Source of the DNA: Tubulanus polymorphus | Lineage: Eukaryota > Animalia > Nemertea | Length of the DNA: 64,000 bases | Assembly: GCF_964204645.1 (NCBI RefSeq) | Contig: NC_134035.1 | Span: 6,967,101 to 7,031,100 of the forward strand | Reading direction: 5' to 3' | In this document: positions 1-64,000 of the stretch, piece by piece | How positions within the stretch are numbered: the first letter of the stretch is position 1 | How the letters are laid out: every line of letters begins with the position of its first letter | Translations under genes and position numbers: made by a program | The notes under the pieces: model-generated | The model's database searches: none | The model's input: the letters and a program-made list of their open reading frames with translations, nothing else | What the model was told of the DNA's origin: nothing

Positions 1-1000
1 TTGCAACCCGTCCAACAGTAACTTATCTAAATCATTATCTCGTAATCTTGATTCTACATTCAGGAAAAATTGATTTGATCTAGTACTGTCACACCTAACT
101 GAAGTGTTAAAGTTCGCGTGTTCATTACCCCTTTCATTATCGCTAGCAATGGTGTACCTAGAATTCGTATACACGCACAGATTAATAGGATTATGTCCAT
201 CAGATAATAATGGGTCAAAAGGCATTATTTCAAAGTCCTCAACATAACCAAACAGTTCTAAATCACACACAAAATAATCGATGACACAAGTGTTCCTAAA
301 AGTATAATTACCTGTCTGATCATTGCCACATCTGCCATTGAGGATAATTAGTGAATGGTTCTTACACAAATCTATTAGTTGATAGCCTGTATTATTCTTT
401 CTTTTGTCCTGATTATTTCTAGTTGTGGGAACGCCTAAATTAATCAATGAGTCAACAATAGGGTCTAAGTTATCATCTTGAATTATCTGATTATCAGGTT
501 CCAAAAAGTCTGGCATACAAGCGGTGTAAGCATTAAAGTCACCAGAAATTAACACATTGAAATCATACTCAACTTTCAATTGCAATAACTCTATTTCAAT
601 TTCTCTGATAGCTATTTCTGAATAATAACGACTATTTTCTGGAGGAATATAAATTACACCTAAAAGTACATGTTTGTCGCGATTAAATAAATCTTTATCT
701 AATAAATACCAAGATACAAACGCAGAGTCAGTCGAAATTGGTTTTATTTTATTTTTCATGAACTTCCTATATATGATACCGACGCCACCTGATCCTTTTT
801 TTTGAAAACTTTTTCCTATTTTTAAAGTGCGCCATATGGGAGGCGGGCAAGCTACAACCTAAATTACCGTCTAAATCATCTAAGTGAGTTTCAGTTAGAC
901 ATGTGATGTCATTATTGCTAATCAATTCACAGAATTCTGGGATATCGAGTTTAGCTATAAGGCCACATACATTCAGCGTAGAAAACTTTAATGATGATTT
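1..1000 (-). pseudogene. LINE ORF2 APE endonuclease domain, disrupted, runs off the left edge
   Basis: Manual minus-strand translation gives STLNVCGL...CLTETHL, GVIYIPPENS, ISGDFNA, LNGR, VIDY motifs; frame broken near 830-870. Confidence 0.8.
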
Positions 1001-1315
1001 GATACAAGGAATTTCACTTATGTTTGCTGTACTAGTTACATTTTGCTTATTTAAATCAGAAGTGTTAACATTTCGCTTATTTACATCAGAAATGAAATTG
1101 TTAGGAGTTACATCAGGTACATGATTGTTACTATTTACATCAGGGTATGTATCTACCGTATGAGAATTTACATGCCAGCCAACGATATTTCTATTTACAT
1201 TTGGATAACTGTCACATAAATTTACACTATTTACAAATTCTATAACATAACAACAACTTCGAGATACAAGGACAGTCCGGTCTACGAATTGTACGCAAAG
1301 TCCCTCCGCTGGTTC

Positions 1316-2101
1316 CTAGTGGCTGTCCATCGGTACGCGGTCACGGTTTTCGCGGATAACGAGTTTGTCCCGTACAAAGAAAGCTTGTTTTCCGTTCGCT
1401 TTCGCGGCTCTCAGCTCGGGTAGCTTTTCGCGTCGTCTCGCCGTCCATTCCTCAGGCACCTGTTCATTCAGTCCTAAAGACGAGCCCGCGAGATTTTTCG
1501 CAACTGAACGTACCAGTTCACGATCTTTGAAGAATTTGAATTTTGCAACAATTGGGCGTGGTTTTTTCTGTTCGTTTTTCCTTCGTCCAAGGCGATGTGT
1601 TCGCGCGAATTTGAATGAGTCCACGGTCGTCTTCGGTAACTTAAGGTCTTTCTCGTAAAGGCCTTTAATTAAGTCCTCGGTATTCTCATTTTCGGATTCC
1701 TCGACGCCGTAAAAGATCAAATTATCGCGCATGCTACGCCATTGCTGATCTAGGAGTAGTTCATGGTCCGATTTGATAATTGCATCCTGATCAGCGACAA
1801 CTTTCTCTAAATCGCGAACTTTGCTTCTAAGTTGTTCGTTTTCACTCTTTAGTTGTAATACGTCCTGGTGGCAAAATTCAAGCGATTGTTTAACTTCGGT
1901 CATGTCCCTCTGCAAGTCGTCTAGAAGCTTTAATTTCGAAAGCTGGGAAAGAATCGCATCAAGTTTTGACGATATTCCATTGTCTGCTTCCACACGTGAT
2001 GCCGTTTCCTCAGTCGACTTATGATTCTGGCGATTCGGACGATTTGATGCTGCAGTCTTCTGCTTCTTGTTAGGGGGTGAAACACTTTGTCTTCCCGCCA
2101 T
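1316..2101 (-). CDS. Non-LTR retrotransposon ORF1 (coiled coil + RRM/CTD type), 261 aa
   Basis: Heptad-rich coiled coil followed by RDNLIFYGVEE...FARTHRLG...PRPIVAKF, typical of LINE ORF1p; lies directly upstream of an APE endonuclease on the same strand. Confidence 0.8.
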   Translation of the reverse strand: MAGRQSVSPPNKKQKTAASNRPNRQNHKSTEETASRVEADNGISSKLDAILSQLSKLKLLDDLQRDMTEVKQSLEFCHQDVLQLKSENEQLRSKVRDLEKVVADQDAIIKSDHELLLDQQWRSMRDNLIFYGVEESENENTEDLIKGLYEKDLKLPKTTVDSFKFARTHRLGRRKNEQKKPRPIVAKFKFFKDRELVRSVAKNLAGSSLGLNEQVPEEWTARRREKLPELRAAKANGKQAFFVRDKLVIRENRDRVPMDSH

Positions 2102-4500
2102 TTTCTCCAGATCTCACCGAATATCACACAGATTTTGTGGTTGAAAAAGAAAAACAAATCGGTTAAGTTTCAATATATAGAAACGGGATTAACTGGACGC
2201 AAAGAATTAAACTAATCTAGGCCCTACGCACGTTAGTTCGTTTGTCATCAACCGGTGCGATTAGTCTTTGTCGACTATGCAATGTTAATTCGTTTGATAT
2301 AAGCTAGTTTTTAGTGTCTGTCGTGGCCGAATAATTAATACTAAATTCTCAGCTAATACGGGCTAAACGCACAAAAACGGCAACGGAATATAATAGATCT
2401 AAGGTAGAAAAAATAGTTTCCTTGGATAATGTTTCTAAGTGAAATGTGAAAATTTACCTTGACGGTCGTTTAAACAATTCAAGGAGCGCGCCGAAAGTAC
2501 GTCCGCAGAGTTCAGTACCTGTAGTCTCGTTGTGTCACGCCACCTACCAGCAGTTTGAATAACTACTCCCTAATATTAAGCATTAATCCAAAACAATAAC
2601 AGCTGTCCATTCACAATTGTAGTCTCCAATTAACCTAATCAGTACTGCCTGGGGACTATTAAACACAACTAGCCATTGAATGACCATGAGTTATGTACAT
2701 ACGGTATGTGACGAACAACTAGATGCTGATAACAATGAGTATACTAGCAATTTTGACTGTCTAGACATTCTGGGATGGGACCACTGTTCACAATAGAGAG
2801 GAAAAATGCTCATTTGGTACCAGAAAAAGCGTTCACTGTTTGTTATAGGGAGGTGTTCACTAAATGGAGGTTCTGTTTAATTGAAAATGAGTAGGGAACA
2901 TTTGGTTCCGGGCAAGAAGTGTTCACTAAGGGAGGTGTTCATTAAGGGAGGTTTTACTGTATTTTTTCTTGGAATTATAATGCATTTAATATTATATTAA
3001 TATTTAAAGCTTATAAGCACTGATTGTGGTTCCAGTACCTAATGGTTCTCTTGCTTATTCTAGGGATGGAAAAAAGGTGTTGTGTTCATAAATGGATTTA
3101 ATTTGGGACGTTACTGGGATATCGGTCCACAGAGGACCTTATATTTACCCGGTCCATTATTGAAAAAGGGTGAAAATGAGGTATGTAGCTAGATATTTTC
3201 ATAAGGAAACTTTCACTAATAAAATGATATTAGATTGAGACACATAGAAGAATTGAGACTAAGAGGAGACTAAACGACATGTAAATTGAATTGATCTTTT
3301 TCAGGTGTTGATATTCGAACAGCATCAAGCCAGCAACTCTATATTGCTAACAGATATTCCAAACCTTGGATCTTAGTCTAAATCTGTCTCTTCACTCACC
3401 TTTCTCTTTGATCATGTGTTACCATATATCATTTTGGAATGAATTCGGTGTCACAGTTTTCGCTTCTGTTATACCAATTTGTTTCCTGAGGCAAACCATT
3501 TTTAGAGAGGGCATCAGTTGGTGCGCAATTGTCACCCTGATATAAGTCACATAGTTTATAATCATATGTATCAACAATTTCATATCGAATGGTTCATAAT
3601 ATTTCATATCTCTTACTACATGAAATGCTTAATAATAATAATAATAATGATTATAATTAAAATTATTATTATTATTATAATTATTATTATTATACTAATA
3701 ATTTAATAACTGAATATAGTATCAAAATGTGCTTAAATCGTAATCAACATGTGACATTACTCAATATGTTTTCATAGTAATTAGCTCTAGTCAGTGCTCA
3801 TCAATAATTAATTAATGTCTCTCAAATATGTCACTAGGTGTTAGTTTGTGAGTCCTGATCTGACACCTAGTTCTCACATTATACTCATGATTCTGTATAT
3901 AAAGACTATGTAAAGTTATGATAATCATTCTCATTCCGGGATGCAATTAAGATTGTACATATAAGGTTTAAATGCCTGATGGATGGAATCCTGTACCGCG
4001 GGTGTAAATGCTAGTTCCCCAGCCTGCTGATACAACAACCAGCCGGTTACAGACCCTAGGCACAGAAAATTTCGTCTTAAGTTATGATTTTATTTCAGTT
4101 GGCCCATGTCCTACTCATTTGTGTTGAAATTAATGCTGGACAAAAACTGTTGATTAAAGCCAGTTTTTTGACAAAAGGGGGCATTAGGGGGTTTTAAAGG
4201 TGTCTTAAGTGGGGCTAGGCAGGGAAAATCTCGTCTTAAGTTACATTTTCTGAATCAGCACATAAAATACTATGATTCTGAGGTAGAATCAGACCTGGGG
4301 CCGGTTCCATAGTCGAGACTTAAGTCCAAAAAGTGGTCTTAAATCTTAAATCTGGTCTTATTTTCTTAAGACCGAAGGTTTTCTGTTCCAGAGAGAAGAC
4401 TTAAGCTTAAGCCACAGTCTTAAGTCTGATATTTTTAAGTCTGTCCATTAGTGGACTTAAATATTTAAGACCGGTCTTAACATCTAAGGAAAAATACAAA

Positions 4501-5699
4501 ATGGCGCATTTACTTTTGGGTATAATTTTGCCAGCTCGAAAAGAAAGAGAATTTCGTCGGTTAGGTAACCCATTAGAGGTTTTTACCGCTGATGAGTTGA
4601 AAGAACGGTTTCGATTCAGGCCAGAGGGCATCGATTTTCTTGTGAGAACATTCGGAGACGCGTTGACGCCTATGCAGGATAACGAAAGAGGGAAACCAAT
4701 CTCAGTAGTTTGGCAGATTTTAATCGCGCTTCGGTTTTATGCCACAGGGCATTTTCTGCAAGTAATTGGGGATACTTTTGGTATAGCGAAGAGTTCCGTT
4801 TCACGCATAATAACTCGAGTAACAAATGCAATCGTTGACCAAATACCAAGATTTGTAAGATGGCCAACCGACGAAAATACAAAGCGCGAGATAATGCAAG
4901 GATTCTATGACATAGCCCATTTTCCATCAGTTATTGGGTGCATCAACTGTACACACATCCGAATACAAAGACCACATCATCACGAAAATGACTACGTAAA
5001 CCGCAAGCGGTATCATTCATTGAATATTCAAGCTGTTTGTGACAACAAAGGTAAACCCTCACCAAATTATTGGCATATTCATATTTTCGTCAATCCAAAG
5101 TTGATCAAAGAAATATTGATTCATAGAAAATTGATATTTTCTAGGTCGTTTTACTAATGTAGTAGCGCGCTGGCCAGGAGCCACTCACGATAGCCATATC
5201 CTGCGAACTTCACAAATCGGGAGGTAAGTTTCACATTTTCAAGAATTGTAATGTAGAATTGTGAGGTGATTTGACTAAATATCCTACGTATAATAGGTAT
5301 TTTGAGGGAAATCCTGCAATCGGAGGATTGAGAAATGGACTGGTTTTGGGAGATAGCGGCTATCCATTAAAACCGTACTTGATGACCCCATTTCATCAGC
5401 CCGGAGACAGGTCCGAAGAAAGTTATAATAGGGCTCATAAGATGACTCGTAGCCTCATTGAAAGAACATTTGGAGTGTTCCACTGTCTTCATGGCGAAAT
5501 TCGTATGGAGCCAGAAAAAGTTTGTAAGATATTTTCGGCGTGCGTGGTTTTGCATAATATAGCGATCAACTTGAATGAACCTTTAGATTTTGATGAAAAC
5601 TTTGAAGTCGATTTGCCAGAACAAGAGGCTGTTCGTGAAGTTCTTGGAAATCGCGGGCAAGAAACAAGAAATCACATTGTTCAAGAATATTTTTTGTAA
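4501..5699 (+). CDS. Harbinger DDE transposase, 3 exons (4501-5050, 5145-5223, 5297-5699); probably inactive
   Basis: Two GT-AG introns join the ORFs in frame (CDNKG|[26 protein letters not shown]|YFEG); motifs [37 protein letters not shown]; first catalytic Asp reads Asn (GCINCTH). Confidence 0.88.
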
Positions 5700-5828
5700 A
5701 TATTTAACCTCAAATATATATTTTTTGAGAATATTTATAACATGTATCGTATGGTAATATAAATTCAAAGAGTTAAACATAAAATTAATCATAACAATAA
5801 CAATATGTTAATTGGCATTTGATTAAAT

Positions 5829-7469
5829 TTAAATTTCTTGTTTTTTCAGTAGATTTAATTCAATTTTAATTTTTTCTATTTCGAGGTCAGTCTTCATCAT
5901 CTTTCTTTTCACATACTCCATCTGAAGCTCGATGAGATCTGCCTGTGTCGCCGTTCTCTTTTTCTTGTTGCCTATAATCAAATAGAATATTAAACTAAGC
6001 GTTCTATTCTAGTTCTTCAAAATTTCATTCATTTAAAAAATATCTACCATCAGCCTTAGATGAACTAGCTTGCTCTGTTTCTGCTGCCTGTAGGCCTACT
6101 CCTGAAAAACACGTATATAATATCAAGGTACCCAGTCGGGTTACAGATGGAATACAGTATACCGGTATGTAACGTTTCCAATACTTACCTCCTTCAATCA
6201 TGACATGCGGGCCATCTCCCATAGCTGTTTCAATCAGCGTTACATTTTTATTTGCTTGGTCATCTCCTTTAACGGTAAGAATATACTATTTATTCATGAA
6301 AGATTGAATAATTTCATACGAGAATACCAATAGAGCTAAAAATAACTCGAAACAATTTGTTTTATGTAGCGTACTAGTACTACTTGTCTATTTTTCAAAC
6401 AAAAAATACACTGGAATCATTTAAGCACTGTAAAAGAACTATATGTAAGCTTTACCTAGATTATTTGTCGTAATTGTGGGCAGAGGTATTGCATTGGGAG
6501 CTTCAATATTTCGGATTTGCTCCGCTCCATCGTCTAAAATTAGAAACAATATGAATTTACGGGATTCGAACTATGCGTCAATTTAGCTTAGAATGGGAAT
6601 ATACTTCATGGGAAAGAGCTGTCGCCTGACACTACGGTTTACGACGATGAGTTTATTAAATCATGTTTAATACTCGATTGCTATGGATTTAGCCGGGGAT
6701 ACAGTTCAGTCATGCAATGCTAGATTGGAATATAGTTAGATATATATGTGGATAAGTCTTCCAATAGCTGTCAAGGTAGGAATCTTCCTATAAAGTCAAT
6801 TAGTTTGGGATTCGATTCAAATGTTGCCAGTTAGCAGGTGCGCGCCAGTTAGCAGGTGCGTGATCAGATGACGTACTAGGTCAGGGTCACCTTTGTTTAC
6901 ACACAGACGAAAATGAGTTAGGGCAGGCTAGACTGATTCTGATTAAACAAACAAACTATGAGCTCTAGACAACTAACAAACACCCCACACCCTCACCATT
7001 CTTAAACAAATGGTGAATCGTGAATGATTTAAATCCAAAAAGATAGAAACAATAAACTTACTTTGTAGAATGAACGTTTCCACGCCGTCGATCCCGCACC
7101 ACGTTGGATTGTCACACCACAATTCGATCACGTTCTGGTTGCGTGGTCCAACTCAGAGGGTGGAGGTCCTCCACCGGTCTTGGAAATCAAATTGTTTTGT
7201 TTAACGAATTTCTTTTTCGCCTCCCCTTTGATATTCTTCCACTTTTTCTTGATTTCATCGACCGTTCTTCGCGCTACGCCGATCGCGTTCACTTTCGAGC
7301 AGATTTCTTCCCAAATTTCGCGTTTTCGTTTAGCGGTTATAGTATTGCTAAATGCACCCGATAAAATTGCGTTATTGTCATTAACTAATTTAACTAAAAG
7401 ATTAGTTTCATCCGTCGTATAATTGAAAGATCTCTTCCGCGCGATACTGTCATTTAAAATCTCCGCCAT
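5829..7469 (-). CDS. Harbinger Myb/SANT-like DNA-binding accessory protein, multi-exon, frame disrupted near 7130
   Basis: RKRSFNYTTDETNLLV...W...IKKKWKNIK...SKTGGGPPP Myb-like domain; minus-strand splice signals near 7061, 6455 and 6189; C-terminal coiled-coil exon (ADLIELQMEYVKRKMMKTDLEIEKIKIELNLLKK) ending at 5829; internal exon limits approximate. Confidence 0.78.
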
Positions 7470-8688
7470 TTTGGATTCAGTCTTAAGTCCTTAAAAAAGG
7501 GCTTAAGACTGTCTTAACTAAGACCAACACTAAGACCACTCTTTGGAACGCAAAATTAAGACCAACTTAGCAAAGTCGGTCTTAGAGGATTTAAGACAAA
7601 AAATGACTTAAGACTAGACTTATTTTAAGTCTCGACTATGGAACCGGGCCCTGGACAAAAACTGTTGATTAAAAGTTGCCTAGGCCCCCGAAAAAGGGGG
7701 TCTTAAGGGACCCTAGGCACAGAAAATTTCATCTTAAGTTATGATTTTATTTTAGTTGGCCCATGCCGTACTGATTTATGTTGAGATTAATGCTGGACAA
7801 AAACTGTTGATTAAAACAATTTTTGGGGAATTTAAGGGGCCCACATACCCCCCGCAGGCATGGCTTTGAAACTTAAGACGTTCCTTTCCTAAGTAGATAT
7901 GGGCCAACCTTGACATTCCACACCTCAAACTTTCTTGACTAAAACTGTTGATTAAATGTGGGCCAGCTCCTGGACTATTATTTCACTGTACATTATGGAG
8001 AAGCATTCAACAATTTTTTCCATCACAATTGGTGACTGCTTTTCTCCAAAATTATACAATTGGAGAAGATACTGTTGATTTTCAGGCTTAAACATTTTTG
8101 CAATTGACACCAACGTACCAGGATTTAGCTAAAGACGGAATCTGATTTTCGAGACTCATCATAATGCTTGGAACTCCATTTGGGATAAGTTGTTCTCCCA
8201 AGTATAATATTTCATAATTATAAGAATAAGGATTTGTATCTATTCCCATCACGTTATATGCGATACGAAACCTTCAGGGGCCAGTTACTCATAAGTTGGT
8301 AAAAGATGACAATGGATAAAAACCATAGTAACAACGAACTTTCAATTGTCATTTTGGCTACTAAGCACTCTGACCAATTTTTGGCAACTGGCTCCTGTGT
8401 GTTAAAATTACAGAAACTGATGATAGACAATAATTACAAGCAAAAAATTGCATCCCTTCTTAACTTTCACTGTGAGTCAAACATGCGAATGAATTACTTT
8501 TAAAACAACCCCTCGTATTGTCAGAAATTGTCCACTGTTGTAAAAGTAAAAACAAGTTGAATAATTTCAATGAAGCTTACATTCTTACAGAAAGATTCAA
8601 GATGGCGGACTAGTGCGATCACGCATTCGTATATGTCCTGACAAAAATTATTTATCAAGTGTTTTTCACTGTGGATTTATAACGAGTA

Positions 8689-9960
8689 ATGGGTTCATTG
8701 GATTGGAAGTGTTCTATCAAGTTTCCTCTGAATGAGGTAAACGGAAAAATTCTTCATCAAGATGTAATTAACGCTATAAAGGACAGTGCCGACGGTGACG
8801 TGAGTAAAATAGCAGCGATTCAAATAACGTCAAAATTTTGCATAATTACTGCAGTAGATGAAACGAGTAGCCTAAAGATCTTCTGAAACAATCCGGATTA
8901 ATCTTTCGAGGGAATAAAATCACTCCGGATGATGTAGATTTAACCTTTTTGTCTGTGAAAATAGTCGATGCTCCGTATGAGATGTCGGATCTGACCATTG
9001 TCAACTTTATTAAAAATTATGGTGATTATGTTGAAGGATCGGTAAAAAAGGCGTGATAAGGGACACTCAAATATATACTGGGACCAGATATTTGAAATTG
9101 AAACAAGTTAATAAAGTTATTCCAAACTTCACATCAATCGATGGATTCCGCGTAAGAGTGTACTATGAGGGTATAGGGTGTCAACATTGCCTTGGCGATC
9201 ATCGCTCAGCTGACTGTCCGTCACGATTTAAGTGTTTCAAATGTGGCGCCGCAGAGCATAAAGCTCGTGATTGTACCGTGACTCTGAGCGACACGATATC
9301 CAACGAAGCGCGTGACTATTGCGAGAAAACGTCAAGCGAACCGCAGTCCAATACTATTACAAATAATGTATTGGTAATCGGTGATTCTAACCTCCGTGAC
9401 GTCGAGTTTCCGAATGGCACGGTTATTTGCCAGCCTGGTGCTAGCGGTGAAAAGATTTCATCAGATCGATCGTCGATTACTGACGTTATTCTCCACCGTA
9501 CAAACGATATAAGTAACAACAAAAATGACAGTGACACTGTTGTGGTGAATCTGTCCTTAGCCATGGCCAAAACAACGGAACATTTCAATGAAGCCCAGAT
9601 TCACTTCTCTAGTATCATTCCAAGAAAAGGTAACTCCAACAACGTAAAAGAGTACAACAGCCTTGCAATAGCAGTTAACAACCATATCGGGAAACTATGC
9701 GCGGAACAGAATATCATGTTTATTGATAATGACACTATATTGAAACTTAAACCGTCTGGTAAAGCTTTGGACCACTTTTATTGTATCACCTCAGTGAAAC
9801 CGGCAAGCTTGCATTGCTTAAATACTTTTGCGAGGCAATAGATGGCGTCACTAGTGATGCTTTCTGCATACCGACCTCGGCAAAACGAAAGGAGAGATCA
9901 CTATCCGGAACACCACCTTCAATAGAAAAAACCAGGAAAAAACAATACGTTGAATATTAG
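8689..9960 (+). pseudogene. LINE ORF1 with CCHC zinc knuckles and SGNH esterase domain, frameshifted
   Basis: CQHCLGDHRSADC and CFKCGAAEHKARDC knuckles; VLVIGDSN esterase block I; collinear with the ORF at 41630. Confidence 0.8.
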
Positions 9961-9985
9961 TCCAACACTATGACTTGTTATTTGT

Positions 9986-12900
9986 ATGAAAAGCTCAGTA
10001 ACTGATATACCTTGTACAAACAACAGTTGTTTGTACTTTAATGTTGACGAGGGTTCTCCTCTTGAACGGGGAAGTCTATCCATCATTTCTCATAACATCA
10101 GAAGTGTCAACAAAAATTTTGACAGTTTAACTGATTTTTTGAATTGTTGTAATGATCAATTTTCGGTCATTGGTTTGACCGAGACTTGGACTAATTCAAA
10201 TAATTCTAACTCTAATTTGTATAGAATTAACGGTTACACGAGTATTTTTAGATCCCGCGCCAATGGTCAACTTGGTGGCGGCGTAGCTCTCTTCCTAAAG
10301 GAAAATTTCAATTTCAAAGTACGGACAGACTTATCAACTAGGAATCATACTTTCGAATCTTTATTCATCGAAATTGTTTTAGATAAAAAATCCAATATTA
10401 TTGTTGGAGTAATATATAGACCTCCAGGAGGAAAATTACCAACTTTTCAAGATGAATTTGAAGTTTTAACGGCAGAAATTACTCGCGAGAACAAACTTTG
10501 CTACCTGGTGGGGGACTTTAATATAGATCTCATGAAATATGATACGCACAAAGATACTGAAATATTTCTCGAATCTTTATTTTCTCATTCTTTTTCACCT
10601 TTGATTGACAAGCCAACTTGTGACTTGACAATATTTTTTGTAACGATTTGCGACATGTTCACAAATCTGGGATTTTTATGACCGACCTTTCGGATCATTA
10701 CCCAATATTTACTATCTGCAGTGGTGATCAGCCTCTGTCTGACAGACAACCTTTTAAAACTAGAATTTTCTCGCAGCGCAATATTTCTAATTTCAACAGA
10801 TTACTAATGAATATTAACTGGAGTGAAGTGTATTCATCTGATAATCCCTCAGTTGCATACACTACTTTCATTGAAAAAGTTTCTTTAGTTTTTAATCAAG
10901 TTTTTCCTCTGGTACCAGTTAATCATATTAATCCCTCATTCCATAAACCATGGATAACTCCTGGTATTATCGCAGCAATTAAAACAAAAAACAACCTTTA
11001 TAGGAAATTTATTAGAACACGTTCAGAAAAAATAAAATCAAAATACAACTCGTACAAAAATCTCATTTCAAAGCTTATTAACAAAAGCCGAATCTAATTA
11101 TTATTCTGAAAAATTTCTCGCTGCTGGAAATGATATGAAAGAAAAGTGGAAACTGTTGAACACAGTTTTAGGTAGAAACATTTATTCTAAAATGCCTAAT
11201 TCTTTTACTTCTGATCAACGTGTTATTTCTGGTAATATAAACATCGCCAACGAGTTTAACAATTTTTTTGCAAATATTGGTGAAAGGCTTGCTTCTCAAA
11301 TCCCTGATACAGGGCAATCCTTTCATCAATATATGAATAAACGTGTCAATGAAAGTCTATTTCTGTTTCCGACTTCACCTCATGAAATAAGTGATGTGGT
11401 CTCGGGTTTCCCCTTAAAGAAGATTGCCGTTGTCGATGGTTTGAGTATTTTTGTTATAAAACAGGTTATTGACATCATTAAGTTCCCTTTATCCCATATC
11501 TTTAACCGTAGTCTTCAGACTGGAATAGTTCCCAATGAACTCAAAATTGCGAAAGTTTGTCCTTTGTTTAAATCCGGAGCCCCTAATTCTTTAAATAATT
11601 ATCGACCCATATCTTTGCTTCCTAGCTTCTCAAAAATTCTGGAAAAACTAGTTTACAACAGATTGGTTTCCTTTTGTAACAAACAGGATATTGTAATCCC
11701 CGACCAGTTTGGCTTTCGTTCAAAACATTCAACAGATTTGGCATTAACCAAGGTTGTTGATAATCTTTCTGAAGCCTTGGAAAATAAGAATATTACTATT
11801 GGATTATTCTTGGACCTGTCTAAGGCATTCGACACCGTTAACCATGACATTTTGTTAATGAAGCTTGATTATTACGGAATCCGAGGTGTTCCTCATGATT
11901 GGTTTAAAAGCTACCTGACTGACAGGAGTCAAGTTTTAAGTTTCAACAATACCTTATCGTCTCCATTAAATGTATCAATTGGTGTACCCCAGGGTTCTAT
12001 TCTAGGCCCTTTGCTCTTTTTATTATACGTTAACGATTGCGTTAATGCGTCCAAATTACTCCATTTTATCCTCTTTGCCGATGACACGAATTGTTTTTAT
12101 AGTAACTCTAATATCAAAGAATTGGTTTCCATAGTAAATTCTGAACTGGCGAAACTTGGCATCTGGTATCAAGTAAACAAACTTTCAATAAATATTGCGA
12201 AATGCCACTTTATGATTTTTGGTCGTGTATATCACTTTAATTCTTCCATATGGTTAAATGGAGAATTAATCAAACGTGTACATAGTACGAATTTTCTTGG
12301 TCTTTTTATAGATGACAAATTAAATTGGGATGTCCATATCAAATATGTCTGCAGTAAAGTGTCACGCTCCATTGGAATTTTAACCAGATTAAAAAAGCAT
12401 TTCCCATCAAATATCCTTATTACCCTTTATTATAGTTTTGTTTATCCTCATTTACAATATTGTAATTTAATCTGGGGAAGTAATTATGCAAACAAGCTTA
12501 ATCCACTAATTTTACTACAAAAAAGAGCAGTAAGAATAGTTAATAAGTCTCATTTCCTAGAACACACTGACCCTATCTTCAAGAAATTGAATATCCTAAA
12601 ATTTAGACATATTACAAAATTTCAATTAAGTCTATTTATGTTCAAATTCAATAATTCAAAATTGCCAAATTCCTTTAATCGGTATTTCAAAAAGAATGTT
12701 GATATACACTCGTATTCAACCAGAAATATGAATTCTTTTCGTGTTGCCAGATTTCGGACTAACAAAACACAATTCACAGTAAAAATTCCTTTAATCGGTA
12801 TTTCAAAAAGAATGTTGATATACACTCGTATTCAACCAGAAATATGAATTCTTTTCGTGTTGCCAGATTTCGGACTAACAAAACACAATTCACAGTAAAA

Positions 12901-13005
12901 ATTTCTGGTCCTGTTGTCTGGAATAATTTGCCAAAAAGTTTAAAACAACTGTCGTGTATAGATACTTTCAAAAGAAAAATTAAATTGTATCTAATGAATT
13001 TGTAA
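9986..13005 (+). pseudogene. LINE ORF2 (APE endonuclease + reverse transcriptase), broken into several ORFs
   Basis: IGLTETW, IYRPP, GDFNID, SDHYPI; NYRPISLL, FLDLSKAFDTV, GVPQGSILGP, FADD. Confidence 0.92.
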
Positions 13006-14827
13006 TTAATCTGTCTGTATCTGTCATCTATTACCAGATTGTAAGAGTGAATGAAAGATAGTGTGATTGGGTGCATGTTGGGTGAAGGTGTATGACTGCA
13101 TGTGTGTATGAGTTGAGTGAATCGGTGTATGCTAGGGGATTAGAGATTTTATAAGCCTTCATTGGCTTCATCTAATCTCCTCCACAGTATATTAAAACAT
13201 TTCATTTTTGTATATCTCTTTATGACATGTTGTAATTTTATTGTGGAAATAAATTTATTATTATTTATACATCAAAACTGAAGTTTTCCCTTTCATTCAA
13301 AAACTGAATTTATATTGGCTTTAGAAAAGTTATTGTTCAGCCTGGTTCTAAATCCTCATTCGACAAACGACCACAACGATGCACAGTTCCAATACGCTCA
13401 TTTATTTACAATCAGAATACCGTATTGCTTGAACGACTTATCGAGAGAGTGAGTGTGGTTGGCTTCAAAGGTACAAAAATACAAAATTAGACAAGAACGT
13501 TAAAAAGGCCAAACTTTAGTTTGTAATTCAGCAAATCTAAATTGATATTAATACTTACACTAACTATGCCGTACAAGGGGTATATAGAACCAGACTGACG
13601 CCTAGCCAAGAATTCACGGTTTAAATACAGTGCTGGTCATAATCGTGAAAAATGTTGTAAGTTCGCGTAACAAATAACAATTGCAGGATTTAATACGCTT
13701 CGAGCACAATACAATCACACTACTGAGCGTCGAATACATAATACAAATAGCTAAAGAAGTACATTAAATCATCTGATTGGGTATTCCGCGAGAGTACAGC
13801 ATCTTCGCATTTCTGGTAATTTCCATCAAGAAAATTCCTCACTCGTATTGTTGTCAAGAAATAAAATCCGGGCTGGCGACGAATCGAGCAGAGACAATAA
13901 TCTACCGATCCTCTCTCAGTTAGTGTAAACCGGGAACTCCGCAGTTTCTATGAACTACTTGCGGATGTATCAGTGCGCGAGCACCTGTCAGGATAATGAT
14001 GGGGATAACACTTCATTGCCGGGTAAAACCGATATAGACAATTCACTGACAGGTAGGTGTTCATGTGCCTTAAAACTTTCCATAATTCATCAAAATTTTT
14101 GGAACCTTGGCACGACATGCTATGGGCAAATGACGCGTTACAGACACATTTATCGGATTATCAGTTCTATTAGGATTTAACATTATGGGACTATATCCGT
14201 GGCAGTAGAGATACTACGGCAAGATTTTTACCAGCGACGACCCCTATATTGTCTTCGACCATTGAAAGAACGTTGATACATAGAACTACTTCATACAAGC
14301 AATAATTGAGTTTCTGCCTCTGGTAACAATTCAAAACCTCGGGAAACAATAAGTTACCTAAAATCTGACAATTGCATGTTTTAACATCACAACATCATTG
14401 TTTCCAAACATTTTATTTGACACAAGGGGGTAAAAGTCAACCAAGCCAACAATTGCAATGCCCCAATTTTGTCCTTTTTTTAAGCCTGTACACTCTGCAA
14501 TAACTATCATATTCAGTGTCCTTCTCTTTTGCAATAATATAAGGAATCTTGTAATATAAGCCATGATGATTTCTCCAAATATGATACAATTTTAACCATT
14601 CAAGGAAATGACAACATCCATAACTTTTTTATAAGTTGTACCTTTGTATTAGTAATCAACTTTTTCAACTACAGTACCGACATTAGGAGTATAACAATCA
14701 ATGACACCAACAACACACAATATGTCATTGCAGTGAACCGTTAAGGTCAAAGGTAATTATGCAACATCAACTGTGTCATTTTAGAAGCTACGGTTATTAT
14801 GGAATGGTCAACAATCACACGTGCTAC

Positions 14828-15183
14828 GTGTCACTAAACCTAAGACCCATAAACCTAAGACCCGACTCTAAATCATTATTTGTGTACTTTAGACTATTCA
14901 AAATGGTTCTAATATATAGATATTAGTTAAAATGATCCATCGATGGCCTATTTAAATTTGGTTCATTTATCAGAGACGAGATATTTGGTGGTCTTAGGTT
15001 TATGGGTCTTAGGTTTAGTATATTATATATAGGTGTCACTAAACCTAAGACCCATAAACATAAGACCTGGCTCTAATTCGTTATTTGTTTACTTTGGACG
15101 AGATATTTGGGGGTCTTAGGTTTATGGTTCTTAGGTTTAGTATATCATATATAGGTGTCACTAAACCTAAGACCCCCTAAACA
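14828..15183. repeat. Tandem array (~2.3 units) of a small MITE-like unit with internal inverted repeats
   Basis: GTGTCACTAAACCTAAGACC at 14828, ~15033 and ~15155, paired with GGTCTTAGGTTTATGGGTCTTAGGTTTAGT in the first two units. Confidence 0.7.
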
Positions 15184-15505
15184 TCTATTCAATATTTATA
15201 GTTGGTTCCACCCCCCGCTGCCCTTACCCCCGTCACTCACTACGACCCTCGAGCAGAGGAGGTAGTCGTATTAATTTCTTTTTCCCCTTATCATCTGCGG
15301 CGCGTAGCGCGGAGCCCCGCTGATATCAAAAACTACTAAGACAAACACTAATATTTATAACAGAGATCGACCGACCCGACCGTATTATCGGAATCCGGGC
15401 TAAAAAGGAGCGTCGATGGTTTTTTATTAATGAATCATGTTATGTGAGGCAACTAGTTCGTTATCGGCTAGCGCGTTTTGTTCTTCGTACATGCCTACTA
15501 GCTCG

Positions 15506-16820
15506 TTATCCGCTAGCTCGTTCGTTTGTTCTTCGTACATGCTGGCGTAAAAATCTCGGGACAGTTTGGCGTTCTTGTTTGAAATAGCGTTCTCTATGGG
15601 CTTCGTCGTCGAGTAGTTCCATGATGTCCATCGCTCCGTTGTCGTTGATTTCTTTGACTAGTTCTACGAGTATCTCCTCGCAGACCGCCGGCGAAATGTC
15701 GTACTTCGTAGATCCCATGTCGATACGTCCTTTAAACCGTACCGCTAGAAATCTTCTTTCCGCGGCTTCTAGAGCTATGGTGGCGGCGAATTTTTCCATG
15801 GGATCTCTTTCGTTGGTAGTTATCAGAGTCATACACGGCGGGTTGCTCTGTTTCGTCGAATGCACTTTAGCTTCCCACGACGATTGGTACATGGCGAGTA
15901 TCATCGATAGTAGCGCCGAATTGTGCCAGAACGAGTCGGACGCGTCGTCTACTTTGAATACTCTGTGACCGTTCGACATCTCGCACGCTCCTACCCCTTC
16001 GCTATCGTTAGGCATTTGCGAGCTTATCAGGTCGGGAAATAATATTCTCGCCAGTAACGATTTGCCGGCTCCGGCGTCTCCGTAAAAAATTATATGCGGC
16101 GCTCTAGTTATCACGCTCATTCGTGCTTCTATTACCGCGTTCACTAGCACTAGTAATAATTCGTGGTGACCGAGTAGGCGTCCGTCCCACGTCGCTTCGG
16201 TTACCAGTCCCAATATTTGTTTTATCAATATCACCCCTCCTTTCGGGCTCAATTTGACCGTTTCCCGTTCCCGTTTTTTCTTCAGCAGTTGCGCGCCTTT
16301 ACGAACGCGCGGTATTACGCTCAACGGCCAGTTTTTGTAGGCGCGTCTTATTTTCAATTCTTGGACGTTATAGCCGAATTCTTTTACGATTCGCATCGCC
16401 CATTCCGACGATCCGGGTCGGTGATCGTATTCCGCGTACAGTTCTTCTACTCTTGGCGAAGAAATCTTCGTTGACTTTCGCGTTTTGGGTTTCCAGATGT
16501 TGCCGCAATTCGAGCGGTATGGTTTCGGCGTGTTTATACATATATTGTATGTACGCGCCTAATTTCTCGGTCGGTTTCACGTACTCGTTCGCCAACTCGA
16601 TACCCTTCTCCGTCAGTAGTTGTCGTATGGCCGATTCCGATTGTTTGTTGGCCACACCGTTGTCTCCTTTTTGCGTTATTATTACTCCGTGGGCGAAACC
16701 GTCTCCCGGTTCTCGCGGGCCGATGTGTATGCGTACGTCGCTTCGTCCGATACGCGCTTCGAGTCGTACCGATTCACGGTTGCTCGTCGTGAACGACCAG
16801 TTTCTGGCTCTTGTCGACAT
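15506..16820 (-). CDS. rep: Rolling-circle Rep (HUH endonuclease + SF3 helicase), ~437 aa, one frameshift near 16450
   Basis: Motif I ARNWSFTTSN, motif II-like FAHGVI, motif III YIQYMYK; Walker A GDAGAGKS, Walker B FKVDD, motif C LITTN, Arg finger ERRF; the helicase frame is open upstream of its ATG (RVEELYAEYDHRPGSSEWAMRIVK) and overlaps the endonuclease ORF. Confidence 0.88.
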
Positions 16821-17035
16821 GTTCGATTTTCTCTGTAGTCGAATAATCTTCTAGCTATTTCGGTGATGCGCCTTTCGCGAAGTACCCGATTCTCTAGAGC
16901 GCCGTGTTTTATAACCCAGGTATTAGTCACCTCGTCTCTTATCGCTACGAAATCTGCCGTCCTTCCCATGGTATAACCGCGCCACTTGCGTCCGAATAGA
17001 TAACCGGATACGATGAATAGGAAAACGACGATCAT
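16682..17035 (-). CDS. Small viral ORF (117 aa) with N-terminal hydrophobic segment, overlapping the Rep start
   Basis: ATG 8 nt after the capsid stop; MIVVFLFIVSGYLFG then RKWR; fills the gap between cap and rep. Confidence 0.5.
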   Translation of the reverse strand: MIVVFLFIVSGYLFGRKWRGYTMGRTADFVAIRDEVTNTWVIKHGALENRVLRERRITEIARRLFDYRENRTCRQEPETGRSRRATVNRYDSKRVSDEATYAYTSARENRETVSPTE

Positions 17036-17043
17036 AGCTCTAT

Positions 17044-18140
17044 TTATATTCTGTTCTTGTGTAATATCTTATACTCGACCTCGGCCGGTATGTGTATTTC
17101 GGTGGCCGCTACGGCTAGGTTTTTACGAATGGAGTGGTTGTAAATGCACAGCTGAGTTATCAGGGCGCAACTGTTCCACAGGCTGTAGAAGTGTTCGTCG
17201 TACCAATTATCTTTCGACCCTATGTCGACCGTTCTTATAGTCTTCGTCGGATCTGTAGTACTCGTTATTTCGCTACGCAGTACTCCTACCGGTATGTTCA
17301 GGGTTACGCATCCCAGTCCCATGTCGTGGTTCCTGTAACTGCCCTTTTGCGTCAAATGGTTGGCGTCGTGATAATTGCTGCCTGCTACCGTTCGTTTCAG
17401 GTCCCAATCTACCGCCGTCCGTAGCCAGGCTATGGGATTTTGCGGCGCGTTGCTATTGTTCGCCCCCCCCCGTCCGATATAGCCCCTTCGGTCGACAACG
17501 GGAACAGGGTTATTTTCGCGTCCAATACTTTGAATTGATCGTACAAGTTAAAGAACGCCGGATGGTTATTGGGGAATACTTTCCATCCCGGAGTTTCGGT
17601 TAGATCGAAGCAGAAGCTAGTCATTTGCGACACCCTAACCTCCGCCTTATCTCCGTAACCTCCCGAACTCGGATCGCTGGACCAGCCCGTGAACGTTAGA
17701 TACCCTCGCTTAATCAGCGACGTCTGGTGATAGTTTTCCGGTTTTAACGTCGTGTGCGCCGCCATGTCTTGCGCGTTTCCGTAGTCTTCTCCACCGCCCG
17801 CGCTTCTTCTTGCCCGTTTCATCGGGGTTTGTCCGTCCGTGGTTTCGTCCGCCATCGCCGGGAATAGCGCTCTCTTGGTTTTGAATACAGCTGATGTTAA
17901 TCGCGCACCGAAACCCGTTACACCGTTCGCACTTTCCAAGAATTTCTGATCCGCCGAGTTGTATCGCAGGTACGGCGCCCATGAACCGTACTTTTCTTGA
18001 AGTTCCCCGTATTCCTTATCGTGTTGCCTGCAAACTTCGTCTATTCCTTCTCCTCGCTTATTAGAGATATCGTTGAACGGTCCGCAATGAGGTAACCCGG
18101 GTAACGTGTATCCGTGTCTTTTACGTTTCAACGCGGGCAT
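17044..18140 (-). CDS. Capsid protein with N-terminal parvovirus-type phospholipase A2 domain, ~365 aa, one frameshift in a G9 run (17463-17471)
   Basis: KRKR basic motif, LPG..HCGPFN Ca loop, DEVCRQHDKEY catalytic HD, PYLRYNSADQKF; then FNLYDQFKVLDAKITLFP and terminal EVEYKILHK resembling CRESS single jelly-roll capsids; adding one G joins ORF 17430-18140 to ORF 17044-17355 with no stops. Confidence 0.82.
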
Positions 18141-18455
18141 TTACCTATATCCGCGGAACTCTCCGTGTCTAATACCAAAATGTGTAGCGCGGCCTTCCAC
18201 GCCGATAAAAAACCATCAACCCTCATTTTTACCCGGGACTCGGATAATTGGGTCGGTCAGGCCAAATGATGAATAAATAAATGAATTATGAATAAATACT
18301 AAGATGCAATCGGTCCCTGGAGGCGAAGCCGACCTTGCCAATGTTCCCCGGAGGCGAAGCCGACCTTGCCAATATTTATTTTGCCAATATTTATAGTTGG
18401 TTCCACCCCCCTGCTGCCCTTACCCCCGTCACTCACTACGACCCTCGAGCAGAGG

Positions 18456-18843
18456 TATATGTAAAATATATAAAAAGTAAAATAGAAGAGAAATATTTTG
18501 AAGGATCTGGTTTAATGTTTGATGAAATAATATTTATGACTTTACATATGTACAATACAAGAATATAATAAATTACCTAAATCAAAACCAATAGATGAAA
18601 ATAATTTATCATATTTTAAAGATGATAATACATGTATTACCATTTAAAACTAATGCTGTTATAAATGTACATAATTTTGATGATAAATGTTTTCTATGGT
18701 CTATTATTAGTTGTTTACATCCTGCAACTGATAATATTTGTATAGTATCAAATTATAAACAATTTAAAAATAATTATAAGATAGACAATTATCCTGTTAA
18801 AATTAAACAAATACCAAAAATAGGAGATAATAATTTTGAAAAT
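18456..18843 (+). pseudogene. Polinton/Maverick-type protein-primed DNA polymerase B, N-terminal fragment
   Basis: FEGSGLMFDEI, AVINVHNFDDKCFLWSIISCLHP, YPVKIKQIPKI; very AT-rich; continues at 41313. Confidence 0.72.
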
Positions 18844-18870
18844 ATAGCTGCAAAGCAGCGATAACTGCAC

Positions 18871-19148
18871 AGTCTTAGAATCCTGTTCAACGGTGGATTT
18901 CGACAAAGCATTTGATAAGGCACAACATTAGCCATTACTAAACAGGCTATTAGGATACAGTATGAATGATAGGTCGCCCTAAATGGCTCAGCAGTTATCT
19001 CTGAACGAAAACTTGCGGCCGAAGTCAACGGAACGCCTCATCTTGGAATAAGTCGGTCTAACTAGTGGAGTCACGCAGGGTAGTATCCTAAGTCATCTTC
19101 TGTTTAATGTCCTGACAAATGACATACACAGTAATCCAAAATATACCA
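18871..19148 (+). pseudogene. LINE RT fragment inside a HINE unit; second copy at ~37798-38075
   Basis: VDFDKAFDK...WLSSYLSERK...SGVTQGSILSHLLFNVLTND; both copies directly adjoin the HINE 3' terminus. Confidence 0.7.
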
Positions 19149-20678
19149 GACCGAGTAAATTTCCAAAACGACCTTAACACGCTGTTCGACCAAAAAACTT
19201 AATGTTCCGACAAGAAAATCTTGTTCGAAAAAAAACAATTCTGTTTGATCGAACAATACGCTTTTTGTTTGAACCAAAACTTTTCTTCATTCTGTCAAAA
19301 AATGTGTTCGAATAAAAAGCTATGTTATTGTTGAAATGAAAAACTTTTTGTCCCGGCAAAAAAATTTGGTTGAGCGAAAACAATTTTTTTCGAACGAATG
19401 TTTGAATGAAAACAATTCGGTTCGATTGAATGAAATACCTAATACTTTTGGTTCAGAGAAAAAACTTTTTACAATATGCTTGTTCGATCGACAAACTTAA
19501 TGATCTCACAAGAAAATTCAGTTCAAACTAAAACGATTCTGTTCGATCAAACGATTGTTCGAACGAAAAACTTTTCGTTTGGACAAAAAAGTTTGTTCAA
19601 TATGCGTGGTTCTAACGATTTTTTCAAATTGGTTCAATCGAACAGAATATTATTGGTTCGAACGAAATAGATTTTGTTCCAACGAAAGAATTTTCAAGGA
19701 AATGGTCTTTTGAACGAAAAAAGATTGCGATGCGATGCGATCCTCGCGTTGCATCGCAAGTTGTTTCTGCCAGTCGCAAGAGCGCGTAGGTCGGTTGTGA
19801 CAGTCGTGTCGCGTCGCATCGCAAAAAGTAGTCGAAAGGGAGCGTAGGTCGATGAGTCGTTGCGACACAATCGTCGCTGGCGGTCGCAGTGAATGGCGTC
19901 GCAGTGAGTCACAAGCCGTCGCAAGGCCGACCTATGCCCGGCTAAAGTCATTAGGAATTAATGAAATACCAGTTTCATTTATGATGAAAAAACTCAAATG
20001 AAAAGTCTGGCTTGCTGTATGCTCAGACGAAATTTTCAAACAAGGTGCCCGTGGGCACAGTGAGATTCAGCTTTGAAAGTAAATAGTCATGTGCCTGACA
20101 AATTGTCATGGGATTATGACATGTTTCTCATAAAAAGAAGAGTGGTTGACCCTCCACTGGACCAAGTAACCAAAAATTGATTGAGGGAACTTATTTGGAC
20201 CAGTGCCTGCTATGATGTATGAATGAACACTCAATTTCTAGTGTTTGCACGAATTATGATTCTGGTTTCATACTATCATTTTGGCCTTTGCAAAGCTGTC
20301 AGTTACAACGCATGAAACTGGGGACCAAGCAGCAGCAACAGCAGTAGTATATTTTTCTTTATTGCAACCCTCGGAGGTAAATGTGCTACAGTCGTGGGAT
20401 TCTTTTTCGTCTGTAGTTTCCGTGTATTCATCATCTGAAAAAAATAATGGCAAAAAAAGTTAACTCATGTGAATAGTAACAACTTTTCTGGTTATCATTG
20501 GTGGTATACCTTGCTATTGCTTTAAAGGTTTAAACTCAATATACTAAGTTACGTAGAATTTGAATGGAGCCATTAATTTCAATTAGTAGCACATACATTA
20601 TTTGGTTTATGGTATGCAAGCAACTGCATTAAGGTAGGACCAAATGTGTTTACCACTTCAGTTGCAACACAGGAATTC

Positions 20679-21247
20679 GTGTATGGTAAGTAGTGAAGAG
20701 TTAATATCAGTGTATGGTTAGTGATAAAGGGTTAATATCAGTGTATGGAAAGTGGTGAAGGGTTAATATCAGTGTATGGTAAGTGTTGAAGGGTTAATAT
20801 TAGTGTATGGTTAGAGGTGAAGGGTTAAACTCAGTGTATAATAAGTGGTGAAGGGGTTAATATCGGCGTATGGTAAGTGGGGAAGGGTTAATATCGGTGT
20901 ATGGTAAGTGGGGAAGGGTTAATATCGGCGTATAGTAAGTGGTGAAGGGTTAATATCAGTGCATGGTAAGTGGTGAAGGGTTAATATCGGTGCGTGGTAA
21001 GTGGTGAAGGGTTAATATCGGCGTATGGTAAGTGGTGAAGGGTTAATATCGGTGTATGGTAAGTGGTGAAGGGTTAATATCGGTGCATGGTAAGTGGTGA
21101 GGGGTTAATATCGGCGTATAGTAAGTGGTGAAGGGTTAATATCAGTGCGTGGTAAGTGGGGAAGGGTTAATATCGGCGTATAGTAAGTGGCGAAGGGTTA
21201 ATATCAGTGCATGGTAAGTGGTGAAGGGTTAATATTAGTGTATGGTA
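20679..21247. repeat. 30-bp minisatellite, ~19 copies (GTGTATGGTAAGTGGTGAAGGGTTAATATC)
   Basis: Tandem repetition read directly. Confidence 0.95.
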
Positions 21248-21513
21248 GGCCTAGTAGTGAAGCGCACACCTGGTCAAAATGGAATGTAAAAATTCTTAAC
21301 TATTAAATTATTAACGGTGCATAACAGGGTTATTAATATTGCAGGGATGTGGCATTTTAAGCAGGCATCATAATGGGGTTTCAATAGTTAGGCCTTTTAT
21401 ATCCCCGGGTTTAAAAAAATTGATCTATGTATGGCCTAAGCCTATATCGGTATGTATTTCTTGTTGAAAAATAAATGAACTCAAGGATGAAAATAAAGTA
21501 GCCTTATATTTTA

Positions 21514-22052
21514 GGCTATCCAAAAATAATTGTCTATTTGCCGTAACACCGACTCAACTTTTCAGGTAGGTAGGTAGAAATTTTTTTGCAAAATCTTTGG
21601 GCAAAAAAAACAAATTTATCACCTTTGTTGCATGGAAAAAGTATCACAAATCTACGTTGTGCACAGAAAATTTGTCTAATAGCGTTGCGTAGATTTCAAG
21701 AATTATTCTAAAATTATAACCTCGTCCAGAGCGTAATCTCTGTTAAAAATGGAACAGTACTTGAATATATGCGCGCTTTTATGTTACCAGCTTTAATATA
21801 GTCACTATTAGAATGAATGGCAGCTTATTGGAACACTGCCAGTTTTCTGGAAAACTTAAACTAGGCCACATGTCAAGGCATGTTTTCACACCATGCCCAC
21901 TTCAAACATACGTAGCTCGGCAGTGGATCGGTCGGCCGTTTTTATAAAAAATAAAATTTATTTCAATGAATCCCAGAAAAAAGTTTTCACCCGGTAGCTT
22001 TGAAGTCGGGTCGGTCGTGTTACGGCAAACAGACCATTGTTTTGGGATGGCC
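21514..22052. mobile_element. PIF/Harbinger-like MITE
   Basis: Imperfect TIRs GGCTATCCAAAA..GTCTATTTGCCGTAACAC and GTGTTACGGCAAACAGAC..TTTTGGGATGGCC; TTA on both sides. Confidence 0.65.
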
Positions 22053-22984
22053 TTATTGGAATATTTATTAAGCCCAAGCGCCAAAACGGTAACTCCAGCA
22101 GTAAGGTATTGTTTTTTTAATGATCTGAATTGCGTCTCTGCGGTTGTACAACTACGTATGTATCAATGCCTGTATAAACATCAATGACTATAGTGCTGTA
22201 CTACTGTACTCAGCACAGCACGTATATGTGGTCGCTTCGACCGAATGCATTCAAAGAAAGGTGAAGCTTCACTGAACTAGGGCCGGAAAGCGCTTGTGTA
22301 ATTCATGGACCGAATAATACGATAAAAATACATAATCGTGGATTCAAGACCACTGTCTGGATATATGGGCAAGTAAAATCCTAACATCACCTACAAGTAC
22401 CGGCCGAGCTAGCAAAAAAATTGACGTACGTTTAGGCCTTAGTGCCGCCGGACGGGAACTGACAAGACACATCATTAGTGAAATTGCCAGTTAAATACGC
22501 ATTGACAACTCTTATTCTCGACAGAAAAAAACGATTCAACGCTTTATTGACATCTAGTCTAAACATAATTTACACATCAAATCCTGTCATTTTCACAAAA
22601 AGAATGTAAAATGCCGGTACCAACCTCTAGACTCGCGTCACAGTAAGTCAATGGCGGCGCGCCGTAGTAACGTATCCATTCGCAATATTCAGTATTTATC
22701 TACTAGCGCATGGAAACTATATTTTCCCGTAAAATATTATGAAAGTTTTAAGGGACGATCGATTGCATCTACTTAGAAAATATTTGCAGTTTCGGACTCA
22801 TGCGATAAGATGTTGGCCTACTGGTACGATGATCTTTTTACAGCGCGTATATCTACATGTATAAATGTCATTCAGATGGGCGTGCTGCGGTTCGCCTCCA
22901 CGCGAAAATGACGTCACATGTCACTTCAGAAATGCCCAAAATCGTATGGAAATTAGCCCCCAGGGCCCAAATTAGATACACCAG

Positions 22985-23092
22985 GGTCCAGTTCCACAGT
23001 TTTGAGTTAAGATTTGACTCTGAGTTAAAACATTGAAAATGAACTAACTTTAACTCAGAGTTAACTCTAACTCACAACTGTGGAACTGGGTC
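22985..23092. mobile_element. 108-bp Harbinger-type MITE
   Basis: TIRs GGTCCAGTTCCACAGTT and AACTGTGGAACTGGGTC; CAG TSD; degenerate relative at ~25224-25330. Confidence 0.72.
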
Positions 23093-24518
23093 CAGATATC
23101 CATACCACCAGAATTTATGACCCTACAACTGTAACAATCCTGTTGACATAACATTCATAGCGTCAGGTGCTACAGATTAGTGTTGCACAACTTCTCCGCT
23201 TAATCAGTCGGCACCATTTAGTAAACTAATAGATTCAGCTGCGCTGAATCTAAAAATCTTCATTTTTGCTAGTAAAATTGATAACTGTGATTGATCGTTG
23301 CAAGTCAGAACCTGTTAATGACGTGCATTTTAATAAATCTGATACCTCCTTTACAGTGAACTTAGCTTTAACCTAGTAGAGGCTACTAGCCTATGTAGGC
23401 CTATGTATATGCGTAGGCCTAACATCCGGACAGATTGGTCGTAGGCCTATTGAATAACAACCCTCTTAATATCGTAAATTTTGTTTTGAAGTTCAATCCA
23501 GTGAGTCTGTTAATAAACACAACAATTAAACTGTGTTTGTTTGAGACAGTAAAGCTCAGTACCGGTAGGCCTAAAGCTGCGTAAAACTCGATAAACACTT
23601 CAAGCGACACAGCGAACGATCTCCTTTCCCCCACAGCGAACGCTTACTCCGAATGTTAAGTATAAACATATCAAAATACGTTCAGTAAAAATGAGACACC
23701 ATGTGTGGAAAGTTGTTTGTTAATACTTGGTTATTATGATTTTATATATAATGCCTCTTTGATGGTGATTTCAAAGTCATTTTTTCCAGAATCAACGATT
23801 GAAAAGTTGTATTTTAAAGAAAAATTTGATGCACAATTTATACATGATGTTAAATGTTCCTTGCTGAAGGTGTGTTATATACTAGTATTTAGTAAATACC
23901 TTGTGCATTTGACAATGATCGGTATTTACTGTAGGAAATATAGAGTATTGATGGTATTTATATAGAGGTTGAAGCCCGCGGCCGAATAAAGTAATATATT
24001 CTTTTATTTTGATACCTCGTCGACATAACAGCTTTTCTCCGCTATATCTCTTCGGCGTGTTTCGTTTAGGCCGACGACTCCCCGGTACACTTATGATTTA
24101 TCTTAGTAAATACACGTTTAATTTGATAAAGAAAAATAGGTATTGCTAAACTAACTGCTTGACGCCCGCGGCCAAATCACTGGTAGTAATAAATTAATTT
24201 GTACTCGATTTGATTCTCATGATGAGGAGAAACTCGCAGCTGATCCCCGGAACGACGATGTAGTGACACACGTCGATTCGTCGATTTTTACGGCTCGTCA
24301 GTGCTTTTAAAATCTAAAATAGTAAATTTCCTGTCTATCGGTAATATGATTTGATGAGGAAAATGGGCTATTGTTAAAATTACTGTTTGAAGACCGCGGC
24401 TGAATGTGAAGTCTGCGGCAAAAAATTCGTTCATTTATTCTTGAATTGTCAATCGAAGTCGCAATCGGCCTGCGGGTTGATTTCGGGATGACGACTCGAA
24501 AAACATGTCGCCCCATTG

Positions 24519-25663
24519 CGGTGTTGTCATATCGCGGAAAGACGTAATCGCGGAATTTTCAAAAAACGCGGAATTTCTTCATTTTTACTTTAAATAGTAA
24601 ACGGGTTTTCCCACGGGGATACCCACTGTCGGACAGGGCACCGGACCGATCGATGCAACGACTTAGGTTCGAATCCCATTATTTGCAGCCAATTATGGAA
24701 TTATTATATTACGATACCGTTGACTGGCTGCCACCTGTAGAAGAAGTCAGAATCAAGTGAGGTGAAAGAGACCAGGCACCTAATGTCTATTTCTATTAGG
24801 CAAACTTCGGTCATCGAAGTTCATCGACTTTTTGAGAACTTCAGAAACGAATATTATCAGATAAATATTGAGCACGTTCGCGGTGTCGGACCGTAGTTGT
24901 TGATGGTTGCAAACATGAAATCCTACGACCAAACAAGTACCGGTTCAAATTCCTTTGAAATTATTATAATTTTACGGCCGTCCAGTACCGGTACCAATAA
25001 GATTCTTTTGATCCAAATAATCAGCATAGGAACATATATGTTATAGCAGTCACAAAGTAAACATTAAAAAAAACGAAACCATTTTATAATCTTCATCATT
25101 TAATTCTAAAAGATAAACCACATTATTTCGCTTATAACAACAATGTAGACACACAACACGCATGAACAATCCTAAGCCAGAATGAAATATACATAATGTC
25201 TATTTATTTTCGTCTGACATCGATCCAGTTCCACAGTTGTGAGTTAACTATGAGTTACTTAGAATCAATTCATTTCCAATGTTTTAAATCCAGAGACCAG
25301 AGACAAATCTTAACTCGGAAGTGAGTCCTGGAGAATGACCCATGGTGTCATCACAAATCTTACGTTTACGTACCATCGATTTGTATTCCTTCAGTTAACG
25401 CAGCGATACTCTGTATCACTGAATTCGCAAAGCACGTATTGCCTAGGTTCTCCATTATTTGGAACAGTATCGTTAAGTTGTTGACTGGCGATATAATAAA
25501 TTATCAAATACTAATTCCCGGTGTTGAAAACCTGGGTCCGGTGCCCAGTCCGACAGTGGGTATCCCCGTGGGAAAACCCGTTTACTATTTATAGTAAAAA
25601 TGAAGAAATTCCGCGTTTTTGGAAAATTCCGCGATTCCGTCTTTCCGCGATATGACAACACCG
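24519..25663. mobile_element. Non-autonomous MULE-like DNA transposon with ~130-bp TIRs
   Basis: TIRs start CGGTGTTGTCATATCGCGGAAAGACG and end ..CGATATGACAACACCG; 9-bp TSD GCCCCATTG (24510-24518, 25664-25672); the HINE copy at ~40650-40670 shows the empty site. Confidence 0.85.
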
Positions 25664-27517
25664 GCCCCATTGAATGGGGCTAAACTTTCGATGTTTACGG
25701 CCCGATAGTGCTTTTGTAACGTTGATTCTTCAAAATACGCACGGAGTATTTGTAGATCGAAGTGAGCTGAATGATATCGGATTGTATCGGCAACAGCGGT
25801 AATGTAAAAAAGCCTATGTACTTTTGACAAAAAAGTGTGGAAAAAAATGATAATAAATATAGCTGCCAAGCAGCGATGACGGGTTTTCTGCAAAGGCATT
25901 CAGAATGATGGGAATTGTAGTAAATTGAAATATCGATACATAGTATAAAATGCATTGACAGATTCGGACCTAATATGCAACCACTGTGTAAACGTCAAAT
26001 ATGATACAGCTTTGAAACCGAAAATACGCGGACGTACAATCAACTAATATTAATTTATTTGACCAGGCGTTTATTTTGGCATTCAAACATCATGATACTG
26101 TATTATCACCATGCTTAAAAATGGATCTGTCCTATTAAGAACTCATCTTAAGCACCTGCTGAGTCGATAGATTGAGTGAATTTACAGATAAGAACGTATT
26201 ATGATTTAGAATAGATTTAAGAAGTTAATGTTTTTATTGAAATATTTGAATAAATACATATTGTAGTGTAGATTCAATCAATAAATTATGAATTGATTTG
26301 GTCTGAGTTTCGGGCTGATGTTGATTTTGACTTTTATGGATTACAAATTCTATAGTGATAAACAATTGATACCTGCAACATGTGCGTAAATCAAACCTAT
26401 TCCACTAGTTGTGTGTGTTTCCTAATAAACGGGAGAGTCACTCTTGATCTGAGTTATTAGAAAAATAACGTTCATTTAGTTATAGAAATTCATTGCCTTT
26501 TTGGAAATTCTGTAATAATATTTGTTCTGTCCTAATTTTTATTACTGTATGAACCAATGATATGCTTTGTAAATATGATGTAATAAAATAAATATGAATT
26601 TGAATTAAATTTGAACATGAGAATCAAGCATAACTTGTGTTTTTTCAACTTGTCTTACTTGTCTTTTGTTAACAGTTCCAGAGTTTCAATAACAATCAAA
26701 TCCAAATTGGCTAAGAGGTACATAGGACTAAAAGAAATGAACCGTTAGTTACTGCAAACCTATTCCAGTGTTATGTCGATCGTGTTGAATCACTTTCCTT
26801 GAGTTGAAAGAATCAGATCTTCTATGGTGCAACATCGGTCGAAGAGAGATATCTTCATTGGTGTTGACTGTCCTTGACCATCTAACTTCTTGCGTTTGAC
26901 ATTGGAATCAGCATCATTCCCATTTGAACTGCAAAATATTCATACAACATGAAAACCGACAGTACATGTATACTGTAATCAAACTTTCACCGATGTTGGA
27001 TATTTGAATGAACGTTAGGCTTATTTCAGTATTCTAAAGCAGGAAATAATAAGCCCAATCAATAGGCCCTTTTTCCATTGGAACAATTGTATAATGCGTA
27101 CAGCTGTACCGTACACTTATCAAGAATGGAGAAATCGGTATACCAAACCTACGAACAGCAAAATGTACAGGCCTACAATGATTTTTTTGTATACAAGCCG
27201 TGACCACATGAACGTTTTGGTTTAACTATTAATGTCAGTAGGTCAGAGAAGGCCTGGCCAAATTTAATCACATGGCTCAAATCAATTAGCCTTTCTGCGT
27301 GTGAATACTTCACTGTATTGTTTTAAAAATAGGCCTATCGAGTGAATTAGTACATAGACTGAATTAGACTTTAGGCTAGTCCTGACCTAATCCTATCCAT
27401 GTTATAATGGAACCAGTTATAGTAACATCACTGGAGGGCCGAAGAGAGGGAAAAAGTTGTGTTTGTAGTACATAGGCATGGTAGGCTTGTCGTACTCACT
27501 TAATACTTAAAACGCTG

Positions 27518-27842
27518 TTGTTACCTGTACGTGACTGTACGGCGATTTCTACAGGTTAGCCGTATGTGAGTAAGTTGACGCTCAGACTTGCAATATAGGG
27601 GTTCGAAACCAAACGAAAAAAAAATCCAGTAGTAGTCCAGTGATTTACCCACTGTGCCACGGAACGCAACTGCAGGGTGGATGAAATTTGATTTAGAAAT
27701 AGCCTAGCCTCACCTAACCCAAACTCTATTCTTTCACGCATGCACGTTTGCAGATTATAGAAACTCAAGTACAGCGTTTTTAGGGAACTCACGAACGGTT
27801 AACCTGTGGATATCACCGTACAGTCACGTACGGGTAACAACT
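27518..27842. mobile_element. MITE-like element enclosing a tRNA-like (SINE-type) segment; right end duplicated at ~27870-27980
   Basis: IR TGTTACCTGTACGTGACTGTACGG / CCGTACAGTCACGTACGGGTAACA; minus-strand A-box TGGCACAGTGG and B-box-like GGTTTCGAACCC at 27597-27665. Confidence 0.5.
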
Positions 27843-30800
27843 TCGTAATTCAAATGGTATTGGCTACTAGGAACTCACGTACAGCGTTAGTAGGGAACTC
27901 ACGTCAATTAAGCTGTGGAGATCACTATACAGTCACATACGGGTTACAACTTCGTATTCAAAATGGTATTGGCTACTATAATAGGCCTATAGACAAATAA
28001 ATACTGGTAGGCTTTCTTAGCTTCCACACTTCACAACCGAACCAACTGACCAACCAGTATATTTAGTCCCAGTGCACACCAACCGGTAGTCAGTAACCTG
28101 TCTGTGGTTTAGTTTCACGATCGGATATTTTCACAAACCACAGTCAGGAATGGGAAGGTCATTTTTGTATGAAATCTTCGTCAACCAATTTGACTGACGA
28201 GTAATTTGCCTGGCATTTCATTGTCTCTTAAGATATCCGTCAAATTTTTGTTGTAATCGACACACAACAGATTCGTAGTTTGTCTGATACCTATAACACC
28301 TCACCTGACGATCTTAATCCATGTGCAAATCGGCCGTAAAGTGGAGTAAATTTCCGTAGAGTCAACAGCTGCCATTTTAAAAATTACTGGAGGTGCTGGT
28401 GTAGCGGAAATTCGTTTCACTTCGTTCTGTTCTTTTTATTTTCCAGCTGCAGAGTCCTCCCCAGCTCAGTCTAAAATTCATATTAAATTCCTATTAAAAG
28501 TTTGTATGATGTAAAATAAAACCTTATAATGTATTTGTAACTCTTGAGACAAGAATGTTTAATGCTTTGGACTTCGGTCTGGTGGATTAGAAACTATTTT
28601 TATTTCTATCTTAATGAAATATTGTATGATTTAATCTGAATTCAAAAACTGTACCTAAAGACCTTTTCTATGTGTTCGGGTCACTCCCGGTTTGTATTTT
28701 TCGAGTTAATGTGCCTAAGTCGATGTTCCCGTGCTTAAATCGATATTTTTATGCTGTGCTCTGTGCCCGAGATGGCGCCACTATACGGTTCTTAATTGTA
28801 TTGTGTGCTCGGGGTGCTTTGTTTTAACCAATTAGATGGGGTTACGTCATAATCTGGGCTCTATAAAAGGCAAACATGTGCTTTATTAATTAGTCTCGGT
28901 GCACATTCTTAGGTGTGTATTACTAAGATTTTGAACTATGGGGGGAGGGATTAATCTAATTTTCTTAGTAAGTCATACTTAGCACTGATTCTCTTTAAGT
29001 ATTTCTTGATCCTTATTCTCAAAGTTGTTTTTCTTCCAAGATGTTTTCGGAAAACAATCTTTCAGGGTTCAAGGAGGTTTTCTCCTTCGAATTATTCCCC
29101 GAAAGTATTCTTCTTTCCGATTTCCTCTCTTGGTTTTTCCCTCAACTTTTGAGTTTTCGGAGTAGTGACCATCTCTTACATAAACATAATAGGAAGAATG
29201 ATTAAATAAATACTTAACTGGAACTATGATTAAATATAGCGAAAATTCTTATCTTTATTAAGAGCACTTAGAGTTACATCTTCTTTAGCGTAAAACGAGC
29301 GCAGGGTTTAAGTAACTATTGTTGAGTCGTAATGTTAGAATATCTGAAATCTTTATTCCTAATACTATTGAATTCTGGTGCGAGTCGTGCACTTGTAATA
29401 AGGGCAATATGCCCTTGTTAATCTCCTCCTTTGGTGGCCGGTTGGCCATCTTATCTACCTTAAATGTTGTAAATAAGAGATAACCTCGAGGTTGTGTATA
29501 TATTGTTCATTGTTCGAATATTTCCAAGAAATAATAAATAGTATTCAAGAGAATATTATCATATACATAAAATTCTAAATCTTTGCCTTTTTCCCTAAAC
29601 TATTTTTGTGGTGTCGGATTTACTATCAATTGAGGAAAGGATTTTCTTGTGCATTTTTGGGATTCTGTGACACCATAAAATATTCTTGAAGAATCTTGTG
29701 GGTTGGAGAGTTTAGGGCATCATGTAAGTCTTCAAAAAGGGGAAGCATTGAGGGCACCCTCTAGTGGGAGAGGCCAAATATTGGTGAATGCTCTTCGTTT
29801 TATTTAGTTGGTATCTATTATTCTTTTTGAAGCTAAACGCCTGATCAGGTCGGCTGTGGAGGCTGGAAATACTTGTAGCGCTGGACGCAGTCCTGTATTT
29901 CCTCCTCAGTCGGAGAGAAAGCTAGGGGATTTTTATTTTATTTGACTCATTCATGATTCTTCTATTAATTCTTTTGGTCACAGTTTTTCATACATGCACA
30001 CGCCTTTTTCATGGGTGATTTGTGAGGACATTCAGTCACCCGTGTTACCATTATGACTTATCACTGAGAATTAGGACTCCATTAAGTATTCTCACTCACC
30101 AGAGGAAGACTTGACCTTATTTTTGCGCGTTAAATCTCATGGAGGAAAACAAGAGAATTTTCCCCTTCTAGCTTCTCTACCTCCCAGATGCTAGTGACGT
30201 GAGCGAACCCTAGAAGCGACGCCTATATGCAACTTTTTTTCTTAAATGTATAGGATTATAGAAAGAGAGAGAGAGAGAGTTACCTGTATTCCCTCTTGGT
30301 CGAGGAAATTCCGAGAGTTGAGACCTTAGACTTGACATTATGAATTTTAACGGAAACGGAAGTAGATTTTTGTAGTCACTTGCCAAAGCACGCTACCCCG
30401 AATCCCGGTATTCCGCTTCACTGGCACCTGTGGACTGAGGCCAGGACAACAGCACAAACTAACGAAGCGAAACGACGAAATTGAAAAATATTAAGAAATC
30501 AACACTTATTCACATTTTTCTTTTACCAGAATTTATTATTTCATTATTTATAATGGAAAACACGAAGATTTGAAATATAGGTTGGAAAACCATCAAAAAT
30601 AAAAATTGTCGTTTCGTCTTGAAAGTTTTATCTAAATCCTTGTAGGTCCCCTTGTCTTATCATGCCACATGTGCAATACAGAGAAATGGCGGCCAATGGC
30701 GAAATTTGTAAGGAAATTAATTAATTTCTCAAAATAATGTTGATTAATCACTCGAAACATACATAGAATTGGATTATTTCGAAAGGTACCCGTGTTAGTT

Positions 30801-31509
30801 TGTGAATTAAGCCATTAATTGTGGACTGAAGTGGATAGAAAGTATATTTTTGAAGTGTTACTTTTTTCAACCGTGTTTTGGTCCTTGTCATCCCTAACGT
30901 TGGTATAAGCCCATCCGATTATAAAAAGCTTACCACCAACGATTAGGTAACTAACTAACCAACCGGCACAGGCCTAACGCTGTTTGTCAACTGTGTGTAC
31001 CGTAGTAGGCTATCGATAATCACCTGATACTTTTCTGTCGTTTGTTTTCTCTCTGAGACGAACGTAATTCTAGTAGCCCTACGCGACTTAACGACCTTGA
31101 TCTAAACGTGATAAATTCAAAATCTGTTTATTGACGCTTTTGGTTACATGAACTGATCAGCAATATACTTAAATGAAATAACCGGAATAACAAGAAATAT
31201 TAAAGAGGTAACAAACAAATGCCCGTAAACCTGTCAGACACGCGAACGCCGGACTCGTAAACTCTTGGACTCGGACCCGCTGAGCAATAAATTCATGAAA
31301 TTGACTTTGAAATTGCTTGTGGCGAAGAGAGGTATTATTCGATAGCTCTTCCTCGAAAAGAAGAGAGAAATGTCAGAAAGAAAACACAACATGGCTACTA
31401 ATTGAACAGAGCCAAATTTCCGATGTTTACGGCTCGACAGTGCCTTTATAACGTGGATTTATCAAAATTCCCATGCAGTATCTGGAGATTGAAGTGAGCT
31501 GAAGGATAT

Positions 31510-34500
31510 TTTAGCAACGGACTTTTTGCGCGTTGCCAATTTTACAAAACAGAAAATTCAAACGATTGAATTTATGTGTTAATACCAGTTTATTTTACGT
31601 CTTAATCAGTTGGATAGCAGGCACAGAGTGTTATGATAATTAGTTACAGTATACACAGAATAGAATCGAATATTATACTACTTGATTACTCATACTTCAT
31701 CAGATCGTAACTGAGATTGTCCTACAATGACTTTTCTTTAACTACATACTTAATACAAAGGCCTATTTCTACAAACAAATAATCATTAGCCGTCATTTTA
31801 GATTAAATACCTAATCTATAAAAATTGACTCTCAGTACCAAATGTACGTGTTACATAAAGGTCTGATTTCTCAGCTAAGCCTAGGTACACATTTATGCCA
31901 AAACATATATAAGATTTAACTATGAAAAATGGATGTAACTCACCTGAAAATTCAAACGATTGAATTTATGTGTTAATACCAGTTTATTTTACGTCTTAAT
32001 CAGTTGGATAGCAGGCATAGAGTGATCAAATCTGTGCTGCCAAAAACCAAGTTGATTAAGACACTCCCATCAAGAAATTAGTGACCAAAACTTCTAGCGA
32101 TTGGTTCATCCAAATCTTAATGACATATTAAGACACTAATTACCTGATGAGAGCTAAACTAGTTGCGAGGGCAGGTGAGTTGAGAGTTGTTTATATTGCT
32201 ATTACATCACTTATTCAAAAATAGTTCCAGTTCGCTAGGTAGACAAAATACTCAATAAACAAGACAGCCTACTTGAGCTGCCAAAACGGTATCCGGGTAA
32301 AAGTGACAAAGACTAAGGGTTAGATCCATTAATGGACATAGGAAAAATCTACAAATATGTTTTCTTAGCTACAAATGACCTGGCAAAATATTGATTACAA
32401 TATTTAAACATAAAAACACAATCCGCAGTTCCAGTTAAAAATACTCCTTGCTAAACTCTCCCACACTATATTCAAGCTTTTGTCCACAAAAGCAGAAAAT
32501 TAACACACAAGTCTAGGGAGGTAAAAATATAAAGTCATCTCATTCAACATAAGTCCTGCAATATATCTCTAAAAACTTACATTCCTATTCCATTGCATAA
32601 TTCTTATAATACTAAAAGGGTAAATACATGGCAAAACATCAGCAACAATCAACATAATCACCTAACAATAGACAGTGACTCATCGATATTGTTATATTAG
32701 AAAAAATAACCCAAATCCAGGTGTAGTAACATTAATAATCCTTATCATATAAAAATATGAAATACTCATCAAATCATAGATATAGTAAAAAAAATTCACA
32801 GATACAGAAAAATCACCGCCACCATTTAGCTGCAACATCGGCGCATTGAAAAATACTATAGAACGGATATACATTTTTTTTTTTTTTTTTTTTTTTTAAT
32901 GGTTTATAATATAATTATGTACCATGATCTGTACTATGAAAGTAATACAAATTTCATGACATTGGTAAATAGTACGCCAGATCCATATTATACTCGAAAA
33001 CTTGACATGTAGTATTTTAACTGACGGTAATCCTCGACGGAATGTAATTAATCAATAACCCAACAAAATTTAGACTACCACAGATTCATTCTCTTTGAAG
33101 ACGCATTGCACAAAATTCAAGATAACCTGTCACGACGATTCAAGTTGACCGGTGTGGGGTGGCAACTAACGGACACCGTAAGTTGTACCAGATCCAGGCG
33201 GACACGAGAGAAACATCCCGCACGAGATAAGTCATAGCTCACCAAGGGAAGAGACTAATCACGAAAAATCCTTCAACAAATTCCAGTATTCGAAAAATCG
33301 TTCCACCTAATAAAAAGAAATTCAACCTAGGAGTATGACACCTGCTATTTCAAGCAAGAGACGCGAAAGGAGAGTTGTGCGCACAACTCATAGCACATAT
33401 AAGTTGTCTCTACCCGTGCCAAACTCCTAAAAAAAACACATTCCAATCACAGTTGAAACAGCAAAATCGAGTTATGATCTCTTGAAACAGAACCTTCGTT
33501 TTCGCGTTTTACCCTGTCTCGTGTGGGTACGGAAGAACTCGTCCTTGGCCGACTGGGTAAGATTATCAGAAGGTTGCCACGAACTTGGAGATTTATCGGA
33601 CCATTTTACATAGCAGAGGTGTCTTTCAAATTCTGTTGAAATTGCTCGGCGATGACGGTCGTAAGAGCCTGCGATTTCTCCAAAGCAGCATCCGTCGAAG
33701 TTGCAGCAGCGGCTACAACAGGTGTAGATAACGGCACGAAATTGCTTGAGTTTTCGACGGTCAGGGCGATTTTTCGCAGTTTCGGCATGCTATCATCGGG
33801 CAAATGGCCAGCTACAGTCGCCGCAATTCGTGGCTGTAACCCTTGTATTGCCCGCGAAACGATTTGTTGCGGGGTCAGTGACGATTGTGACGCGAGAATG
33901 TCGATACGGTTAAGATAATCGTTCACCGACTCGTTTTGCGCTTGTATAATATTGGTCGTAAGCAACTGGTCCTCCAACGGCTGAAAGCGCTCTTTCAGTG
34001 CCGCTTTTAACTTATTGATATCTAGTTGGTCGGCAACCGGGAGGCTGTTCTTGATATTGGCCGCATGGTGCCCTAAATGATATAAAACACATCGACGTGT
34101 TTCTCCGCTGGTACGTTGTTCAGCCTGAGATATTGGTCGAAACGATCCAACCAGGCTGGTACATTGGTACCATACCCGACGCCAAAATAATCTAAACTAA
34201 CTTTCGGCATATTGCTTTGTTCGTCCCGTACTAACGCGTGCGCTTCCTGATTGTCCGTGCTGTGCACACGTATATCGACGGGCTGCAGACGTACCGGAGA
34301 GCTCAGTACAGCCAAATTCCAGAGAGGATCGTTCCTCGAAGTCGTCGATCTTGTTATCCTGCCGTTGTTTTGTGCTACCGAGCGAGGATTCATTTGCGAG
34401 AGGTTTCGGAAATCGTTAAAGGGTTCTCACCATTTTAGCAACGGGTTCTCCACCATTTTAGCAACGGACTTTTTGCGCGTTGCCAATTTTACAAAAACTG

Positions 34501-35009
34501 AAAATTCAAACGATTGAATTTATGTGTTAATACCAGTTTATTTTACGTCTTAATCAGTTGGATAGCAGGCATAGAGTGATCAAATCTGTGCTGCCAAAAA
34601 CCAAGTTGATTAAGACACTCCCATCAAGAAATTAGTGACCAAAACTTCTAGCGATTGGTTCATCCAAATCTTAATGACATATTAAGACACTAATTACCTG
34701 ATGAGAGCTAAACTAGTTGCGAGGGCAGGTGAGTTGAGAGTTGTTTGTATTGCTATTACATCACTTATTCAAAAATAGTGCCAGTTCGCTAGGTAGACAA
34801 AATACTCAATAAACAAGACAGCCTACTTGAGCTGCCAAAACGGTATCCGGGTAAAAGTGACAAAGACTGAGGGTTAGATCCATTAATGGACATAGGAAAA
34901 ATCTACAAATATGTTTTCTTAGCTACAAATGACCTGGCAAAATATTGATTACAATATTTAAACATAAAAACACAATCCGCAGTTCCAGTTAAAAATACTC
35001 CTTGCTAAA
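31510..35009 (-). mobile_element. Non-autonomous Gypsy-like LTR element (gag only) with TTTAGCAA...TTGCTAAA LTR termini
   Basis: 5' LTR 34457-35009, 3' LTR 31510-32455; ATAT TSD (31506-31509, 35010-35013); PBS TGGTGGAGAA next to the 5' LTR; PPT GTGTGGGAGAG before the 3' LTR; empty site visible at ~40760. Confidence 0.82.
33430..34210 (-). pseudogene. gag: Gypsy-type gag, frameshifted
   Basis: MPKVSLDYF...WLDRFDQY...LKAALKERFQP...QAQNESVNDYLNRI...IQGLQPRI; typical retrotransposon Gag; 3' limit approximate. Confidence 0.75.
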
Positions 35010-35699
35010 ATATCATACGGATTGTATCGGCGACAGCGGTAAGGTAAGGAAGCCTTTACACTTTTAACAAAAACTGTGTGGAAAAGGGAAAAAAATAATA
35101 ATAATCACGCGAATTTCAATAGGGTTTTCTGGAGTGAAGTCAATCTTAAGAATTAGCAGAACATGGTGTCACAAGCCCCGGGGCATGTCACGCCATATCT
35201 GACATGGCGTCACAAGCCCCGAGTAAAATGCAGACTATATATAATTCACGCGGAACGAAGATATATGTTCGCGTCGAACAGACCACGTTTTTAAGTCCGA
35301 TACTACGTGTAAAACCTGAATGATATAATTTCAAGTACCGGTATGTCAATGTGTAATGAATTTCTTCTTTTTCTAAACTTATTATCTAAACGTATACACA
35401 GTACCGGTACTTATACGTTATGAAGTATTCCGTTCAGTGCAACCACTTTGAAAGAAAATTATATCCCTTTTTTACTTAAGATTTTTATGTAAAATTCTTC
35501 GAATATGTTTTTTGCAGGTTTCCGTTATGGTGCGAGACGATCAGAAGATCATCAGCTACATTTACCAAAGCGATTTTTGTATATTTTTACATATGAACAA
35601 AATAAAAACAACGATTTATAAACTTTCTAAGACTTAATGATTGTTGTACTACTGATTGAAATTTAAGATAATCAGTCACAATTATTCATTTATTTCTAC

Positions 35700-37120
35700 G
35701 GAAATCCGATCGGGTCCTCTCACGCCATGAAAATTGAAGCTATTCTGCAGACCATTTAGGGCTCGATACGCCATATTGGCTGCTGAACATTTGGGGCCTG
35801 ACACGCATAGAAGACAAATCGCGATTTTTCTAGCAGTATTTGTTTTGTTTTATAAGACTTAATGATTATAAACAATATATATAAATAATTGAAACTAAAG
35901 ATATAATTAGCGGCAATTAGTTGCTTCCATAGAAAACTGATCGGGTCCTCTCACGCCATATTGGCGGCAGAACACTTTGGGGCCTGACACGCCATGTAGA
36001 AGACAGCGTGATTTTAGGAGCATTTTGAAACAATATTTGCCTTTTTTCTAAGTCTAAATGATTGACAAACCATGTATAATGATCAATCTTTGAATATTTA
36101 TGAAAATTATTCATCAATTGAAGCTATTCTGCAGACCGTTCGGGGCCTGACACGCCATATTGGCTGCAGAACATCTGGGGCCTGACACGCCATGTAGGAG
36201 ACAGCGTGATTTTAGGAGCTTTTTGAAACAATATTTGTCTTTTTTCTAAGTCTAAATGATTGACAAACCATGTAGAATGATAAATCTTTGAATATTTATG
36301 ATAATTAGTGACAATTATTCATCAATTGAAGCTATTCTGCAGACCGTTCGGGGCCTGACACGCCATATTGGCTGCAGAACATTTGGGGCCTGACACGCCA
36401 TGTAGAAGACAGCGTGATTTTAGGAGCTTTTTGAAACAATATTTGTCTTTTTTCTAAGTCTAAATGATTGACAAACCATGTAGAATGATAAATCTTTGAA
36501 CATTTAACACAATTTATGACAATTATTCATTTGTTTGTACGGAAAACCGTTCGGGTCCTCTCACGCCATGTCTCAATTGAAGCTATTCTGCAGACCATTT
36601 GGGGCCTGACACGCCATATTGGCTGCAGAACATTCGGGGCTTGACACGCCATAGAAGACAAATCGCGGTTTTTCTAGCAGTATTTGTTTTGTTTTCTAAC
36701 ACTTTGTGATTGTCAAATCATGAACAATATATAACAAATTGAAACTAAAGATATAATTAGTGACAATTAATTGCTTCCATAGAAAACCGATCGGGTCCTC
36801 TCACGCCATATTGGCTGCAGAACATTTGGGGCCTGACACGCCATGTAGAAGACAACGTGATTTTTGTAACAGTATTTGCTTTTTTCTAAGACTAAATGAT
36901 TGACAAACCATATAGTACGATTTAATCTTTGAAAATTTAAGAAAATTAGTGACAATTATTCATTTGTTTGTAGGAAAACCGATCGGGTCCTCTCACGCCA
37001 TGTTTCAATTGAAGCTTTTCTGCAGACCATTTGGGGCCTGACACGCCATGTAGAAGGCTTAGTGATTTTAGGAGCCATATTGACTGCAGATCACACTAGA
37101 TTGGAGCCTGGCTCACCATA
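35700..37120. repeat. Complex satellite built on GGGGCCTGACACGCCAT sub-repeats (~210-420 bp higher-order units)
   Basis: More than 15 occurrences of CACGCCAT with recurring TGAAGCTATTCTGCAGACC blocks. Confidence 0.85.
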
Positions 37121-38639
37121 TATGTTTTTCTAACATTATCTATGTTCTTCTAAGACTAATTGATCAACAAATCATGTAAAATAGATGAATGATTCATTGA
37201 AATGTAAGATAGTTCATTAAAATTTTTATTCTGTAAAACTCATTCAGTAGATATGTAATGTTTTTGTATTTTTCATATGCTGGCGAAATATGTGATTGTT
37301 TAAATTGTGTTTCAAAATAAAGTGTGTACACTGCATTAGATTAACAAACAACGATCAATTTCTATTCTGTAAAACTCATTTTGTAAATATGTATGCCAGT
37401 GAAGTAGGATAAGATAAGTTTTTAATTGTGTTTTAAGTGTAAAATGTTTTCAATCTATCAATACATTCCGTAAATAGATATGTTAAGTTTTACCTTACCC
37501 CCTGGTATTTTCCTGTTCCATCAGATTCTTACAAAATAAGAAATTCATATCAAATAAAGTTTGATTCAAACATTACTCGTTATAAGTTATTGATTAAAAG
37601 TAATCTTCTGAATCAAATCATGTTCATATATGCGATGTAATATGTAGGTCTTATTATGTATATATAGTACGTTGTAAATCATCTATGACAAATAAATATC
37701 CAATCGAATATTTCAACTTCGGAAGAAAAACCCGCGAGACGTAGTCGACGTTTCATCTCCTGCATAGGATTTGATTGAGCGATAACGGGTTTTCTGCTGT
37801 CTTAGAATCCTGTTCATCGGTGGATTTCGACAAAGCATTTGATAAGGCACAACATCAGCCATTACTAACTATACAGGCTATTGGGAAACAGTATCAATGA
37901 TAGGTCGCCCAAATGGCTCAGCAGTTATCTCTGAACGAAAACCAAAATAGCCAAAATCAACGGAACGCCTCATCTTGGAATAAGTTCTAAGTAGTGGAGT
38001 CACGCTAGGTAGTATCCTAAGTCGTCTACTGTTTCATGTCCTGACAAATGACATACACAGTAATCCAAAATATACCGCAAATCAATTGTGACAAAGTATT
38101 GATGCGAATGACCTATTTAGTTCATTGACCATGTACCGAACACTATTATTGTGCCCCAGCATTTGGGGTATTCTACCTGAACCCCAACATTCAATATGTC
38201 CACCAGATTCTGGTGATGATGAAGTCATTTTAATTTTTCTGCCAACTTCATTTCTTCTTTCATATTAATCAAACATTAAACATCATTAAGTATGCGTCCC
38301 CTTATTGAAATTAGGTTAACTATCTCAATATATCGATGTAACTAGGAAGACCTTATTTAAAATGTCGTGATTTTTATGTCGACTTTTTGCGATATTGTCT
38401 CAATAAATTGCCATACGTATCACGACATTTTAGCTAAAGGGGTGATAATTATGTCGACGGTACGCGGTTATGTTGAGATACAGACGTCGAGATTGGTGAA
38501 AGGCGTGATCCGTATAACGATTTATCGTGATATTAACACGATATATCGACTTAATTATGTCGATAAATCGCGATGTATCATATTTGTTCGACATAATTTC
38601 GTCGTGATAAAAGGTCGCGACGGTTTTGTACGGGTCCCA

Positions 38640-39590
38640 TATATACGGAAGTACGGAAGCGATAAGGGGCCTCGAGTTGTCGCGTTCCAACTCGACAAAG
38701 TCGCCATATTTATGTCGGCATATCGCGATATATCACTTCAAGTCGACATGAATATGTCGACATATTGTGACGTTTTGACGACATATTTCGTTTTCTCAAC
38801 CATTTTCCTCGCAACAATTCGACATATTCATGACGACTTGAAACTCAGTCGTACGGAAGCGATTAAGGGCCTCGAGATGTCGCGTTCCAACTCGACAAGT
38901 CGCCATATTTATGTCGACATACCGCGATATATCGCGTCAAGTCGACATCAATATGTCAACATATCGTGACGTTTTGACGACATATTTCGTTCTCACGACC
39001 ATTTTCCTCGCGACAAGTCGACATATTCATGACGACTTGATACTCAGTCGTCATATCACTGGCGTCCTCATCTTACATTTAGACATGTCTTCAAATGACG
39101 GCTTGTCCTATGGAAAATGGGCAAAAAAGCGAAATTTGTCGTGAAAACGTCACGATATGTCGACATATTCATGTCGACTTGACGCGATATATCGCGATAT
39201 ATCGACATAAATATGGCGACTTGTCGAGTTTGAACACGACAACTCGAGGCCCTTCATCGCTTCCGTACAGTCGCCATATTACTGGCGTCCTCATCTTACA
39301 TTTAAACGTGTCTTCAAATGACGGCTTGTCCCGTGGAAAATGGGCGAAAAAGTACGGAAGCGATAAAGGGCCTCGAGTTGTCGTCAAAACGTCACGATAT
39401 ATCGACATATTCATGTCGACTTGACGCGATATATCGCGGTATGTCGACAAAAATATGGCGACTTGTCGAGTTGGAACGCGACATCTCGAGGCCCTTTATC
39501 GCTTCCGTAAAAAAGCGAAATTTGTCGTGAAAACGTCACGATATGTCGACATATTCATGTCGACTTGACACGATATATCGCGATATATAG
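38640..39590. repeat. GTCGAC-rich mosaic of direct and inverted segment copies
   Basis: TACGGAAGCGAT.AGGGCCTCGAG at ~38652(+), ~38852(+), ~39245-39268(-), ~39353(+), ~39486-39509(-). Confidence 0.8.
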
Positions 39591-40845
39591 CTAATAAAGT
39601 GGGCGACAAAACCAAAAGAATGAATTGTCGAAGCGGGCGTTTAAACCAAAATAATCAATTGTCGCTGGCGATAAAACCAAAATATTGAATTGTCGCGGGC
39701 GACAAAACCAAAAAATGAAGTGTCGCGGGCGATAAAACCAAAATCTTGAATTGTCGTGACCTTCACACGCTGTTCGACCAAAAAACTTAATGTTCCGACA
39801 AGAAAATCGTGTTCGAATGAAAACAATTCTGTTTGATCAAACAATACGCTTTTTGTTTGAACCAAAACTTTTCTTCATTCTGACAAAAAAATGTGTTCGA
39901 ATAAAAAGCTATGTTATTGTTGAAATGCTTTGTCCCGGTTAAAAAAATTTGGTTGATCGAAAACAATTTTTTCGAATGAATGTTTGAATGATAACAATTC
40001 TGTACAATTGAACGAAATACTTTTGGTTTGGAGAAAAAACTTTTGACAATATACTTGATGTTCTGACAAGAAAATTCTGTTCAAATTAAAACGATTCTGT
40101 TCGATCGAACGATTGTTCGAACAAAAAACCTTTCGTTTGGACAAAAAAAGTTTCTTCAACTTTGGTCTAACCATTTTTTCAAATTGGTTCAATCGAACAG
40201 AATATTATTTGTTGGAACGGAATAAATTTTTTTCCGACGAAAGAATTTTTAAGCGAAAGGTCCTATGAACGAAAAAAAAGATATTTCTGGGGCTCCGCAG
40301 TAACCTTAAGCCGGACATAGGTCGGCCTTGCGACGCGATGCGATCCTCGCGTTGCATCGTAAGTTTCGGCGCAAGTCGGTTGCGATACGATTGTCAGCGA
40401 CTGTGTACGACTAGTTTCTGCCAGTCGCAAGAGCGTGTAGGTCGGTTGTGACAGTCGTGTCGCGTCGCAGAAAGTAGAACGTCGTAATATAATTTGATGA
40501 GGAAAATGGGTTACTGTTAAAATTAGTTTTTAAAAACCGCGACAGAATGTGCAATCTTTCGGTAATAAATTTGTTAATTTATGCTTGAATTAATAATCGA
40601 TGTGACAAGAAACGTGCGGTAGATTTCGGAAAGACGACTTAGAAAAACATGTCGGCTCTTTGAATGGGGCTCAATTTTCGATGTTTACGGCCCGACAGTG
40701 CTTTTGTAACGTTGATTCTTCAAAATTCGCACGGAGTATTTGTAGATCGAACTGAGCTGAATGATATCAGACGGATTGTATCGGCAACAGCGGTAATGTA
40801 AAAAAGCCTTTGTACTTTTGACAAAAAATGTGTGGAAAAAAATAA

Positions 40846-41313
40846 TAATAATAATAATAAGAAACACGCGAATCTCAATAGGGTTTTCTGTGATGTAACA
40901 GAAAACCCTAATAATAATAAGAAGAAGAAACACGCGAATCTCAATAGGGTTTTCTGTGATGTAACAGAAAACCCTAATAATAAGAAACACGCGAATCTCA
41001 ATAGGGTTTTCTGTGATGTAACAGAAAACCCTAATAATAATAAAAAACACGCGAATCTCAATAGGGTTTTCTGTGATGTAACAGAAAACCCTAATAAGAA
41101 ACACGCGAATCTCAATGGGGTTTTCTGTGATGTAACAGAAAACCCTAATAATCACGCGGATATCAATAGGGTTTTCTGTGAAATAACAGAAAACCCTAAT
41201 AATAATAAGAAACACGCGAATCTCAATAGGGTTTTCTGTGATGTAACAGAAAATCCTAATAAGAAACACGCGAATCTCGATAGGGTTTTCCGTGATGTAA
41301 CAGAAAACCCTAA
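40846..41313 (-). repeat. Eight tandem copies of the HINE terminal hairpin separated by variable (TAA)n
   Basis: Unit AAACACGCGAATCTCAATAGGGTTTTCTGTGATGTAACAGAAAACCCT(AAT)n with a 13-bp stem. Confidence 0.9.
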
Positions 41314-41607
41314 TAAATGTATCCGATTTATTTAAATTACCAAATACAAAAGGTAATAATATTAAACATTATACATTAGAACCTTTATATCTATCAAAAG
41401 ATTATGATTCAAATGGTGTTATAGATATATTATATTATGAGAATCATTATATATGGATTAAACTAATTGATTTATTTTTTAAATCAGAAACTAAATTCAG
41501 TAATGAGAGTGCATTATTAAATCATAGATTTTTTAAGTAGTTCATTAGATGATTTATCAAAATCATTAGTTGATGATGAATTAAAAATATTAAAACAACA
41601 TTATCCA

Positions 41608-44600
41608 TGTTGATGCAAGTGAGAACTACATGTCGTTGAAAATAGTTGACGCGCCGATAGAAATGTCAGATCAAACGATTATCAACTTTGTTTCCAAATA
41701 TGGAGAATATGCTGAAGGATCATTTAAAATGGGACGAATTAAAGGTACTAGCATATATACTGGGACTAGGTATCTTAAGTTAAAAAACGTCATTGAGGTT
41801 ATTCCGACATACACAAGAATCAACGGTTTCAATATCAGGATTTTCGGTACGGGCTTTTGCTGTCAGTTTTGCCTAGGTGATCATAACGCATATGAATGCC
41901 AGCTCAGATCAAAACCAGTCGAGTGTTACCGGTGTGGTAGTTTAAACCATAAAGCGCGAGATTGTGGCAAAATGTCACAGCCGCTCTCTGCACCTGCGGG
42001 TGGAGTAGATCGGGCAGTGAGTGACAGTATTAAAATCGACCACCCAATTGACCAGCCAATTGATCAACCATCCGGCACGAAAGTTGTCATTCTTGGAGAC
42101 TCAAACATGCGGGATTTTCAATACCCCGATGGAAAAGTAATTCATCAGTCAGGAGCAACTGTTGAATACATCGACCAACTACTCTCGAAAGTTAGCTCAA
42201 ATATTGCCCATCCCGATTCTGTTGAAAGTGTCGTGGTCCATCTCGGAACTAACGACATTAATCGTCATAGATCCGATGTTGACAGTGTTAAAATGAACTT
42301 CACCATTGGGTTAGCGAAAGTTCAGGAGCATTTCCCGAAATCGAAAATTTGCGTATCAAGCATTATACCTAAAAAGGGGTCATCTCCTACCGTAAAAGAG
42401 TATAATGCAGCGGTTGGTTTCGTAAATAGATATATGGAGGCGTTTTGTGTTAAGCAAAATATGATTTATATAAATAATGATGTGATCATCAAACCTACAG
42501 GCAACATTCGAGATAGGTATTACAACGTCAGTGATAGTCGCGGGGTGCATCTTAATGATTTAGGAAAGTCGGCACTTTCCAGTAACTTTGAATCTGTTCT
42601 TAAACCTGACATTACGTCTACACCATCAAATAACAAAAGAAAGAATAGATCGGTGACCTCTCCACCCAGTGCGGAAAAATTAGCGAAAAAACCAAATGTG
42701 GAATCAGATGGCGATGATGAATAAGACTCTTGAAAGAGTGTCCCGACTCGGGTCAATGTTGACATTAATGTGTTCACTCGACTAGAACATTTATTCTATG
42801 GTTGATATATCAGGCAATAATACCTGTCGTTATTACGACGAAAATGAATTACTCTCAAGTGGAGATAATTTATCTTTTTTTTTCACATAATGCCAGGAGT
42901 TTCAATTCAAATTTTGATAAAATAACGGATTTTCTCTACTATTCGGCCGATAAATTTTCTGTTCTAGGATTCACAGAGACATGGACAAATGATGACCATG
43001 ATAATAGTATAATGTATAATATCCCTGGTTATTCAAGCGAATTCAATTCCAGGATCGAAACCCAGGGTGGTGGAGTAGCTCTTTATATCAAGAACTCATT
43101 GAAATATAAAACCCGCAACGATATCGCACCAAGTTCTCTTACATTCGAATCTCTTTTTATCGAGATTGATATGGGCAAACGCTCCAATATCATTATGGGA
43201 GTAATTTATAGACCCCCAGGAGGAAGGCTCGATCCCTTTGTTGAAGAGTTTGAAAAACTACTTGTAAATATCAATCGCGAAAACAAACGGTGTTACCTTA
43301 TCGGTGACTATAATATAGATTCATCCAAATTTGATGAGCACAGAAATACTGAGGTGTTCGTGGATACTCTGGTTTCATCATCTTTTTTTCCATTGATTGA
43401 TAAGCCTACCAGAGCAACCACGAACACATCCAATGTTATTGATAATATCTTTACTAATGATTTAAATGTCAATCATACCTCCGGGATTATTTGTACTGAT
43501 TTATCGGATCATTATCCTGTTTTTACAATGTGCAAGAAGATTTTAAATTGTTCAAATAACAGACAAAATATGAATCGTTCTTACTGTGCTAAAAATATAT
43601 CCAAGTATCGTAGACTCCTATTAAGCACTGATTGGAATGATATTTATTCATGCTCAGAAGTTGATCAGTCCTACCATAATTTTTCAAACAAAATTAATCT
43701 TGCGTTTAATGAAGCTTTCCCCCCTTCTCCCGACCCAACTAAATGATAGACAACGCCTTGAGAAGCCGTGGATTACTCCAGCGATATTTAACTCCATTAA
43801 GCACAAAAACCGACTTTATAAGAAATCAATTCGTTCTACATCCGTGGATGTCAAGAATAGTTACAATTCTTATAAAAACATTCTTACTAAAATCCTAAGA
43901 AAAGCTGAATCTGATTATTATTCTCAAAAGTTTACCGATATAGGTACTGATATGAAACTTAAATGGAAACTTATTAACCAGATACTTCGTAAATCACCTT
44001 CTCCTATTTTACCTAGTGTTCTTAAACAAAATAACCAGGAATTCAAAGGCGACTATCGCATAGCGTGTGGGTTTAACGATTTCTTTTCTAAAATAGGCTC
44101 ACAAATTTCTGAGACTATACCTGATTTCCCTGGTCCCAACTACACATATTACCTGAAAAATCGTACTAACGAAAATTTCTTTATGTTTCCTACTAATCCT
44201 TGTGAAATTGAATCTATAGTTAGAAATTTTTATCCGAAAAAAAGTGCAGGGTTGGATGGTATTAGTACATCTTTACTTAAAGACACAATAGATCTAATAA
44301 ATGCTCCTTTATCGCATATATTTAATTGTAGCTTCTATGATGGTATTGTTCCGTTTGACATGAAACAAGCCAAAGTTTACCCGTTATTTAAAATCAGGAG
44401 ATTCTGAAAATTTCAATAATTATCGTCCAATCTCTATTCTTCCGGTATTTATAAAGATTTAGAAAAGCTGGTCTTTAACAGATTAATCCTCCTTTCTCAA
44501 TAAACATAACGTTATTTCTTCAAATCAATTCGGTTTTCGATCAAATCATTCCACAGCACTTGCTCTTGCCAAAGTAACAGACACCCTAACATCATACCTT

Positions 44601-45916
44601 GATAAAAAATATTCAGCCATAGGCATTTTCTTAGACCTAAAGAAGGTATTCGACACGGTCAACCACACAATTCTGCTCGGTAAATTAGATCACTATGGTA
44701 TTCGGGGTTTACCTCTCAAATGGTTCGAAAGTTACCTGTCTGATCGTGGTCAAATTGTTTGTTTTAATGGTATTAACTCGTCAAGAAGGGGTATAACTAT
44801 AGGAGTTCCCCAAGGTTCTATTCTCGGTCCTCTTTTATATCTATTATTCATAAATGATTGTGTCAATGCTTCAAAAATTCTTGACTTCACCCTTTTTGCA
44901 GATGACACAACATGCTTCGCTTATTCAAAAGATCATAAGAAGATATTCCAACTGATAAACAATGAACTCATCAAACTTCGAATGTGGTTTCAAGTTAATA
45001 AATTGTCTCTTAACCTTGAAAAATGTTATTTTATGATTTTCGGAAATTTCAAGGTACCCCTTGTGCCATAAAAATTGGAAATGTCCCAATATCGCAAGTT
45101 CATTCCACAAAATTTCTTGGTTTATATATTGATAGTAAACTGACGTGGTCTGACCACATATCATTTGTCTGTAAAAAGATCTCTCGTAGTATTGGTGTTT
45201 TGAATAGAATTAAAAGACGATTGCCAGTTTTAGCGATGAAAACCTTATACTATAGTTTTGTTTACCCGTATCTCTAATACTGCAATTTTATCTGTGGCAA
45301 TAACTACGAATCGAGAATCAGGCCAATAATCCTACTTCAAAAGCGTGCGATCAGGGTAATATCGAAGGTTACCTTCTTTGACCATACAGCCCCCATCTTC
45401 AAAAACTTAGGTATCCTTACTTTTCGAGCAATGACGAAATTTCAATTGTGCTTTTTCATATTTAAATATAAGAATTCACTACTGCCTAACTCGTTTTCAG
45501 ATTATTTTTCATTAAATTCCGACTTTCACCATCATCATACTCGAAACCGTCATGCATTCAAAGTAGAACAATTTAGAACCAATCGAAAGAAATTTTCATT
45601 AAAAGTATCAGCCCCTTTAACTTGGAATAACTTACCTTACTCACTGAAGGTCATTGGATCAGTATCCCCTCCAGTTTTTAAACGTGCTCTCAAACAGTAT
45701 CTTCTCAATTAATGTTTCGATAACCTTGCCAGTCTCTGCCATCTGAAACTTAAATATTTTCAGTGTGAATGTAGTGTGAAAGAGAGTGTGATTGGGTGTA
45801 CGAGGGTGGCATGAATATCATATAAACCTTAACAGGTTTCTTCATGTTTCCCTCTATCTTGAATTTTTGTATTTGTATTACTTTGTACGATTATTATAAT
45901 TCAAAATGGAAAAATA

Positions 45917-45965
<49 letters not shown>
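41608..45965 (+). mobile_element. Second CR1/L2-group LINE, 5'-truncated in ORF1, (TAA)n tail
   Basis: ORF1 41630-42724; fragmented APE/RT ORF2 ~42800-45712; (TAA)n at ~45918-45965; inserted between PolB codons HYP and NNDD. Confidence 0.9.
41630..42724 (+). CDS. LINE ORF1 remnant: two CCHC knuckles + SGNH esterase
   Basis: CQFCLGDHNAYEC, CYRCGSLNHKARDC; ILGDSN, SGAT, HLGTND, DSRGVHLN blocks. Confidence 0.85.
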   Translation: MSLKIVDAPIEMSDQTIINFVSKYGEYAEGSFKMGRIKGTSIYTGTRYLKLKNVIEVIPTYTRINGFNIRIFGTGFCCQFCLGDHNAYECQLRSKPVECYRCGSLNHKARDCGKMSQPLSAPAGGVDRAVSDSIKIDHPIDQPIDQPSGTKVVILGDSNMRDFQYPDGKVIHQSGATVEYIDQLLSKVSSNIAHPDSVESVVVHLGTNDINRHRSDVDSVKMNFTIGLAKVQEHFPKSKICVSSIIPKKGSSPTVKEYNAAVGFVNRYMEAFCVKQNMIYINNDVIIKPTGNIRDRYYNVSDSRGVHLNDLGKSALSSNFESVLKPDITSTPSNNKRKNRSVTSPPSAEKLAKKPNVESDGDDE

Positions 45966-45968
<3 letters not shown>

Positions 45969-48286
45969 CAAATAATGATGATTTTCAATTAAAGAGATAT
46001 AAAGGCGCGATTCCATATTCATTTTATAAATCGCATAATGATTTTAACATAACTGAATTATTAAAATAACAATTCTATGATGAATCAAGAATCGAATATG
46101 TTAAAGATGGCGTTTATAATAGATCATTGAATATTTGGAATCATTTCAAAATAAAAAATCATGGACAATTAGTAGATTTATATTTAAAGCCAGATGTATT
46201 ATTATTACCTGATTTGAAAGGTTTAGGGATGTAAATCTAAAATATTTTAATATTGATCCATGTGATTGTTATTCTAGCCCAGGTTTAACTTGGGACTGTG
46301 GTTTAAAATTTACTGATATTAAAATGGATTTATTAACAAATATAGATCAATTATTAATGTTTGAAAAATCTATAAGAGGAGGTGTTTCAGGTGTATTAGG
46401 TGATAGATATTTCAATGTAAATGATTATCCTGGATATAAGTTATTATAATATAGATGCAAATAATCTATATGGTTGGGCAATGATCGAACCACAACCTTA
46501 TGGAGTATTTCAAATAACTGAAATTTTACAGCACGAAAATGTTGATAAATTTGATTGGAAGAAAATAATTCTAGATATTGCAGATGATTCAGATAGTGGT
46601 TACTTTTTTGTTGTAGACTTGGAATATCCTGAACATAAAAAATTTAAATCTAGAAATCTAGCATACTGTCCTGAACAGTAAACTGTAACACATGAAGAAT
46701 TATCAAATTATCAAAAAAGAATTAAACCCGATAATCATATTCATACAGAAAAGTTAATGGTAACTCAGGAAATAAATATAATTATGTAGTACATTATAGA
46801 ATTTTGAAATTCTATTCGAATCAAGGAACTATTCTAAAAAAAGTACATAGATATATTTCATTCAGTCAATCTAAATAGTTCGAGAAATATATAGATTTTA
46901 ACACCAAACAGAGAACTAAAGCTAAAACTGATTTCGAGAAAGATTTTTCCAAACTAATGAATAATGCATTCTATGGTAAGACTTGTGAAAATATTCGAAA
47001 TAGAAATGATATTGAGTTAGTTTGTAAAGGTAAAAGAATTAGACATTTACAAACATATCCTAAATTTATTGGTAACAGAATATTTGATGAAAGTTTAGCC
47101 GTTGTTAAAATGAAAAGAACAAGTATGAAGTTTAATAAACCTATTTATGTTGGAGCATCAGTTTTAGAAATATAAAAATTACTGATGTATGAATTTTACT
47201 ATAACGTATTACAACCATTTTGGAGAAAAGCATATAGAAATCTTATATTTTGATACAGATTCTTACATATTAAAGATAAAAACTAGTAATATAACAGATG
47301 ATTTAAAAACATTAAAACATCATTAGGACGTCGTGGTAACACGACGTCCTGTTGGAATCGTGTAAGTTAGTTGGTTAAGACGTAGATAATTTCTCGGAAG
47401 TGACTGAAAGCTTGGTGATATAACTTGCACATTATTTTAGTCATGAATTTTAAAGGATTGAGATTTGTTTCTCGTGGAATTCTATGCGGCAATTGCTGAG
47501 AAATTTCCAAAAAACATGCGATTTTGGCCCGTTTTGGTTGTACGTCGTGGTTGAAGAGTTAACGCTATGCTGTTGTTATGGGATACCGCAATAAAAACAA
47601 ATTATACAGATAATGTTTGATGGAGATATAAATATTTATTAATAAAAAATATATAGGTTTTCAATCGGCACAAATTGGTGGTGTTTAATAATTTATTTGC
47701 GGGACTATTCTCGCTGGACATGAAGTGGAGTAGTCGGAGCAGTACACGTACACGTGCGCCGTTTTCCAAGAATCCGTAAGTATTGTTCAATTTATTTTGT
47801 GAATTGTGTATCTCACATGTCTCAAAACCTCACACGCTTGCACTGCTTTGTGATGGAATATGTCCATCAGTCGTTTTCTATGTTGTAACTGGAGGGTGCT
47901 GCCCTCTCTCTCTCGAAAATACAGAACAATAGGTGATTGTGTTAATATCTTTTGTCCGCCTTTTTACTGGTTTTTGGGTATATTCCGAGTCGATATTTGG
48001 AGGAAACTTCTACTGTGGAACAGGCAGAATAGGACCTCGTTACATCTGGTGGCAGCGTAGTGGGATTTGATTGTGAAAAAACCAGTTGAAATTGAGTTGA
48101 AGCGGTGAACACGTTTTTCTCCGTTTAGTCTGTGTAAATTACTGTTACTTTTTGTGTGTACTTAACGTATTTTTTTACCTACTTCGTAATTCCTAGTACA
48201 TATTTAGTATTTTTAAGTGCCTGTTTCCCCTACATTTATTTGCGGTCCTGTATTTTCTGTGTCATTTATATAAAAGAATAGTAATT

Positions 48287-49405
48287 ATGTCGGATGTTGA
48301 GAATGATGTGTGTGAGCCCTTGGCATTATCTAGGCCTATGTCACCAACGGCCGGAGCTGCACATCATGACCTCCTGGTTAGTGGGGAGGGTAACCTCTCG
48401 TTAAAACCAAAACGTGGCCGTCCAACGAAGACAAAAGCCGAAAATTTGAAAACATCTGAGGATTCCATCCTCCAGCGACTGACTGAAGTGATGGAGAGGG
48501 TCGTGACGAGAGATGCACCCACCACGAAAATGCACAATATTCCGGCACCCAAACCCTATACCATGGGACACAATTTCCGCGTTTGGCTCGAAAGGTTTGA
48601 CGCGTTCGCTGACCTGGCCCAGATTAGTTCTCGCATCAACGGGGGCGAACAGCGTAAATCACACCTGATGATGCAACTTGACCATGAGGCATACCAGGCT
48701 GTCTCGAACCTACGTCTCGACTCGAGCCTGTCGTATGATGATTTCTGTCGGCGGCTATCATCCCGTTTCCAACAAACAAAGACTGTGGATGACTTTAAGA
48801 TGTTGTTGAAAGGGAGGGACCAAAAGACAACTGAATCTGTGGAACGCTATTCCGACGAGTTAGCAGAGCTGGCAAGGAACGCATACCCTGGCATTGCCTT
48901 CGAGCTGCAGGATGAATTGGCCAAAGACCAATTCCTTAAAGGTAATAGCCTACCCGTCTCAGCGAAGCAGTCAATGTATGCGGCCCAGCCAAGTTCGTTG
49001 GCTGCAGCAGTCGCTCAAGCACGGACTCTGGAAACAGCGAGACGGTTGACTGAGGGCACGACTCATAAACAAAAAGTATCCGTTAACCAGACCCAGCTCG
49101 ACTCGACTAGCTCAGCCATAACCAAACAACTCGACGAATTGAAGTCGATGATGGGAACGCTGATGACTCGAGTAGGCCATTTGGAAGCAGTTGTCTCTGG
49201 TAATGGCAATCGTCGACCACCCGCCGATGACAAATGTTGGCGTTGCAGGGATGCAGACCACCCCAAAAACTTGTGCCCACAAGTTAAATGCTATAATTGC
49301 GGGGGGAGTGGTCACTATTCAAGTAACTGCCACCTACCTAAGGGAAACCAGGGAAACGAGAAGCGGGGTTTTCAGGGGGGCAGTGGAAACCCCATCAGGA
49401 AATAG
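48287..49405 (+). CDS. gag: Gag with C-terminal zinc knuckles
   Basis: WLERFDAFA, QKTTESVERY, DQFLKG; CWRCRDADHPKNLC and CYNCGGSGHYSSNC. Confidence 0.92.
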   Translation: MSDVENDVCEPLALSRPMSPTAGAAHHDLLVSGEGNLSLKPKRGRPTKTKAENLKTSEDSILQRLTEVMERVVTRDAPTTKMHNIPAPKPYTMGHNFRVWLERFDAFADLAQISSRINGGEQRKSHLMMQLDHEAYQAVSNLRLDSSLSYDDFCRRLSSRFQQTKTVDDFKMLLKGRDQKTTESVERYSDELAELARNAYPGIAFELQDELAKDQFLKGNSLPVSAKQSMYAAQPSSLAAAVAQARTLETARRLTEGTTHKQKVSVNQTQLDSTSSAITKQLDELKSMMGTLMTRVGHLEAVVSGNGNRRPPADDKCWRCRDADHPKNLCPQVKCYNCGGSGHYSSNCHLPKGNQGNEKRGFQGGSGNPIRK

Positions 49406-49414
49406 TCCCCCCTG
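49351..49414 (+). promoter_or_regulatory. Programmed -1 ribosomal frameshift signal (G GGA AAC + pseudoknot)
   Basis: Heptamer 49351-49357 in gag phase, 7-nt spacer, stem 1 GGGGTTTTC/GGAAACCCC, stem 2 CAGGGGGG/CCCCCCTG; the -1 frame is open into pol. Confidence 0.8.
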
Positions 49415-52400
49415 TACCGCTGTATATACCCCCCGCAAGACGTAGGAAAAATCGGATGAATACGGCAAATGGTCTAACGTGCGATGCAAGTAGAGATGCA
49501 CCTATTGATGGTTACCATCATACTAGCCCCACCACCGTGAGACCATCAAACCATATTCAAATGATATCGAGACCATCAAACCATATTCAAACGACACCTC
49601 AAGATGGATATGTGGTTGCTGGCCCGGCATGTGATTCTAGTGGAGATACACCTACTGATGGTCCGCATCCTACTAGAACCATCACTGTTAGACCACCACA
49701 ACATACCCAAAGTATAGAAGAAAATCGACGTGACCCTTCGGAGAACAGTGAGGCTCCCAGTCCGGCTACGGAAAACACTTGTCACAAGTTGCGCGACACC
49801 AAGGTTCAAACAACAGGGACAGAACCAGCCCAGACGAGCTTAGTTACAAACATCGGAACAGTGAGGTTCCACGCCTCGGGCCTTTTCTGTGATGCCGTAG
49901 TAAATGACCATTCGAAAGCGGTGGTACTCCTGGACACTGGTGCCTCCTGCACAATCATTAGAGGTTCGGTATGGGACTCTAGCAGCCCGACTGGTGAAGC
50001 CGCTGCACTGAGGCCAATCGAAGGAATCGTGACAACGGCTACCGGTCAGCCAATGGAGTTACGTGGATTAGCTGATGTATGTCTGAGAGTTGGAACTGAA
50101 GAATTTCATGTCCCCATGATCGTCAGTGAGGATTTGGCACAAGACTGCTTGCTTGGAAGTGATTTCTTCGAGAAATATGGCTGCAACATAGATTACCGTA
50201 ACAAAGTGCTCCGCTTCGGAAGCCTCAGCGAGGTGCCTGTCCGCCAGAGCCCCAAACGCGCGAGCGCTTGCAGGGTGTTCATCAGTAAGAGCCAAATCAT
50301 TCCAGCTGGATCCGAGGTGGTGGTAAATGGATACATGAAACGGAGTTATGCTCATAATAATTCGACCTCAGGGATGATCAGCAGCTGTGGACGGAATAAT
50401 TTTTGCACTGGGAAAACACTGGTGGTACCGGAGGCAAACCAGATACCGGTTCGGCTGGCTAACTTCTCGGATGAGGCTTGTAGAGTCGACAGGGGCCAGA
50501 CTATTGGTCTATTCTGCCCCCTACAGTCAGTTGACATCATGACTGTCGACGACCATGCTCAAAACCCGTCAACTCCAAAAATCCAGCTGCAGGGTGGTGA
50601 CAATACTGAATTCAAGGACCTCTTGAGAGAATTGAAAATCGACCAGCTTGAAATCCCCACTGACATGAAAACACAGCTTGTTGACATCATACGGGAGCTA
50701 AAGTCAGTATTCTCGATGGGAGACTTTGACATTGGTCGAACAGATTCGCTTGAATTCGAGATTGACACCGGTGACCACCCACCGATAAAACAACATCCCC
50801 GTCGGCTACCCCCCGGTAGGAGAGCTTTTGTTGAGGGGACGACCAAGGAGCTTTTAGAACACGACTTGATCCGGCCATCCACCAGCCCGTGGTCAAGCCC
50901 AATAGTTCTAGCGAAAAAGGCCGATGGTTCCCTGCGTCTATGCTGCGATTACCGCCGACTCAATGACGCAACAGTCAAAGACGCTCACCCATTAGGTCGA
51001 ATAGACAGTACCCTAGAGGCTTTATCGGGCGCAACCTGGTTCTCGTCCCTCGATTTAACTAGCGGATACTGGCAGGTCCCAATAAAGGAATCAGACAAAC
51101 ATAAGACCGCATTCACGACTGAAAACCATCTATTTGAGTGGAATGTCATGCCGTTTGGAGTCTGTAATGCCCCGGCGTCATTCAGCAGACTGATGGCAAT
51201 GGTACTGGATGATGTTGCATGGAAAACATGCCTTATCTACCTGGATGATGTAGTGGTGTTTAGTCATGATCTACCAACCCATCTGACGCGATTACAAGAG
51301 GTATTTCGTTGCTTTCAGAAAGCCGGTCTCAAGCTAAAACCGAGGAAGTGCTCGCTTTTCCAGCGGCGCCTCAAGTTTTTGGGGCATGTAGTAAGCGAGG
51401 CCGGTGTCGAAACCGACGGTGCCAAATGCGATAGAGTCAGGGATTGGCCGACCCCAACGTCAGTTACCGAACTGCGTAGTTTCCTTGGTCTTGTGACATA
51501 TTACTCGCAATTCATCAAGGATTTCGCCGACTTGACAGCCCCGCTACACCGCCTTACGAGGAATGAACCATTCGTCTGGACATTCAAGCAACAACTAGCG
51601 TTTGACGAACTGAAAGAAAAGCTGACCAGCTCCCCTATCCTGGCATTCCCAGATTTCTCGGAGGGTGCTGGAGAGTTCATTTTGGACTGTGACGCCTCTA
51701 ACTGGGCTATCGGAGGGGTGCTGTCACAACTACAACACGATGGTTCTGAGAGAGTGATCGAGTACAGTAGCCGCACGCTGAAAGGTGGAGAGGAGAACTA
51801 TTGTGCCACCAGGCGCGAAATGTTGGCCTTGGTTGACATGATTGATCACTTCCGCCACCATTTACTAGGCAGGAAATTCAAAGTTCGCACAGACCACGCA
51901 GCACTCAAGTGGCTACAAACCTTCAAAAACCCTGAGGGCCAAGTGGCTCAGTGGCTTGAACGCCTGTCGGAATATGATTTCGTGATCGAACATCGAGCTG
52001 GAAGCAAACATTTGAACGCAGACGCCCTGTCTCGCATCCCTAAGAAACAGAGGAAACATGGGGACTGCCCAACTTTTGGTGACACTGGTCCATCTATATA
52101 CCAGGTGACTGCAAAACATCAGGGCGATTTGACAGCGCACTCCACTGGCTTGTCCAGGAACAAAATAATCGAGGCGCAAGTAAATGACCCCGAAATATCA
52201 GAAATTAGGGAGTTCTTGGCCGGAGATGGGGTCAAGGACAAGAAACGGCTACAACGGTGTGGTAGAACAGCGAGGAGCCTCTATAGTCTGGTTGAGCGTC
52301 TAGAGCTTTTAGATGGCATTCTTGCGCTTAAACCACTTCCGGGGGCTACCTCAACGAGACACCGAGTGGTACTACCCATTTCACTGACTGATGGAACCAT

Positions 52401-52534
52401 AGGAGTCATGAGACGAGAAGATACACAATATCCGTGTAAGAAGATAACAAGAGAAATCCCACAATAAGTTCAGCCAAAACGAGAAACTTGAATAGAAGAG
52501 TTATATATATTTGCGCAACGTTTCGGCTAAAGAC

Positions 52535-53776
52535 ATTATTCCTGGTAACGATAGATTCATTTCGTTTGATGCTAGTTCTCTTTTTACCAATGTTCCTCTT
52601 AGGCCTACCCTTGATTTTCTTAAACGGAAACTTCCTTCGTTGGATTTCAATTTTGACATTCCTACTGATTGTATTATCGAATTAATTGAACTTTGCACCC
52701 AGAACTCCTTTTTTAGTTTCAACAATTCTTATTTCGAACAGGTTTTTGGCATGGCTATGGGGAACCCGCTTAGTCCCATTCTAGCAAATCTTTTCCTGGA
52801 ACACGTTGAAACCGAATTACTACCCCTTTACACAGATACTCTCCCTAAACTTTGGTTACGATACGTTGATGATATTCTTGCCCTTATACCTTTTGACTTT
52901 GATATTGATCAATTTCTCACATTTATTAACTCTTTTTATCCCTCCTTGAACTTCACATTTGAATTGGAAGTTGATGGGAAAATCCCTTTCCTTGATGTTT
53001 GTATACACAATTGTTTGTCTTGTCTAAAATTCTCGGTTTATAGGAAACCTACCCACTCTGGAACATACCTACATTATTTCTCCTTCACCGCTCATAACAT
53101 TAAACTTAGTGTTGCCCAAAGCTTATTCCTTCGCGCATTAAGGATTTGTGACCCCCTTTTCTTGGATGATGAACTAACCCAGATCAAGACCTCTCTTAAT
53201 AAATTAGCTTACCCCGACGACATTTTGAATAAAGCTCTCTTGAGAGCCCGTCGTTCACATTTCAGTCACTCTCAAGGGACCCGCGCGCGTAAACAGCCTA
53301 TTATTGTACCTTTTGTACCTTTTCTGGAAAAATCTAAAACTCCCCTCCATCTCTTAAACAAACAACTCATTTTTACTTATAACAACAAACTTAGTCGTAA
53401 TCTTACTCATAACTCCCCCAAAATTGAACCCCTGAACATTGGTGTATATAAAATTCCTTGTAAAGTTTGTAACAAAATATATATCGGCGAAACCGGACGC
53501 GATTTACACAAGCGCATTCGTGAACATAAGAATGATGTAAAGAATTTTAAGCCTGAAAGCGGTGTTGCTAATCACGTATACGAAACCAGCCACAATTTTG
53601 ATTTTGAAAATGCCTCCATAATTTTCCCCTGTTCAGAAAAGATTAAACGACACATTATGGAATCGGCCCTGATTATTGAAAACTTGAAAAATTGTGTTAA
53701 TTTGAATAACGGTTTTTCCCCCCACAACATTTTGATCTCCAAATTTCTCGCTTCTCTTGTACCCCCGTTATACTAA
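52535..53776 (+). CDS. Penelope RT + GIY-YIG endonuclease (N-truncated)
   Basis: SFDASSLFTNVP, GMAMGNPLSP, RYVDD, YRKPTH, GVYKIPC..C..IYIGETGR. Confidence 0.92.
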   Translation: MIPGNDRFISFDASSLFTNVPLRPTLDFLKRKLPSLDFNFDIPTDCIIELIELCTQNSFFSFNNSYFEQVFGMAMGNPLSPILANLFLEHVETELLPLYTDTLPKLWLRYVDDILALIPFDFDIDQFLTFINSFYPSLNFTFELEVDGKIPFLDVCIHNCLSCLKFSVYRKPTHSGTYLHYFSFTAHNIKLSVAQSLFLRALRICDPLFLDDELTQIKTSLNKLAYPDDILNKALLRARRSHFSHSQGTRARKQPIIVPFVPFLEKSKTPLHLLNKQLIFTYNNKLSRNLTHNSPKIEPLNIGVYKIPCKVCNKIYIGETGRDLHKRIREHKNDVKNFKPESGVANHVYETSHNFDFENASIIFPCSEKIKRHIMESALIIENLKNCVNLNNGFSPHNILISKFLASLVPPLY

Positions 53777-54097
53777 TTCCCTCCATTGTTTTGCCTTTAT
53801 CATACGTAGTTTGCTTGTTTCCACTCACTCACTGATTATCGCCTTTCATGTTCCTTCTCTTTGTTTTATTTGATTACCCCTTAGCTTGTCCTCCCGTTTT
53901 AATCACTTTAGCTTGTGTCTTTGTTTATTAATTACTTTAATCTACATTGCCCCTAGTTTGCCTTGCTTACTTTAGCATTGTTTTCTAGTTGTTATGTCAT
54001 TACTTTAATCTATTCCCCTTTCAATATTTTAATCACTCACTCTGCTTCTATTGTTTTGGTCTTGTATAAATATCTTGTAATATTCTCCTGTACTCAG

Positions 54098-54140
54098 TAC
54101 GCCTGATGATGGCTAATAGTCTTTAGCCGAAACGTTGCGC
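54098..54140 (+). ncRNA. Minimal hammerhead ribozyme in the Penelope pLTR
   Basis: CTGATGA (54103-54109), stem II GGCTA/TAGCC, GAAAC, palindromic ACGT stem III, short stem I CGC/GCG. Confidence 0.75.
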
Positions 54141-56052
54141 AAATATATATAACTCTTCTATTCAAGTTTCTCGTTTTGGCTGAACTTATTGTGGGATTTC
54201 TCTTGTCATAGGAGTCATACATCAGGGATTTCCCGGGAAACATCTCAGTACCAAAAAGACAGAGTGCAAAATTTAAGGAAAGATTCTGGGTATTAGGCCT
54301 CTCAGCTAGGGTCAGGGATTTTGTTCGGGGCTGCAAAACTTGCCAAGAGTGCAAGTCCCCGTCCAAACTACCAAAAGCCCCAATGATGTCTACACCGGTA
54401 GGGCGACGCTTCCAGCGTGTACATATAGACATCGTGGGCCCATTACCGAGAACCCGCCGCGGCAATGTCTACATTCTTGTGGCTCAAGATGCATTCACTA
54501 AGTGGCCCGAAGCATGGCCAATTCGCACGGAAAAGGCCTCCGTGGTGGCACGTGCCCTTGTGAACGAGTGGGTCACCCGTTACGGCTGCCCTGAATCCAT
54601 CCATTCGGTCAAAGGCACGAACTTCGAGTCGAAAGTTTTCATGGAGATGTGTAGGATCTTGGCTATTGAAAAGACCAGAACCACTGCCTACCATCCTATG
54701 GGCAATGGGCAGGTGGAAAATTTCAATAAGTCCCTGAAGGCCATGCTGACTACAGCCGTCAATGAGTGTGGAACAAACTGGGACGAGGAACTACCAGCGT
54801 GTTTGATGGCATTTCGTTCAAGCGTCCAGCACTCCACTCTTGAAACGCCGTTCTACTTGATGTACGCCGAGGAAATGTCACTACCAATCGACATCAGCGT
54901 AGGCTTGCCCGAGGACCACCAACCAAGGACTAAGTATGGCATGGACCTCTCTGACCGCCTCACTAAGTCACACAACATTGTTCGTGATCGACTAGTGATG
55001 GCACAAAGGCGTCAGAAAATGGACTATGACCGTTTCGCAAAACGCGGGGGTTACAAGGTCGGGGATCGCGTGTGGCTGATGGCCATTTCTTGAAGAAGGA
55101 CGAGGCATCTAAGTTCCACCGGAAATGGAAAGGGCCTTACGTCGTGACCGAGAGACTATCGGAGGTGAATTACAGGGTTGTCCTGGAACCAGGCGCCGAT
55201 CCGAGGGCGGTGAAGAGAAAGCGGGTTGTGCACTTCAATGATATGAAACCGTGCTTCCTGTCTAGTGAGACCGTGACCATAGGTAATAAAAAACCTAGAC
55301 AGGAACCGGTTAAAACGACCGATCCCGAGGAGCAACCAACCCTCAATGACGACGAGGGGGAGGAAGATGAAGACTGTGTCTGGACACGGTCACACCCCGA
55401 GACAACGGCAGTTATTCAAGAACCTCTTGTAACAAACCCTACCCAAAACCATCGCGAGCCTCCTACTCAAAACCGCTCCAAGCCTGGGCCTTTGAACATT
55501 ACAAACACTGAGGGGCACAGAAGACTCAGGCCCAGAGTAGGGATCAGGCGCCCTAGTCGGTTCGTAAACTCATGTACAGTCAATAACGATGATTCGCTAG
55601 CCAACCAAAATAGGGCCTCAGACCCTTTGGTGGATCCAAACACACTTATAGGACCTCCAGTCGCCTCGGACAAGATTGAGCAGAACAACATTTTTGATAT
55701 AGAACTGATCCAAAATTGCCAGAAATGTCGCGAAGTTCGGTCCCGGATTAACATGAGGAAAGGCTACTGGTTAGAAATGGGCCGGTACCTTAAATCAAAG
55801 GGTTAAATCCTATATATATATTTAGTACCCTTGTATATAACCCTGTATATATATTTACTTAGTTTTAGTAGACAGTTTATTATCATTTGTAACTGGTGGT
55901 GACTAGGATTTCAGACCCCTTGCACCTCCTGACGGTATGCTTGGGACCACCCACATTGCATGATTCGGGTGGTATCTGAATGAACGGAATCTCCGCCATT
56001 TAGTCTTGTCGTTGCAGCCAACTCATGTTTTGAACTATTTATCGTTTCTTGC

Positions 56053-56888
56053 ATGGACTGTATCGAGTTAGACCAGTTATCTAGCCTCCACGAGGCGACA
56101 CAGACCCTTAAACGGCAGGTCTCGAAAGAAGTCTGTTCCACCCTTCACAGACAGGACAAGACCCTCAGCGAATTGAGAGCCAAGATGGGCAGACTTTATA
56201 ACTCTGCCGTAGAACAGTCGTTTGTGGAGGATCCTGGTCGCATAGTAACCGGTGCGGTAGTAACCGGTCTCAAGACGACAAAGACCCGACGTTTTCGGCC
56301 GAAGATGAGCCCACAGCTGCATTTGAGTACATCAGCCAGGAACTAGTGAACGCCCTGGCCGAATGTGGTGGTGACTCCTCGTACATCTGGTCGAAACTTG
56401 GAGACTTGAAACAAAGGGCAGTTGAGGACTTACCAATCGTGTTGCTGGGAGACTCGATGTTTACGGGGCTAAAGGCCAGCGGCGGTTTGATTACAATTTG
56501 CCACCCTGGTAAACGACTCGGTGATTTGTTGGAGTACCTCCCACATGTATCCTTTAGGGCAAGAGCGATTGTGGTCACGCATGGTATGAACCATGCCGGC
56601 GATTATGGCAGGACGACAGAGGAGTTGGCGGAAGTTTTGGCGCTACTCAAGGGCAAGCACCCTTCTGTTCCCCTTTTCCACCTACAGACCCCTGTCCCTC
56701 CTTGCTGGCGTGGTGACCACAATCGGGTAAACAACATCAACCGGGTTAACGTCTTCGCCCTCCGTGCCGGGTTCCAACAGGCCGACCATCCAGATATCCC
56801 GGATTCTGATTTTGTGGGGATCCACTACAAAAAGTCGGCCATGCACTATGTCTGTCGGGAAATAATCCGTGTGGTAGATCGCGCCTGA
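56053..56888 (+). CDS. Extra Gypsy ORF3: possible coiled coil + SGNH/GDSL hydrolase; SGNH frame open 56201-56888
   Basis: IVLLGDSM (block I), HPG (II), VVTHGMN (III), DFVGIHY (V); lies between the pol stop and the PPT; joining to the 56053 ATG needs a frameshift or splice. Confidence 0.7.
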
Positions 56889-58009
56889 ATGTGTTTCCTT
56901 CGGTACCTAACGATGGTTCACCTGGAGTCGCTTATTCTTTGTAATGTTAGTGACAAAAAGCCATTCAGTCCAAATACTACCACACGTGACCCCCCAGATG
57001 TAGTACACCCCATTGCGAACAGTTTCTTTCCGTTTTCTTTTGATTGTATTTTTCAGCTTCCCAGGACGAGGAACAGTGGCAGAGGGGCAAGCCAAGTGCA
57101 GTGTCCATTGGCCGTATCTACCTTTTGATGGTATAGATATTTTTGGTTAGACACTACGCTTAGGTGCGCCCCGAAAACAAACCACAAACCATTAGTGGAG
57201 ATCGAAAGCTGCATGTATTATCATCACTGAGATGCAACCCTAATGCGAAACAACGACTACGCCATGTTAGATGTCTACTGTATCCAGAGCCGAGAAGTTT
57301 GGAGCTTAATATACTATAATAAGGACTATAATTTAATTTGTGTAGATATTTTGACTATATATTCCTGTTCAAATAGGAGTTTGAACAAGTTGAAGGGGGG
57401 TGGTGTGATGGAATATGTCCATCAGTCGTTTTCTATGTTGTAACTGGAGGGTGCTGCCCTCTCTCTCTCGAAAATACAGAACAATAGGTGATTGTGTTAA
57501 TATCTTTTGTCCGCCTTTTTACTGGTTTTTGGGCTCTCAGAGTCGATATTTGGAGGAAACTTCTACTGTGGAACAGGCAGAATAGGACCTCGTTACAGCT
57601 TTATCGGGAAAACTTATGAGATCATAAATTAAGATGAGAAGCAGCACTTAATTCGTCGGGAATTTAGCCCGGAGGATCCATATTACTTATATAGGTAAAG
57701 TTAAGCGGTTGCGAAGCCGGTCGTTGTAGAATACGTTCCTTAATTTCTTTGATATGCAAGTCGGTATTGTCTCTTGTGAATTACAATTCGATCGATTGGG
57801 TTGAAATGAGGCCTACGTAGTATGTGCTCGATCCTCCTCGGCTTAACAATACAGTCATAGCCTAAGAGTGACAGCACAGTGCACACGAAACAGCATAGCA
57901 GTGAAGTAGGCCTACACTATACAGCAGTATATACACTGCTTATCTCGCTTGTTAAGACATCCCCCCTCAGCAGGGATTCGAACCTAATGGCATGGCATCT
58001 ACAATGGCA

Positions 58010-59069
58010 TGCTCTCAACGCCGAAACTCTGAACTCGTTGCGTTGCAAATATGCGAATCTTAAGTTGATAATAATTGATGAAATTAGTATGGTAGGCCAT
58101 AGACTGCTTCTATTGGTACACAAACGTCTACACTATAACTGGTCTTTCACAGCCATTCGGTGGTATATCTATATTATGTGTAGGAGATCTATTTCAGTTA
58201 AAACCTGTGATGGATTGCTTCATGTTTGAAGATATCCCAAATGCATACGGGCCACTAGCTACTAATCTGTGGAAAGATAATTTCCACCTCTTTGAACTGA
58301 CTGAAATAGTACGACAAAAGGAAAATGCAGTGTTTGTACAGCTTTTGAATAGATTACGCACAAGTAGCCACACTGATGATGACTTAGCACTATTAAAAAC
58401 AGAACATTAGTGAATCATCTTCTGCTCATGTTCATCACCAATGCTAACGTAGACCAGCACGACATGTTAGTTCATGAAAATTGTATGTCGCCTAAGTTTA
58501 CAATAACTGCTCGTGATCATGTGATTGCAAATGTCTCCAACGATTCGGCATCAAATATTCTTCACCAAATCCCAGACGATGTAAAAAGAACAATGCAGTT
58601 GGAAAATAATTTGAAATTAGCCATAGGCCTGTATTATGAAATTACAGCTAATTTGGACACTGATGATGGTCTAACCAATGGTACGATTACCAATGGTAAT
58701 GGGGGTGTTTTGAAATTGATTAATTTATCAACTAATTCAAACCAAAATATGGCTGTAGGGATTGTCTGGTTACATCTTCCCCCTGGAATCGGCCAAGAAT
58801 TGCGAAATTCTATTAGACATCTATATACCGCAAGGATATCTAAAGACTGGACACCAATTGCACCAGTTAAAAGACAGTTTCAAGTTGGAAGAAGCAAAAG
58901 TGCTAGAGTTGAGAGAATTCAGTTTCCACTTCGACCAGCAGCAGCTAAAACTGTTCACCGAGCTCAAGGTTGTACTGTAGATGAAGTTGTCATTAACTTA
59001 TCTGGAAGTGTAGATACCTATATATACTATGTTGCACTAAGTCGAGGAAAACTTAGGAAAAAGGTATAA
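58010..59069 (+). pseudogene. PIF1-family (SF1) helicase fragment, Helitron/Helentron-like
   Basis: LIIIDEISMV, GDLFQLKPV, ELTEIVRQK, DGLTNG, QFPLRPAAAKTVHRAQG, YVALSR; intronless and frameshifted. Confidence 0.82.
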
Positions 59070-61136
59070 GCTCATCCGATTATAAAAAGCTTACCACCAA
59101 CGATTAGGTAACTAACTAGGTAGATGGTTGAAATAATTTTCGGCTTAAATTTATCGCGAGTTCTAGGACTTTCACGAATTTCACGAAACCATGATTTCTA
59201 AAATGAGTCAATTGATTAATTTTATTCGTAAATCAATTTACGTTGGCTACATTTCCTGAAGATTTCGGGGTCAAATCAACGTGATATGGATAGAAATTGT
59301 AGGAATTTTCACACGGAATTTTACTTCCGCGTTCAGTTGACGACTCGGATCGATGACAACGATAGCGGAGTTAATGTATTTTAAGGTGAGAATCCGTTAA
59401 CCAGGGAATGTATTAAATGATTTCTTTAATAATATAAGTATGGTAGCAAATGAGTAGGCCAACTCGGTGAAGCAATGATCATTGTTGGCTACTTACTTAA
59501 TGCCTAGCTTTTTTTGGGGATGAGCCTAGAATAGATTTAGGCCCTAAATATAATGGGTAGAGCCAGTCAGTGGAATGCCTTAATAGCAGCTAGTTATGGC
59601 CTGGTTTACACTGAATGTGCATGACAATTTATTTTGATTACTTTCTTAACAGCTATTATTCGTGGAATGAACTGGTCACTACGGCCTTCAATTCCTTTGC
59701 GGATTCTTGCAGGAATATTAAACCACAGTGCGCAAATGTAAATTAGGCTTTTTCGACATTGACAGCCAAAGACGTAACTTAACACGCTAACTGAAGCGCA
59801 ACTATCTCAGATGCTGTAAGTACTTGACGTTTTGCGTAATTTTTTTTGTAATGCAATATTTGGATTAGTAATCACTCGTGCTAACGTACATGCAGAATTG
59901 GATTCATTGTAATTATGGGATGATAATTCATGGGCGTCACGAGTCCTGCGACATACCCTTGATATGAAGCTTTTTAATGTTAATCATTGAATTGTTTTGG
60001 AGTAAACTGAATAGCCCTTAAAATACCAATGCCACGTGGCTTGGTGTCTATGCTCTACGAGACTGTTGTAATAGATTTTCACAACAAACTCATGATTTCA
60101 AATAGTCTCCTAAGATATCTATGTATTATTTCGCTCCTTACCTAAGTAATTCTTACATTTGATTGCTTAATTACAGATGGAAAGAGGTCAGATGGCATGA
60201 AAATCGACTGTGGCTGACTAATTGGCGCAAGTAACCAAAATGCTTCAATCATCAGGGGTAGACAAATTAGCCGAAGATGAATGAAAACTTCACCTTGATG
60301 ATCATCAGTTGATTTTGCTGTAATTATTTGCCTGGATATATTCTTCATTTCAAAATATGTCTTCAGTAGAATTTCTTTCAATAAAATATTTTGAAGATTG
60401 AATTTGAATTGATCTTAAAACCAGAGAAAGCATTCAGAAATTTAGAAAATCCTTGACTCATAATCAAATTCTGTGGAGTCAGTTAAGGTCTTTTTGGTCG
60501 AATCAAGCCGAGGGCTCAGGTGACTAAAACTCAATTCCTCACTGTCTTATAATGCCGAGTACGACGGAGTTTACCCACTGAAACACGTTGGGCTGTGTAA
60601 GTGTAATTTGGATAAGTCCACAATATAATGACCGCCCTGCCCCGCTGCATCTGAGACGTCAACAAGTTAGACTGTATTGCTTCGATGAAAAACTGACTCC
60701 TACGCAAGATGACCATCCAATTCAAATGTAAATTAAGAAAGAAAACAACAAAACTAGTTGCGTTGATCAACAAAAATAAATCAATAGTTTATTACAATAC
60801 TTCAATTTCAAAATAAGGATAGGAAAAAAGTGAACAATAAGTGTGTTTGCCATGCGTCTTTCAATATTTCCCAAGAATATATCTTTTTCTGGCCACCACC
60901 TGCCTCGACGTCAGACTTTTTCGAGATTTTCGCTAAAAATACGAAACAAGACAAAATTGATGGATGGGAATCATACATGCTACAATTCACTTTTACTGCG
61001 AACATTGGAATGAGCTAAAGCAATTTGCTAGGAGGAAAAATTGAGTCAAATGATGTTTCAAAATCTGGACGGGAAAAGTTTTACTGAATTGTATGGCTAA
61101 TGGCAAATACATGTTTATATTGATAAGGTAAATATA

Positions 61137-63527
61137 CGGTTCCTGAACTTCGCTGAAAAAGCTGAAACACTGAAAAGCTGAAACGCTGAAATAAAAACGC
61201 TGAAATTTCAGGGAATTTCCGAAAACCGCCGAAATTTCAGGGAATTCCCGAAAAACGCTGAAATCGTGCTAGGTACCGACAATACACGTTTTGAAATGTT
61301 TTCCGGGCCGGTGTCCGCTGACGAGTCCTGAACCGTGTTTTATGCTCTACCTTCGGTTACAGAGACATGCCCGAAGGTCGTCGTCATGATCGACTTGATC
61401 GATTGCGGATTGCGTGGATTGTTAGATGTGTTTTTTGCCATAGTTTTATGTGCATATACCGGTACGATCTAACAATGAAGTTATCACTTCATTTGAATAA
61501 ATTCTTAATCACAGTAATATTAATTCACAATATTTTTTCTTATGTTTGGTGATTTCTTGCAACTTATCATTGCCAAGTCTCATACAAGTAGTAGCTGAAT
61601 GAAAGTACAGTTGAAAGTACAGTTGGGTTATCAGGCTGAACCTGATAACCCAAATTAAGTGCTAGCATGGAACTAATGATTATTTTGATTCTATTTTCGG
61701 TGTCATTGAAATTCGTTAATAAAGGTTCAACCGTCATAGTATACTGTACTTAGCATTGCTACAATTGGGTGCCATATTTCTACAATTTCTACAAGGAGGA
61801 AGGAATCTTTAAGTGTCTTTGTTCCCGGGTAGGGTACGGGGTAAAACCTGGTTTACTTTCTCTTTCGACTTGCCGGAGACTACTATCTGCAATGTATTGC
61901 ATGCTTTGATGTGTCTGGCCTATAGGAGTCGAACGATATTTTTTTCCCATACACAGGCATGGCTTTAGTGTAGATGAAGGCTAGGCACTGCACATTGTGG
62001 ATTGACTGGAACTCTTAACTCACAAAATTAAACGAGTCAACAAGAAAGATCCAATAATTGGACATTTGTCTAACTATATTATTTAACAGCTTGAAATAAT
62101 ACATAACACATTCTGCAAGAGTATACAAAGGAAATCAGTTCTTACATTATATCAGAATCAATAGTTCGCTTAACTAGAATTCTGGTTCCATTGCTTCATA
62201 TTCTAATGAAATCCACTAGTATACCTTAGAATATCGCTTAGCTTAAGACTAAAAATTTGGTACCAGGAAACGGGGAAGAAAAGTGGGTGTACTGTTCATC
62301 CGCAATTGACTTATGTCTCTCTGGTTGAATCAAGTTATAATTGAAATAGCATTCGAATAGCCATTTTATTTTTAAAAATTGTGTCATTCAGCTATCCTGC
62401 TGCAAATTTCGCAGTTGAAGTTTACTGGTGCCATCTGATTTCTCAGTATCTCAAAAAATTTGCACATTCTAAGCCTGAATCTAAAAATAGAAAAAGGTGC
62501 ATTTTAGTCGGATATAAAAGAATAGTGGCTAATACACCCTGGACTATATAGCCTGTGGGGTGGGCCTAGTTTGAAAGCACTGAGGTCCGAGAGAACAGCA
62601 CTTAGTAAATAAATACTGAAATTAAACTTACAAAACACCCAGTACTTGAGATGATGTACTTGACAAGAAGTGTCACCAGCTAAGCAAATCAACTTTGTCT
62701 ATGACTCCTCCTTTTATAGATTCAGTAGTAGTCTAAAAATAAGAATCGGTACATTTTTCTAACAGTTGGTATGTCATTTCTTCAAAAAAACTAATTATTA
62801 TCACGCCACAGCAAATAAATTATTCACAGTTGTTGAATGGTTAGCCCGATTTAGATTAATTGGTTGACGCTAATCAGTATGACCCATACGTAGGGGCCTA
62901 CTGCATGCCATTGGCGTCAATCCATTCCATTCCATTCCACAGTGAATTAAAAAGAAATTTAGTTAGATCCCTTTTGTCCAAAAGCTGCATCATTTATATA
63001 ACTAGCTGTCAAATTTAATTTACCTCCTTCAGAGAATACCATAGTGACATAGTCCGTCGCCCATCAACGTGTTGACAAAAGAAAAGTTGCTCCATGTTTT
63101 ATACATGAACGTTCAAATAAGATATTTTGCGTCTTGCAGGGAATATTGAGCATAGTGTTTAAGTTGGCTTGCACGGATTGTGAATGGGTTTTCCTCATTA
63201 TGCTGCCTGTATGCATTAAAAATCCGGATTTCAAGCGAATTAATTTGTCCAACAAGTGGCCCTCTAAAAGTATACTCCACACATACTGTCCATGCGTGTC
63301 TCTGTAACCGAAGGTAGAGACTAAAACACGGTTCAGGACTCGGCAGCGGACACAGGCCCGGAAAATATTTCAAAACGTGTATTGTTGGTACCTAGCACGA
63401 TTTCAGCGTTTTTCGGGAATTCCCTGAAATTTCGGCGTTTTTCGGAAATTCCCTGAAATTTCAGCGTTTTTATTTCAGCGTTTCAGCGTTTCAGTGATTC
63501 AGCTTTTTCAGCGAAGTTCAGGAACCG
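61137..63527. mobile_element. MULE-like DNA transposon with ~230-bp TIRs, no recognisable transposase
   Basis: TIRs 61137-~61366 and ~63298-63527 with GCTGAAA sub-repeats; 10-bp TSD GGTAAATATA (61127-61136, 63528-63537). Confidence 0.87.
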
Positions 63528-64000
63528 GGTAAATATATGTATAAAAGGTTGTATACCAACTTGAATTGAAGGATTAATGCAATAGGTCTCTTATTCTAAA
63601 AGACGAGTGAGCCATACTTACTAGATTGGTCATGTGAATCAACATCAAATTTAGAACTATGATCCATTTTTAGTTTTCAATCAAAGAGCAACCTATGAAA
63701 TAAAGTACATATTTTTCTGATAACAACCTGGAATATATTAAAATAAATCTGAGGAATTCACCAAATTTCTGTATCGAACCCCTAATATATAACCTATAGA
63801 TTGATACTTACATACGACAAATTGACGAAGAAACTTCATTTGACAGTATACAAACTCGCGGACAAACTCCCAAAATGAATCATGTCCTATTCACCTAGAG
63901 TCAAACAAAATACAACTAAAAAATTCACAATACAGATTTCGGTTTCGAATCCTTCAAATAGCTGTTTACTTACATGAAACGAATTATCAAACTACTTCTG

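Follow-up and report, generated by a model that had tools for sequence, protein, structure and literature searches.

What kind of virus left a capsid gene with a phospholipase A2 (PLA2) domain next to a Rep gene in this genome, what form did its DNA take, and does it belong to a known group? The locus lies in the window (the whole 64,000-nt stretch of DNA that was analysed) and was read in a preliminary description as an endogenous circular ssDNA virus that had grafted the parvoviral entry enzyme onto a CRESS-type capsid. The explanation towards which we lean, by a slight balance of probability, is that it is what remains, in broken and likely integrated form, of a small ssDNA virus from an unclassified lineage that likely infects invertebrates, likely has a linear hairpin-ended genome, has a predicted CRESS-type shell and likely uses PLA2 to escape from the endosome. 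The observed parts of this explanation are the gene content and order, the PLA2, the homology of capsid and Rep to relatives and, in those relatives, two different terminal hairpins and two orientations of the Rep-end one.

An endogenous-looking viral unit

The viral unit at 15190-18455 measures 3,195 nt (3.2 kb), is GC-rich (0.495 versus 0.358 and 0.353 in the flanks) and is flanked by 70-nt direct repeats, with which the ends given in the preliminary description coincide. Its genes are arranged on the minus strand as capsid, small ORF and Rep, with one break each in the capsid and Rep genes; the preliminary description had passed over this gene order, the small ORF and the inverted arms listed below. 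No second copy of the element lies within the window, and an Rfam search gave no match. Its non-coding features are:

15190-15259, unstranded: direct terminal repeat, Rep end, matching 18385-18455 at 98.6% over 71 columns (E 7e-32)
15334-15340, minus strand: CTTAGTA, second copy (the element has just two)
15376-15427, unstranded: inverted arm, 52 nt, 83%, about 80-130 nt past the Rep stop
15423-15428, minus strand: AATAAA, likely poly(A) signal, overlapping the Rep-side inverted arm
18205-18256, unstranded: inverted arm, 52 nt, 83%, 65-116 nt upstream of the capsid ATG
18297-18303, minus strand: CTTAGTA, candidate nick-site lead, chosen after the fact
18305-18366, unstranded: two 31-nt tandem copies (84%), then more TGCCAAT units, possible Rep-binding iterons
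18385-18455, unstranded: direct terminal repeat, capsid end, pairing with 15190-15259 and also containing a G-rich tract
18388-18395, minus strand: TATA-like TATAAATA in the capsid-end repeat, a putative signal read from the sequence

Reads from two studies that carry one and the same species label contain the element. Among the best matches listed, its depth relative to the unique left flank was about 2x (X1) and about 5x (X5), and the reads indicate several copies per genome equivalent together with a related family of higher depth. As had been proposed, the copy looks endogenous and is likely integrated, and the flanking repeats suggest an invertebrate animal as the likely host.

A parvovirus-type PLA2 on a predicted CRESS-type capsid

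The capsid gene is made up as follows:

17430-18140, minus strand: capsid gene, first part, ORF of 236 aa (PLA2, basic linker, first shell half)
17874-18113, minus strand: VP1u-type phospholipase A2 domain, capsid aa 10-89, with GPFN loop, HDxxY and later Asp present
17463-17471, minus strand: capsid frameshift, inside a run of nine G/C
17044-17472, minus strand: capsid gene, second part, 142 aa, with homology to the C-terminal half of P0005, P0007 and P0038 and of the L006 and L008 capsids

The ORF starts at 18140 (minus strand) as MPALKRKR..LPGLPHCGPFN..DEVCRQHDKEY..PYLRYNSADQKF..GFGARLTSAVFKTKR and contains LYDQFKVLDAKITLFP. Amino acids 10-89 match PF08398 with E 3.5e-14, exceeding the curated cut-off, which bears out the motif-by-motif parvoviral pattern noticed earlier, with the motifs as then written; the best PDB match is the parvoviral VP1 N-terminus (E 1.3e-13). 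A PLA2 on non-parvoviral capsids is common, since 13 of 96 matches of at least 300 aa fall in the parvoviral cluster. The first ATG (18140) has a weak context and the second in-frame ATG (17855) a strong one, making the long and short capsid forms suggested before likely: leaky scanning past the former to the latter would give a PLA2-bearing minor protein and a short major one, and the PLA2 may then breach the endosomal membrane as it does in parvoviruses. At the G/C run of 17463-17471, length differences occur in some other read samples; a programmed frameshift was set aside because relatives are unbroken at that point.

The second part of the capsid matched its homologs (P0005, P0007, P0038, L006 and L008) with 89% probability (E 2e-6), scoring 26 bits versus at most 4.5 among 200 shuffles. 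The first half reached 0.4 bits against its own family profile (shuffles up to 4.0; hhalign 0.4%), and the bodies of the window copy and its relatives are barely alignable pairwise. No match of the body was obtained to parvoviral, densoviral or oomyviral profiles (all <1%), to a profile of 16 PHV-like proteins (0.1%) or to eight circo/cyclo-like capsid sets, nor of PF00740 (Parvo_coat) in the window, L008 or L010. A PDB sequence search gave nothing significant, a word-based homolog search returned only its seeds, and AlphaFold2 produced no confident fold for a capsid homolog (pLDDT 30). In the ESM Atlas, the body of homolog P0007 is nearest to Cressdnaviricota clusters (0.95, 204/256 features), and 14% of one such cluster carries the Circo_capsid annotation. 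From these features of a homolog we predict that the shell is likely a CRESS or circovirus-type single jelly-roll; because parvoviral VP sequences diverge widely, sequence alone leaves room for a parvoviral VP. Of the proposed PLA2 on a CRESS capsid, the PLA2 stands, as does the lack of a parvoviral VP profile match, and the CRESS-type body is a prediction from the Atlas likeness of a homolog. The YDQF motif was abandoned as a family mark because capsid homologs do not keep it.

A Rep with CRESS-leaning motifs

Downstream of the capsid gene lie:

16682-17035, minus strand: small ORF, 117 aa, hydrophobic N-terminus, between capsid and Rep, running into the start of Rep in a different frame
16452-16820, minus strand: first part of Rep (123 aa), an HUH endonuclease with WSFT as motif I, FAHGV as motif II and YMYK as motif III
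15506-16450, minus strand: second part of Rep (314 aa), comprising a helical linker plus an SF3 helicase with GDAGAGKS, VDD, ITTN and ERRF

The small ORF matches no Pfam family; relatives have an ORF of 119-133 aa at the same place, whose likeness to it is not significant. Rep starts at 16820 as MSTRARNWSFT and is broken near 16450; motif II reads HQHG or HRHG in relatives. Its Walker B is DD and its finger ERRF, in CRESS style, instead of EE. Of the profiles compared, only the CRESS one is collinear with the HUH part across motifs I-III, and that match is weak (probability 6%, E 0.006); Parvovirinae and densovirus N-domains gave E 0.25-0.5. The helicase matched circo-like profiles at 94% over 121 columns, Parvovirinae at 84% over 79 and densoviruses at 2%; in the ESM Atlas it reached a Parvo_NS1/E1 cluster at 0.91, and it may resemble papillomavirus E1. 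Pfam assigned Rep to no family, with no PF01057 (Parvo_NS1), PF02407 (Viral_Rep) or significant PF00910 match, and PF01057 was equally without a match in L008 and L010. Nothing significant came from a PDB sequence search, nothing from a word-based search with both Rep parts and nothing useful from PHROGs, and AlphaFold2 gave no confident fold for the L008 Rep (pLDDT 38). Among individual Reps, PHV-like L015 scored highest against the family profile (14.6 bits), with 35 columns aligned and a PHIxLxGxxGxGK..L..LYP stretch in common.

In helicase trees (44 and 29 of 136 extracted domains), the lineage lies on the CRESS side on a branch of 4.6. Grouping with parvoviruses (p-AU 0.63, with NS1 references lacking hamaparvo-, brevi- and metallo-types) or with an oomyvirus (p-AU 0.51, L015 being the only such reference) was not rejected. 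Rep does not nest within NS1 in the tree, an outcome the preliminary description had raised, although the parvoviral grouping keeps that p-AU; its CRESS-type Rep holds in so far as the motifs lean that way, but Rep has no Pfam family and the tree cannot place it.

Relatives and the form of the genome

Thirteen related loci, some of them one locus recovered from different assemblies, were found in JGI metagenomes. Rep was matched in 10 of the 13, with 27-45% identity in the helicase part (E 1e-28 to 1e-37 in nine, 3e-7 for the short L011 piece). In eight loci PLA2 and Rep share a strand, with Rep some 2 kb further downstream; L010, in which the capsid 3' end precedes Rep, is a ninth capsid-first locus. 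L008 and L009 are nearly whole genomes, with the capsid, small ORF and Rep frames all unbroken in L008. The relatives measure about 4 kb; their ends differ, with junction scars and no fixed termini, and junctions are rearranged in L010, L011 and L012. Scanning IMG/VR with alignments of Rep, of the capsid and of the family yielded neither a free genome nor a relative, a first metagenome scan and a GTDB scan no relative, and one further scan only an RNA virus. No classified virus proved to be a close match, an alternative that had been left open.

Relatives carry a capsid-end hairpin in L012 (414-620, z -12.0, 0/200 shuffles) and a Rep-end hairpin in L002 (4829-5061, z -14.3, 0/100 shuffles) and L010 (2602-2875). 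The two terminal hairpins differ from each other, and the inner part of the Rep-end one aligns better between L002 and L010 when reversed (153 versus 117), with tips TTT and AAA. Whole hairpins occur in few loci (capsid end, one; Rep end, L002/L003 and L010), all of which look integrated. These two hairpins, one of them in both orientations, make the lineage likely linear and, by analogy with parvoviruses, likely fit rolling-hairpin replication, in which the HUH-SF3 Rep would nick and resolve the hairpins; inversion is also possible at the palindromic origin of a circular genome. The window copy has a hairpin at neither end (z 1.7 and 0.08 versus shuffles), so a linear form for it is argued from relatives that share about 30% identity with it in Rep. 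It likely derives from a circle or tandem intermediate, since the 70-nt direct repeats show such a template, which need not mean a circular virion genome. Its hairpins may have been lost in a circularised or head-to-tail intermediate that integrated as slightly more than one unit and thereby generated the 70-nt direct repeat; the same species may harbour further copies or free forms.

A bolder version, which we hold tentatively and at well under even probability, is a family-level, capsid-first lineage of animal ssDNA viruses, endogenous in at least two host genomes, which would have reached the parvovirus lifestyle (linear genome, two flip/flop hairpins, PLA2 on a long form) independently from CRESS parts or from a CRESS-parvovirus intermediate stage, the window copy recording a change to a circular form or a passage through one. 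Unlikely, yet the most serious competitor, is a circular genome replicated by rolling circle, with the 70-nt repeat as duplicated origin region, the inverted arms as a panhandle, and the relatives' hairpins as a cruciform origin or the mark of a separate sub-lineage. The 3,195-nt period of the direct repeat, the hairpin-less ends of the window copy and the CRESS-style Walker B and arginine finger are in keeping with this, as are the existence of circular-type CRESS genomes with PLA2 capsids (L064 and L066, which begin at TAGTATTAC) and the presence of TAGTATTAC in L010 and L006, within the Rep-end hairpin region. However, the ends of the window copy contain no nonanucleotide stem-loop, and no NANTATTAC in one (their non-coding parts hold three one-mismatch nonanucleotide sites), the relatives' two ends carry different hairpins, and none of the 13 loci has a natural Rep-to-capsid junction. 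Moreover, linear viruses such as AAV can also leave direct repeats by way of tandem or circular intermediates. The circular genome of the preliminary description is thus not established: relatives are hairpin-ended, the window copy has no nonanucleotide stem-loop, and the repeats reveal the template form only.

Comparison with known systems

To our knowledge, Parvoviridae place the NS cassette ahead of VP or are ambisense, whereas this lineage has capsid before Rep on one strand (the window and nine of the 13 loci). We consider it improbable that the lineage is a very divergent parvovirus, or a sister group, in which the gene order is reversed and the shell reduced. In its favour, linear hairpin ends (here in L002, L010 and L012), nested capsid forms and VP1 PLA2 match the family (ICTV profile), with VP1-unique PLA2 common and not universal there; likely animal hosts, a size of about 4 kb in relatives, the Atlas Parvo_NS1/E1 cluster (0.91) and the p-AU of 0.63, obtained with the restricted NS1 references, agree. 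Against it, neither Parvo_NS1 nor Parvo_coat matches in the window, L008 or L010, Rep has a DD Walker B and ERRF finger and not EE, its HUH part is unlike parvoviral N-domains (E 0.25-0.5), the shell is about 270-330 aa, the window unit is 3.2 kb, and a capsid homolog is nearest to CRESS clusters. Parvoviruses themselves are thought to derive from circular rolling-circle ancestors.

Returning to an unclassified, likely hairpin-ended lineage, its architecture in itself is not novel, since PLA2 with a CRESS Rep already occurs in Oomyviridae and three small IMG/VR genomes. The latter, unclassified CRESS genomes (L064, L066 and L072; 2.7-3.1 kb), share a PLA2 at the capsid N-terminus and an HUH-SF3 Rep, but have ordinary circo-like Reps (Viral_Rep and RNA_helicase matches in the two scanned), a TAGTATTAC/CAGTATTAC nonamer, Arg-rich capsid arms and capsid types unmatched to the lineage. 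Adintoviruses have the same entry enzyme (PLA2X) on an unrelated capsid, with different genome and replication proteins. So do PLA2-capsid fusions of RNA viruses (PMC11903649), with L001 a tombus-like example.

Oomyviridae (parvo-like hybrid virus; Lineavirales, Cressdnaviricota) are described as linear ssDNA viruses with a CRESS-related Rep and a PLA2-bearing capsid (PMC12451638, PMC13426907), features shared here, linearity being likely. In contrast to the present lineage, L015 has Rep before capsid, the Rep likeness spans 35 columns, capsid bodies match at 0.1%, and their likely hosts are stramenopiles, not animals. Among linear groups that encode a Rep, we found no other described as having a PLA2 capsid; if our explanation is true, this would be a second such group, in animals, and hairpin ends and the PLA2 module would have been acquired more than once or supplied by an intermediate. 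A search of the openly accessible literature found no account of a capsid-first, hairpin-ended, likely animal lineage with orphan Rep and capsid; this, with a capsid-first order not seen in the references, suggests that such a lineage may be what is new.

Least probable is a virus-derived HUH mobile element spread by Rep-driven copy-and-paste, with the direct repeats as termini: several copies per genome equivalent, a related higher-depth family, many distinct loci among relatives, and the HUH Rep and direct terminal repeats that Replitrons also have in eukaryote genomes fit it, but Replitrons (PMC10288648) have repeats of few bases (70 nt here), a Rep without helicase and no capsid, whereas relatives of the window copy end variably with junction scars and no fixed termini, and the full capsid gene is retained. 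As remains of an unclassified virus, the endogenous copies supply a host and nearly whole genomes (L008 and L009) for a lineage missed by Pfam and IMG/VR scans.

Some non-coding features recur in relatives. CTTAGTA is also present in their hairpin stems and absent from L002; its shuffle count of 11/5000 overstates the motif because of that absence and its post-hoc choice. An inverted arm lies at similar spacing ahead of the capsid gene in L002, L006 and L014, and arm-to-gene distances are similar in the window and L002.

A probable endogenous capsid–Rep element

Window positions 15190–18455 form a GC-rich island (GC 0.495 versus ~0.355 on both sides) with direct repeats and capsid and Rep frames; the feature singled out in the preliminary description is real. 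It lies among LINE, Gypsy-type, Harbinger-type and Pif1-like repeats, which suggest that the DNA is eukaryotic and likely from an invertebrate animal, and no second copy was found within the 64-kb window.

Features of the element (window coordinates)
Both limits of the element: 70-nt direct repeat, 98.6% identity, period 3,195 nt
Just beyond the genes, inside the element: inverted arms, a 52-nt pair
18140–17044, minus strand: capsid gene, with one break in a G/C run (17463–17471)
17035–16682, minus strand: small ORF, 117 aa
16820–15506, minus strand: Rep gene, with one break near 16450
After Rep, minus strand: AATAAA

On balance, we read the element as the endogenous copy of an ssDNA virus of invertebrates whose lineage is unclassified, capsid-first and likely linear, and likely forms a variant at the family level.

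Related loci and genome ends

Metagenomes queried with the PLA2s most similar to the window's, but not with the Rep, yielded 13 related loci (L002–L014). Since L002–L005, L006/L007, L008/L009 and L012/L014 are 98–99.9% alike across long stretches, these represent fewer than 13 independent insertions. The window's Rep was matched in 10 of the 13 and lies ~2 kb downstream of PLA2 on the same strand in eight. In L008 all three frames are intact, the Rep being 658 aa long and the others capsid and small ORF; in L010 Rep follows the capsid 3′ end and is itself followed by another capsid start, which is truncated, and L011 is a cut Rep joined to a capsid end. Flanks of the related loci are unrelated DNA, and L013 adjoins reverse-transcriptase-like sequence. 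Two further L008 ORFs are without counterpart in the window copy: one of 130 aa (101–493), which overlaps the PLA2 region and includes a hydrophobic stretch, and one of 233 aa overlapping the Rep tail (3031–3732). The close PLA2 relatives P0002 and P0152 are encoded on ENA contigs 0.85 and 2.8 Mb long and are likely insertions in another host genome.

Inverted arms occur at about equal distances from the genes in relatives and window copy (L002, 83–108 nt before the ATG and 73–98 nt after the last stop; window, 65–116 and about 80–130 nt). Beyond them, the relatives have long hairpins, with that at the capsid end (L012, 414–620, z −12.0) unlike that at the Rep end (L002, 4829–5061, z −14.3; L010, with 85-nt perfect arms). 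L002 and L010 carry the inner part of the Rep-end hairpin in opposite orientations, as expected of flip/flop during hairpin resolution. Rolling-hairpin replication is described in the ICTV profile of Parvoviridae. Neither end of the window copy has a hairpin, nor does this copy contain a nonanucleotide stem-loop. The direct repeat implies that the inserted DNA exceeded one unit, its source being either a circle or units joined head to tail. A circular genome, as initially proposed, would accord with this repeat, but hairpin-ended relatives and the missing stem-loop speak against one. We consider a circular virus unlikely and favour the view that any such circle was a by-product and not the virion genome. 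A near-palindromic motif occurs three times in L002, at 722 (capsid end), 2485 (between the two genes) and 4739 (Rep end), and may be a promoter common to these sites or a Rep-binding element.

PLA2 domain and capsid

The parvovirus-type PLA2 noted at the capsid N-terminus was borne out: PF08398 matched aa 10–89 (E 3.5e-14, 53 bits; cut-off 23.9), it retains GPFN, HDxxY and the later Asp, and the PDB matches were parvoviral VP1 N-termini (VP1/capsid in 32 of 33 among the matches listed). The capsid protein is likely made in two forms, of which the long one would be minor and the short one major, judging from a first ATG in weak context (T at −3, C at +4), an in-frame ATG in strong context (G at −3 and +4) directly after the PLA2 domain, and a Met likewise after this domain in L008; one out-of-frame ATG lies between the first and second in-frame ATGs. 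Isoforms from a downstream Met, as previously suggested, are thus likely.

A phmmer search against 1.84 billion representatives gave 232 matches, and PLA2 was the matching region in all of the best 150. Three capsid homologs forming one cluster (P0005, P0007, P0038) were weakly picked out by both pieces of the capsid body, the second aligning over 134 columns (89%, E 2e-6) and scoring 26 bits against the family profile (shuffles ≤4.5), while the score of the first against the family was not significant. With the family profile, every comparison stayed <1%: nine clusters of PLA2 capsids (including parvoviral, PHV-like, tombus-like and gemini-like ones), densovirus VP and eight circo/cyclo-like sets. 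In the ESM Atlas, the clusters nearest to the P0007 body were Cressdnaviricota (0.95, 204 of 256 features), with Circo_capsid, Viral_coat and Shotoku_capsid lower down and a parvoviral cluster absent among the matches listed. A single jelly roll of CRESS type is therefore predicted, in keeping with the capsid body envisaged earlier, albeit via a homolog and against the circo/cyclo-like profile scores.

Rep

Alignment with relatives revealed motifs RARxW (I), YxxK (III), GxxGxGK[ST], DD, ITTN and ERRF, motif II being FAHG in the window copy versus HxHG in relatives. Neither Viral_Rep nor Parvo_NS1 was matched by the window pieces or by L008/L010, and RNA_helicase reached only E 0.06. The helicase profile scored 94% against 74 circo-like Reps (121 columns), 93% against one PHV-like Rep (35 columns), 84% against 48 Parvovirinae (79 columns) and 2% against six densoviruses; the HUH part aligned through all three motifs, weakly, with the CRESS set only. 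In a 44-row tree the Rep family was monophyletic (100/100) and fell on the CRESS side, set apart by a very long branch, and a 29-row test rejected grouping with neither parvoviruses nor the oomyvirus. The Rep, called CRESS-type in the preliminary description, is from these comparisons better viewed as an orphan that leans towards CRESS.

Relation to known viruses

According to excerpts of PMC12451638 and PMC13426907, Oomyviridae belong to Cressdnaviricota, have linear ssDNA genomes and likely infect stramenopiles; their name refers to a PLA2 capsid plus circovirus-like Rep. Three small CRESS genomes from IMG/VR (L064, L066, L072; 2.7–3.1 kb) also combine a PLA2 capsid with an ordinary circo-like Rep and nonamer, PLA2 is listed among circular dark-matter clusters in the excerpted text of Tisza et al. 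(PMC7000223), and RNA viruses, too, have PLA2–capsid fusions (PMC11903649, in excerpt). Thus, the PLA2 graft, whose novelty the preliminary description wanted checked, is not what is new here. PLA2 was also seen on many non-parvoviral capsid types (P0008–P0150; clusters of 20, 16, 15 and 8 proteins), including tombus-like P0028/P0054 (PF00729) and gemini-like P0115 (PF00844) among the 87 of 150 proteins scanned, and opens the second ORF of a tombus-like RNA virus contig (L001, 3–2401).

Parvovirus-related sequences are reported from many invertebrates in the excerpted text of PMC5013282, where the element's architecture does not appear; PMC13595969 contributed nothing further. The element likely resembles parvoviruses and oomyviruses in mode of working but has the gene order of neither, and its capsid differed from those of Oomyviridae in the capsid test; we therefore place it in neither Parvoviridae nor Oomyviridae. 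A divergent parvovirus is improbable. The capsid-first lineage might, tentatively, have arrived at a parvovirus-like life style independently or represent an intermediate step towards it.

Reads and copies

Between 56 and 82% of sampled words were present in four runs of one study, and reads were mapped from three of these and from one whole-genome run of a second study. Depth of the element relative to the unique left flank was about two-fold in sample X1 and five-fold in X5, and parts of it are overlapped by contigs that are ~90% alike and more deeply covered; there is therefore free DNA, a related family or more than this one copy. We give very little weight to the element being a virus-derived transposon. 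A different length was seen at the Rep break in 34 of 41 X5 reads and in the contigs of X1 and X2, and at the capsid break in the main X1 contig and only 4 of 42 X5 reads, so that most X5 reads agree with the window there. No piece spanning the whole stretch was among the matches listed, and integration at this site is taken from the assembly.

Surrounding sequence

Abutting the element at 18456–18860 is an AT-rich decayed coding sequence with very high read depth and no Pfam match, which presumably resembles a Polinton/adintovirus protein-primed polymerase. At the other end (14825–15182), short palindromic units with 30–79-nt direct and inverted copies, also of high depth, likely constitute a non-autonomous host repeat. 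Further away, a Gypsy-type LTR retroelement (48197–55806; identical 130-nt repeats at 47849 and 57404) is split at ~52444–54209 by an insert with 91-nt inverted ends and another reverse-transcriptase-like ORF, and a 234-nt inverted repeat pair (61137–63527; 96%, spaced 1.9 kb) is likely a DNA transposon remnant.

Follow-up and report, generated by a model that had tools for sequence, protein, structure and literature searches.

Introduction

Monosense parvoviruses carry the NS gene ahead of the VP gene, while ambisense parvoviruses carry the two on opposite strands; among circular single-stranded DNA viruses, HLQG and FTLNN are the motif spellings of circovirus Reps. Parvoviridae are classified by the sequence homology of the SF3 domain of NS1; most members have phospholipase A2 at the N-terminus of VP1, and their jelly-roll capsids are of T=1 type. 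Circular members of Cressdnaviricota have a covalently closed genome and a stem-loop origin with a NANTATTAC-type nonamer. Parvovirus genomes usually measure about 4–6 kb, with a 3053-nt exception, and the SwaBA megaparvovirus 1 lineage has a phospholipase A2 (PLA2)-bearing ORF upstream of NS1, a VP1 without PLA2 after NS1, a coding region of 6.4 kb and complete endogenous copies in invertebrate genomes (PMC13426907, in the portion available). The Oomyviridae (Lineavirales) have linear ssDNA and mix parvovirus-like with circovirus-like traits; their Rep falls in Cressdnaviricota, and they probably infect stramenopiles (PMC12451638 and PMC4419787, as excerpted). Clusters of PLA2 and of Rep proteins have also been reported among unclassified circular DNAs in PMC7000223, whose text gives no gene maps. 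Head-to-tail densovirus concatemers reside in tapeworm genomes (PMC6880638, available part), and integration of such DNA is thus in itself ordinary.

Here, we analyze a virus-like element in a 64,000-nt stretch of the genome assembly of the nemertean Tubulanus polymorphus (NC_134035.1, positions 6,967,101 to 7,031,100), which we refer to as the window and whose positions are used throughout. We think that this element is probably an inherited insert of 3266 nt that arose from a head-to-tail replication product of a capsid-first parvovirus-like ssDNA virus and was end-joined by host repair. Its terminal repeat would then be an ordinary integration scar that marks the near-complete genome of an unnamed virus group, and the element would tie this group to animal hosts; it shows a capsid-first layout together with a helicase predicted to be of the parvovirus/papillomavirus type.

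Results

A direct repeat bounds slightly more than one unit of virus-like sequence

The first-pass annotation of this DNA had noted that positions 15190..15259 recur at 18385..18455 with a single 1-nt indel, that both copies end at the hairpin CCTC-GAGCA-GAGG, and that an outer TACGAC/GTCGTA stem extends this hairpin in the left copy alone. All of this proved accurate: a blastn comparison of positions 14700–18700 with the window matched the two copies in 70 of 71 columns (98.6%) with one gap, at offsets of 3195 and 3196, and detected no third copy of the 70-nt repeat within the window. Exact repeats within the element reach 43 nt, compared to a maximum of 17 nt and a mean of 11 nt in 200 shuffles; the terminal repeat is far above chance. 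Between the left host junction at 15189/15190 and the right host junction at 18455/18456, the element spans 3266 nt, composed of a 3195-nt unit plus the repeat, or 1.02 units. It stands out from its surroundings by a GC content of around 50% (19–40% in the adjoining 100-nt bins) and by an observed/expected CpG ratio of 1.56 (0.84 and 1.04 in the 5 kb on each side).

The terminal repeat sits in virus-like sequence and is viral, not host-derived; the right copy includes a TATA box at 18395 on the minus strand, which is likely the capsid promoter. We rejected the repeat as a host target-site duplication since it is GC-rich and internal to the element and since the 2 flanks share at most 5 nt. No target-site duplication longer than this was detected between them. 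We likewise rejected the repeat as one half of a palindromic inverted terminal repeat (ITR), given that blastn found no inverted match to it in the window.

A direct repeat at both ends implies a head-to-tail template, circular or concatemeric, of slightly more than one unit, and it fits a circle and a concatemer equally well. In the mechanism that we propose, the virus family would replicate like parvoviruses, with Rep nicking and unwinding hairpin ends to yield concatemers. A head-to-tail product, concatemeric or circularised, would have broken at two staggered points, 70 nt from each other within the non-coding region, and would have been end-joined into host repeats by host DNA repair without target-site duplication, and the resulting more-than-unit copy would begin and end with an identical stretch of 70 nt. 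It is also conceivable, though very improbable in our view, that a single linear genome was integrated and that the 70 nt are a templated insertion made during end-joining, with neither a circle nor a concatemer involved. Local direct duplications do occur in related loci described below (69 and 127 nt in L008; 213 nt in L016), that of 69 nt being similar in size, and both junctions of the element lie in AT-rich, repeated sequence of the kind that would suit such an event; against it, the TACGAC/GTCGTA stem reaches beyond the left repeat copy, which weakly suggests native continuity at this point, and breakage of a head-to-tail product is the simpler reading that needs only one break per side.

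The element encodes a short PLA2 capsid, a small ORF and a Rep

All genes of the element lie on the minus strand in the order capsid, small ORF, Rep. The N-terminal capsid piece (17430..18140) comprises a PLA2 domain at residues 10–89 followed by the putative start of a jelly-roll-like core. It matched PF08398 with an E-value of 3.5e-14 (53.3 bits at a cut-off of 23.9), and its best match in the PDB was a parvoviral VP1 (9cuz, E 1.3e-13). The stretch after the PLA2 domain (residues 118–228) scored 0.94 in the Atlas against a parvoviral capsid (PF00740) cluster, with 193 shared features but agreement from just 5 of 10 top family hits, and it also showed a faint match to Circo_capsid (E 0.057). 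The C-terminal piece (17044..17547) was assigned by its position and a weak alignment to relatives; the 2 capsid pieces were searched separately and not as one joined frame, and the C-terminal piece by itself had no match in Pfam or the PDB. A capsid profile search returned 13 matches, all of them close relatives of the metagenome loci described below. The entire capsid amounts to around 400 codons.

Between capsid and Rep lies a small ORF (16682..17068, minus strand) that overlaps the Rep start and encodes a hydrophobic stretch after its first methionine. It has no Pfam match; a small ORF occupies the corresponding position in related loci.

The Rep gene is split over 2 frames. One piece (15506..16558, minus strand) encodes a helical linker and an SF3 helicase with Walker A (GDAGAGKS), Walker B (KVDD), motif C (ITTN) and an RRF motif; the other (16368 to about 16820–16850, minus strand) encodes, in a different frame, an HUH endonuclease with the motifs RNWSFT, GPRE..AHG and YIQYMYK. 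Searches with the helicase piece yielded 48 protein matches at E ≤ 0.001 (best E 1e-49 at 37% identity), and 22 of the 48 relatives were also matched by the HUH piece at their N-termini (E ≤ 2e-5), which makes the 2 pieces parts of a single Rep/NS1 gene. The two frameshifts that had been suspected in the first reading of the DNA were both borne out: the capsid frame shifts at the G9 run 17463–17471, and the frame of Rep changes within the ORF overlap at 16368–16558, which includes the position of about 16450 named there.

The frame may change a third time close to the C-terminus of Rep. The hints are a gap in the contigs of X2 and X3 (the data sets are introduced below) toward the 3' part of Rep and a 76-codon open frame (15427..15657, minus strand) ending at an AATAAA (15428–15423, minus strand; likely a polyadenylation signal), which might be the displaced C-terminal tail of Rep. 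This frame had no match in Pfam or profile searches and its acidity is uninformative, so that these tests gave a third change no support.

Rep belongs to a largely unnamed family with a predicted parvovirus/papillomavirus-type helicase

We found HUH and SF3 motifs in 19–21 of 24 aligned relatives of Rep, and none of these 24 family members matched Pfam Viral_Rep or Parvo_NS1 at E ≤ 0.1. The Atlas scored the Rep family at 0.90 with clusters of DUF5906 and Cossaviricota tied. Sequence searches of the PDB with the HUH piece and the Rep profile gave chance or P-loop matches only, word-based protein searches with the helicase piece and the capsid pieces had no matches, and scans of viral contigs found no relatives of the element. 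When we looked up the names of 20 clusters, 18 were unnamed and one was called "hypothetical", while the last was an uncharacterised protein of Styela clava. This protein, P0006 (XP_039269095.1), is a Rep of the same family as that of the element, and the Styela clava genome therefore likely holds an unannotated related insert.

We modelled the fold of an intact relative (P0003, from 49 sequences, pLDDT 86.4) and did not use the single-sequence fold of the element's own helicase piece, for which the pLDDT was 37. The model aligned with papillomavirus E1 (Z 13.1, rmsd 3.5 over 183 aligned residues), AAV2 Rep40 (Z 12.7, rmsd 3.4, 179 aligned), B19 NS1 (Z 11.6, rmsd 3.6, 176 aligned) and PCV2 Rep (Z 7.8, rmsd 3.4, 126 aligned). 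Among predicted viral structures, the top match was NS1 of IHHNV, with CRESS Reps lower down. Sequence identity of Rep to these structural matches is 10–15%, and the searches mostly test the helicase; the best match for the HUH domain was pMV158 RepB (Z 7.8, rmsd 7.6, 140 aligned). Judged by the modelled fold, the helicase is of the parvovirus/papillomavirus type, with AAV Rep and papillomavirus E1 tied in Z, and the model leans against a Rep of CRESS type.

Hairpins in relatives and the question of a circular genome

A single metagenome scan yielded 22 related loci with five data-set prefixes, which are not independent since they collapse into 10 groups at 90% and 2 lineages at 65%. Of 17 entries for related Reps, 8 come from contigs of 2.9–4.4 kb. 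In 7 of the 22 loci, a PLA2 capsid is encoded on the same strand as Rep, and in 6 of those 7 it is upstream; in the second lineage, the ORF upstream is long, lacks PLA2 and aligns only weakly to the others. Of 20 loci examined, 11 carry palindromes of 50–279 nt after Rep, in both lineages, and 3 of the 9 loci without one have less than 250 nt past Rep. Ahead of the capsid, a palindrome was found in one of 8 loci (51 nt). Six palindromes picked for folding reached z-scores of -10 to -32. The loci are often rearranged: L007 has the order Rep, hairpin, capsid (a head-to-tail join), L008 and L016 have the direct duplications given above, L011 and L012 fold back into Rep, and the end of L009 is similar, in direct orientation, to what lies upstream in L013. 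The head-to-tail join and the duplications in relatives speak for a head-to-tail template of the element as well. Separate from the viral hairpins, an imperfect palindrome of 700 nt was observed in the flanks of L004 (514–1203) and L006 (505–1195), possibly a host fold-back element.

The ends of the element itself are different. No long palindrome was detected there, all 8 of 8 folds having z-scores from -0.76 to +1.08, and the argument for hairpin ends consequently rests on relatives that are around 30% identical in Rep. The stem-loop TACGAC-CCTC-GAGCA-GAGG-GTCGTA (15241..15270), which starts inside the left copy of the repeat and extends past it, is weak, with a folding energy of -6.1 kcal/mol (z -1.56) that was equalled by 19 of 200 shuffles. 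A NANTATTAC nonamer is absent from both non-coding ends, and nonamer-type matches in the element are confined to coding sequence at 16677 (plus strand) and 16161 (minus strand). We thus rejected the repeat hairpin as a nick origin on account of its weak fold and the lack of a nonamer; the first-pass annotation had read the repeat as a duplicated origin region.

Smaller features are found on both sides of the coding block. It is bounded by an imperfect inverted repeat of 52 nt and 83% identity that had not been mentioned before (left arm 15376..15427, pairing with the right arm 18205..18256), much as inverted repeats of 27–36 nt bound the coding block in L014, L016 and L017. A GC-rich cluster of mini-hairpins with two GNA-loop motifs (15293..15320; region z -0.76) might be the remnant of a hairpin tip, and a repeat search revealed two tandem 31-nt units (18305..18366) with a GGC-GAA-GCC mini-hairpin in each.

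The first interpretation, that a circular genome or concatemer had been integrated, accordingly holds in part: a head-to-tail template of more than one unit and a near-complete ssDNA-virus gene set are supported, and the hairpin as an origin is not supported. Its counter-scenario of linear related viruses and a host-derived repeat finds an echo only in its first half, with long hairpin palindromes after Rep in relatives, a helicase predicted to be of parvovirus/papillomavirus type and a repeat that is viral.

A truly circular genome would have replicated by rolling circle and left a product of 1.02 units to be integrated, with hairpin ends confined to distant relatives; we consider this unlikely, though less so than any other alternative discussed here. 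It would explain that the entire non-coding region is present across both ends without any long palindrome and that the arms of the inverted repeat are just 83% alike instead of being kept identical like true ITRs. The HUH motif spellings WxFT and YMYK, which we take to recall circovirus Reps, point in the same direction. So do contigs of X1 and X2 that begin at 15217, where the exact 43-nt block opens, and continue unbroken past 15260, as would fit a head-to-tail junction, though this start may stem from graph cleaning; among the matches listed, none showed the joint expected of a closed circle. Evidence to the contrary comes from the ends, which lack a nonamer stem-loop, from the predicted helicase of parvovirus/papillomavirus type, and from the occurrence of hairpins in both related lineages. 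We keep to a head-to-tail product of a virus with hairpin ends as the probable source.

The element in read data from several samples

The presence of the element beyond the assembly was assessed in sequencing data. Four runs, which represent two samples from a single study, contained 55–79% of the sampled words. Contigs of X1–X3 and the raw reads of X5 (another sample from another study), compared over positions 13500–20000, cover the whole element, which is thus represented over its full length in samples S1, S2 and S3 from two studies and is not private to one assembly. Its depth relative to the flank at 14368–14801 is around 2.2-fold in X1 and around 5-fold in X5 (12 bins; 34–50 versus 8–9), ratios that are not copy numbers because the flank depth is possibly undercounted. 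The extra depth might come from further genomic copies. The element is present in at least two variants, with X5 showing two of them at several sites (e.g., in 22 of 36 reads at 17387). Against the window, the two long contigs of X1 show 3 and 13 gap letters within the stretches of frame change, and the breaks in the reading frames may thus be peculiar to the copy in the window or to its assembly; either a recent insertion or sequencing errors, as the first-pass annotation suggested, may lie behind them.

In the 5' part of Rep, we observed that the depth of X5 doubles at 16538–16971 (89 and 82 versus around 42), that about half of the reads diverge at 16730–16752, and that one contig of X2 reaches a depth of 499; it seems that part of the Rep gene is repeated elsewhere in the host.

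The same data bear on the idea that the locus is an assembly artefact, that is, a free or episomal virus stitched between host repeats with the terminal repeat as an assembler overlap. Both flanks are high-copy repeats, none of the read or contig matches listed bridges either host junction, and depth is greater over the element than over the flank. Furthermore, X2 and X3, both from sample S2, hold the element and have no depth on part of its left flank (14368–14801), although this locus may simply be polymorphic or the hole may result from filtering. Still, we regard an artefact as quite improbable: the 2 repeat copies differ by an indel where a k-mer overlap would be exact, the window is free of any N, the element recurs in three samples from two studies, and relatives are found in contigs with unrelated flanking sequence as well as in a tunicate genome.

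Comparison with described virus groups

With Parvoviridae, the element shares a PLA2 domain at the capsid N-terminus, HUH and SF3 domains in one protein, a helicase with a predicted fold like that of AAV and B19, and, in its relatives though not in the copy of the window, hairpin palindromes after Rep like those at the ends of linear parvoviruses. It differs in that the capsid is encoded 5' of Rep and on its strand, as in 6 of the 7 PLA2-bearing loci, in a capsid of only around 400 codons, and in the missing Parvo_NS1 match across the 24 Rep-family members. Its unit of 3195 nt also falls below the usual 4–6 kb given in the available portion of PMC13426907. Since gene order and size are unlike those of Parvoviridae and the helicase is tied between AAV Rep and E1, we did not file the element in this family.

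Cressdnaviricota, in the shape of circovirus-like CRESS viruses, have in common with the element an HUH–SF3 Rep and a small unisense genome; CRESS Reps were also among the viral fold matches, as was Circo_capsid, faintly, among the capsid matches. However, the element has no nonamer stem-loop, its capsid bears PLA2, neither HLQG nor FTLNN occurs in any of the 24 Reps of its family, and in the fold model the PCV2 helicase is a far poorer match than AAV Rep or E1. From Oomyviridae, which we could compare only by their description in the excerpted sources, it is set apart by the parvovirus/papillomavirus-type helicase of the model and by copies in animal-like DNA. The SwaBA megaparvovirus 1 lineage, to judge from the available portion of its description, shares the PLA2-bearing ORF upstream of the replication gene; here, however, the upstream gene is the capsid itself and nothing capsid-like follows Rep.

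In the main texts of freely available papers, we found no description of a capsid-first parvovirus-like group, and this lineage of capsid-first viruses with a short capsid looks new. More speculatively, it might represent a family-level group of small animal ssDNA viruses that is as yet undescribed and that branches as a sister of Parvoviridae or outside them. Such a group would be characterized by a short PLA2 capsid encoded first; some of its lineages would be linear with hairpins, while that of the window would have switched to a circular form and would persist as several inherited or episomal copies. We hold this full scenario to be doubtful. If the switch to a circular form were true, the group would connect rolling-hairpin with rolling-circle replication in living viruses, and if close relatives were circular and distant ones hairpin-ended, it would offer a direct test of the interconversion of linear and circular ssDNA replication.

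Host surroundings of the element

The element is surrounded by pieces of LINE, LTR, RT/GIY-YIG, Penelope-like and DDE transposons, and from these transposon frames we infer that the surrounding DNA is an animal genome. Next to the left junction, nested direct and inverted copies of a 30–88-nt unit form a high-copy region at 14825–15186. Right of the other junction, an 89-codon frame (18595–18864, plus strand) has very high depth and no Pfam match; it recalls an N-terminal fragment of a Polinton-type DNA polymerase. Further along, a tandem array of a 31-nt unit with strong GC skew occupies positions 20638–20992. An LTR retrotransposon with gag, protease, RT, RNase H and integrase-like frames (48197–55806, plus strand) is interrupted by an RT plus GIY-YIG frame on the same strand (52496–53776).

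Follow-up and report, generated by a model that had tools for sequence, protein, structure and literature searches.

A conserved gene for a predicted SGNH-type hydrolase in the env position of a Gypsy retrotransposon from the nemertean Tubulanus polymorphus

A complete Gypsy-type LTR retrotransposon occupies positions 47849-57597 of the 64,000-nucleotide stretch of DNA that we analyzed (the window), and it carries behind pol a third gene, ORF3, predicted to encode a hydrolase of the SGNH fold. Our results support the view that ORF3 belongs firmly to the element and stands where env would be expected. The interpretation that we favor, and consider moderately probable, is that a Gypsy lineage has long retained ORF3 as its third gene, likely spliced, whose product is likely an intracellular acyl-ester hydrolase that aids particle assembly or trafficking at membranes. 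It does not appear to be an Env, because the protein has neither signal peptide nor membrane anchor.

Results

The closest protein match to ORF3 is 99% identical and carries the NCBI name Tubulanus polymorphus, a nemertean. The features of the element are collected in Table 1. Pol lies in the -1 frame relative to gag, which it overlaps; slippery heptamers occur at 49342-49372. The Pfam domain order of pol, PR-RT-RH-IN, is that of Ty3/Gypsy elements. Between the protease and RT (50230-50610) lie about 100 residues that recall a degenerate dUTPase-like insert. No relative of the Gypsy RT was found in viral contigs (8 candidate stretches).

Table 1. Positions of the Gypsy element's features in the window
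Feature	Position	Strand	Details
5' target-site duplication	47845..47848	+	4 bp, recurs at 57598-57601; reads join 47844 to 57598
5' LTR	47849..48044	+	196 nt, TG...CA
Primer-binding site (PBS)	48047..48057	+	presumably of the tRNA-Leu type
gag	48287..49405	+	Retrotrans_gag E 5.8e-5, zf-CCHC E 2.8e-4
pol	49342..55806	+	protease, RT, RNase H, integrase, GPY module (Pfam)
Nested Penelope-like element	52398..54206	+	RT and GIY-YIG, ORF 52496-53776; 12-bp duplication
Spacer between pol and ORF3	55807..56052	+	AT-rich, TA runs, pyrimidine tracts; likely 3' splice-acceptor region for ORF3
ORF3	56053..56888	+	single 277-aa gene in sister copies; frameshifted near 56310 in the window copy
SGNH blocks	56448..56828	+	I GDSMF 56448, II HPG 56502, III HGMNH 56580, V GIHY 56817
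Polypurine tract (PPT)	57392..57403	+
3' LTR	57404..57597	+	194 nt

The copy in the window is young yet decayed. Its LTRs are three substitutions and two gaps apart, all within one short patch, and its pol is both interrupted by the Penelope-like insert and frameshifted near 54272 and 55081. The insert does not occur in sister copies and is skipped by 170 raw reads, and small indels near 54272, 55081 and 56310, among the best-supported differences listed, distinguish the window copy from most reads. Eleven reads span the empty site; we do not claim an insertion polymorphism, because these may stem from other copies of the flanking repeats.

Several observations concern the surroundings of the element. 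The reads are very rich in the terminal repeat of the Penelope-like element (about 52410-52500 and 54094-54166), and a second Gypsy subfamily, about 91% alike, is suggested by a contig in which 536 nt (54728-55264) contain 46 differences. One sequencing run of unrecorded kind (X5), set aside as evidence, reaches its greatest depth at ORF3 and the 3' end and has no coverage of the upstream repeats. The flanks of the element are decayed repeats, with a high-copy repeat upstream (46500-47300) and, downstream (57861-59069), pieces of a PIF1-like helicase with weak Pfam matches, which we take to be Helitron-like. Elsewhere in the window are a presumably L1-like ORF1 (1316-2113), pieces of a Harbinger-type transposase (4411-5699), and a lone Gypsy gag fragment (33606-34196). 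On the minus strand, the stretch 15506-18140 contains, in pieces, one frame whose product has a phospholipase A2-like domain (Pfam E 3.5e-14), another with a Walker-A motif and weak AAA matches, and frames between the two; we assume that this layout is that of an endogenous parvovirus-like stretch.

The original prediction, made from the window alone, placed two overlapping frames behind pol, a possible coiled-coil frame from 56053 and an open frame of 229 codons with the SGNH blocks; these are rather parts of one gene of 277 residues. P0001, a protein of 277 aa deposited from two loci, starts at the methionine of 56053 and spans all SGNH blocks, as does P0002 from a third NCBI locus of Tubulanus polymorphus, which differs at its C-terminus. 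The window's 56053 frame is identical to P0001 over 86 residues, to 56310, and its 56202 frame, which to 56888 amounts to 228 aa plus a stop with no methionine ahead of GDS, matches 189 of the last 191 residues. A small indel relative to the window was present at 56310 in 171 of 229 raw reads, a share resembling that at other indels peculiar to the window copy (70-76%), and all contig depth in both contig runs covering 56310 differs from the window too. Presence in sister copies had been set in advance as a check on the prediction, and ORF3 was found whole in the reads and at three NCBI loci. Read depth was 269 over ORF3 (2 bins) and 288 +/- 26 over gag-pol (13 bins), a ratio of 0.93, and therefore nearly all copies of the element carry ORF3. 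Compared with the last flank bin, ORF3 is covered about 49 times as deeply, but as an end bin this flank supports "tens of copies" at most.

A phmmer search of 1.84 billion representative proteins (E<=0.001) returned 12 matches, comprising the query, 10 relatives that are 29-38% identical to the worm ORF3, and one match that was dropped. With the addition of P0014, from the same 90% cluster as P0009, and of an ORF from metagenomic locus L001, the set grew to 12 relatives in 11 clusters, three partial; the full-length relatives have 283-315 aa. Mean pairwise identity is 43% in the SGNH domain and 25% in the N-terminal domain. The dropped match (P0013, E 2e-4) is a repeat protein, presumably LysM-like, that aligns to query residues 14-70 only. 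Pfam gave SGNH matches below the cut-off only, in 4 of 11 family members, and a search of NCBIfam gave nothing useful. No ORF3 relatives were found in viral contigs (78 candidate stretches) or prokaryote genomes (65), and no longer, fused form of ORF3 was seen among 7991 candidates, which is weak evidence.

A metagenome scan narrowed 93 candidate stretches to two loci, L001 and L002, whose contigs, at 1.3 and 1.7 kb, do not extend far enough to include an RT or an LTR. At both, a frame upstream of ORF3 stops shortly before it (171 nt in L001, 109 nt in L002), and these upstream frames, which contain an acidic run, have in common with the tail of the window pol a motif of the form LRPR..R.P.R (pairwise E 0.005 for L001 and 0.001 for L002). 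The L001 frame also resembles the last 19 residues of the window pol (E 0.011). The 3' UTRs have only short patches in common. In these two of the 12 relatives, those with DNA context, ORF3 likely stands in the same position behind pol.

The same two loci bear on how ORF3 may be expressed. TATA-like runs had been noted behind the pol stop, and the observation holds for the window, where the 246-nt spacer contains six overlapping TATAWA matches against 1.5 per kb in the window as a whole, but not for the relatives, since such runs occur in neither of the two related spacers, both about 71-73% AT. An internal TATA promoter is therefore not supported, and a splice acceptor fits better, acceptor-like tracts being visible in both relatives and in sister copies. 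Both related spacers end in pyrimidine tracts with YAG. In L002 the tract and YAG abut the ATG, as they do at 45 of 2212 window ATGs (2.0%), and in L001 they lie within 15 nt of the ATG, behind TACTAAC, as at 184 of 2212 (8.3%); the thresholds for these comparisons were chosen after the sequences had been inspected. Just before 56053 the sister-copy reads differ from the window, and the sister form fits the same acceptor pattern. These features suggest that ORF3 is made by splicing from the 5' LTR transcript.

All four predicted motif blocks, GDS, G, GxN and GIH, are present in ORF3, and residues D133, S134, G152, N179 and H257 are invariant in the worm protein and its 12 relatives (13/13). 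The position three residues ahead of the catalytic His is acidic in all 12 relatives (11 Asp, 1 Glu), and the worm protein is the only one of the 13 without an acid there: its predicted Val was confirmed. In the alignment, worm block V shows this Val with a two-residue gap, and an Asp lies five residues ahead of the His. Block V is shortened in the worm protein, where catalysis would depend on a different acid or on a Ser-His pair. SGNH enzymes with acid-base spacings of 1-12 residues and with main-chain substitutes are described in the available text of PMC10792757, so the missing Asp does not imply inactivity. Four further histidines, H176, H180, H209 and H245, are also invariant in the family. 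That the catalytic residues are kept down to about 30% identity, together with the env-like position wherever it is visible, argues for long selection.

An SGNH fold had been proposed, with Foldseek as the check, and structure prediction supports it. A first Atlas search gave SGNH/GDSL clusters at 0.93, which served as a lead only, and a single-sequence fold (pLDDT 47) was superseded by an alignment-based AlphaFold2 model from 13 sequences (pLDDT 87.5, pTM 0.64), in which five helices (residues 14-122) precede an alpha/beta domain, the SGNH domain of about residues 124-277. All 40 rows listed by Foldseek against the PDB were SGNH/GDSL-type or unnamed or designed entries (best E 4.9e-5), and VIA-align gave a best Z of 16.3 with an rmsd of 2.3 A over 154 residues, barely covering the N-terminal domain. 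A sequence search of the PDB with ORF3 found no match below E 0.29. The coiled coil suggested for the N-terminal part did not hold up: the model has five short helices instead of one long coiled coil, and a crude heptad score exceeded 95% of shuffles in just 2 of 9 proteins. Weak PDB matches to F0 and HA2 helices were dismissed as helical composition.

When ORF3 was modeled in two copies, the score was 0.63 against 0.41 for the best of three controls, a narrow margin (+0.22, with 0.20 required) for which likeness to solved SGNH dimers may account. Among proteins of solved structure, 21 of 30 dimers (7 of 16 from animals) and none of 23 monomers attained the mark. The runs shared at least 31% of contacts at a pLDDT of at least 67 and placed the interface at residues 126-169, from which we infer that ORF3 may dimerize through its esterase domain.

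Hydropathy scans speak to the idea, contained in the original prediction, that ORF3 substitutes for env. No membrane-spanning stretch was found in 14 proteins (highest 19-residue hydropathy 0.86-1.38), and where the start of the protein is complete the N-terminus is not signal-like; the idea is weakened accordingly. In a fuller version, ORF3 would replace Env by remodeling membranes, which would let particles exit in vesicles and gain access to germ cells or new hosts. The env position with its env-like acceptor anatomy and the maintenance of ORF3 across deeply diverged elements agree with such a role, which PMC5408684 and PMC6431247, to judge from their available text, propose for GDSL ORFs. 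Nevertheless, besides lacking both membrane features, the proteins have only 0-3 sequons and the fold of a soluble enzyme, and PMC5408684 itself, in the part available, favors an auxiliary role for these very reasons; we consider replacement of Env improbable. A broader scenario seems to us similarly doubtful: an old, undescribed Gypsy lineage with a dimeric SGNH enzyme and env-like spliced expression, whose particles would leave without fusion through membrane remodeling or deacylation and travel in vesicles. If this were true, esterase capture would join the F-type and gB-type envelopes as a third solution.

The substrate of ORF3 is less constrained by its fold. The structural neighbors found by Foldseek and VIA-align are 9-21% identical to it, with no donor standing out. 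Among the top ones, most of which are separated by no more than about 2 Z units, are O-acetylesterases of carbohydrates and peptidoglycan as well as the OSK domain, which is non-catalytic. Net charge of the SGNH domain ranges from -6 to +6 across the family (+1 in the worm) and is not consistently basic. It is conceivable, although on balance rather unlikely, that ORF3 works as a deacylase in counter-defense or regulation, or else as a binding module, with a host protein, glycan or RNA ligand as its target instead of membranes. A conserved basic surface charge is absent, O-acetylesterases and OSK rank level with lipases in structure, and the four invariant histidines suggest a family-specific site, all of which would suit such a function; deacetylation and depalmitoylation are named as alternatives in the available text of PMC3905857. 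On the other side, the fold does not separate substrates.

The origin of ORF3 was also considered, as the prediction had derived it from LINE ORF1 and had counted two LINE SGNH esterases in the window. The one at 41594-42724 passes the Pfam cut-off, but that at 9035-9841 shows the motifs only. In these ORF1s a CCHC zinc knuckle is combined with the SGNH esterase (esterase motifs only at 9035-9841), and RepBase esterase ORF1ps had no structured RNA-binding domain in 2013, according to the available text of PMC3905857. The ORF3 family profile detected neither LINE esterase at E<=10, and hhalign gave probabilities of 1.9% and 1.1%, with blocks I-III aligned in the first. The LINE-specific His ahead of block III (ZfL2-1 H191), present in the window LINE at 41594, is Asn in the 12 relatives and Thr in the worm. 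Neither profile, hhalign nor this His lends support to acquisition from LINE ORF1, and such an origin is unsupported, though conceivable, in comparisons with these two esterases. LINE esterases pair a strand-3 His with a strand-4 Ser (PMC3905857, available text). The ORF3 family has Asn/Thr at the former position and the invariant H209 on strand 4, possibly a swapped version of the pair in an uncertain register. The ZfL2-1 structure (4C1B), whose crystal is domain-swapped, was not among the structural matches listed for ORF3.

These comparisons also bear on whether ORF3 could be inert, a recent capture from a LINE ORF1 or from a gene of the host. LINE esterases do occur in the same window, the window copy is broken and the worm protein lacks the Asp. 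Against this, ORF3 is intact in sister copies, far-diverged relatives have it, likely in the same position, with invariant catalytic residues, and neither window LINE esterase matches its profile; the inert-capture explanation is largely refuted and appears very improbable.

Discussion

Taken as a long-kept third gene acting inside the cell, ORF3 would encode a soluble, probably dimeric accessory esterase, translated from a spliced message, whose targets would be intracellular membranes or acylated components of the particle. The five-helix domain may serve as a docking module. By analogy with the zebrafish ZfL2-1 ORF1p, the substrate could be a lipid or a lipid-modified molecule; the SGNH domain, not consistently basic, differs in this from the ZfL2-1 esterase and weighs against a lipid role. 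The family offers small soluble proteins and a natural member without the catalytic Asp, with which the lipid hypothesis could be tested directly.

Esterases have been gained by LINEs, Penelope-like elements, Ngaro and rotifer LTR elements, and several of these systems can be set beside the worm element. The ZfL2-1 ORF1p (CR1/L2/RTEX; Schneider et al. 2013, PMC3905857; PDB 4C1B) likewise joins a helical N-terminal part to a C-terminal SGNH domain, and at 302 residues it is similar in size to the ORF3 family (277-315 aa). It hydrolyzes pNP esters and binds liposomes, according to the available text of that study. However, its esterase is ORF1 of a non-LTR element, whereas the worm esterase is ORF3 of an LTR element; it dimerizes through a coiled coil, whereas ORF3 is predicted to do so through the esterase domain; and its esterase has a pI of 10.8 and a seemingly charge-driven membrane binding (PMC3905857), whereas ORF3 is without a strongly basic surface. 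In Ngaro elements, a Hydro/SGNH ORF of putative function is similarly an extra ORF at the 3' end of a retroelement, although these tyrosine-recombinase elements with split repeats belong to a different order (PMC9210276, available text), and the likeness is by description only.

The Env proteins of errantiviruses, of F-type and HSV/gB-type (PMC13524379), resemble ORF3 in their position behind pol and in a probably spliced message, but ORF3 is without their signal peptide, TM anchor and fusion-protein fold. The available text of PMC13524379 does not mention esterase, SGNH or GDSL, and a term search of that of PMC8556966 had no occurrences. A literature search, with Repbase, Dfam, subscription journals and figures outside its scope, found no description of the worm ORF3 family, and an SGNH ORF3 in LTR elements appeared in it only in PMC5408684 and two reviews citing that paper, as far as their text was available.

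The original prediction did not count SGNH domains as a standard gene of LTR elements, but one is already published for the Vesta elements of bdelloid rotifers, whose GDSL/SGNH ORF3 has intact catalytic residues and no CC or TM in the available text of Rodriguez, Kenefick and Arkhipova (2017, PMC5408684); that text reports only neutral variation within the genome. In Vesta and in the worm element alike, the SGNH hydrolase is a separate ORF3 behind pol without a TM domain. The hosts differ, one a bdelloid rotifer and the other a nemertean, and no named rotifer protein is among the 12 phmmer matches to ORF3. Vesta pol has a dUTPase between PR and RT (PMC5408684), whereas none was found in the worm pol by Pfam or PDB matches at E<=10, a search that a degenerate domain might escape. 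The GPY motif is reduced to Pro in Vesta1-5 (PMC5408684) and is an intact KGPY in the worm element (Integrase_p58_C E 5e-10). Vesta GDSL amplicons measure 1.3 kb (PMC5408684) against 0.83 kb for the worm ORF3, and the predicted five-helix N-terminal domain of the latter is a further difference, compared by description only. Outside rotifers, the worm ORF3 and its relatives appear to form a conserved family of their own, with a distinct N-terminal domain, set apart from Vesta by description. An esterase ORF3 in an LTR element is thus a published idea (PMC5408684, in its available text), and the worm element extends this idea to a separate gene family.
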